DNA from: Methanocaldococcus jannaschii DSM 2661 | Lineage (GTDB): Archaea; AGJL01; Methanococci; Methanococcales; Methanocaldococcaceae | Assembly: GCF_000091665.1 (NCBI RefSeq) | Contig: NC_000909.1 | Span: 325,539 to 353,579, forward strand | Direction: 5' to 3' | Length of the DNA stretch: 28,041 nt | In this document: piece by piece, positions 1 through 28,041 of the stretch | Layout of the letters: every line of letters starts with the position of its first letter | Numbering within the stretch: the first letter of the stretch is position 1 | Notes under the pieces: model-generated | The model's database searches: none | Seen by the model: only the letters and a program-made list of their open reading frames with translations | What the model was told of the DNA's origin: nothing | Translations under genes and position numbers: made by a program

Positions 1-115
1 TCTTCTCCCTACCTCCTAATTTAAAATACCAAATCCAAAGCCCTATCCCAAATAATACAAGTAAGAATATGGAAAATAACGCAACAAATAAAAATGTATC
101 CACACCAATATTCAT
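1..115 (-). CDS. Small membrane protein, partial (38 aa visible: MNIGVDTFLFVALFSIFLLVLFGIGLWIWYFKLGGREK..., runs off the window edge)
   Basis: Hand translation of the minus strand from the ATG at 115-113. It has one hydrophobic helix followed by WYFKLGG, the same motif as the 41-aa ORF at 3009-3134. Too short for the ORF track. Confidence 0.4.
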   Translation of the reverse strand, partial: MNIGVDTFLFVALFSIFLLVLFGIGLWIWYFKLGGREK

Positions 116-265
116 AAACACCAACCCCTTTTACCGTTGCTATATTTTATCTTGGTTATTGGTTTTATATATTTTGGCTAAACCTTACTCTCTAAGTTTG
201 TTAATGGTAGATATTAGAAAAATTAATAGCAGAGGATAAAAAAAGAAAGACTACACCAGCAGACA

Positions 266-377
266 GTGTATTACAAAAAGAGAATACATTGAATTACAAT
301 GGCATACAAAAAAGAATACAAAAGAATACAAAGTAATACACAATAGAATACACTAAAATACAATGTCATACAAAAAT
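266..377. repeat. Three tandem ~32-bp units (281-312, 313-344, 345-376), each made of three ~10-12-bp WWTACA sub-repeats, plus a degenerate copy at 266-280
   Basis: TACA cores start at 272, 285, 295, 305, 317, 327, 337, 349, 359 and 369 (spacings 13,10,10,12,10,10,12,10,10). Units 1 and 3 are identical at 28/32 positions. Confidence 0.85.
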
Positions 378-398
378 AGCTAAATTTTAAAAATAGAT

Positions 399-866
399 TT
401 ACTCATAAGCTTCTGTTTCCTGTTTTTCCGTGTTTTCTTCTTTTACTTCTTCAATGTTTGCCATCATCCCAGCAACATTTATAGGTGGGAGTATAACCGG
501 AGGAATATTAGCGTTCGCCGTAATAGTTGAAATCAAAGCCCTAACATAAGGGAATAATATTGCAACAGAATTAATCTCTGCAAATTGTCTAACCTTATCA
601 ATCGCTTCCTCAATAACTTCAAAGAAACCCCATACTTCAACAGACAAATAAACTGGACTTTTAGCAAAATCCTTTTTCTCCCCAGCTGTTATTTTAATTA
701 TCGTTATAAATTTATTTGGCTCATTTTTATTGTATCTTATCTCTGTATCAATATTTACATTCAACCTTATCTTTTCATCTTTTTCAGGGACTTCATTTAG
801 TATAAATTCAATATGCTTAACAATATAATTGGAAAACTTTAAAGCACACTTTGGTGGAGCTTCCAT
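399..866 (-). CDS. SecB-like chaperone (155 aa)
   Basis: Same length as E. coli SecB and alignable by eye. AILFPYVRALISTITANANIPPVILPPINV matches SecB [30 protein letters not shown], and both have an acidic C-terminal tail. Last gene of a tight three-gene operon (2-nt gap to the upstream gene). Confidence 0.8.
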   Translation of the reverse strand: MEAPPKCALKFSNYIVKHIEFILNEVPEKDEKIRLNVNIDTEIRYNKNEPNKFITIIKITAGEKKDFAKSPVYLSVEVWGFFEVIEEAIDKVRQFAEINSVAILFPYVRALISTITANANIPPVILPPINVAGMMANIEEVKEENTEKQETEAYE

Positions 867-868
867 TT

Positions 869-1255
869 TTATGCCACCTCATAATTATTACAAATATGTA
901 AACTATCCTGCTGAAGGGTAATAATATAACTTGATTCTTCACCAACTTTTATATCCTCTTTAAATTTATATCCCTTCCTAAATTTACAATACATTTTATT
1001 ATCAGCATTTATTTCCTTTAAATTAATCTTAATAACAATCTGGTTGTGGGTGTTAACATTACAAGTTTGGGACTTCATTATTATCTCTCGATATTTAGCA
1101 ATATCCTCTTCAGTTAAGACCTCATCTGTAGCTAATGGACCTGGCTTTATCTTCCCAAACCCACACTCAATTAAATCCCTCTCAAATTGTTCTAAATCAA
1201 TATTTTCAAAATGTTTGTAAATTCTTTTTAATTCTTTTAATAAATCAAATGTCAT
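869..1255 (-). CDS. Hypothetical 128-aa protein; candidate antitoxin/adaptor of the ART-SecB-like operon
   Basis: Sits between the ART-like gene (8-nt gap) and the SecB-like gene (2-nt gap). I recognise no family. N-terminal half looks helical, C-terminal half beta-rich. Confidence 0.6.
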   Translation of the reverse strand: MTFDLLKELKRIYKHFENIDLEQFERDLIECGFGKIKPGPLATDEVLTEEDIAKYREIIMKSQTCNVNTHNQIVIKINLKEINADNKMYCKFRKGYKFKEDIKVGEESSYIITLQQDSLHICNNYEVA

Positions 1256-1263
1256 AATCTCAC

Positions 1264-1908
1264 CTATATTCCTAAATCTTCTTTATAAATTTCAGTATAA
1301 ATTAAGAATTTATCTATTGTCTTCTCCAAATCATACCACTCCAACTTTTTTATAACACTTGGATTTTTTACACACACTTGAATCTCAGGCATAAATGTTA
1401 ATCTATGTGTTCTTTCTTTATATTTTTTATTTTTCTCACGATTTTCTATTTTTTGATATTTTTTTACGGGTATTGGAAACAAAGCTCTAACAATATCGAA
1501 TCTTTTATTATAACCCAGCTCCTTGTTCTTGAACATATAATTTATAACAACCCCTTCCGCACACATGTCTCCTCTGAGTTTATCTAACCTCAATTTCGTA
1601 GTGTTAATTAACTTATACATCATGTCAAATAGGAGTTTATGTTCAATCTTCGTTAAATCAAAAATCCTCGATTCCTCACATATAACTTCTGCTTTTATTA
1701 TTGCAAAATTTTTTAGTAATCTATTGCGGTTCTTCTCCTTATACCATATCCACTTAAACGCATGGAACTCCTCTTCATAAAAATAAATACCATCCCCAAG
1801 CCAGTGGTTATCTCCTTGGCTGGGTAGTATCTCCTTACTTTCCATTATTTTTTCTGCACTCTTTCTGTCGGTCCCATGATACAGTGTCATTCTAACATAC
1901 GACATCAT
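1264..1908 (-). CDS. PARP-like (H-Y-E class) ADP-ribosyltransferase domain protein; candidate toxin
   Basis: TLYHGTDRKSAEKIMESKEILPSQGDNHWLGDGIYFYEE aligns with the PARP catalytic core (LWHGSR...GKGIYFAD). A later PEIQVCVKNPSVI resembles the catalytic-Glu strand (NEYIVYD). The N-terminus also recalls DUF3990-type LYHG proteins. The true start may be Met7 (1890). Confidence 0.6.
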   Translation of the reverse strand: MMSYVRMTLYHGTDRKSAEKIMESKEILPSQGDNHWLGDGIYFYEEEFHAFKWIWYKEKNRNRLLKNFAIIKAEVICEESRIFDLTKIEHKLLFDMMYKLINTTKLRLDKLRGDMCAEGVVINYMFKNKELGYNKRFDIVRALFPIPVKKYQKIENREKNKKYKERTHRLTFMPEIQVCVKNPSVIKKLEWYDLEKTIDKFLIYTEIYKEDLGI

Positions 1909-1967
1909 CCACCAATATTACTAATTACCCTAATAGTGTATCAGTTCCGAACTTTCCAGTATATTTT

Positions 1968-2007
1968 ATAGTATATATACAGGAGTATATACCTGTATAT
2001 ATACTAT
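1968..2007. promoter_or_regulatory. Perfect inverted repeat (16-bp arms, 8-bp spacer) rich in TATA-like sequence, 60 bp upstream of the ART-like gene
   Basis: ATAGTATATATACAGG (1968-1983) and CCTGTATATATACTAT (1992-2007) are exact reverse complements. Confidence 0.6.
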
Positions 2008-2225
2008 TATATACTCTATCTGATACTTTCCTGCCGACACCTATATTTACTTTTCGATTAATATCAACAGGGAACCTACATAGGTAGTAATAACAGATAC
2101 TGCTGAGTATCCATAGGACCAGCAGATAATATATTAATGATTGTTGATATGCTCACAATAGGACCAGAAAAAGAGAAGTTGAAAAGTTATTTTACAGTCA
2201 AATCGTAGCATTTTAAAACAGCCAC

Positions 2226-2633
2226 TTATTCAGTCCACCAAGTTCCAACAGCAATATCATACTTAGCAACTTTTTTACCTTCCTCCCCTATAGGTCCAAT
2301 AATTTTAAATCTAAACTTTTGTCCAGGGTCAACGTCCCTATGGACGTCCATGAACTCATCAATTAAAACACCATCAGCATCATAAAATCTTGCCTTTATT
2401 TCTACAAATTTTAACCTTTTATTACCTACATTCTGAGCAACCCCTTCAACATACACAGTCCCATAATCTTTCCTAACTAAATGATGCTCTAATATCTGAA
2501 CTGGGCAAGTCTCAGTTTCTGCAGATGCGGTGCTTGAAGAATAGTCAGTTCCTCCTCCACCAGTGCAACCACATATAGCAACCACACCACATACTATACT
2601 GGCAAGTATCAAAAACACACCCAGCCTTTTCAT
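2226..2633 (-). CDS. Secreted/lipoprotein-like protein with an FxLYD-like beta domain
   Basis: N-terminal signal peptide with a Cys-containing lipobox-like motif (VVAICGCTGGGG). The C-terminal domain contains RFYDADG, reminiscent of the FxLYD domain family. Confidence 0.55.
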   Translation of the reverse strand: MKRLGVFLILASIVCGVVAICGCTGGGGTDYSSSTASAETETCPVQILEHHLVRKDYGTVYVEGVAQNVGNKRLKFVEIKARFYDADGVLIDEFMDVHRDVDPGQKFRFKIIGPIGEEGKKVAKYDIAVGTWWTE

Positions 2634-2781
2634 ACTCCCCCTCTTCGAATTTTACAATTATTCAAATGTTTCTATAATATTATATAATGATTACTATACG
2701 AGTTTAGAATATCGATGATTGTTAATGTTTATATTATTTAAATACCTACTTAGAAAAATAGAAAAATAAAAGCCCTAAGTT

Positions 2782-3012
2782 GTGGTAATTATGGATGAAA
2801 AACGGAAGCTTTTATTTGACAAAATAGCTAATGCTGGAATAGTTTTTGTTGGATACGAATTTTTATTTATGTTGTATGTCATCCTAAATACTGCATCTGG
2901 AATGATAACATTACAAACAGGTATTGTGCTATTTATAGGAGATGCCCTTGCAATACTAATAACAATCTGGCTATTATGTGCTGTTTTATATGACATCTAC
3001 AAAAAACTTTAA
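2782..3012 (+). CDS. Small membrane protein (two predicted TM helices)
   Basis: Two long hydrophobic segments, and an AT-rich TATA-like sequence ~50 nt upstream. The ATG at 2791 is an alternative start. Preferred over the overlapping antisense ORF 2775-2996. Confidence 0.45.
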   Translation: MVIMDEKRKLLFDKIANAGIVFVGYEFLFMLYVILNTASGMITLQTGIVLFIGDALAILITIWLLCAVLYDIYKKL

Positions 3013-3134
3013 TTAGTTTCTAAAGCTTTTTTACCACCCAATTTAAAATACCACAAATATAAAGCTAAAGATAACAAAACAATCAATCCCAAAGAAGCCA
3101 AACCCATAAGTGTAACTATAGTTTGATTATCCAT
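3009..3134 (-). CDS. Small membrane protein, 41 aa (MDNQTIVTLMGLASLGLIVLLSLALYLWYFKLGGKKALETN); paralog of the ORF at 1-115
   Basis: Hand translation. One TM helix plus the shared WYFKLGG(K/R) motif. Not in the ORF track because of its length. Confidence 0.45.
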   Translation of the reverse strand: MDNQTIVTLMGLASLGLIVLLSLALYLWYFKLGGKKALETN

Positions 3135-3239
3135 ACTCACCAACTCCTTTTTTCTAATTCTATAATATATCAACTATGAAATATAAGCTTTATCAATGTG
3201 TGAAGAGGTTAGTATATTAACGATTGTTGATATTTTTAA

Positions 3240-3610
3240 GGTAGTGTCCCGAGATGTGTCGGATTTAGAGATAAGGATAATTCTTTGAGATTTTACGAAA
3301 TCCTAAATAATTTATGTCCTATTTTCGGTTTAGACGTTTATTTATGAAATCGAATAATTTGGGATTATCCCTAAGGTATTCAAACTTAATTTTTCTTATT
3401 TTCTTGGTTTAGGGAATATAAACCGTTATCTAAATATATCGGTTTAAATGTCTCTAAACCGCATAAACTTAATAAATTATCCTTTTAAGTCCAGAGATGA
3501 GGACATTTTAAGCTCTTTTATAAATATGCCTCTAAACCAAAAATAAACCGTAATCCTATGAGTTTTGAGCCAAATAAGGCAAATATGTGTCCATCTCTAA
3601 ATACGATATT
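3240..3610. repeat. Non-coding region dense in GGTTTAGA / TCTAAACC-type iterons in both orientations; candidate replication origin of the element
   Basis: Plus-orientation copies at 3262-3271 (variant), 3327-3333, 3406-3412 and 3441-3447. Minus-orientation copies at 3418-3425, 3454-3460, 3532-3538, 3543-3550 and 3595-3604. Imperfect palindrome CGGTTTAAATGTCTCTAAACCG at 3440-3461. ATTTAGAGAT (3264-3273) is inverted at 3591-3603. Confidence 0.5.
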
Positions 3611-3637
3611 AGAGCCATAGTATCCTATAGAAGTAAT

Positions 3638-3961
3638 TTATGCAGTTGAATTTACAATTTTATAATTAATAACGATGTCTTGGCCTTCTCTAAGAGTATC
3701 GAAAGTTTCAATAAGATCTAATATTTCTAAAGCTCTTTTACCTCTTGGGGTTATTGAATAATATACTTTTCCAAATTTATAAGGAGATTCTCCTTCTCTT
3801 TTTTCAACGAAACCTTCATTAACTAAATCAGATAATATTGAGTCCAAAATTTTTGGATGTAAATTTAAAGTCTTCTGTAATTCACTAAAATACATATCTT
3901 TACTATTTAGTAATTTTAAAACATCCTTTACGTGTTTTTTTGCCAGTATTTTGAGTATCAT
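3638..3961 (-). CDS. Winged helix-turn-helix transcriptional regulator (ArsR/PadR-like)
   Basis: 107 aa with a typical wHTH pattern (FSELQKTLNLHPKILDSILSDLVNEGFVEKRE...YYSITPRGKRAL). Transcribed divergently from the MCM operon. Confidence 0.65.
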   Translation of the reverse strand: MILKILAKKHVKDVLKLLNSKDMYFSELQKTLNLHPKILDSILSDLVNEGFVEKREGESPYKFGKVYYSITPRGKRALEILDLIETFDTLREGQDIVINYKIVNSTA

Positions 3962-4018
3962 AATATGACCTGCCTCTTTTTGTTTTTATTGTAATTTTTT
4001 ACAACTACTTTTATTTAT

Positions 4019-4118
4019 GTGATTATTCACCAAAGCGTGATGAATCACCAAAAAATATATATATCAGTTTAATTATATTACTCACCAAATAGTGATAAAT
4101 TACTACATAGTGATAATA
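4019..4118. promoter_or_regulatory. Divergent promoter/operator region with repeated GTGA-N4-TCAC(CAAA) palindromes
   Basis: GTGATTATTCAC (4019-4030), GTGATGAATCAC (4037-4048), TCACCAAATAGTGA (4082-4095) and a further AGTGATAA at 4109-4116. Three copies are followed by CCAAA. Confidence 0.55.
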
Positions 4119-4309
4119 TGAAAATCAGAAAGAAAACATGGAGATTGCCAAAAGATGCAACAATATCATTCAAAGGAGTTGTTAAACCAATAGGAAACTC
4201 TGGAATGATCTTAATACCTAAAGATTACGTTGGATGCAAAGTTTTAGTTACAATACTTGATGAACTCGGAAATGAAGAATTTGAGATTGTAGAAACTGAG
4301 AAATCATAA
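4118..4309 (+). CDS. Small AbrB/SpoVT-like DNA-binding protein (resembles the archaeal DUF2080 'transposon-encoded' family)
   Basis: 63 aa. [22 protein letters not shown] fits the swapped-hairpin AbrB-type motif. First gene of the plus-strand operon. Confidence 0.5.
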
Positions 4310-4323
4310 ATTAGGGGATAAAC

Positions 4324-6603
4324 ATGGTTTATGATAACATAAAAAGAGAAATTATAGGCATGTTAAAAAGAATGCCTAACAAACAAGCAGATTGGGATAA
4401 TGATTTATTACCTACTTTAAAGGCAATGTTTAACCCAAAATCAGTTTCAAACGCTAAATCCCAATTAATCTCTGAAGGTGTTATATCTCAAGAAATTGTT
4501 GATGGAAAGAAAATTATAACTCTCATTAAGGACCCTTATGAGCTTCAAGCTCCCAACGTATTTGACGAGGAAATGTTCTTGGCATACTATACTGATAAAT
4601 TAAAGGAGTATTTTAAACACAAGTTATCAACTGAAGGACCAGAGTGGGATATTTTTGACGTGAAAGAATTTATAATGCACTTCCCTGAATCTGGAGATTT
4701 GAATGATAAGTTAATAGAACACCCTTATGAAGTTAGGAAATCGATAACAAATGTATATATTGAAGCTTATGAAGAATTATTCAACGAAACACCTAACGTA
4801 GAATTTATCCACATTAGAAATCCTATTGATTGTAGAATTTCCTTATCTGAATTATCATCTGCCCATAAAGGAAAATTAGTAGAGTTTAGAGCAATGATTC
4901 TCCAAGCAACGAAACTTAAACTAAGGTATGCTAAGGGATTCTATTACTGTCCAAAGTGCGGAGCTACAAAGACATTGGATTTAGGATTTTGGGATAAACC
5001 TAAAGAAGTTGGAAAGTCATTAACATGTCCTGCTGATGGCTGTGATTGTAAAGGACTAATATTTGATGAAGATTTATCTGGCAAAGTTGATTTTCAGGAG
5101 ATTAAAGTTCAAACACCATTACAGGAGTCAATATATGCAAATAAACATTCTACAACTGTCTTCTATGAATTTAACAAACCAAAGAAAGCGGTATATTCTG
5201 GGTATGTGAAGATTGTTGGAGTTCCAATTGTTAAAGAAAATAAAAACGGGAGTGTTGGAGAATTATACATTCATGCTTTTTACATTGAAAAGGATGATGA
5301 AGATATTGAAGAAATAGCTAAAAACCTCAATGAAAAAGATTTAGAGCTTATTAATAGAATTGCTAAGGATAAGAACGTTATTCAAAAGCTTTCTGACTAT
5401 GCTTTTAGGGAAGTTACTGGATATGATATGATAAAAAGAGCTGTTTTATTACAGTTGGTTAGTAGTGGGACTAATATTGACATGAGAACGTCCATCCATA
5501 TTTTGATGATTTCCGACCCTGGGGTTGGAAAATCAACATTGATGGAGTCATTAATTCAGAAGTTTCCATTTGTTAAGAAAGTTTATGCTGTTACTTCATC
5601 AGGTCCTGGATTGGTCGGGTCTGTAGTCAGGGAGAAGGCAGAGTTTGGAGATAGTTGGGTATTAAAAGCTGGGGTTTTAACTGAGGCTGATGGGGGAGTT
5701 GTTTGTATTGACGAATTTTCAAGGAATAAAGAGGTATATGATTATCTCTTGGGAGTTATGGAACAGCAGAAGATTGAGATTAACAAGGCTGGAGTTATTG
5801 ATGCAGTATTGCCAGCAAGGGTTGCTATTTTAGCAGCATGTAATCCAAGGTTTGGAAGGTTTAATCCTGATTTAACCGTATGGGAGCAGATAAACTTGCC
5901 TAAGGAGTTATTGGATAGGTTTGATTTGATTTTTGTGATTAAAGATAAGATTGATAAAAAGAAAGATGAGGATATAGCAGATTTCTCTATTGATAATTAT
6001 AATTCAAAAGTTAGAGAGAGAAAAGGAAAATCTTCGGGTAAAAAGTTTGTAATAAATGGTGTTGAGTTGAATGATGAGTTGTTGCTGAAGTATGTTCTTT
6101 ATGCAAGACAAATAGAGCCAGAAATATCAGATGAAGCTCGTAAGATTATAAAAGAGTATTATGTTTCTGTAAGAAAAATGAGCGAAGCAAAAGGAACTTT
6201 TGGAATATCTGCAAGACAGTTAGGGTCTATAATCAGATTAGCAGTTGCTCATGCAAAGTTAAGATTGTCGGAAGTTGTTAAAGCGGTTGATGCAGAAGAG
6301 GCTATAAGGTTAGTTGATACCTGCTTAAAACAAATCGCCTACGACCCTGAGAGTGGTTCAATAGACATTGACAAAATAGCTGGAACTCCGAAATCTAAGA
6401 GGGATAAGGTTGAGAAGGTTCTGAATATTATTAAGGAAATTTCTAACTCAAGAGATGACGGCTTAGCTCCTGAAGAAGAGATATATGAAAGGGCTGAAAG
6501 GGCGGGTTTATCTGAGAAGGAAGTTGAGGATGCTATTAATTATCTGAAACGGGTTGGAGACATTTATTCTCCAAAGTCGGGTTATTGGCAACTTATGTCT
6601 TGA
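4324..6603 (+). CDS. mcm: MCM-family replicative helicase, divergent element-borne copy
   Basis: Cys cluster CPKCG...CPADGCDC, Walker A DPGVGKST, Walker B CIDEF, sensor-1 AACNP, and SARQLGSIIRL (MCM arginine-finger/sensor-2 region). Confidence 0.92.
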   Translation: MVYDNIKREIIGMLKRMPNKQADWDNDLLPTLKAMFNPKSVSNAKSQLISEGVISQEIVDGKKIITLIKDPYELQAPNVFDEEMFLAYYTDKLKEYFKHKLSTEGPEWDIFDVKEFIMHFPESGDLNDKLIEHPYEVRKSITNVYIEAYEELFNETPNVEFIHIRNPIDCRISLSELSSAHKGKLVEFRAMILQATKLKLRYAKGFYYCPKCGATKTLDLGFWDKPKEVGKSLTCPADGCDCKGLIFDEDLSGKVDFQEIKVQTPLQESIYANKHSTTVFYEFNKPKKAVYSGYVKIVGVPIVKENKNGSVGELYIHAFYIEKDDEDIEEIAKNLNEKDLELINRIAKDKNVIQKLSDYAFREVTGYDMIKRAVLLQLVSSGTNIDMRTSIHILMISDPGVGKSTLMESLIQKFPFVKKVYAVTSSGPGLVGSVVREKAEFGDSWVLKAGVLTEADGGVVCIDEFSRNKEVYDYLLGVMEQQKIEINKAGVIDAVLPARVAILAACNPRFGRFNPDLTVWEQINLPKELLDRFDLIFVIKDKIDKKKDEDIADFSIDNYNSKVRERKGKSSGKKFVINGVELNDELLLKYVLYARQIEPEISDEARKIIKEYYVSVRKMSEAKGTFGISARQLGSIIRLAVAHAKLRLSEVVKAVDAEEAIRLVDTCLKQIAYDPESGSIDIDKIAGTPKSKRDKVEKVLNIIKEISNSRDDGLAPEEEIYERAERAGLSEKEVEDAINYLKRVGDIYSPKSGYWQLMS

Positions 6604-6612
6604 TAATCAGAG

Positions 6613-6957
6613 GTGGGGAGTATGATTGAAATTAATTTCTCTCACGATTATTTCAAATTAAGAGAACAGAGATTTACAACAATTAGAAGCAAGCATTATC
6701 TGAAAAATAAGGGTTTGAGAGTTGGAGATGTTGTAAAAATTAAACATCCAAGTGGAGAGTTTCCTGCTAAAATCGTTGGAGTTGAGGTTAAAAGAATTTG
6801 TGATATTCCTTTAGAAATATTAAAGAAAGATGCAGAATTCGAAGGTTTTAACATAAAAACACATCAAGATTTTGTAGATTTGCTTAATAGTTTTATCCCT
6901 TACAAGTCTAATAAATTGACGACTGAAAAAGCCATTATTTACTTAGAAAGAGTGTGA
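6613..6957 (+). CDS. ASCH/PUA-like domain protein
   Basis: 114 aa. The N-terminal YFKLREQRFTTIRS...VGDVVKI pattern resembles ASCH/DUF3850-type domains. 9-nt gap after mcm. Confidence 0.45.
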   Translation: MGSMIEINFSHDYFKLREQRFTTIRSKHYLKNKGLRVGDVVKIKHPSGEFPAKIVGVEVKRICDIPLEILKKDAEFEGFNIKTHQDFVDLLNSFIPYKSNKLTTEKAIIYLERV

Positions 6958-6961
6958 TAGC

Positions 6962-7492
6962 ATGGCTAAGGCAATCATTGACATAGAAACTACTGGACTC
7001 AACCCTATGGAGCACCGTATAGTTGCCATTGGTGTAAAACTTGGGGATAGGGATATTATTCTGATGGATGAGTCAGAGTATTATTTGTTGGTTAATTTTT
7101 GGGATACGGTGGAAAAAGAAGGTATTGAGAAAATAATCGGCTTTAATATTGACTTTGATTGGCAGTTCCTAAAATTGAGAAGCTTATATCATAGGTTGAA
7201 AATAAAGCATTTCAGAAAATACCAAGGTAGAGTAGATTTAAGGCAGATATTGAATGGGAGTGGTGGGCAGTATAGGAAGGGAACAAAGTTAGTGGATTAC
7301 TGTAGGTTTTTGGGAATTGACGTTCCAGAAGATGACGCTAATGGTAGTGAAATTCCAGAGCTTTGGGAGAAGTTTGAAGAGGAAGGGGATGAAGAAGCTA
7401 AACGCAAAATCTGTGAGCATTTAAAGAGGGATTTAGAGAGAACTTGGGAGTTGTATAAAATATTAGTTGATTGTGGTTTGATTGAGGAATAA
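6962..7492 (+). CDS. DEDDh 3'-5' exonuclease (RNase H-like / DnaQ-like fold)
   Basis: ExoI DIETTG, ExoII NIDFDWQFL, ExoIII H-x4-D (CEHLKRDLE). Confidence 0.75.
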   Translation: MAKAIIDIETTGLNPMEHRIVAIGVKLGDRDIILMDESEYYLLVNFWDTVEKEGIEKIIGFNIDFDWQFLKLRSLYHRLKIKHFRKYQGRVDLRQILNGSGGQYRKGTKLVDYCRFLGIDVPEDDANGSEIPELWEKFEEEGDEEAKRKICEHLKRDLERTWELYKILVDCGLIEE

Positions 7493-7770
7493 TGCCTTTG
7501 GTGGGCTTTATGAAAGAGAAAAAGAGGGCAACATTTTATCTTTATAAAAACATTGACGGTAGGAAACTTAGGTATCTTTTGCATAAGTTGGAAAATGTTG
7601 AAAATGTGGATATAGATACTCTAAGAAGAGCAATTGAAGCTGAAAAGAAATATAAGAGGTCTATAACTCTCACAGAGGAAGAGGAGGTTATAATACAGAG
7701 GTTAGGTAAAAGTGCTAATTTGTTGTTGAACTGCGAGTTGGTGAAGTTGGATGAGGGAGAAAGAGCTTAA
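7492..7770 (+). CDS. Hypothetical protein (92 aa), translationally coupled (TAATG) to the exonuclease gene
   Basis: ORF in operon context immediately upstream of, and overlapping, the integrase gene. An excisionase-like role is only a guess. Confidence 0.5.
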   Translation: MPLVGFMKEKKRATFYLYKNIDGRKLRYLLHKLENVENVDIDTLRRAIEAEKKYKRSITLTEEEEVIIQRLGKSANLLLNCELVKLDEGERA

Positions 7771-8743
7771 ACATATTGAAAATCTTTTACTTTTGAAGGT
7801 TAAGAAAGAGAAAATTGAAGAGACAGATAAAATTAAAGAATATTTAAAAAGGTTTGAAGATGAAAGGAGATTTGATGGGATAAAAGAGAGCACTATAAAG
7901 AGTGATTTAGACAGGTTGAGAGTGTTTTTAGATTATTGCATTAATTACCTTGGAAAAAATCCAGAAGAGTTAAAAACAAGTGATTTCGTTAAATTTTTTA
8001 ATTATTTAGATACGGTTAGAAAAGTATCTAAAAGTTCGCAGAGGAAGTATTTTTTATTATTAAAAGTGTTTTATAGAGTTTTAAGAATGTATAATGTTAT
8101 TCAGGAGTTCGTTGAAGAGAGTAAGGATAGGAAGAGGTTCGCGAGAATTGAAATCCAACATTATGATGCTGTTGATGCTGAAATGTTGAATATGATTTTA
8201 AAGAAGATAATTGAAAGTGGGAGTAGGACCAGGATAAGGGATGCGTTAATAATCAGGTTACTTTGGGACACTGGTTGTAGGGTTTCTGAGGTTCTTAATT
8301 TGAAATACAAGGATTGTGATTTAGACAATGGCATATTTAAGATTCGAAATACCAAAACTCATGAGGAGAGGACTGTTGTTTGTTCATCGGATACTTTAGA
8401 GTTGCTTAGGAATTATGTTCAGTTTAATGTAAGGCAAGGTTCAGATGACTATTTGTTCCAGAATTCTCAGGGTGGGAGGGTTAGAAAAGAGTGGATTAGT
8501 GAAGTGTTTAGAAAGGCAGTGAATGAATTGAAAGAGGAGGGTAAAATCCCTAAAAATAGGCGTATTGTTATTCATAGTATAAGACACGGAAGGGCGGTAG
8601 ATTTATTGAATAAGGGAGTGCCCATCGACATCGTAAAGGAATACTTAGGACATAAGTCGATGAACACTACTTTGATTTATGCTCATTCTAAGGAGAGGGC
8701 TGAGAGTTTGGAGTTTATTAAAAAGTTGTTGAGAATCCAGTAA
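7751..8743 (+). CDS. int: Tyrosine recombinase / integrase (XerC/D-like)
   Basis: Catalytic signature: DTGCRVSE (Arg), HSIRHGRA (His-x-x-Arg), LGHKS, and LIYAH (nucleophilic Tyr). Confidence 0.92.
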   Translation: MREKELKHIENLLLLKVKKEKIEETDKIKEYLKRFEDERRFDGIKESTIKSDLDRLRVFLDYCINYLGKNPEELKTSDFVKFFNYLDTVRKVSKSSQRKYFLLLKVFYRVLRMYNVIQEFVEESKDRKRFARIEIQHYDAVDAEMLNMILKKIIESGSRTRIRDALIIRLLWDTGCRVSEVLNLKYKDCDLDNGIFKIRNTKTHEERTVVCSSDTLELLRNYVQFNVRQGSDDYLFQNSQGGRVRKEWISEVFRKAVNELKEEGKIPKNRRIVIHSIRHGRAVDLLNKGVPIDIVKEYLGHKSMNTTLIYAHSKERAESLEFIKKLLRIQ

Positions 8744-8748
8744 GTTAT

Positions 8749-8884
8749 GGTTGTTGTGGAGTAGTTTGTTTAACTGGATTTGGTGCAGTATAGTAATGCG
8801 GTGTTGTTGGAACATTTTTAGGATGTAAGTGGTAAATTTTGAGGTGTTGGGACACAGGGGAGTTTAGAAGAGTTAAGTGTGGTT
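8749..8884 (+). repeat. C-poor G+T-rich stretch with direct GGTGTTG-type repeats between the integrase stop and the att/tRNA fragment
   Basis: GGTTGTTGTGG (8749-8759), GGTGTTGTTGG (8800-8810), GGTGTTGGG (8843-8851) and GTGTGGTT (8877-8884). The first three start ~43-51 bp apart; the fourth follows 34 bp later. Confidence 0.4.
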
Positions 8885-8892
8885 ATATATTC

Positions 8893-8948
8893 CTTGAGAT
8901 CCAGTGGGGCTTTGCCCCGCCTGGGTTCAAATCCCAGCCCCTGCGCCA
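8893..8948 (+). tRNA. Orphan 3' half of a class II tRNA (Ser-like, possible UGA anticodon), probably an att-site remnant rather than a functional tRNA
   Basis: Long variable arm GGGGC-TTT-GCCCC (8906-8918), T arm CTGGG-TTCAAAT-CCCAG (8921-8937), acceptor 3' strand CCCCTGC, discriminator G, and encoded CCA (8946-8948). No complementary GCAGGGG acceptor, D arm or 5' anticodon stem lies upstream. Confidence 0.65.
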
Positions 8949-9027
8949 ATGATTTAAAATTCTATTTCTATTTTTATTTTGTTTTTAATTATTAAAATTG
9001 AATAATTTAAATATATAGATTAATATT

Positions 9028-9348
9028 TTGGGTGGTGACATGACTTTTGATGAGTTCGAAAGTTTAAAAAATTATCCTCCTAAGGAATCAATAAAAGAAG
9101 AAAAGAGAGTTTTTAATCCAAAAAACATTGAAGTGGGAAATAACTTTATAAAAATAGAAGACATAAAGATTATATTTTCGAAGGATATTGAAAAAGGAGA
9201 AGAAGAGTATTTATTGATGGATGTAATCCTATCTTCTCTTGAAGGAATCTACAACCTTATAGAGGATGAAGTATATAAAAAAGAAATTAAAAAGATATGG
9301 GAGAAGATTAACGAAATAAGAAATTACTACAACCCTGAATTTTTATAA
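9028..9348 (+). CDS. Hypothetical protein (the ATG at 9040 is the more likely start)
   Basis: ORF only; Lys/Glu-rich with no recognisable motif. Confidence 0.4.
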
Positions 9349-9389
9349 AATATTTTTATAAATTTTTAATTTTTTAAAATAATAATTTT

Positions 9390-10499
9390 TTATGGTAACC
9401 ATGTGCTCTCATCTTTAATTTTTTCAGGTAAATATGTATTAACAACATACTTTAAACCGTACTTAGCTAAAGACTGTTGTTCTGCCCTGACTCCCATATC
9501 GAGCATCTGTTTTAAAGCTTTCTGCCATTCTGGGAAACTTCTGACAAAATCGTCATTCTTTAAACCATCTTTTATCCTTTTAATATCCTGCTCTTTTAAT
9601 GGATGAGTTGGTAAATCGTAATCAATGATATCCTGTGGGGTAACTCCAATCAACCTTGCTGCAGGAATTGATAATTTATCAGCTAAGTGTATGGCTTTAC
9701 CACTCCCAACCTTTAAGGTCCTGTAAATGTTTAAATACCCATAAGGGTCTCCGTCTGTAAATACTAAAACAGGCAAGTCGTGTTCTTCATGTAATCTTTT
9801 TATAAACCTTCTTGTAGCCCTTGCTGGAACCCCTTTTAATGAAACCAGTATGCAGTTATGCTTATCCCAGAATCTCTCTGCATTTAATCTTGCAAACATA
9901 CCTGATGTTTCTATTGCCAATATAAAGTCAGCATCTGTCTCAAGGTTTAATTTTGTTACATCGTTTGGGATGTTGTATGCTCCAGTCCCCAATTTTGTAC
10001 AATCAACGACAAGTTCTCCTTCTGGTGTTTCTTCAATAATTTTTAACGGTCCTACTACTGAAGAACCATCTTCCTCTGGAATAAATCCAAGATGTTCCCT
10101 CAACACTCCTAAAGCTGCCTCTAAATCCTCAATAACGTTGTTTGATGCTTGTTGGTCATCAAATCTTGCCTCTCCCCAGTTTTTTGAAACATAGTATGCT
10201 TCCCTTAATGTTGAAAAATCGTCTGTCTCTAACAACTGTTTAGCAAACTCTAACATCTTTGTTGTTTGTGCAAAAATCTTTGCTTGATTTACAGTTAATG
10301 TTCTTGCCTTTTCTTTACCAACTAAAGTAAATGAACCCTTTTCTTTATCAAACATTGCATTAGATAAGCTTCTAATTGGCATTGTTATCTTTGGTCTTTT
10401 CCCTTTCATTAAATCCTCATACATCTTTTTAGCCAATTCAATAATTTTTTGTTTTGCAATCTCTCTTGGTTTTTTTGAGATAGCAGGAAGTTTAACCAT
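9390..10499 (-). CDS. top6A: DNA topoisomerase VI subunit A (Spo11 homolog)
   Basis: Catalytic-Tyr region LREAYYVSKNW and Toprim motifs ILAIETSGMF and FTDGDPYG. I recognise the full-length protein as the crystallised M. jannaschii Top6A. Confidence 0.95.
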   Translation of the reverse strand: MVKLPAISKKPREIAKQKIIELAKKMYEDLMKGKRPKITMPIRSLSNAMFDKEKGSFTLVGKEKARTLTVNQAKIFAQTTKMLEFAKQLLETDDFSTLREAYYVSKNWGEARFDDQQASNNVIEDLEAALGVLREHLGFIPEEDGSSVVGPLKIIEETPEGELVVDCTKLGTGAYNIPNDVTKLNLETDADFILAIETSGMFARLNAERFWDKHNCILVSLKGVPARATRRFIKRLHEEHDLPVLVFTDGDPYGYLNIYRTLKVGSGKAIHLADKLSIPAARLIGVTPQDIIDYDLPTHPLKEQDIKRIKDGLKNDDFVRSFPEWQKALKQMLDMGVRAEQQSLAKYGLKYVVNTYLPEKIKDESTWLP

Positions 10500-10772
10500 T
10501 CACCCTCACCAAGTAATTTTTTATAATTTTTTAATGTTCAATAATTTCAACCTAAATTATTTTATTATGCAAACCCATAACCAATAGATTTTTATACCTC
10601 ATTTTAAAATTGAATAATAATAATATGCAACACCATGATAACTATGGGCAACCATGTAAGGGAATACTATATAAAATATTCATATATAATTATTTGGTTA
10701 ATAGTATTAGCGTTAAAATCTATTATTGTATTTATAGATTCAAATTCAGAATAATAATACGGAGGTCATAAC

Positions 10773-11867
10773 GTGAAATTTCTAAAAAACGTTTTAGAGG
10801 AAGGGAGTAAATTAGAGGAGTTTAATGAATTAGAATTGTCTCCAGAGGATAAGGAATTATTGGAATATTTGCAACAAACTAAAGCAAAAATTACAGTAGT
10901 TGGTTGTGGTGGAGCAGGAAATAACACTATCACAAGGTTAAAGATGGAGGGTATAGAAGGAGCTAAAACCGTTGCTATTAATACTGATGCTCAGCAATTA
11001 ATTAGAACAAAAGCTGATAAAAAAATATTAATTGGTAAAAAATTAACAAGAGGTCTTGGAGCTGGAGGTAATCCAAAAATTGGAGAAGAGGCAGCAAAAG
11101 AAAGTGCTGAAGAGATTAAAGCAGCAATACAAGATTCAGATATGGTATTTATTACTTGTGGTTTAGGAGGAGGGACTGGAACTGGTTCAGCTCCAGTCGT
11201 GGCTGAGATATCCAAAAAGATAGGGGCTTTAACTGTTGCTGTAGTTACACTACCTTTTGTAATGGAAGGGAAAGTTAGGATGAAAAATGCGATGGAAGGT
11301 TTAGAAAGGTTAAAACAACATACTGATACGTTAGTTGTTATTCCAAACGAAAAATTGTTTGAGATAGTTCCAAATATGCCGTTAAAATTGGCATTTAAGG
11401 TAGCTGATGAGGTATTAATCAACGCTGTAAAGGGATTAGTTGAATTAATAACCAAGGATGGATTGATTAATGTTGATTTTGCTGACGTTAAAGCTGTTAT
11501 GAACAATGGAGGCTTAGCGATGATTGGTATCGGGGAGAGTGATAGTGAGAAAAGGGCTAAAGAAGCTGTTAGTATGGCTTTAAACTCCCCATTATTAGAT
11601 GTTGATATAGATGGAGCTACTGGAGCATTAATACATGTAATGGGTCCTGAGGACTTAACATTAGAAGAGGCAAGAGAGGTTGTAGCCACTGTATCCTCAA
11701 GATTAGACCCAAATGCTACAATTATATGGGGAGCTACAATAGATGAGAACTTAGAGAATACCGTGAGGGTTTTATTGGTTATTACAGGAGTTCAGTCAAG
11801 AATTGAATTTACCGATACAGGATTGAAAAGAAAAAAATTAGAACTCACAGGAATTCCAAAAATTTAA
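10773..11867 (+). CDS. ftsZ: Cell division GTPase FtsZ (GTG start)
   Basis: Tubulin signature GGGTGTG and an N-terminal GCGGAGNN motif. The sequence matches the FtsZ from M. jannaschii known from structural work. Confidence 0.97.
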
Positions 11868-11876
11868 GGGGATATT

Positions 11877-12101
11877 ATGAAAACAGATTTTAATCAAAAA
11901 ATTGAACAACTTAAAGAATTTATTGAAGAATGTAGGAGAGTTTGGTTAGTTTTGAAAAAACCTACAAAAGATGAATATTTGGCTGTTGCTAAAGTTACAG
12001 CTTTGGGAATATCTTTATTGGGAATTATTGGATACATAATTCACGTTCCAGCAACATACATTAAGGGAATATTAAAACCTCCAACAACTCCAAGAGTATA
12101 A
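11877..12101 (+). CDS. secE: Protein translocase subunit SecE (Sec61 gamma)
   Basis: 74 aa with an amphipathic N-terminus plus a single TM helix (VTALGISLLGIIGYIIHV), in the conserved position before spt5/nusG. Confidence 0.9.
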   Translation: MKTDFNQKIEQLKEFIEECRRVWLVLKKPTKDEYLAVAKVTALGISLLGIIGYIIHVPATYIKGILKPPTTPRV

Positions 12102-12256
12102 AAAAAGCACTTACAGTTGTTAAAAGTTCAACATAGATAAGATATTTATACAACATATTTGAATCTATATTTAATCCCTAAAAATATAAAACTTTTTTTA
12201 TATCACGTTTCACTAAACCTCTATTTTATTTTTTAAAATTTATTTAAGGTGAGATT

Positions 12257-12700
12257 ATGATTTTTGCAGTTAGAACTATGGTCGGCCAGGAAAAGAATAT
12301 AGCTGGATTAATGGCAAGTAGGGCTGAAAAAGAGCAGTTGGATGTTTATTCAATATTGGCTTCAGAGTCATTGAAAGGATATGTTTTAGTTGAGGCAGAG
12401 ACAAAGGGAGATGTTGAAGAATTAATAAAAGGAATGCCAAGGGTTAGGGGAATAGTACCAGGAACAATAGCTATTGAAGAGATAGAACCTTTATTAACTC
12501 CAAAGAAAATCATTGAAAATATTGAGAAAGGAGATGTTGTTGAAATCATTGCTGGGCCATTTAAAGGAGAGAGAGCAAAGGTTATTAGAGTTGATAAGCA
12601 TAAAGAGGAAGTTACCTTGGAACTTGAAAATGCCGCTGTCCCTATACCGATAACCCTTCCAGTTGAGGGTGTTAAAATAGTTTCAAAGCATAAAGATTAA
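12257..12700 (+). CDS. spt5: Transcription elongation factor Spt5 (NusG)
   Basis: NGN domain followed by a KOW motif (GDVVEIIAGPFKGERAKV), in secE-nusG-L11 synteny. Confidence 0.93.
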   Translation: MIFAVRTMVGQEKNIAGLMASRAEKEQLDVYSILASESLKGYVLVEAETKGDVEELIKGMPRVRGIVPGTIAIEEIEPLLTPKKIIENIEKGDVVEIIAGPFKGERAKVIRVDKHKEEVTLELENAAVPIPITLPVEGVKIVSKHKD

Positions 12701-12797
12701 ATTTATATTAGAGGCATAACTTTATATACCAAATATATTAATTTTATCTACACATTAATTTTCTTATTGAAACACTCCAAACATGAGGTGAATATTT

Positions 12798-13283
12798 ATG
12801 GCTAAGGAGGTTGTTGAAGTATTAGTTACTGGAGGTAGAGCAACAGCAGGGCCACCATTAGGGCCTGCAATTGGGCCTTTAGGAGTCAATGTCATGCAAG
12901 TTGTTAAAGAGATTAATGAAAAAACAAAAGACTATGAAGGAATGCAAGTTCCAGTTAAAGTTATAGTTGATACCGAAACAAGAAAGTTTGAAATTGAAGT
13001 TGGAATTCCTCCAACAACTGCTCTAATTAAAAAGGAGTTAGGAATTGAAACCGCTGCTCACGAACCAAGACATGAAGTTGTTGGAAACTTAACATTGGAA
13101 CAGGTTATTAAAATAGCTAAGATGAAAAAAGATGCTATGCTCTCATATACATTAAAGAACGCTGTAAAAGAGGTTTTAGGAACCTGTGGTTCAATGGGAG
13201 TGACAGTTGAAGGAAAAGACCCTAAAGAAGTCCAAAAAGAGATTGATGCTGGAGTTTATGATGAATACTTTAAAGAAGAATAA
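12798..13283 (+). CDS. rpl11: 50S ribosomal protein uL11
   Basis: [20 protein letters not shown] is the L11 N-terminal signature. Confidence 0.95.
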
Positions 13284-13339
13284 ATTGATTTTTCCTTTTT
13301 TATTTTTCTTTTGATAATATTCTGGTTTTTATGTATTTT
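13284..13339 (+). terminator. Oligo-T tracts downstream of rpl11 (archaeal intrinsic terminator candidate)
   Basis: TTTTTCCTTTTTTATTTTTCTTTT lies directly after the stop codon. Archaeal RNA polymerase terminates at oligo-T runs. Confidence 0.4.
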
Positions 13340-14332
13340 TTAGATATTATCTATTAATTTGTATATATCTATTCTTGTTAAACATCCACAGAAAATTCCA
13401 ATAATCATTCCAGCAAGGACATCCAAAGGATAATGAACTCCAACATAAACTCTACTATAAGCTACAATTATAGCCCAACTTAAAAACAATATTCCAAGTT
13501 TTTTTGAGTAAAATAATAAGGATGTTGCTAATGTAAATGCTAAAGTTGTATGACCACTTGGAAAGCTTGGCTCATTTCCTTCATTGCATAACAAATGCAC
13601 ATTATCTAAAACTAAATAAGGCCTTGGCTCATTTACTAAATATTTTAATGAAAATGCAATCATAAAAGCTAAAAATAAGGCGAAGATTAATTTCATCCCG
13701 AATTTTCTATTTTTTATAAATATTATTAAGGATGTGATTGCAATTAAAGGATATGCTGTTTTAGAGATGATTGGCATAATTGCATCAAATATATAATTAT
13801 AGTGAGAATTTATTAAATAGAATAAATAAATATTTATATCACTTAATCTATTTATATTTCCCAAAACATCTCCAAAATATGCAACTGCCAAAAATCTTGG
13901 TAATCTTCCAATTATTGTTCCAACTGTAAATAATAATTTATGCATTTCAAAAATTCCAGATAGCCATGCAATAACTTTATATGGTAAGGGGGAGAAACCC
14001 GCAATTACAACTCCATAAACTCCATATTTGTTAAAAAATTCTTCTCCTTTATGCAGATATTTCTCTCCAAAAAGTTTTATAAATATTGGATGCCCTAATT
14101 TATCCCCTAAGAAGTAGCCAAACAAACCTCCTAAAGTTGTGCCAATTGTTGCTACTATAGCAGAGATTATTGGATTTAAACCAAAAAAAGATGCCCCAAT
14201 TATAAAAACATCTGGGGGAATTGGTTGTATAAATGCCTCTGTAAATGAAATTATAAATATCCCAATGTAACCATAATTATTTACAAGATATTCAGCCATA
14301 GCGTATAAATCCATATAACCACCAGATATCAT
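13340..14332 (-). CDS. Fusion membrane protein: N-terminal DedA/VTT (SNARE-associated) domain plus C-terminal PAP2 lipid phosphatase
   Basis: DedA-like segments [18 protein letters not shown] and [16 protein letters not shown]2 motifs [14 protein letters not shown] and [13 protein letters not shown]. Confidence 0.8.
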
Positions 14333-14378
14333 TAATTTCCTAAGGTTAATAAAGTGTTATTGTTTATTTAAATATTTT

Positions 14379-15143
14379 ATGAGGGAGAGTATGAGAATTG
14401 AGTTAGAGTTACAGACAGACAACTTCACAGTAATTCCTTATAATCATCAGTATTATTTGGCATCAGCCATATACAATAAAATTCACTCTGCAAATCCTGC
14501 CTATGCTAAAAGATTACATAATTATCAGAAGTTTAAGTTCTTTACTTTTTCTTTATTGCAGATTAGAAAGAGGGTTATTAGAAAGGAAGGGATTGAAACT
14601 ATAGATGGGAAGGCATATCTCTATATATCCTCACCAAACAATGAGTTTATTGAGAATTTTGTTGCTGGACTCTTAGAGGATGGAAAGTTGAGAGTAGGAA
14701 ATGTTGAATTCTTTGTAAGAAAGGCTAAAATTCTACCAATTCCAAAGAAATTCAATATATTAAAAACCATATCTCCAATTTACTTAAAGACGATGATTGA
14801 GACAGAAGATGGTTTAAAAACTTATGATTTATTACCAAACAATTCTAAATTTTATGAAAACTTAAAGAATAATCTAAAAAAGAAATATGAAGCATTCTAT
14901 AATGAAAAATGTGACATGAACTTTGAATTTGAAGTCTTAAAATTTAGACCTAAAAGGATGAGAATAAAAAATGATATTTATTGTAGGTGTTCTGAAATGG
15001 TGTTTAAGGTCTGGGGGGACTACGATTTAATAAAATTTGGTTATGAGTGTGGTTTTGGAGAGAAGAATAGTATGGGTTTTGGAATGGTTGTAAATGTTGA
15101 AGATAAAAATCAAAAAAATAAAAAACTCAAAACAAAAATTTAA
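14379..15143 (+). CDS. cas6: Cas6 CRISPR RNA endoribonuclease
   Basis: C-terminal glycine-rich loop GFGEKNSMGFGMV; size and cas context fit. Confidence 0.85.
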   Translation: MRESMRIELELQTDNFTVIPYNHQYYLASAIYNKIHSANPAYAKRLHNYQKFKFFTFSLLQIRKRVIRKEGIETIDGKAYLYISSPNNEFIENFVAGLLEDGKLRVGNVEFFVRKAKILPIPKKFNILKTISPIYLKTMIETEDGLKTYDLLPNNSKFYENLKNNLKKKYEAFYNEKCDMNFEFEVLKFRPKRMRIKNDIYCRCSEMVFKVWGDYDLIKFGYECGFGEKNSMGFGMVVNVEDKNQKNKKLKTKI

Positions 15144-15506
15144 TTGTGGCTAATAATTGTTAATATCTCCTATTTACTTTTTCATTATTGCATAAAAACG
15201 TGTTAAACAAAATCATTTATTAATCATACTACATAACTCATAACAACCTATTTATACACTTCTATCTTTTAACAACTTTTCAATCTTTACTTTATTTTCA
15301 TATACTTTATATATAAGCTTTACATATAAATGTTAGTTTATTTATTTAAATCTAGATTATATCGATACGTTTATATATAGGTTATTTCAAAATATCTATT
15401 ATTTAAAATTAAATTTGTTAAAAAGTCATATCTAAACTGGTGAAGATATGCTCACTATACCTCTTGATAATTTTATAAAACAAAGAATACTTTTTTTACC
15501 ATTTAT

Positions 15507-18214
<2,708 letters not shown>

Positions 18215-18317
18215 AATTTTATGTTACTTCGAAGATACGTCAAAAGTGAGCTAAGAGGCATTGCTTCTGCAAAGAAGCAATGCATCCTGGGTATCCCAAT
18301 AGGGCGAAGCCCTATGG
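18215..18317 (+). other. GC-rich ~100-nt insert with two strong hairpins between cas4 and cas1; candidate structured ncRNA or MITE-like insertion
   Basis: Hairpin 1 at 18258-18283 is GCATTGCTTC-TGCAAA-GAAGCAATGC (10-bp perfect stem). Hairpin 2 at 18299-18315 is ATAGGGC-GAA-GCCCTAT. Local GC is clearly above the AT-rich background. Confidence 0.45.
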
Positions 18318-18367
18318 TATCAGAAAATCTGCAAAATTGTGCTTATTATGAGTTATGTTTTATTTAA
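18318..18367 (+). pseudogene. Decayed duplicate of the cas4 3' end
   Basis: TATCAGAAAATCTGCAAAATTGTGCTTATTATGAGTTATGTTTTATTTAA parallels cas4 18164-18214. It still encodes [10 protein letters not shown]-stop in one frame, but a 1-nt deletion breaks the link to YQKICK. Confidence 0.7.
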
Positions 18368-19971
<1,604 letters not shown>

Positions 19972-19987
19972 AAATACTTCTTATGTA

Positions 19988-20013
19988 TATATTTTACTTC
20001 GAAGTAATATATA
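19988..20013. promoter_or_regulatory. 26-bp near-perfect palindrome centred on TACTTCGAAGTA in the csa3/csa5 divergent promoter; candidate Csa3 operator
   Basis: TATATTTTACTTC (19988-20000) versus GAAGTAATATATA (20001-20013): one mismatch between arms, with TATA-like sequence on both flanks. Additional TACTTC copies at 19975-19980 and 20025-20030. Confidence 0.55.
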
Positions 20014-20079
20014 AATACTTTGTATACTTCTACGAAATTCCTTAGTAAAGTTTATATTTTCCCATATTAATATTATGTA

Positions 20080-20436
20080 GTGTCAATAGATGAGGTGATA
20101 AAGTTGGAGAATTGGATGAAAAATATTGGAAGATATCTTAGCTACCTTATAAGCGATAAGTTTGAGGAATATGCTTATGACATCATTGATGGAGTAGCTA
20201 AAGCAAGAAATGCAAATGAACTTTTAGAAGCGTTATATAAAGGATTAAGATTGTCCCCAAAACTAAAAAAGAAAGGAAATATTGAAGTCCCATCTCCAGA
20301 GGACGTAAAAAAGTTGGAAGAAACTTTGAGAGAAATCGGAGATAATGAAAAGGAAGTTAGAAAAATTGGATTAAGCATGGCACTCTGGGCTTTTGCAGAC
20401 TGGGAAAAAGACCACAGAAAAAGAGGTGATCAGTAA
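20080..20436 (+). CDS. csa5: Csa5 (Cas11-type small subunit, type I-A); GTG start
   Basis: 118-aa helical protein at the position of the I-A small subunit, immediately upstream of and overlapping (TAATG) cas7. The call is mostly positional. Confidence 0.6.
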   Translation: MSIDEVIKLENWMKNIGRYLSYLISDKFEEYAYDIIDGVAKARNANELLEALYKGLRLSPKLKKKGNIEVPSPEDVKKLEETLREIGDNEKEVRKIGLSMALWAFADWEKDHRKRGDQ

Positions 20437-21398
20437 TGTTCTTGAGAATCTCAGGAAGAGTTAGGTTGAATTCCCATTCTTTAAATGCCCAAGGTGGGGG
20501 AGGAACAAATTATGTGGAGATAACAAAAGCTAAGGTTAGCATAAAGAATGATGATAGATGGGAAATCCTTGAAGTGCCAGCAATTTCTGGAAATATGGTT
20601 AAGCATTGGCATTTTGTAAGCTTTGTTGATTTCTTTAGAGAGACAGATTACAAAGATAATTTAACAGAAAGGGCTTTGAGATATAATGGGGCAAGGTTTG
20701 GACAGGAAACTAAAGCCAAAAAAGCTGATGGTTCTGAAGTTGAATTGAAGGATGAAAGTGAAATCATTAAAAACTTTGCTGATGCAGATGTTCATGGATT
20801 TCTAGCTCCAAAAACTGGAGTTAGAAGAGTTTCTCTTGTAAAAACCTCATTTATACTCCCAACAGAAGATTTCATAAAAGAAGTAGATGAAAGGCTCGTT
20901 TATGCTGTAAAGCATAATAGAGTTGATATTGATGAAAAAGGAGCAATAAAATCTGGAGAAGAACAAACTGCCCAAATGTTATTTAATAGAGAGTATGCAA
21001 CTGGGCTGTATGGATTTGAAATCATATTAGATTTGGGATTTGTTGGAGTTCCTCAATCATCTCCATCAAATCCAGTTATTGAAGATGATGAAAGAAAAGC
21101 AAGAATAGTATCGGCATTAAAAGCTTTGATTCCAATGCTAAGTGGTTATATTGGAGCAAATTTAGCCAGGTCATTCCCAGTATTTAAACTTGAAGAAATG
21201 ATAGCGGTTGTTAGTGAAAAACCAATACCTGCCTTAGTTCATGGATTCTATGAGGATTATGTAGAAGTAAGCAAAAACGTTGTAGAAAATGCAAAGAAAC
21301 TTGGATTTGAGATTGAGGATTTCGGATACAATGTAGATTTTGGTGAGAGCGTTTCATCAGTTGAAGAGCTAATCTCAAAAATAATAGAGAAATTATAA
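20436..21398 (+). CDS. cas7: Cas7 (Csa2) backbone subunit, type I-A
   Basis: N-terminal GRVRLNSHSLNAQGGGGTNY and ISGNMVKHWH are typical of the Csa2/Cas7 family. Confidence 0.88.
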   Translation: MFLRISGRVRLNSHSLNAQGGGGTNYVEITKAKVSIKNDDRWEILEVPAISGNMVKHWHFVSFVDFFRETDYKDNLTERALRYNGARFGQETKAKKADGSEVELKDESEIIKNFADADVHGFLAPKTGVRRVSLVKTSFILPTEDFIKEVDERLVYAVKHNRVDIDEKGAIKSGEEQTAQMLFNREYATGLYGFEIILDLGFVGVPQSSPSNPVIEDDERKARIVSALKALIPMLSGYIGANLARSFPVFKLEEMIAVVSEKPIPALVHGFYEDYVEVSKNVVENAKKLGFEIEDFGYNVDFGESVSSVEELISKIIEKL

Positions 21399-21407
21399 AT
21401 TGAGGGG

Positions 21408-22145
21408 TTGATTATGGAGGCTTTAGTAGCTCTCCTCCGATTTCCATTCTATTCTTTTGGAAAACAGTCTTATCAAGTTAGACAATCTTTGCTATTACCA
21501 TCTCCATCAGCATTAAAAGGGGCATTAGCTAAGGGAATTATATTGCTTGGTGGAAAAAAAGGAAAGAGTTTAGATGAAATTGCTAAAAAAACTGTTGAAG
21601 AATTGGAAAATAAGCTCATCTATGTCGGAGCAAAGCCATACAAAAGTAGTATCATAAAAACCCCAATTCTACTAAAGAGACTTAGAAACTTAGAAGATCA
21701 AAAAAATCCAGAAAAAAGTGACGCAATGAGAAGAGAATATGTATTTGCAAGGGAGATTTTAGCTATTTATGTTTTTAGGAGAAAGTTGAGTGAAGAAGAA
21801 AAAGATCTAATGCTTAAGGCAGTTTATTTAATTGACCAGCTCGGAGATACTGAGTGTGTGGGAAATGTGATTAAAACTGAATGGGTTGAAGTAAAAGAAG
21901 AAAAAGCTCCTCTAAAAACCTATGTGAAGTTTAAAAAAGTATCAAAAATGAGCATAAATGGAGGTATTATTGAAAATATGCTTGAAACTCCAAATTTTGG
22001 AAATAAAGTAAAAGAAGAGCCGTATTTACTACCACTTATTGAAAAACGTTATAGAAGAAGCTCATATTACGTTGAATCAGATAGAATTTTTGACGGAAAT
22101 TACAAAATTATTGCCTTTGATGAGGTGATTGGGTTATGGATATAA
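21408..22145 (+). CDS. cas5: Cas5 (type I-A); likely start at the ATG at 21414 after RBS GAGGGG
   Basis: N-terminal Cas5 pattern LRFPFYSF...[17 protein letters not shown]. Confidence 0.8.
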
Positions 22146-23980
22146 TTAATTTTTTTAAACAAATTACAGATCATGAGCCTTATGATTATCAAATTAGGGC
22201 ATGGGAAAAGATTAATAAAATTATGGAACTTGGGGGGAGGGTAGTAATAGAGATACCAACTGCTGGTGGAAAAACAGAAGCAGCAATTATTCCCTACTTA
22301 TATCAATTCATCTCCAACGATTGGAAAGTTCCAAGATTAATCTATGTTCTTCCGACACGTTCACTTGTTGAAAAACAGGTAGAAAGAATCAGGAATTATA
22401 TTAAAAAAATTCTTGAAATAAAAGGATATTCAAAGGATAAAGTTGAGGAATTAGCTAAAAAAATAGTTCAAGTTGAGTATGGATTAGAGGAAACCCATGC
22501 TTTCTTAGGGTTTGTTGTTTTAACTACTTGGGATACATTTCTTTATGGGTTAGCAGCCCATAGGACTGTTGGAGATAGATTTACCTTCCCATGTGGGGCA
22601 ATTGCTCAAAGTTTAGTAGTTTTTGATGAAATACAGATGTATCAGGATGAAAGCCTTTACATGCCGAGATTGATTGGATTGGTAGTTAAAAGATTGGTAG
22701 AAGCTAACGTTCCATTAGTCTTTATGACAGCGACACTTCCAACAGAGCTTAAAAAAATACTTGGCATACACGATGAAGAACCAATAACCGTTAATCCAGA
22801 AGATACGAAAAAACCAGAGAGAGGAGAAGTAGTTGTTGAATTTAAGGAAAAATTAAGTGACGAAGAACTTAGTAATGAAATCAAAAAAGCAATAAATGAA
22901 GGAAAAAAGGTGTTGATAATAAAAAACACTGTAAACAGTGCCATAGAGGTTTATGAAAAAGTAAAGCAACTTGGAAATTCATTACTCCTACACTCAAGAT
23001 TTACAGTAGAAGATAGAGCAGAAAAAGAGAAAGACATTGATAAAGCCGAGATAATTGTTGCTACACAGGTGGTTGAAGCAGGTTTGGATTTGACAAATGT
23101 AGGGCTTGTAATAACTGATTTAGCTCCATTAGATGCATTAATACAAAGAATAGGAAGATGTGCAAGAAGAAAAGGAGAAAGAGGCAAAGTAATAGTTGTA
23201 TTGCCAAATTTTAATGAGAAAATAAATGAAGACCATAGGGAAAAAGTAATTTTAGGATTTAAAAATATCCCATTTGAAAATGCCTATGTAACACTGGTAA
23301 ATAACAAAGATTATGGGAGAGTTATTGAATTAACTATTGAAACAATTGAAGAGAAAAAAGGAAAGAGCAAAATCGTCCCTAAAAAGTTTTACATCGGTGA
23401 TTTGGGAAACAAGACAATAAGAAAGCTTATTGAAAATAACAAAATTCTGAAGAAAAAAGATCTATACTTTATTCCATATTCAACACAGCCCTATGATCCA
23501 TTAATTATGATAAAAAGCTTTGATGAAGTTGAAAGTGTTAGTGAATATTTATACGACATAATTAAAGCTCGTGAGGCTTTAGATAGGGTTTATAAGGAAT
23601 ATTATGAAAACAACATAGTCCCTAAAGACTATTACTCTGCCTACATATATTTCAGAGAGTTAAAACTCTTTTCTACACCTCCAGAATATGAACTCAAGGC
23701 AAGACCAGAAATGTTTGCAATATTGTATCCATTAGAAAATGCTGAAGAAAAAGTAAAAAATAAAGAAATAATTGAGTTTAATCCAAAATATGTTATTCGT
23801 GTGAGCTATAACTGGCTTAAAAACAAGTGGGAGAAGTTTGATAAAAAATTTGAGTTAATTAAAGAATACGATGAGAAAGGTTGGATATGTAGTCTTAAAA
23901 AAGCTGGAAAACTACAACCTTACAAAATCTACATAATTGATGACAAATATTACTCTAAAGAAACTGGGATAATAATTTAA
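22136..23980 (+). CDS. cas3': Cas3' helicase (stand-alone SF2 helicase)
   Basis: Walker A PTAGGKTE, a DEIQ box, and motif [13 protein letters not shown]. No HD domain. Confidence 0.9.
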
Positions 23981-23986
23981 CAAACT

Positions 23987-24721
23987 TTGATTTTGGGTGA
24001 GATTATGGAAGTTTTAGCCTTTAAAAATCAATCCCTTATTGATCATGTTAACGATATGGTCAAATATTGGGAGAGAATAAAATATAGATACTTAAAAACT
24101 ATAAAGAGAGCTTTAGAGGCTTTAAACATAAAGTTAGATATCGAAAAAGTTGATGAATTTATGAAGATTTTGATAAAACTTCACGATATTGGTAAAGCTT
24201 CAAAGATATATCAAAGAGCTATCATTAACGATCAAGAAAAACTCATGGGCTTTAGACATGAGCTTGTTAGTGCTTACTATACTTATCACATTCTCCTTAA
24301 AAAATTTGGTGATAAAAACCTTGCCTTCATTGGAGCTTTAACTGTAATGCTCCACCATGAGCCGATTATTATGGGTCAAATAAGAAATCTTAAAAAGAAA
24401 GAATTGACAGCTGAAGTCGTGCTTGATAAGCTAAAAAAGTTTGATGGAATGATTGAAGATTTTGAAGATCTTATTAAAAAGTTAATTGGATATTCAATAG
24501 GGGATATAATTAAAAATGATTCTAATAAGGACGATATTATCAGATTTGTTATCGAAATGAGTGTTAGAGCAAGACATACACCAAATTCAGAGAAGCTTAG
24601 ATTTATTGTTGGAACTCTGCTTTTACCTTTAGTCATGTGTGATTATAAAGGGGCTGAGAGTAGAGAAGGAAAAGCTCCAAAGTTTGCAGAAGTTTTGGAG
24701 GTTGAGAGTTATGTTATTTGA
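23987..24721 (+). CDS. cas3'': Cas3'' HD nuclease (stand-alone); likely start at the ATG at 24005
   Basis: Full HD motif set: LIDHV, LHDIGK, FRHE, MLHHEP, and a C-terminal MCDYKG. Confidence 0.9.
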   Translation: MILGEIMEVLAFKNQSLIDHVNDMVKYWERIKYRYLKTIKRALEALNIKLDIEKVDEFMKILIKLHDIGKASKIYQRAIINDQEKLMGFRHELVSAYYTYHILLKKFGDKNLAFIGALTVMLHHEPIIMGQIRNLKKKELTAEVVLDKLKKFDGMIEDFEDLIKKLIGYSIGDIIKNDSNKDDIIRFVIEMSVRARHTPNSEKLRFIVGTLLLPLVMCDYKGAESREGKAPKFAEVLEVESYVI

Positions 24722-25766
24722 GACACCAGGATATAATGAGATACTTGATTTATATATAGCTTATGGAGTAGTTGAGTGTTTAGTTAGAGAAGGCGTTGAA
24801 AATCTCAGATTTTTCCCAATTGGGAATAAATATTGTATTGTAGTTGAAGAACCTACTAATGTAAATATTAAAAATAGAATTGAAAAGGGAATGTTAAATG
24901 CATTGGAGGATATGCTTTCCCTGCATAAAGCTATTGGTAAGTATATTTCCACAAAGGAGGATATCAAAATTATAAGTGATGTTGATTTTAGTGCAGGTGC
25001 AAATATTAATAACGTTTATTGGGATGGAATTCCAAAAACTCTTGAAAAGATAAAAGAAAATATTAAAAAAGGAAAATTATCTACAAAGAGTAAAAATACA
25101 GTGCCACTTACTTTAATGCCAGCTGCTGGTAAATATATGCCAAAAATTTATGGTGTAAAAGGTGGAAATCCAATAAAAATAGATGATTCCAACTATGCCC
25201 TTGCCTGGATTGGTTTCCATTATTATGCTCCATACATAAATATATCAGACAATAGAGCAACATATATTCATATTTATGCCATAAAACCTCTTGAAGAATT
25301 AGGACTTATTGAAATCCTTGCTTTAAAAGATTTAAAAAAGAAAATTAACAACTATCAACTTGGAAAATATAAATTTTTTGTAAATAAAAAATTGGCACTG
25401 CTATATCATTTAACCCATACTGAATCAATAAGTGCCTTGGAAATAGTTACAAAAAAGAATTTTTCAGTTGTTAGTTACACTCTCGAGAATGTTGATAACA
25501 ATCAAGCAATACGATCTTTTGGAGAGTATGATTTATCAAAACTTATGGACTTTTTATGGTATTTAAAAGCTACTGATTTCTATAATACAATCCAGTTTGT
25601 AGATAACATACTTAGAGGTGATTTAGAAGTTTCCCTAACCTTCATAGATGGTATTCTTTATGATGACTTAGATGCAGTATATTCAGCTATAAGAAAGTTA
25701 AAAAGTGTAAGAATATCTCCTCTAATTATTCAGAGTATTTTGGAATGGTTTGGAAATTTTTATTAA
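24711..25766 (+). CDS. cas8a: Cas8a-type large subunit (Csa4/Cas8a2-like), type I-A
   Basis: Last gene of the interference operon, in large-subunit position. The start is chosen at the ATG at 24711 (RBS GGAGG upstream, 11-nt overlap with cas3''). The track ORF begins at 24639 inside cas3''. Confidence 0.65.
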   Translation: MLFETPGYNEILDLYIAYGVVECLVREGVENLRFFPIGNKYCIVVEEPTNVNIKNRIEKGMLNALEDMLSLHKAIGKYISTKEDIKIISDVDFSAGANINNVYWDGIPKTLEKIKENIKKGKLSTKSKNTVPLTLMPAAGKYMPKIYGVKGGNPIKIDDSNYALAWIGFHYYAPYINISDNRATYIHIYAIKPLEELGLIEILALKDLKKKINNYQLGKYKFFVNKKLALLYHLTHTESISALEIVTKKNFSVVSYTLENVDNNQAIRSFGEYDLSKLMDFLWYLKATDFYNTIQFVDNILRGDLEVSLTFIDGILYDDLDAVYSAIRKLKSVRISPLIIQSILEWFGNFY

Positions 25767-26107
25767 ATAATATCATCAATTGGATTCTTTTCTAAACCTA
25801 AAATCTCTCTTTTTGGCATAAAATTTAATGGAAATTGGTAGATAATTACTGAATCTTCATCTTCATCAATAATTCTCAAAATTCCATCTTTTATTCTTTC
25901 AAACTCTGCCTTTGTAACTTCTCCCTCAAAAACACTATTCTGAACCCAATTTAAGTGCTTTCTCAAAAAGCTTTTTATCTTATTTACTCTTGAAACATTC
26001 ACATCATAGACAATAATAACATACATACTCTCATCTTGAAGAAGGTTTCTTATATTTTTAATTTTCTTCAAGATTTTATTTACATAGTCCCATTCTTTTT
26101 TTAACAT
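25763..26107 (-). CDS. cas2: Cas2; the conserved core starts at Met28 (ATG at 26026), so the 27-aa N-terminal extension is uncertain
   Basis: MYVIIVYDVNVSRVNKIKSFLRKHLNWVQNSVFEGEV... is the canonical Cas2 ferredoxin-fold start. Confidence 0.88.
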   Translation of the reverse strand: MLKKEWDYVNKILKKIKNIRNLLQDESMYVIIVYDVNVSRVNKIKSFLRKHLNWVQNSVFEGEVTKAEFERIKDGILRIIDEDEDSVIIYQFPLNFMPKREILGLEKNPIDDII

Positions 26108-26124
26108 TGATTATCTTCTAATGA

Positions 26125-26930
26125 GTTTCCATTCCCTTCTCCCTATTCATCTGTTGTTTCCATTCCCTGAGGGATCTGATTTTACGGAGTTGAAGCTCAT
26201 AAAATTGTCCAAGATGTCGATTTATTTCCATTCCCCGAGGGATCTGATTTTACATTCAATAAAAAAAAATAAGATAAAAAATCTTATTTAAGATTTCCAT
26301 TCCCTGAGGGATCTGATTTTACGTCATCTTCTATTTGTTGTATGTATTTTAATACGGTATTTCCATTCCCCGAGGGATCTGATTTTACCATATTGCTCTT
26401 CCCCATCTGGTTCATCAGTGTAAGCATTATTTCCATTCCCCGAGGGATCTGATTTTACTATTTTTCCAATTGTTCAGGGGAAAGTCCTCCCTTCATTTCC
26501 ATTCCCCGAGGGATCTGATTTTACGTGGATTACCAGCTGATATGGGATTAGGTAGTGGATTATTTCCATTCCCCGAGGGATCTGATTTTACGATGAGAGA
26601 GTTATTTATGTAAGTGTTAAAGTTGTAGAAATTTCCATTCCCCGAGGGATCTGATTTTACATAATAATAGAGATAATACAGTTCCCAAAATGAATAAATT
26701 TCCATTCCCCGAGGGATCTGATTTTACTTAACTCAACTTTTATTGAAGTTATTTTTATGTTGATTTGTATTTCCATTCCCCGAGGGATCTGATTTTACAC
26801 AATAGAGGTAAAAGAGGTTATAGGGTAATATTTGATTTCCATTCCCCGAGGGATCTGATTTTACGATTTAATCTGAGTATTTTGTACATTTTGAGGAGCA
26901 ATTTCCATTCCCCGAGGGATCTGATTTTAC
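26125..26930 (-). CRISPR. CRISPR array: 12 intact 30-nt repeats, 11 spacers (36-41 nt) and a 12-nt repeat remnant at the cas2-proximal end
   Basis: Plus-strand repeat is ATTTCCATTCCCCGAGGGATCTGATTTTAC. Repeats start at 26156, 26224, 26293, 26359, 26429, 26495, 26562, 26631, 26698, 26769, 26835 and 26901. Variant repeats (26156, 26293) and the remnant (26125-26136) are at the left end. The minus-strand reading ends in ...ATGGAAAT, like the canonical archaeal ATTGAAA(G/C) 5'-handle source. Confidence 0.97.
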
Positions 26931-27304
26931 AGGGGGACTTTTTCAATATATTATACCTTAACTCTCCTGATATTTAAGCTTTTCTATACCATAATTTCTT
27001 AAGGATAAATAACCGTTTTGCAATATAAACCTTATGGTAGTTAAATTCTTATTTCTTTAATAAAAATAATCATTTTTATCACTTTAAATTTGAAAGTGTT
27101 TGTTATTTATTGGGGAAATCTTACTCCTAAATGTATTTAGCCCTTACTCCCAAAAACCTAAATAATTTAATACATCCAAATTAATAAAATGTTTAAAATA
27201 AGCCACCCTTAGAAATCAAATTTAAACTTCTATTAAATAAGTTAAGAAAAGAGTTAAAGAAATTAATTCCAAATATAAAATCTTTTAACGTGATACTATT
27301 CAAA
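26931..27304 (-). promoter_or_regulatory. CRISPR leader (AT-rich, ~370 bp)
   Basis: Non-coding AT-rich block next to the end of the array with perfectly conserved repeats, opposite the degenerate end. Confidence 0.7.
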
Positions 27305-27604
27305 TTACTTCTTTTCCTTTAGTTCGTCCAGTAAAGTATCGCACATTTTAATAATATCTCTCAACCCTTCCTTTAAAACTTCTAAAGGGTCTGTTCCCTC
27401 TTCAGTAATTATAGTTATCTTTGGGTTTGATATATACCTTCCAGTTTCTGGATGTAATAATGGATGGTCTATAGAGTAGGATGCCATCTTAACTCCTTCT
27501 TTTGTTAATAAAATGTCTTTTAATAGATTTGGTAATGAATGGTCTTCATTAATTAGTTCAATCTCTACCAAATTATCTTTCCTCTCCAATATCTTTATCT
27601 CCAT
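27305..27604 (-). CDS. rpoL: DNA-directed RNA polymerase subunit L (Rpo11)
   Basis: NEDHSLPNLLKD matches the EDHT(L/I)GNLL signature of RpoL/Rpb11. 99 aa. Confidence 0.9.
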   Translation of the reverse strand: MEIKILERKDNLVEIELINEDHSLPNLLKDILLTKEGVKMASYSIDHPLLHPETGRYISNPKITIITEEGTDPLEVLKEGLRDIIKMCDTLLDELKEKK

Positions 27605-28016
27605 CTTCTCCCTCCAATAAAGCTTTTTTAGCCAAGTTTATATCCTTATTTAAAACTATTCTACCTTCTTCCTCTCTAAAGAATCCTTTTTCTAAAGCTT
27701 CCTCAATAACATCATCAACTGGCTTTTTAGTAATGTATGAAACTAAAACTACTAAATTTTTAACGGGCTTTGACCCAAGATTTGAAAATCTTAACTCTTG
27801 AGATAATTCGTGGAGTTCTCCCAATATTTCATTGAATTTGTTAATATCTACATTTGTTTTTATAGCGTTTTCATCTTCCAAGTATATAACTTTATATCCT
27901 AAAGTTTTTAGTGCATCTATTATTAAGTTTTTATTAACTGGATATTTTAATTCAAATAATGGATATTTATACAACCCTTCATCATCTTTTTGATATTTTC
28001 TCTTGACTTTTTCCAT
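27573..28016 (-). CDS. Hypothetical conserved protein (147 aa)
   Basis: Long ORF with normal composition. Its 3' end overlaps the annotated rpoL start by 32 nt. No motif recognised. Confidence 0.5.
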   Translation of the reverse strand: MEKVKRKYQKDDEGLYKYPLFELKYPVNKNLIIDALKTLGYKVIYLEDENAIKTNVDINKFNEILGELHELSQELRFSNLGSKPVKNLVVLVSYITKKPVDDVIEEALEKGFFREEEGRIVLNKDINLAKKALLEGEDGDKDIGEER

Positions 28017-28041
28017 AACTTCCCTAATTGTTCTATAATTC

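Follow-up and report, generated by a model that had tools for sequence, protein, structure and literature searches.

MJ0359, MJ0358 and MJ0357 of Methanocaldococcus jannaschii DSM 2661 probably constitute a toxin-antitoxin-chaperone operon of the CmdTAC (PD-T4-9) family that adjoins an integrated element with MCM and integrase genes. What is established here for this locus is the family to which its toxin and its chaperone belong, an ART fold with the catalytic motif, how the antitoxin is built, the conservation of the gene triad and the setting beside a mobile element. A first-pass annotation had proposed an ART toxin, a small antitoxin and a chaperone resembling SecB as a TAC-type module on a mobile element, which is borne out by the family models, fold, motif and gene neighbourhoods. 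It had left open whether the combination was already described; it was, as CmdTAC/PD-T4-9 of E. coli, and the new part is the host, an archaeal hyperthermophile. The features are listed in coordinates of the window, i.e. the whole stretch of 28,041 nucleotides that was analysed.

1264..1908, minus strand: toxin gene, cmdT-like (MJ0359/MJ_0359, ORF1, 214 aa), with ART fold and H11/Y42/Q177 (HY-[EDQ]) motif
869..1255, minus strand: antitoxin gene, cmdA-like (MJ0358, ORF2, 128 aa), with two N-terminal helices and a predicted disordered, aromatic-rich tail
399..866, minus strand: chaperone gene, cmdC-like SecB-type TA chaperone (MJ0357, ORF3, 155 aa), matching PD-T4-9_C and Pfam SecB
1968..2007, no strand assigned: 16-bp perfect inverted repeat, candidate operator/promoter, about 60 nt upstream of the toxin ATG
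372..393, minus strand: two T5 tracts, probable oligo-T terminator, directly after the chaperone stop codon

The ORF listing gave the same three minus-strand ORFs as annotated at first, with intergenic gaps of 8 nt (1256-1263) and 2 nt (867-868). Shine-Dalgarno-like sequences GGTGG, GGTGA and GAGGTG can be read ahead of the three ATGs. The genes are real: ORF1 is 100% identical to MJ_0359 of M. jannaschii DSM 2661 and the triad recurs in many other genomes.

CmdTAC (PD-T4-9) is an abortive-infection system of E. coli (PMC9519451, PMC11618068, bioRxiv 10.1101/2024.02.24.581848), with ECOR22 and O112ab:H26 as the strains (Vassallo 2022, Vassallo 2024, Mets 2024). A reference E. coli cmdTAC locus was recovered via a published primer; it matched the PD-T4-9 A, B and C models at E 4e-97, 3e-38 and 7e-61 in the order T-A-C, and its length of 1214 bp is the published length of the ECOR22 system. 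It may be noted that the 2024 calling rule takes CmdT and CmdC within two genes of each other (PMC11618068), and MJ0357 lies two genes downstream of MJ0359. The 2022 rule takes just 'a second downstream ORF', antitoxins being highly variable (PMC9519451); MJ0358, between toxin and chaperone, is such an ORF, and homology to CmdA is not part of the published definitions.

MJ0359 matched the PADLOC model PD-T4-9_A (E 3e-12, residues 10-186) and no other PADLOC model, and also matched phrog_14664 (E 1.4e-19). A DarT/ParT-type assignment of ORF1 was therefore rejected, and the comparison with these toxins drawn at first stands as an analogy only. A check by AF2 and Foldseek, proposed along with that comparison, placed ORF 1264-1908 in the ART fold with the H/Y/Q positions conserved. 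The AF2 model (pLDDT 87, pTM 0.83) retrieved the ART-fold toxins VPA0770, NatT, MbcT, RhsP2 and ExoA as top Foldseek matches in the PDB; ranks 1-4, 6-10 and 13-14 were ART-fold, with TM of about 0.4 and with E of 1e-3 or lower in one match only. The best of these matches were NAD+-degrading RES/ART toxins (NatT, MbcT), not RNA-modifying ones. From the model, Foldseek and the alignment, the predicted fold carries the H in strand 1 and the Y in the second strand, and a late strand begins with the Q/E. Among 136 homologues H11 is conserved in 96%, Y42 in 97% and Q177 in 87%, and C179 is kept too. The H-Y-E core of the first-pass annotation thus holds in its H and Y, but its third position is Q177 and not Glu (E175 lies two residues upstream of Q177). 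This Gln agrees with the published catalytic motif of the CmdT family, which is HY-[E,D,Q]. Taken together, family model, predicted structure and motif conservation support an ART fold for MJ0359. The term 'PARP-like' is loose: membership of the PARP family was rejected for want of a Pfam PARP match at E up to 1, and PARP4 and tankyrase appeared in Foldseek at E 0.85-1.2 only. The sole Pfam ART match of ORF1 was Tox-ART-HYD1 (E 0.0068, below cutoff), and DUF3847 was the other Pfam family listed. A PDB sequence search with ORF1 gave zero matches even at E 10, and NCBIfam gave nothing meaningful for ORF1 and ORF2.

On comparing the toxin profile (A1) with E. coli CmdT, hhalign returned E 1e-4 with a probability of 58%. 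This probability and the 23% identity between MJ0359 and E. coli CmdT in the joint alignment make for a weak direct sequence link; the joint alignment has H11, W36, G40, Y42, F43 and C179 invariant and Q177 nearly so; the two proteins have in common the H, a WLxxGxYF motif and QxC. Y42 is aligned to Y43 of E. coli CmdT in N2250 numbering, which we infer from the start site of primer CD7 to be Y41 of the paper, and the Y41A change abolishes toxicity and defence in E. coli (PMC11618068). MJ0359 belongs to the second PADLOC subfamily (PDLC04068 and PDLC04072), the E. coli protein being in PDLC04069 and PDLC04071. The profile matches included ten shorter relatives, of about 180-195 aa, and these were not nearer to the model of the E. 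coli type than MJ0359 is.

For MJ0358, AF2 predicted helices at residues 5-17 and 21-30 (pLDDT 77-86), and residues 59-128 had pLDDT below 50; with 10 sequences in the alignment, this low tail confidence is suggestive, not proof, of disorder. The alignment is shallow because few homologues were found (1 match in a word-based search and 9 in a profile search). This predicted layout, with a pair of helices at the N-terminus ahead of a disordered tail, matches the description of CmdA of E. coli, i.e. an N-terminal helix pair and a long unstructured C-terminal domain (PMC11618068). PADLOC PD-T4-9_B matched neither ORF2 nor 10 homologous middle proteins, and the middle-protein profile (A4) against E. 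coli CmdA gave an hhalign E of 0.28. As this is not significant, only a shared architecture, and not homology to CmdA, is claimed. An alignment reveals an N-terminal motif LKxIxEHFxNI..EEFE..LIxxG..I that is common to MJ0358 and the middle genes of the 17 triads aligned, or of about 20 homologous triads in round numbers. The predicted disordered, aromatic-rich tail, around Y110 and IITL at 111-114, is a candidate chaperone-addiction region. A putative recognition motif, S-[SDG]-Y-x-[IF]-x-[IL]-[QN], is common to four archaeal-type antitoxins (M. jannaschii 108-115, P0018, L001 and L006). The C-terminus of MJ0358 is -YEVA; a final AA or VA is seen in 14 of the 17 bacterial homologues, and a final -VA in only 2 of the 6 antitoxins of archaeal type.

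MJ0357 matched PD-T4-9_C at E 2.3e-23, with no other PADLOC defence family matching ORF3, and E. coli CmdC at 2e-08 in BLASTP. The alignment of the last ORF with SecB, claimed earlier, is confirmed by Pfam SecB (E 4.5e-11, 43.3 bits, above the gathering cutoff of 26), and phmmer against the PDB found weak matches to the E. coli and H. influenzae SecB structures (E 0.011). The best NCBIfam SecB equivalog score was 48.1 bits where the cutoff is 143. For TIGR00809 the score was 33.6 bits and the cutoff is 102.8, the equivalog cutoffs spanning 103-277. Also, SecA is absent from archaea (PMC4361572). With these scores below cutoff and SecA absent, MJ0357 as a bona fide export SecB was rejected. The protein was studied before as a SecB homologue with SecB-like physicochemical properties, according to the citation of Ha et al. 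2004 in PMC4361572. In 2014 UniProt contained a single archaeal SecB sequence (PMC4361572), a point in favour of MJ0357 having been acquired horizontally along with the module.

A survey of homologue neighbourhoods, suggested in the first-pass annotation, found the ART/small-protein/SecB-like triad to recur across loci. Toxin, small ORF and SecB are together in 4 of 4 metagenome neighbourhoods and in 11 of 13 genome loci; of the other two, L014 has a 47-aa chaperone fragment left and L017 ends at the contig edge. Another 2 archaeal-type contigs carry the triad, as do 3 viral contigs. The genome loci were found via one peptide pattern and are all bacterial, with M. jannaschii itself missing, so that this count is uninformative on other cultured archaea. 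On searching phage and plasmid collections by tblastn with ORF3 and ORF1, nothing or short partial matches were found. The closest named relatives are Firmicute/Halanaerobium triads (e.g. Paenisporosarcina sp. TG20, Zhenhengia yiwuensis, Holtiella tumoricola and Clostridium perfringens), known from sequence alone, which have the same triad and the same antitoxin N-terminal motif as M. jannaschii. Their toxins are 28-39% identical to MJ0359 over the matched tblastn segments. The chaperones of two metagenomic bacterial triads (L003 and L005) are about 40% identical to MJ0357, and the bacterial antitoxins, at 70-92 aa, are shorter than MJ0358 (128 aa).

The related archaeal contig L006 forms a mosaic with this locus. 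Its promoter, chaperone and 3′ repeats are about 90% identical in nucleotides to those of M. jannaschii, and the toxin-antitoxin cassette between them is a different one; MJ0357 and the chaperone of L006 share 90% identity, whereas the L006 antitoxin is otherwise about 30% identical to MJ0358. As for the mobile element, MCM, exonuclease, DUF2540 and tyrosine integrase genes lie at 4324-8743, and one homologous triad adjoins genes with Pfam MJECL32 and MJECL33 matches. Direct repeats of att type that might flank the integrated element were looked for, with nothing convincing within the window, and the left border of the element is probably outside it.

The perfect 16-bp inverted repeat noted earlier upstream of the operon was located with arms ATAGTATATATACAGG (1968-1983) and CCTGTATATATACTAT (1992-2007), separated by an 8-nt spacer. 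The 28-kb window has no other perfect inverted repeat that is 12 nt or longer and has a loop of 20 nt or less, and inverted repeats of at least 14 nt occurred in 0 of 100 first-order Markov simulations. The repeat, a candidate operator/promoter element, overlaps octamers that resemble a TATA box. In L006 15 of its 16 positions are retained, and it was not found upstream of more distant homologues. A PadR-like regulator is encoded nearby, at 3638-3961. Being conserved in this closest relative only, the palindrome was rejected as a feature of the CmdTAC family. Oligo-T tracts serve as termination signals in archaea, from which the T5 tracts at 372..393, conserved in L006, are the probable terminator of the operon. 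A scan for sigma-70 promoters and hairpin terminators gave background level, such signals being irrelevant for an archaeon.

Like E. coli CmdTAC, the locus is a compact, mobile-element-borne operon in the order toxin-antitoxin-chaperone, and has an antitoxin with a predicted disordered aromatic tail and a small aliphatic C-terminal dipeptide. Unlike it, the host is a hyperthermophilic archaeon, and the putative promoter has the 16-bp palindrome. Also, MJ0358 has 128 aa and ends in -EVA, whereas CmdA has 77 aa and ends in -LAA, with no detectable sequence similarity between the two. In canonical TAC systems (M. tuberculosis HigBA-SecB(TA), MqsRAC and HicAB-C) a SecB-like chaperone is likewise encoded with the TA pair, and their antitoxins have a C-terminal disordered ChAD extension with aromatic residues, of which the MJ0358 tail is a candidate counterpart. 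Their toxins are RNases, however, whereas MJ0359 is a predicted ADP-ribosyltransferase, and the N-domain of MJ0358 is unlike the known DNA-binding folds of HigA, MqsA and HicB. The diphtheria toxin/exotoxin A (H-Y-E) clade, including the PARPs, has the predicted ART fold and the H/Y positions in common with MJ0359, but the third residue of MJ0359 is Gln and Pfam gave no match to PARP or the DT family; the known substrate of the CmdT family is mRNA, not a protein. Proteobacterial export SecB has the Pfam SecB domain in common with MJ0357, which is always in a TA triad.

The toxicity, RNA target, trigger, protease and antiviral role of the locus are inferred by homology. In E. coli, CmdT ADP-ribosylates the N6 of adenine in GA dinucleotides of ssRNA, which leads to translation arrest, and activation needs ClpXP, with a C-terminal degron -LAA/-AA on the antitoxin (PMC11618068). 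In M. jannaschii the three proteins would be co-translated from one transcript and form a complex at rest. MJ0359 would act as an NAD+-dependent ADP-ribosyltransferase that the N-terminal helices of MJ0358 bind and neutralise, and MJ0358 would be unstable through its aromatic-rich tail unless held by a SecB-like tetramer of MJ0357. By analogy with E. coli, the trigger may be a mass-produced viral structural protein, e.g. the HK97-type capsid of a tailed archaeal virus, that competes for the chaperone; we know of no virus of M. jannaschii itself. Methanocaldococcus has tailed viruses or proviruses of the MFTV1 type. The freed antitoxin would then be degraded. Archaea such as M. jannaschii are not known to have ClpXP, and PAN-proteasome or Lon would be needed instead. 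The freed toxin would ADP-ribosylate single-stranded mRNA (GA in E. coli), such that translation stops and the infection aborts. We tentatively suggest, as a reading with somewhat less than even chances, that this is the first TAC/CmdTAC immune module working in Archaea (about 85 °C) and that its activation is rewired, with antitoxin turnover by PAN-proteasome or Lon, a SecB-like sensor tuned to archaeal tailed-virus capsid proteins, and a toxin-antitoxin 'warhead' that recombination swaps while the promoter/operator on one side and the chaperone gene on the other stay fixed, as in M. jannaschii versus L006.

The same TAC module might instead serve addiction, i.e. the post-segregational stabilisation of the integrated MCM/integrase element or its plasmid relatives, without an antiviral role. 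Classical addiction logic pairs a stable toxin with a labile antitoxin, and both the integrated element beside the operon and the homologous triad beside MJECL32 and MJECL33 genes would fit it. We consider this role unlikely as the only experimentally studied members are prophage-borne defence systems (PMC9519451, PMC11618068) and the exchange of cassettes between near-identical flanks resembles defence-gene diversification. Addiction and antiviral defence roles can coexist.

The activity of MJ0359 could also differ from that of CmdT, the protein being an NAD+ glycohydrolase/phosphorylase (RES-like, as MbcT/NatT) or a modifier of protein or DNA, and killing through loss of NAD+ or another target without mRNA ADP-ribosylation. 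NatT and MbcT are among its best Foldseek matches, and with only 23% identity to the characterised E. coli CmdT the target specificity could have drifted. On the other hand, PD-T4-9_A is the single PADLOC match, H-Y-Q and the CmdT-specific W36, G40, F43 and C179 are common with E. coli CmdT, and the conserved residues differ from the R-E-S of RES toxins, which leaves such an activity with about one chance in ten. Far less probable is that MJ0357 is a general-purpose archaeal SecB-type chaperone, which was the proposal made with its characterisation in 2004, and lies next to MJ0359 and MJ0358 incidentally. Its SecB-like physicochemical properties, as cited from Ha et al. 2004, would agree with this, but all complete homologous loci that were looked at, in bacteria and in contigs of archaeal type or of viruses, have the triad, the best-matching model is the TA-chaperone PD-T4-9_C, the SecB equivalog scores are far below their cutoffs, archaea are without SecA, and the single archaeal SecB of 2014 argues for acquisition with the module.

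Both Vassallo surveys searched bacterial genomes only (PMC9519451, PMC11618068), and a full-text literature search found no paper on archaeal CmdTAC. With the CmdTAC-type reading, the locus brings Archaea and hyperthermophiles into the range of both the recently discovered CmdTAC antiviral mechanism, ADP-ribosylation of mRNA, and the TAC principle. The SecB oddity of M. jannaschii, a SecB without SecA, is explained by the operon context: MJ0357, an orphan SecB homologue in 2004, belongs as the chaperone to a CmdTAC-type module that came in with a mobile element. The locus also poses a mechanistic question, as E. coli CmdTAC is strictly ClpXP-dependent and the archaeal version must use another protease or none. 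Its thermostable components may suit structural work on the T-A-C complex. The mosaic of M. jannaschii and L006 represents natural modularity, i.e. toxin-antitoxin exchange under a constant chaperone, and if the rewired archaeal module is true, it would be a natural counterpart of the TA/chaperone swapping engineered by Mets et al. (bioRxiv 10.1101/2024.02.24.581848), and immunity by RNA ADP-ribosylation would reach the third domain of life.

The operon under study consists of three minus-strand genes, separated in the ORF listing by gaps of only 8 nt (ORF1/ORF2) and 2 nt (ORF2/ORF3), and its first product is 100% identical to MJ_0359 (1,664,970-bp contig) of Methanocaldococcus jannaschii DSM 2661, from whose chromosome the window is taken. 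The operon and its flanking elements lie in the window as follows:

399-866, minus strand, ORF3 (MJ0357), 155 aa, SecB-like chaperone
869-1255, minus strand, ORF2 (MJ0358), 128 aa, antitoxin position
1264-1908, minus strand, ORF1 (MJ0359), 214 aa, CmdT-like toxin
1968-1983 and 1992-2007, upstream inverted repeat, arms 16/16 complementary, 8-nt spacer
4324-8743, one orientation: MCM helicase (759 aa), unknown 114-aa ORF, RNase-H-like 3'-5' exonuclease, DUF2540, tyrosine integrase

On reading the sequence, the purine-rich motifs GGTGG, GGTGA and GAGGTG were found directly 5' of the three ATGs, in gene order, and two T5 tracts (389-393 and 372-376) 3' of the final stop codon of the operon. Apart from the upstream repeat, the 28-kb window holds no perfect short-loop inverted repeat of 12 nt or more, and 100 Markov simulations gave none of at least 14 nt. 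Thus the packed ORFs and 16-bp repeat described in the first-pass annotation are all confirmed. A possible operator, the palindrome overlaps with TATA-like octamers; only the closest relative, contig L006, keeps it. A PadR/HxlR-type winged-helix regulator is encoded upstream of the operon both in the window (3638-3961, minus strand) and in L006 (562-891), and is a candidate binder of the palindrome. Also upstream is an imperfect 43-nt direct repeat (74%; 2108-2150 and 3191-3233) ending ATATTAAYGATTGTTGATAT. In the interval from the operon to the PadR gene, a 135-aa ORF (2226-2633, minus strand) has a signal/lipobox-like sequence at its N-terminus (…AICGCTGG…) and weakly matches phrog_14275. 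Just 3' of the operon (250-395, minus strand), about 11 TGTAT(T/G)-type repeats extend beyond the oligo-T tracts with a periodicity of roughly 10-11 nt and 32 nt, an array reminiscent of iterons or of the arm sites of a recombinase.

ORF1 matches the PADLOC model for CmdT, PD-T4-9_A, over nearly its full length (E 3e-12), and ORF3 matches the CmdC model, PD-T4-9_C (E 2.3e-23). Pfam gives for ORF1 only a sub-threshold N-terminal Tox-ART-HYD1 match, and in PHROGs ORF1 and ORF3 each fall in a virus-borne family of unknown function. The ORF1 profile, searched against 1.84 billion representative proteins, gathered 1885 clusters at E <=1e-3, 479 at <=1e-10 and 90 at <=1e-30. A 16-sequence alignment of the family shows the conserved blocks YHGT, HWLGDGxYF and QxCxxN, and among 136 near-full-length members H11 is conserved in 96%, Y42 in 97%, Q177 in 87% and C179 in 97%. 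The AF2 model is confident (pLDDT 87, pTM 0.83), and its top structural matches in the PDB are ART-fold toxins, led by VPA0770 (2.5e-4) and followed by NatT, MbcT, RhsP2 and exotoxin A, with modest TM-scores of about 0.4; PARP4 and tankyrase appear only at E ~1. The ADP-ribosyltransferase (ART) fold and the conserved H/Y/E-type positions claimed earlier for ORF1 therefore both hold. As to ORF3, Pfam SecB is matched well above its cutoff (4.5e-11, 43 bits against 26), but the score against the NCBIfam SecB equivalogs is 48 bits for a cutoff of 143, which makes it SecB-like and not a true SecB.

For direct comparison, a primer sequence given in the supplement of the Nature paper (PMC11618068) served as query against complete E. 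coli genomes. It led to a genuine cmdTAC locus in E. coli N2250 (NZ_CP189474.1; 1947-3160 of our extract L029), its 1214 bp equalling the span of the published ECOR22 coordinates. It is flanked by a DinI-like gene on one side and by genes for phage portal and terminase on the other, surroundings that we take to be a P2-like prophage. It matches PD-T4-9 A, B and C at 4e-97, 3e-38 and 7e-61, and is annotated in RefSeq as two hypothetical proteins and a 'protein-export chaperone SecB'. With hhalign, the profile of the archaeal toxin matches E. coli CmdT at E 1e-4, and a joint MAFFT alignment shows no variation at H11, W36, G40, Y42, F43, W53 and C179 and almost none at Q177. Here Y42 of M. jannaschii aligns with Y43 of N2250; since the construct of the Nature paper begins GTGCAGGTAGTTCAT (primer CD7), two codons inside the RefSeq ORF, this residue would be the catalytic Y41 of the published numbering. 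The published CmdT triad is HY-[E,D,Q], with Y41 essential (PMC11618068).

The middle gene is matched by none of the PADLOC models, and neither these nor profile-profile comparison detected sequence similarity between ORF2 and E. coli CmdA. Its predicted architecture nevertheless agrees with the published one, CmdA being an N-terminal helix pair with a long unstructured tail that ends LAA, and degraded by ClpP (PMC11618068): the AF2 model has two helices, residues 5-17 and 21-30, at pLDDT 77-86, and no confident structure beyond residue 59. The motif LKxIxEHFxNI..EEFE..LIxxG..I at the N-terminus of ORF2 recurs in the middle proteins of other triads; the tails of these proteins are variable and Tyr/Phe-rich. 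The C-terminus is AA or VA in 14 of 17 bacterial middle proteins and -YEVA in ORF2; among archaeal-type antitoxins, -VA is the ending in only 2 of 6.

The toxin/small ORF/SecB triad is present in all 4 metagenomic neighbourhoods inspected, in 11 of the 13 loci that come from named genomes (Bacillota, Halanaerobium, Armatimonadota), in two further archaeal-type contigs and in three IMG/VR viral contigs, so the three genes do co-occur elsewhere. In locus L014 the chaperone is reduced to a 47-aa C-terminal fragment, and locus L017 stops at the contig edge. Metagenome contig L023 (645-1629) carries another type of TAC: directly after an MqsA-like Zn-ribbon/HTH antitoxin with the C-terminus -DAA comes a SecB-like chaperone that shares 34% identity with MJ0357. 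Two triad contigs look archaeal: L001, where the triad adjoins genes matching Pfam MJECL32 and MJECL33, and L006, which carries an archaeal histone and, like the window, a PadR gene. The gene set at 4324-8743, 2.4 kb from the operon, is that of a typical integrated element of a type known in Methanococcales, and no borders of the element were found within the window. About 12 kb from the module lies a complete type I-A CRISPR-Cas locus (14379-26931; Cas6, two Cas3-type helicases, Cas4, Cas1, the Csa3 regulator, Csa2/Cas7 and Csa4/Cas8a2) with an array of 11 repeats (26224-26931; Rfam CRISPR-DR39), making this a defence-rich region.

Alignment of window 399-2060 with L006 2100-3800 gave the following nucleotide identities:

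promoter region including the palindrome (15/16 kept), 86%
toxin codons 1-16, 92%
remaining toxin gene, 57%
antitoxin gene, 56%
chaperone gene, 90.5%

In the repeats 3' of the operon conservation is about 90%, and homology ends abruptly near window position 250. Amino-acid identity is ~37% between the toxins, ~30% between the antitoxins and 90% between the chaperones. A divergent toxin-antitoxin pair between near-identical flanks indicates that the toxin-antitoxin cassette was exchanged while promoter and chaperone stayed fixed. Because a tail motif is still common to the two divergent antitoxins (ESSYIITLQ in ORF2, ESGYEFNIQ in L006; also in L001 and P0018, another archaeal-type source), it is a candidate chaperone-binding element.

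The combination of an ART, a small protein and a chaperone resembling SecB, as suggested in the first-pass annotation, thus stands as an architecture but not as a new kind of system, having been published in 2022-2024. PD-T4-9, later renamed CmdTAC, was discovered in E. coli ECOR22 as an exotoxin-A-like ADP-ribosyltransferase (CmdT), an 'unknown protein' (CmdA) and a SecB-like chaperone (CmdC) (PMC9519451). Both Vassallo papers surveyed bacterial genomes only and hold CmdA too variable for calling the system (PMC9519451, PMC11618068). No reference to archaea was found in the Nature paper or its supplements (PMC11618068), and Mets et al. refer to them only generically (bioRxiv 10.1101/2024.02.24.581848). 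A full-text literature search for MJ0357, MJ0358 and MJ0359 returned, among the passages retrieved, only a mention of MJ0357 as a SecB homologue in PMC4361572, the excerpt citing Ha et al. 2004 as having handled it so and noting one lone archaeal SecB in UniProt. We class the operon within the PDLC04068/04072 subfamily, as a member from a hyperthermophilic archaeon, and since ORF2 has no match to the B model, a calling rule that needs all three PD-T4-9 models would probably overlook it.

In E. coli, freshly synthesised T4 capsid protein dislodges CmdA from the chaperone CmdC, and the freed CmdT ADP-ribosylates adenine N6 in GA dinucleotides of ssRNA, blocking translation (PMC11618068); a second E. 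coli CmdTAC led to the same conclusions (Mets et al., bioRxiv 10.1101/2024.02.24.581848). This mechanism is the most likely one for the MJ0359-MJ0358-MJ0357 operon. The analysis establishes that its toxin and chaperone belong to the family, along with the ART fold and motif, the architecture of the antitoxin, the conserved triad and the mobile setting; we infer every functional step by homology. The chaperone would keep the toxin-antitoxin-chaperone complex together until titrated by a viral structural protein, the antitoxin would then be lost, and the toxin would ADP-ribosylate mRNA and stop translation. To our knowledge ClpXP is absent from archaea; the PAN of M. jannaschii unfolds ssrA-tagged substrates in vitro, so a small hydrophobic C-terminus could still serve as a degron, while a -VA end in just 2 of the 6 archaeal-type antitoxins makes aggregation or another route equally possible. 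In E. coli, CmdTAC needs ClpXP for its activity (PMC11618068; Mets et al., bioRxiv 10.1101/2024.02.24.581848). An HK97-type capsid protein is a plausible trigger of the archaeal system, since Methanocaldococcus has a tailed virus, MFTV1 (PMC8651126).

Follow-up and report, generated by a model that had tools for sequence, protein, structure and literature searches.

The SecB-like protein MJ0357 of Methanocaldococcus jannaschii is probably the chaperone of a provirus-borne, CmdTAC-type toxin-antitoxin-chaperone module

In Escherichia coli, the anti-phage system PD-T4-9, since renamed CmdTAC, has three components, namely the ADP-ribosyltransferase toxin CmdT, the antitoxin CmdA and the SecB-like chaperone CmdC (PMC9519451, PMC11618068; ECOR22, O112ab:H26; Vassallo et al. 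2022 and 2024, Mets et al. 2024), and the ECOR22 proteins are available as RCP66309-11 from a draft assembly (QOXH01000008). The system ADP-ribosylates the N6 of adenine in GA of single-stranded RNA; CmdT carries an HY-[E,D,Q] triad with Y41 as a catalytic residue, and CmdA is described as an N-terminal part followed by a C-terminal extension (PMC11618068). Infection is aborted when a capsid protein triggers the system, the loss of the antitoxin being protease-dependent, and CmdA is degraded by ClpXP. Both characterised E. coli CmdTAC systems are prophage-borne, and the modularity of toxin-antitoxin-chaperone (TAC) systems has been demonstrated with an engineered CmdTA-HigC hybrid (bioRxiv 10.1101/2024.02.24.581848). 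By definition, the second open reading frame (ORF) of PD-T4-9 lies directly downstream of the toxin gene and is allowed to vary in sequence (PMC9519451 methods), similarity to CmdA not being required (PMC9519451). The Mycobacterium tuberculosis TAC system (HigB1-HigA1-SecB^TA, Rv1955-1957; structure 5mtw) follows the same toxin-antitoxin-chaperone logic, and its ChAD has an LSSYR core in which Y114 is essential.

In the literature searched, CmdTAC is described only in bacteria: its homologues are reported "in diverse bacteria", with archaea unmentioned (PMC11618068), and a 2026 survey covering 7747 archaeal genomes names none of CmdTAC, PD-T4-9 and SecB in its main text. The M. jannaschii protein MJ0357 was identified as a SecB homologue by Ha et al. 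in 2004, who are cited (PMC4361572) for an identity of 18% to E. coli SecB and for physicochemical properties highly similar to those of the E. coli protein. As this homology was published in 2004, the bare observation of a SecB-like protein in a methanogen is not new. In 2014, UniProtKB held one archaeal SecB, and archaea are without SecA (PMC4361572). No mention of the neighbouring genes MJ0358 or MJ0359 was found in the literature searched. Known before are the similarity to SecB (2004) and the family of CmdTAC systems (2022-2024); new is the archaeal, hyperthermophilic, CmdTAC-type context of MJ0357.

The window analysed here, 28,041 nucleotides of M. jannaschii DSM 2661 (NC_000909.1, positions 325,539 to 353,579), contains MJ0357 at positions 399-866 on the minus strand, exactly as an ATG-to-stop ORF of 155 aa. 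A sequence-only reading of the window had recognised a SecB-like ORF at this place, which stands; it gave no strand, and missed both the 2004 report and the partner genes adjoining upstream. Membership of MJ0357 in the SecB family is well past chance level. The Pfam SecB profile (PF02556) matches residues 33-135 of 155 at 43.3 bits (E 4.5e-11; profile positions 33-134 of 141) against a gathering cut-off of 26 bits, and a profile built from MJ0357 and 24 homologues matches Haemophilus influenzae SecB (E 5.8e-11). The features on which the recognition had been based were all seen in alignments with PDB sequences: MJ0357 and E. coli SecB (chain 5jtl_A) share a length of 155 aa, the ILFPY.R...P..L.P.N core is present as AILFPYVRALISTITANANIPPVILPPINV and is followed by an acidic tail, and the core as aligned with both E. 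coli and H. influenzae SecB is ILFPYVRALISTITANANIPPVILPPIN.

An AlphaFold2 model of MJ0357, computed with 25 homologues as input (pLDDT 77.6), has the SecB fold, with four beta-strands, a long helix and a C-terminal helix (E9-23, E37-45, E52-61, E72-84, H89-118, H131-152). Its best 19 PDB matches by Foldseek were SecB structures (1fx3, 1qyn, 1ozb, 5jtl) or 5mtw and nothing else, at target-normalised TM values of 0.57-0.80, with the alignment to the M. tuberculosis chaperone 5mtw at TM 0.6-0.7. The top phmmer match among PDB sequences, 8h2i ("P22", 1343 aa), was dismissed: 8h2i is a repetitive protein whose score adds up many matches to residues 110-141, each below threshold.

MJ0357 is the last of three closely packed genes, all on the minus strand: a predicted toxin gene (1264-1908), a predicted antitoxin gene (869-1255) and the chaperone gene (399-866). 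Only 8 nt separate toxin and antitoxin, and 2 nt separate the antitoxin stop codon from the chaperone ATG, with a GGTG-type, ribosome-binding-like motif 5' of each gene. The PADLOC model of the CmdTAC chaperone, PD-T4-9_C, matches MJ0357 at 80.8 bits (E 2.3e-23; residues 7-146, profile 4-132 of 135), as does phrog_21664, a phage family of unknown function (E 2.3e-17). Directly downstream of the toxin gene lies a second ORF, that of 128 aa at 869-1255. All three components of the PD-T4-9 definition, i.e. toxin, second ORF and chaperone, are present at the M. jannaschii locus as far as sequence can tell, and positions 399-1908 are predicted to form a TAC operon of toxin, antitoxin and SecB-like chaperone. 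The idea that MJ0357 serves as a dedicated chaperone for partner proteins has in this way gained probable partners, encoded directly upstream of it as the first two genes of a PD-T4-9/CmdTAC-type operon.

The first gene (MJ0359 by gene order) encodes a CmdT-like, putative ADP-ribosyltransferase-like toxin of 214 aa (213 from a second ATG). It matches PADLOC PD-T4-9_A over residues 10-186 (E 3e-12; profile 7-168 of 187) and a second model at 1.1e-7, in addition to phrog_14664, a phage family of unknown function (E 1.4e-19), and, weakly, Pfam Tox-ART-HYD1. Residues H11, H35-W-L-G-x-G-x-Y42-F, R81, Q177, C179 and N182 are invariant in fifteen toxin homologues, and H11, Y42 and Q177 fit the published triad of CmdT, suggesting an H-Y-Q catalytic signature at positions equivalent to those of the E. 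coli enzyme. The AlphaFold2 model of the toxin (pLDDT 89) found as its best PDB matches only proteins with the ADP-ribosyltransferase (ART) fold, mostly toxins (VPA0770, NatT, MbcT, RhsP2, exotoxin A, diphtheria toxin, Tpt1, PARP4). These matches are weak (TM 0.3-0.4, best E 2e-4), and the published comparison of CmdT with exotoxin A is likewise loose, at an r.m.s.d. of 6.9 A (PMC11618068). The family is a large one: of 1.84 billion cluster representatives, 1904 match at E <= 0.001. The E. coli prototype did not appear among the 120 matches listed in a profile search with the toxin alignment, which were Bacillota-like or unnamed proteins, and ten short representatives of the toxin family scored about 30 bits or gave no match on PD-T4-9_A.

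The second gene (MJ0358 by gene order) gave no match in Pfam, NCBIfam, PADLOC or PHROG. In particular, PADLOC PD-T4-9_B, the model from which the longer M. jannaschii protein (128 aa) differs beyond detectable similarity, did not match at E <= 1, nor did it match any of ten middle genes from Bacillota. We collected as middle genes the ORFs between toxin and chaperone homologues in 20 further loci. A hidden Markov model (HMM) made from 16 bacterial middle genes only matches the M. jannaschii ORF with an E-value of 8.1e-13, as its sole match in the six-frame translation of the window, and also matches those of the three other archaeal loci. An N-terminal motif that reads LLKELKRIYKHFENIDLEQFERDLIECGFGKIKP in M. 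jannaschii aligns across every middle gene, bacterial or archaeal. This motif lies in the conserved N-terminal part of the antitoxin (approximately residues 1-40; positions 1136-1255, minus strand), which is probably helical and presumably binds the toxin, and it is followed by a long, variable C-terminal extension of about 85 residues, the layout also described for CmdA.

Two elements within this extension are hypothesised to matter for chaperone dependence and turnover. The pattern S.Y.[IF].[IL][QN] occurs in four of four archaeal antitoxins, 20-27 residues from the C-terminus, and elsewhere once in 38,211 residues of background translation; it was defined post hoc from these four sequences. 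In M. jannaschii it reads SSYIITLQ (residues 108-115; positions 911-934, minus strand) and shares S-S-Y with the core of the M. tuberculosis ChAD. We propose it as a putative, ChAD-like chaperone-addiction element of the antitoxin, with the proviso that the pattern was set after the data had been seen. The antitoxin ends in the tripeptide EVA (positions 872-880, minus strand), a candidate ssrA-like degron: bacterial middle genes end in -AA (12 of 17) or -VA (3 of 17), like ssrA tags, and two Lachnospiraceae-like middle genes end in -EVA as well. The other three archaeal antitoxins end in -LLS, -LCS and -YSS.

The gene order is conserved well beyond M. jannaschii. In 27 of 32 fetched loci with a toxin homologue, a SecB homologue was found 130-340 bp downstream on the same strand, and the order toxin, small ORF, SecB was observed in about 20 bacterial loci, mostly of Bacillota, and in three other archaeal loci; the 27 loci include Clostridium perfringens, other Bacillota and three IMG/VR viral contigs. 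When one genome per species was scanned, the toxin was present in one archaeal and 22 bacterial genomes, again mostly Bacillota. Among 50,697 phage records, tblastn with the chaperone gave no match, and tblastn with the toxin gave only four partial matches, to Streptococcus satellite phages and a faecal phage. The three archaeal loci differ in setting. L001 is a vent-metagenome element with an archaeal histone gene and the same PadR-to-TAC order as M. jannaschii, L002 is flanked by homologues of the M. jannaschii plasmid genes MJECL32 and MJECL33, and in L017, a Methanothermococcus metagenome-assembled genome (MAG), the operon stands alone between housekeeping genes.

The closest non-archaeal relatives are operons of the same order in Bacillota (for example Clostridium perfringens, Paenibacillus and Tissierellaceae), in which chaperone and toxin are each about 41% identical to their M. 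jannaschii counterparts, the antitoxin carries the same N-terminal motif, and two antitoxins have the identical -EVA end. These operons are uncharacterised and are annotated as hypothetical protein and "protein-export chaperone SecB". They differ from the M. jannaschii operon in having hosts with ClpXP and shorter antitoxins (72-96 aa), from which the archaeal S.Y.[IF].[IL][QN] pattern is missing. With E. coli CmdTAC the M. jannaschii operon shares the gene order, matches to the models built for the E. coli toxin and chaperone, and carriage by a prophage or provirus, whereas its host is an archaeal hyperthermophile. The M. tuberculosis system differs in its parts: its toxin, HigB, is an RNase where that of M. 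jannaschii is ART-like, HigA is unrelated to the M. jannaschii antitoxin, and the MJ0357 chaperone profile does not reach Rv1957 at E <= 0.01.

The placement of MJ0357 on an integrated element, proposed in the sequence-only reading, was borne out and made more specific. To the right of the operon follows a replication and integration module (3638-8743) comprising a PadR-like regulator, a DUF2080-like ORF, an MCM helicase, an RNase H-like exonuclease, a DUF2540 protein and a tyrosine integrase, as assigned from Pfam and from genes in matching public contigs, and beyond it lie the host core genes for topoisomerase VI A, FtsZ, Spt5 and ribosomal protein L11. Contigs of about 30.4 kb in public assemblies are identical to the window and continue to its left with a tail-fibre-like protein and large unannotated proteins. 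In one of these contigs, L035, a Mu-F-like head-morphogenesis gene adjoins the integrase end, a circular join that hints at an excised form of the provirus. The 100% identity between window and L035 ends at 8957, which is the end of a GC-rich stretch and of the right attachment site (8893-8957, plus strand, start approximate). This site is the 3' part of a tRNA gene with a long variable arm (Ser-like) that ends in ...GGGTTCAAATCCCAGCCCCTGCGCCA: the fragment starts with the anticodon-loop-like CTTGAGA, ends in CCA and aligns with the 3' part of tRNAs from the anticodon loop on. No complete tRNA is present in the window, and Rfam gave one T-arm-like match of 12.7 bits (8920-8937). The identity break at a tRNA 3' part, together with the phage genes in matching contigs, indicates that the operon lies inside a head-tailed provirus of about 30 kb at a tRNA gene. 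Direct repeats of an attachment site were not found within the window, since the provirus has its left end beyond it. In base composition the element does not stand out, GC being about 0.28-0.36 in 1-kb windows across the window.

Both flanks of the operon carry repeated DNA. A 22-nt inverted repeat (1962-2013; 91% complementary, 8-nt spacer) lies over TATA-like boxes approximately 55-105 nt upstream of the toxin ATG and is a candidate promoter/operator, possibly autoregulatory; the related element L001 shares the adjoining stretch 2023-2082 at 100% identity. Just 3' of the chaperone stop codon are three 32-nt tandem repeats (272-376), in a region that is 83-93% identical in L001. Comparison of the two elements at the DNA level showed high identity in two separate blocks, one made up of the promoter with the initial 60-160 nt of the toxin gene (84-100%) and one by the chaperone gene with the downstream repeats (83-98%). 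Between them, window positions 867-1731, which hold most of the toxin and all of the antitoxin, show background similarity only, and the right-hand breakpoint falls exactly at the antitoxin/chaperone junction.

The same discordance was observed between trees. In neighbour-joining sketches without support values, the chaperones pair as (M. jannaschii, L001) and (L002, L017), whereas the toxins pair as (M. jannaschii, L002) and (L001, L017), with the antitoxins following the toxins. Given these discordant pairings, the two types of toxin-antitoxin pair and the two types of chaperone occur in all four possible combinations. Judged from the sequences, this archaeal reassortment is natural evidence for the modularity of TAC systems. 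A ChAD-like motif shared among the antitoxins would explain why exchanges of the chaperone are tolerated.

Taken together, we put the probability that MJ0357 is the chaperone of a CmdTAC (PD-T4-9)-type TAC module on a provirus of about 30 kb, acting as outlined below, at roughly 70%. Most likely, by analogy with the bacterial systems, MJ0357 keeps the antitoxin stable and serves as the trigger in a module for abortive infection or addiction. As in E. coli CmdTAC and M. tuberculosis TAC, the N-terminal domain of the antitoxin would hold the ADP-ribosyltransferase-like toxin inactive, while its C-terminal extension, with SSYIITLQ and the -EVA end, would be prone to aggregation and degradation as long as no SecB-like chaperone tetramer holds it. 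The chaperone would be titrated by a competing client, most likely a freshly synthesised structural protein of an invading virus, and the antitoxin would be destroyed; we know of no M. jannaschii virus that could act as such a trigger. The freed toxin would then ADP-ribosylate a nucleic-acid target, probably mRNA, and translation would stop, with the outcome that the infection is aborted or that cells losing the element are killed. ClpXP is not expected in M. jannaschii, so the degradation step must differ from that in E. coli and the antitoxin protease would be the PAN-proteasome or Lon. The M. jannaschii PAN-20S degrades ssrA-tagged GFP in vitro (PMC7376118).

One step further is the view that the operon works as a TAC immune module of archaea: chaperone addiction would proceed free of ClpXP, antitoxin turnover at about 85 C would depend on the PAN-proteasome or Lon, and what the chaperone senses would be structural proteins from tailed viruses of archaea. 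We hold this tentatively, at well short of even odds. A different emphasis is that the module mainly serves addiction, i.e. post-segregational killing that stabilises the carrier provirus or plasmid: loss of the element would end the supply of antitoxin and chaperone, and the toxin would kill the cured cell. Stabilising mobile elements is a classic role of toxin-antitoxin systems, and the module does occur on such elements, namely the M. jannaschii provirus, the MJECL-plasmid-like contig L002 and L001 with its PadR-to-TAC order. However, in the Methanothermococcus MAG the lone operon has nothing around it to stabilise, and the two characterised homologous systems are abortive-infection defences (PMC11618068, bioRxiv 10.1101/2024.02.24.581848), which makes addiction as the main function unlikely. 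Addiction and defence are mutually compatible roles.

According to the 2004 study, MJ0357 would instead be a general or secretion-related archaeal chaperone, the counterpart of export SecB. With the export proteins of E. coli and H. influenzae (1qyn, 1fx3, 1ozb) it does share Pfam family, fold, length, core and acidic tail, and the E. coli-like properties credited to Ha et al. (via PMC4361572) agree with this view. Nevertheless, its identity to export SecB is 17-19% (17% to the E. coli protein, compared with about 41% to the TAC chaperones of Bacillota), and it scores nearly twice as high on the PADLOC CmdC model as on Pfam SecB (80.8 versus 43.3 bits). On six NCBIfam export-SecB equivalogs it scores 19-48 bits, reaching none of the cut-offs of 103-277 bits (best 48.1 against 143; TIGR00809 33.6 against 102.8). 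Residues D20, E24, L75 and E77 of E. coli SecB, which we take to be its SecA contacts, align with H, I, Y and S. Export SecB is encoded at a housekeeping locus, whereas the gene for MJ0357 is packed translationally behind toxin and antitoxin genes within a provirus, in a domain of life without SecA (PMC4361572).

Occurrence tells against export as well. Archaeal relatives of MJ0357 group into eight clusters (60-90% identity), of which one is named Methanothermococcus, and a single archaeal species was among the 23 genome matches; with so few relatives, the SecB-like chaperone is not a broadly conserved archaeal housekeeping family, and such a family was rejected in view of this patchy distribution over a few Methanococcales-like sequences. 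In a rough neighbour-joining tree that carries no support values, the chaperones from archaea fall into a single clade among the TAC chaperones of Bacillota, the placement that the sequence-only reading had left to phylogeny. Its view that MJ0357 is no canonical export chaperone holds up on the missed cut-offs, the four replaced contact residues and the lack of an archaeal SecA, and an export function now seems very improbable. MJ0357 may nonetheless have some general chaperone activity, given the E. coli-SecB-like properties attributed to Ha et al. in PMC4361572.

That the operon is an inactive remnant of a bacterial module gained by horizontal transfer, out of work in an archaeal hyperthermophile, might be suggested by its closest non-archaeal relatives in Bacillota and by a host without the protease used in E. 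coli, but we rejected such a pseudogene as scarcely credible, given three intact ORFs with the invariant catalytic residues and the ribosome-binding-like motifs kept, four diverged archaeal versions that all retain the three-gene structure, and a reassortment of intact cassettes that speaks for continuing selection.

Understood as the chaperone of a CmdTAC-type module, MJ0357 loses its oddity: for 20 years a single reported archaeal SecB stood in a domain without SecA, and this would be explained by a virus-borne TAC chaperone that does not serve export. The CmdTAC/TAC class of anti-phage systems would be extended to Archaea and to a hyperthermophile, and members of the MJ0357 subfamily in Methanococcales and many Bacillota are probably misannotated where databases label them "protein-export chaperone SecB". 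The small, thermostable proteins and a host PAN-20S already reconstituted in vitro would make this a tractable system in which to study chaperone addiction with a different protease. A natural exchange of cassettes between the toxin-antitoxin unit and the chaperone is seen in these elements. If the immune function should prove true, the two-by-two reassortment in four Methanococcales elements would be natural evidence that sensor and warhead evolve as freely exchangeable cassettes joined by a short, shared ChAD motif; until now, only engineered E. coli hybrids have demonstrated this principle.

Comparison of the provirus with L001, a related archaeal element from a vent metagenome, revealed a swap of the C-terminal part of the toxin together with the antitoxin. 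This segment (window 867-1731; L001 2512-3280) is a replaced cassette, and outside it the two elements are 84-98% identical. Across the four archaeal loci (M. jannaschii, L001, the MJECL-plasmid-like contig L002 and the Methanothermococcus MAG locus L017), each of the two toxin-antitoxin types is found paired with each of the two chaperone types, giving all four possible combinations. In L017 (2057-2145, 4001-5408) the three-gene module stands alone amid housekeeping genes, which encode CdhD, a DUF1847 protein, a diaminopimelate-type decarboxylase and an F420 ligase; a tRNA-Sec gene lies 1.9 kb away, and no integrase or viral genes were seen near the module.

The antitoxins encoded by the middle genes also differ at their C-termini. 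Among the bacterial proteins (loci L004-L025), 12 of 17 end in Ala-Ala and a further 3 of 17 in Val-Ala, resembling an ssrA tag, whereas serine is the last residue in three of the four archaeal antitoxins, a difference that, although the sample is small, would fit a host lacking ClpX.

Non-coding elements flank the operon on both sides. Directly 3' of the chaperone stop codon are three AATACA-rich tandem repeats of 32 nt (window 272-376), with a counterpart in L001 that is 83-93% identical; these possibly serve as a terminator, binding sites or iterons. On the opposite side, a 22-nt inverted repeat with 91% complementarity (window 1962-2013) overlaps TATA-like boxes 5' of the toxin gene and is a candidate for its promoter and operator. 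The adjoining 60 nt (window 2023-2082) are 100% identical in L001.

Further into the provirus, between the operon and a PadR-like gene, a minus-strand ORF of 135 aa (window 2226-2633) encodes a lipoprotein-like product, with a signal-peptide-like N-terminus followed by cysteines; it matched no protein family, and L001 carries nothing corresponding to it. Extra MCM copies borne by elements are known in Methanococcales, and the 759-aa plus-strand MCM helicase inside the provirus (window 4324-6603; MJ0363 by gene order), neighbored by an RNase H-like exonuclease, a DUF2540 protein and an integrase, is one such copy. The right end of the provirus is formed by the 3' part of a Ser-like tRNA gene with a long variable arm (window 8893-8957). 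In L035 (1700-2130), a public 30.4-kb contig, this tRNA-side end is joined to the head-morphogenesis end of the provirus, an arrangement expected if the element had been excised as a circle or if the assembly had run across the att repeat. About 5 kb past the provirus end lies a second defence locus, a type I-A-like CRISPR-Cas cluster (window 14379-25766; Cas6, Cas3 helicase, Cas4, Cas1, Csa3, Csa2/Cas7 and Cas5), followed by a repeat array (window ~26562-26931) with units such as ATTTCCATTCCCCGAGGGATCTGATTTTAC.

Finally, many members of the TAC-chaperone subfamily, including proteins from Clostridium and Methanothermococcus, are labelled 'protein-export chaperone SecB' or 'preprotein translocase subunit SecB' in public databases (homologues P0005, P0034, P0044, P0061, P0064 and P0120), which probably represents systematic mis-annotation of this subfamily.

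Follow-up and report, generated by a model that had tools for sequence, protein, structure and literature searches.

A putative CmdTAC-type toxin-antitoxin-chaperone operon in a tailed provirus of Methanocaldococcus jannaschii

Introduction

Which reaction does a 214-aa 'hypothetical protein' of Methanocaldococcus jannaschii catalyze, and to which system does it belong? A preliminary description of this DNA had read the protein as an orphan ADP-ribosyltransferase (ART) of the PARP/diphtheria-toxin-like H-Y-E class from a hyperthermophile. The last point agrees with the genome, which is that of M. jannaschii. Here the gene was analyzed together with its surroundings in a window of 28,041 nucleotides, the whole stretch of DNA under study, and was compared with known toxin systems.

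The most relevant of these is PD-T4-9, renamed CmdTAC, from E. coli ECOR22 and O112ab:H26 (PMC9519451, PMC11618068; Mets et al. 2024, bioRxiv 10.1101/2024.02.24.581848). Its toxin CmdT is the mRNA ADP-ribosyltransferase of an abortive-infection defence system, which attaches ADP-ribose to single-stranded RNA, at the N6 of adenine within GA dinucleotides, and thereby blocks translation; substitution Y41A abolishes toxicity, RNA ADP-ribosylation and defence (PMC11618068). The antitoxin CmdA consists of a helix pair and a disordered tail. Newly made capsid protein is sensed by the SecB-like CmdC, which forms a tetramer, and ClpP then degrades CmdA (PMC11618068). The E. coli systems are prophage-borne. 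The published analysis of their distribution covered RefSeq bacterial genomes only (PMC11618068).

Results and Discussion

Conserved residues of the toxin

The gene in question is the following:

1264..1908, minus strand: cmdT-like toxin gene, 214 aa, ATG start (open reading frame, PADLOC, PHROGs, AlphaFold2, Foldseek and conservation)

Numbered from the first methionine, H11 is located in LYHGT, Y42 in GDGIYFY and E175 in PEIQVCV, exactly the residues and contexts given in the preliminary description. An alignment of 129 full-length homologues, which share 21-58% identity with the query and show a mean column identity of 16%, contains only four invariant columns, H11, G38, G40 and Y42. In an alignment of 137 sequences, histidine occupies position 11 in 130 of 130 non-gap rows and tyrosine position 42 in 132 of 132, whereas position 175 harbors glutamine in 64 sequences and glutamate in 59 (E or Q in 123/137). 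The proposed H-Y-E triad thus stands for its first two members, but the third is glutamate or glutamine and not a fixed glutamate. This agrees with the published logo of CmdT homologues, 'HY-[E,D,Q]' (PMC11618068). Judged from these alignments, the H-Y-[E/Q] signature is real, far beyond chance and under selection.

Conservation also extends to Q177 (119/137), C179 (133/137) and N182 (109/137) and, in the middle of the protein, to R81, D84, L85, G119, N123, F126, D138 and F144. The toxin family differs from PARP-type ARTs in the conserved Q177/C179/N182 and in its helical middle region, and also in that the published target of the CmdT family is RNA and not protein. A very basic loop with lower pLDDT (residues 159-169, KNKKYKERTHR) precedes E175. 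The substrate-recognition loop of ARTs is usually located at this place, and the basic loop would suit a nucleic-acid substrate.

Family membership

A word-indexed search yielded 16 relatives, and their alignment was used for a full HMMER scan. At E-value limits of 1e-3, 1e-10 and 1e-30, this profile matched 1,885, 479 and 90 representative clusters, respectively. Contrary to what had been supposed, the toxin is therefore not an orphan. The bacterial relatives that were found share only about 35-40% identity with the M. jannaschii toxin. In a tree from a quick search, the toxins with archaeal context fall into two well-supported groups; the deep branches are weak.

The closest named family is CmdT. 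The PADLOC profile PD-T4-9_A (CmdT; PDLC04068) matches the toxin with an E-value of 3e-12 and 45.1 bits, aligning residues 10-186 to profile positions 7-168 of 187, and PDLC04069 matches as well (E 1.1e-7). In a search of the whole genome, the toxin at 1264-1908 was the sole match to PD-T4-9_A, and 11 of the 16 close toxin homologues are also matched by this profile. A further match was obtained with phrog_14664 of PHROGs (E 1.4e-19). A tblastn search for E. coli CmdT in phage and plasmid collections returned only partial matches from a Streptococcus satellite, Priestia and Enterococcus, and the putative link between the archaeal toxin and E. coli CmdT rests on the PADLOC HMM matches. Y42 is assumed to be equivalent to the catalytic Y41 of E. 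coli CmdT, which has nearly the same residue number.

Connections to other ARTs are more remote. The toxin alone passed the cut-off of no Pfam ART family; Tox-ART-HYD1 aligns to residues 9-44, the segment from the histidine to the tyrosine, with E 0.0068 and 17.4 bits, below the cut-off of 25. Other members of the family come closer: of 129, 21 hit the catalytic domain of PARP in Pfam (best E 3.1e-6), while Tox-ART-HYD1 was found in six and ART-PolyVal in two. The family profile aligns its YHGT...GxGxYF segment weakly (E 1.4) to the equivalent segment of human PARP10. A search of PDB sequences with the single toxin protein gave no match, and NCBIfam contained no family for it.

Predicted fold

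An AlphaFold2 model of the toxin, based on the alignment of 16 sequences, reached a pLDDT of 87.1 and a pTM of 0.83. Its strands comprise residues 4-14, 40-44, 68-78, 82-84, 139-143, 176-180 and 186-191. H11 is positioned at the end of strand 4-14; Y42 is part of strand 40-44, and E175 immediately precedes strand 176-180. This corresponds to the arrangement in diphtheria toxin, exotoxin A and PARP, where strand 1 carries the H and strand 2 the Y, and the E precedes strand 5; unlike in these proteins, the third residue is E or Q, and the similarity to them is remote (E about 1, PDB sequences). The ten best Foldseek matches in the PDB are ART-fold proteins except for a cyanophage pre-ejectosome chain at rank 5, with probabilities of 0.6-1.0 and moderate TM scores (0.30-0.43 by query, up to 0.56 by target). 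In the viral structure library, fold matches include ART-PolyVal, the polyvalent-protein ARTs. The model and the fold matches thus indicate that the toxin has the split beta-sheet fold of ARTs, which the preliminary description had named as the structural check. Together with the CmdT profile and the PARP matches within the family, they support the reading of the toxin as an NAD+-using ADP-ribosyltransferase.

The model also bears on the middle of the protein, which had been described as an insert of about 110 residues for target recognition. The idea of such an insert was abandoned because this stretch harbors the predicted core strands 68-78, 82-84 and 139-143 as well as conserved residues. 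Family-specific additions seem to be confined to the helical part (about 88-136) and the basic loop region 150-175.

The PDB matches are headed by three toxins with a RES domain, each in the structure of a toxin-antitoxin complex (8gug, E 2.5e-4; 8qnl, E 1.3e-3; 6fkg, E 4.6e-3). Further matches are the RNA-targeting RhsP2 (7rt7), exotoxin A (2zit, 3b78), PARP4 and tankyrase. The RES toxins MbcT, NatT and VPA0770 degrade NAD+, and RhsP2 modifies the 2'-OH of structured RNA; like the M. jannaschii toxin, as proposed here, these toxins are neutralized by partner proteins. The fold matches raise the alternative that the archaeal protein is an NAD+-consuming toxin, a RES-like glycohydrolase or phosphorylase, and that loss of NAD+, and not the modification of a macromolecule, would kill the cell or arrest it. 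However, the RES matches have TM scores of only 0.41-0.43, reflecting the shared ART core, and the toxin carries no RES sequence signature: it does not match Pfam RES even at E<=1, and its invariant residues are a His and a Tyr (H-Y-[E/Q]) and not the Arg-Glu-Ser pattern after which RES is named. At the sequence level the family match is CmdT, for which ADP-ribosylation of RNA has been shown (PMC11618068). NAD+ depletion as the mode of action is therefore considered unlikely.

The H-Y-E class triad and the weak structural similarity to eEF2-bound exotoxin A would also fit a protein-targeting ART, for which the diphthamide of elongation factor 2 would be an obvious archaeal target. Both diphtheria toxin and exotoxin A act on this diphthamide. 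Archaeal elongation factor 2 carries diphthamide and is a substrate of diphtheria toxin, which counts for such an activity. However, the exotoxin A matches (2zit, 3b78) are not significant (E 0.25-0.3), and the nearest relatives, in which the same residues are conserved, occur in Bacillota, which lack diphthamide. We regard a protein target as very unlikely.

Partner genes of the toxin

The toxin gene is followed on the same strand by two further genes:

869..1255, minus strand: antitoxin-like gene, 128 aa, CmdA-like in architecture (position between toxin and chaperone)
399..866, minus strand: SecB-like chaperone gene, 155 aa, CmdC-like (Mj0357; Pfam SecB, PADLOC PD-T4-9_C)

Only 8 bases separate toxin and antitoxin and 2 bases antitoxin and chaperone. 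The chaperone matches Pfam SecB with 43.3 bits (cut-off 26) and PADLOC PD-T4-9_C with an E-value of 2.3e-23, and in the whole genome the gene at 399..866 is the only one with a SecB match. A passage of PMC4361572 names the SecB homologue Mj0357, citing Ha et al. 2004. By its position the toxin gene probably has the locus tag MJ0359, of which no mention was found in the searched literature.

The 128-aa antitoxin-like protein matched no family. AlphaFold2 predicts helices at residues 2-17 and 21-30 (pLDDT 85-93), and most of the remainder has a pLDDT below 50. The helix pair at the N-terminus carries the conserved motif ..EQFExDLIECGxxIKPxP, the variable C-terminal tail is rich in aromatic residues, and the protein ends with -YEVA, i.e. 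with Val-Ala. Related small proteins have about 45 N-terminal residues in common (ERLKxIxEHFxNITxEEFExNLIxAGIxxIKP), and their tails are variable. The PADLOC profile PD-T4-9_B (CmdA) matched neither the M. jannaschii antitoxin nor four related antitoxins; CmdA has been described by its authors as highly variable (PMC11618068).

The order toxin, antitoxin of this family, SecB-like gene was found in 17 of 17 distinct related loci with sufficient downstream DNA. These loci are located in Methanococcales genomes, archaeal metagenome contigs, Bacillota and one Armatimonadota MAG; the 13 bacterial ones come from a scan with one peptide pattern, which is not a census. Eight of the 13 bacterial antitoxin tails end with -AA or -EVA. 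According to the published calling rule, CmdT and CmdC have to lie within two genes of each other (PMC11618068), and the SecB-like gene is the second gene downstream of the M. jannaschii toxin.

A candidate regulatory element was located upstream of the toxin gene:

1962..2013, no strand assigned: inverted repeat, candidate promoter/operator, with 22-nt arms (91% complementary) and an 8-nt spacer

The DNA around this repeat is TATA-rich, and the repeat itself is located 54-105 nt ahead of the toxin start. Its core, AGTATATATACAGG / CCTGTAT[A/G]TATACT, is kept upstream of a divergent toxin on the metagenome contig L011. As far as gene order and profile matches tell, the three genes form an operon of the toxin-antitoxin-chaperone (CmdTAC / PD-T4-9) type, which is headed by the 214-aa toxin gene.

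The similarities to E. coli CmdTAC comprise three genes that point in the same direction, with the toxin first, the small antitoxin second and the SecB-like chaperone last, the matches of toxin and chaperone to PD-T4-9_A and PD-T4-9_C, the HY-[E,D,Q] triad, and a putative antitoxin with a predicted N-terminal helix pair and disordered tail and with an aliphatic-Ala end. Differences concern the host, an archaeon that grows near 85 C, the missing PD-T4-9_B match of the antitoxin and the match of the toxin to the CmdT profile, which is only moderate (45 bits). In HigBA1-SecB(TA) of M. tuberculosis (Rv1955-1957) and other toxin-antitoxin-chaperone (TAC) systems, the antitoxin has a disordered C-terminal extension for chaperone addiction, and the chaperone is SecB-like. 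The M. jannaschii antitoxin shares the Val-Ala end of HigA1, but the toxin of HigBA1-SecB(TA) is the RNase HigB and its antitoxin an HTH protein.

The partner genes also bear on a possible DNA target. DarT, too, is an ART that serves as the toxin of a toxin-antitoxin pair with a role in defence, and one census paper places PD-T4-9 among the replication blockers, so that a DarT-type ART which blocks viral or host replication by modifying DNA was considered. Neither DarT nor a macrodomain was matched in the three operon genes (Pfam, PADLOC): the toxin has no Pfam DarT match, and in place of a DarG-like macrodomain antitoxin its partners are a helix-pair protein and SecB. Moreover, E. coli CmdT produced no ADP-ribose signal on DNA, whereas DarT did (PMC11618068). 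Modification of DNA is thus highly improbable. The assignments of the toxin to RES, DarT or Tpt1 were all rejected, as no sequence signature for any of them was detected with Pfam.

Probable exchange of toxin and antitoxin

Two contigs with related modules were compared with the M. jannaschii locus. The metagenome contig L011 is archaeal, as judged from its histone gene and from wHTH/DUF2080 neighbours that it shares with M. jannaschii. Its chaperone is 89.7% identical to that of M. jannaschii, but its toxin only 36.8%, and its antitoxin aligns over only 36 N-terminal residues. One segment is conserved at the DNA level:

1745..2122, minus strand: conserved block with promoter region and toxin 5' end, ~84% nucleotide identity to L011 (blastn, alignment)

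The ~84% identity covers the promoter region, including the inverted repeat, and the first ~45 nt of the toxin gene. This block appears to mark one edge of an exchanged cassette. On the second contig, L012, all three proteins are evenly ~56% identical to those of M. jannaschii. The constant chaperone and promoter and the divergent toxin and antitoxin of L011, set against the even divergence of all three proteins in L012, suggest that toxin and antitoxin were replaced as a unit, while promoter and chaperone stayed the same. The modularity of TAC systems has been shown experimentally, which fits this reading.

Provirus setting and distribution

The gene for an MCM protein at 4324-6603 encodes a product that is 55% identical to gp43 of the virus MFTV1, and the order wHTH-DUF2080-MCM is common to both. 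A tyrosine integrase follows at 7751-8743, and then the chromosomal genes for Topo VI-A and FtsZ. The module therefore belongs to the accessory region of a tailed provirus that resembles MFTV1 and is integrated in the M. jannaschii genome. CmdTAC of E. coli likewise occupies the variable region of a tailed virus integrated in its host. The virus MFTV1 carries no CmdT homologue; its corresponding variable region contains other small genes.

Among 40 Methanococcales species genomes, the same 40 that were included in a phylum-level search, the toxin was found in three and an intact module in two, M. jannaschii and one further genome (L003). In the third genome toxin and chaperone have decayed together: the toxin is split and lacks YHGT, and only 41 aa remain of the SecB-like gene. 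On L012 the toxin homologue adjoins plasmid genes similar to MJECL32/33. This distribution and the plasmid-gene neighbours indicate that the module is mobile cargo.

Proposed release of the toxin without ClpXP

E. coli CmdA ends with Ala-Ala and M. tuberculosis HigA1 with Val-Ala, and both ends are ClpX degrons. In the M. jannaschii genome, which is 99.9% complete, clpP was not detected (no TIGR00493 match), and the best match to clpX reached 40.7 bits against a cut-off of 370.75. The Pfam CLP_protease matches in this genome are partial and lie within frames of 294-315 aa. Removal of the antitoxin by ClpXP via an Ala-Ala type degron thus does not apply to M. jannaschii, despite the Val-Ala end. 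Unlike in E. coli CmdTAC, a different protease must remove the antitoxin, because the genome is without ClpXP. Lon or the PAN-20S proteasome are candidates.

The missing ClpXP trigger pathway, the location inside a provirus and the occurrence in 3 of 40 Methanococcales genomes, one copy being decayed, would fit a module that serves mainly as an addiction or stabilization cassette of the provirus, or that is an inert relic, without a role in sensing viruses; even then, the toxin may have the same ART chemistry. However, all three genes are intact in M. jannaschii and the catalytic residues are kept, the prophage-borne homologues of E. coli are proven defence systems, and the swapping of toxin and antitoxin under a constant chaperone and promoter suggests diversifying selection as is typical of defence loci. 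We consider a mere addiction or relic role not very likely.

Proposed mechanism

Based on the evidence above, the 214-aa protein is likely to be the CmdT-homologous toxin of a CmdTAC/PD-T4-9-type module in an MFTV1-like provirus and to act by the CmdTAC mechanism. The alternatives discussed above all have some support, but less than this mechanism. The activity, target and trigger of the toxin in the archaeon are deduced by analogy with the E. coli system. This also changes the earlier statement that the target is unknown: for the family it has already been published as single-stranded mRNA (PMC11618068), and for the archaeal toxin the same target may be expected by analogy.

As in E. coli, the N-terminal helices of the antitoxin would bind and neutralize the toxin in the resting state, and a SecB-like tetramer would hold the disordered, aromatic-rich C-terminal tail. 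During infection by another virus, a newly made viral structural protein might compete for the chaperone. The freed antitoxin would be degraded and the toxin released, which would then use NAD+ to ADP-ribosylate single-stranded RNA, so that translation stops and the infection is aborted. In the active site, H11 and Y42 would hold NAD+, and E175 would be the catalytic or polarizing residue, possibly together with Q177.

Implications

No description of CmdTAC, or of any RNA-targeting ART, in Archaea was found in the searched literature. Since E. coli CmdT has been published as an abortive-infection mRNA ADP-ribosyltransferase, the M. jannaschii toxin would be a new archaeal, hyperthermophilic and provirus-borne member of a system that is already characterized in bacteria. 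New are the archaeal, hyperthermophilic and ClpXP-free setting and the cassette mosaic. The searched papers describe CmdTAC in bacteria only, and the M. jannaschii operon would extend it to Archaea. It also provides a candidate function, that of an mRNA ADP-ribosyltransferase toxin, for a 'hypothetical protein' in one of the best-studied archaeal genomes.

The presence of the SecB homologue Mj0357 in an archaeon can be accounted for as well. To our knowledge, Archaea have no SecA, and Mj0357 was reportedly studied in 2004 as an export chaperone. As the chaperone of a virus-borne toxin-antitoxin-chaperone module, a SecB homologue in a SecA-less archaeon would be explained. The operon further raises the mechanistic question of what degrades the antitoxin without ClpXP, and a thermostable CmdT may be of use in structural studies and as a reagent for modifying RNA.

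More tentatively, the module might represent working abortive infection in an archaeon, in which a provirus-encoded RNA ADP-ribosyltransferase is released via a SecB-like sensor without ClpXP; this is possible, but less likely than not. Release could occur, for example, if the PAN-20S proteasome or Lon recognized the retained Val-Ala tail of the antitoxin. If true, Archaea would thereby have their first known RNA-ADP-ribosylating immune effector and also their first known toxin-antitoxin-chaperone defence, one that works near 85 C, and the module would be a natural example of toxin-antitoxin units that are swapped under a constant chaperone and promoter.

Mosaic structure of the operon

The window shares two conserved blocks with L011, a metagenome contig from a related archaeal element: positions 252-873 and 1745-2122 correspond to L011 positions 3280-3899 and 2138-2512, respectively. 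The SecB-like gene shows 89.7% protein identity between the two, and the promoter together with the 5' end of the toxin gene approximately 84% DNA identity, whereas the toxins are only 36.8% identical and the alignment of the antitoxins is confined to the first 36 residues. This sequence comparison suggests that the toxin-antitoxin unit has been exchanged and that chaperone and promoter have remained constant.

The antitoxin (869-1255) ends in Val-Ala, which serves as a ClpX-type degron in bacterial toxin-antitoxin-chaperone antitoxins; an -AA or -EVA end occurs in 8 of 13 bacterial antitoxin relatives. Despite this ending, the M. jannaschii genome as a whole has neither clpP nor clpX.

Related modules in other genomes

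The closest homologous module (~56% identity) is located at 5754-7716 of contig L012. Its neighbours are MJECL33- and MJECL32-family genes, and its setting is plasmid-like, resembling an extrachromosomal element rather than a tailed provirus. A decayed copy occurs in another Methanococcales genome (locus L004, G022:C4, 897-1956). Its toxin is split and has lost YHGT, and 41 aa remain of its SecB-like gene; the antitoxin, at 99 aa, is intact.

Provirus surroundings and a repeated element

The following features lie in the window beyond the operon:

3638-8743, provirus replication and integration block
6962-7492, RNase H-like exonuclease
7751-8743, tyrosine integrase
9390-10499, chromosomal Topo VI-A, after the block
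10773-11867, chromosomal FtsZ, after the block

Besides exonuclease and integrase, the block harbors a PadR/ArsR-like wHTH regulator, a DUF2080 protein and an MCM helicase with 55% identity to gp43 of the tailed virus MFTV1. Between operon and replication genes lies a 135-aa protein (2226-2633, minus strand) whose N-terminus (…AICGCTGGGG…) resembles a signal peptide or that of a lipoprotein; Pfam gave weak hints at most (DUF3426, E 0.09).

In the window, a 60-bp element is located directly upstream of the operon's promoter region. Its copies lie at:

2158-2218, window
2083-2147, L011
3896-3934 and 4866-4929, MFTV1 (locus L027)

It is ~91-92% conserved in L011, and both MFTV1 copies bracket the gp35-gp36 pair, of which gp36 is a DUF2283 protein. 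The element may mark cassette boundaries in the variable region of MFTV1-like viruses.
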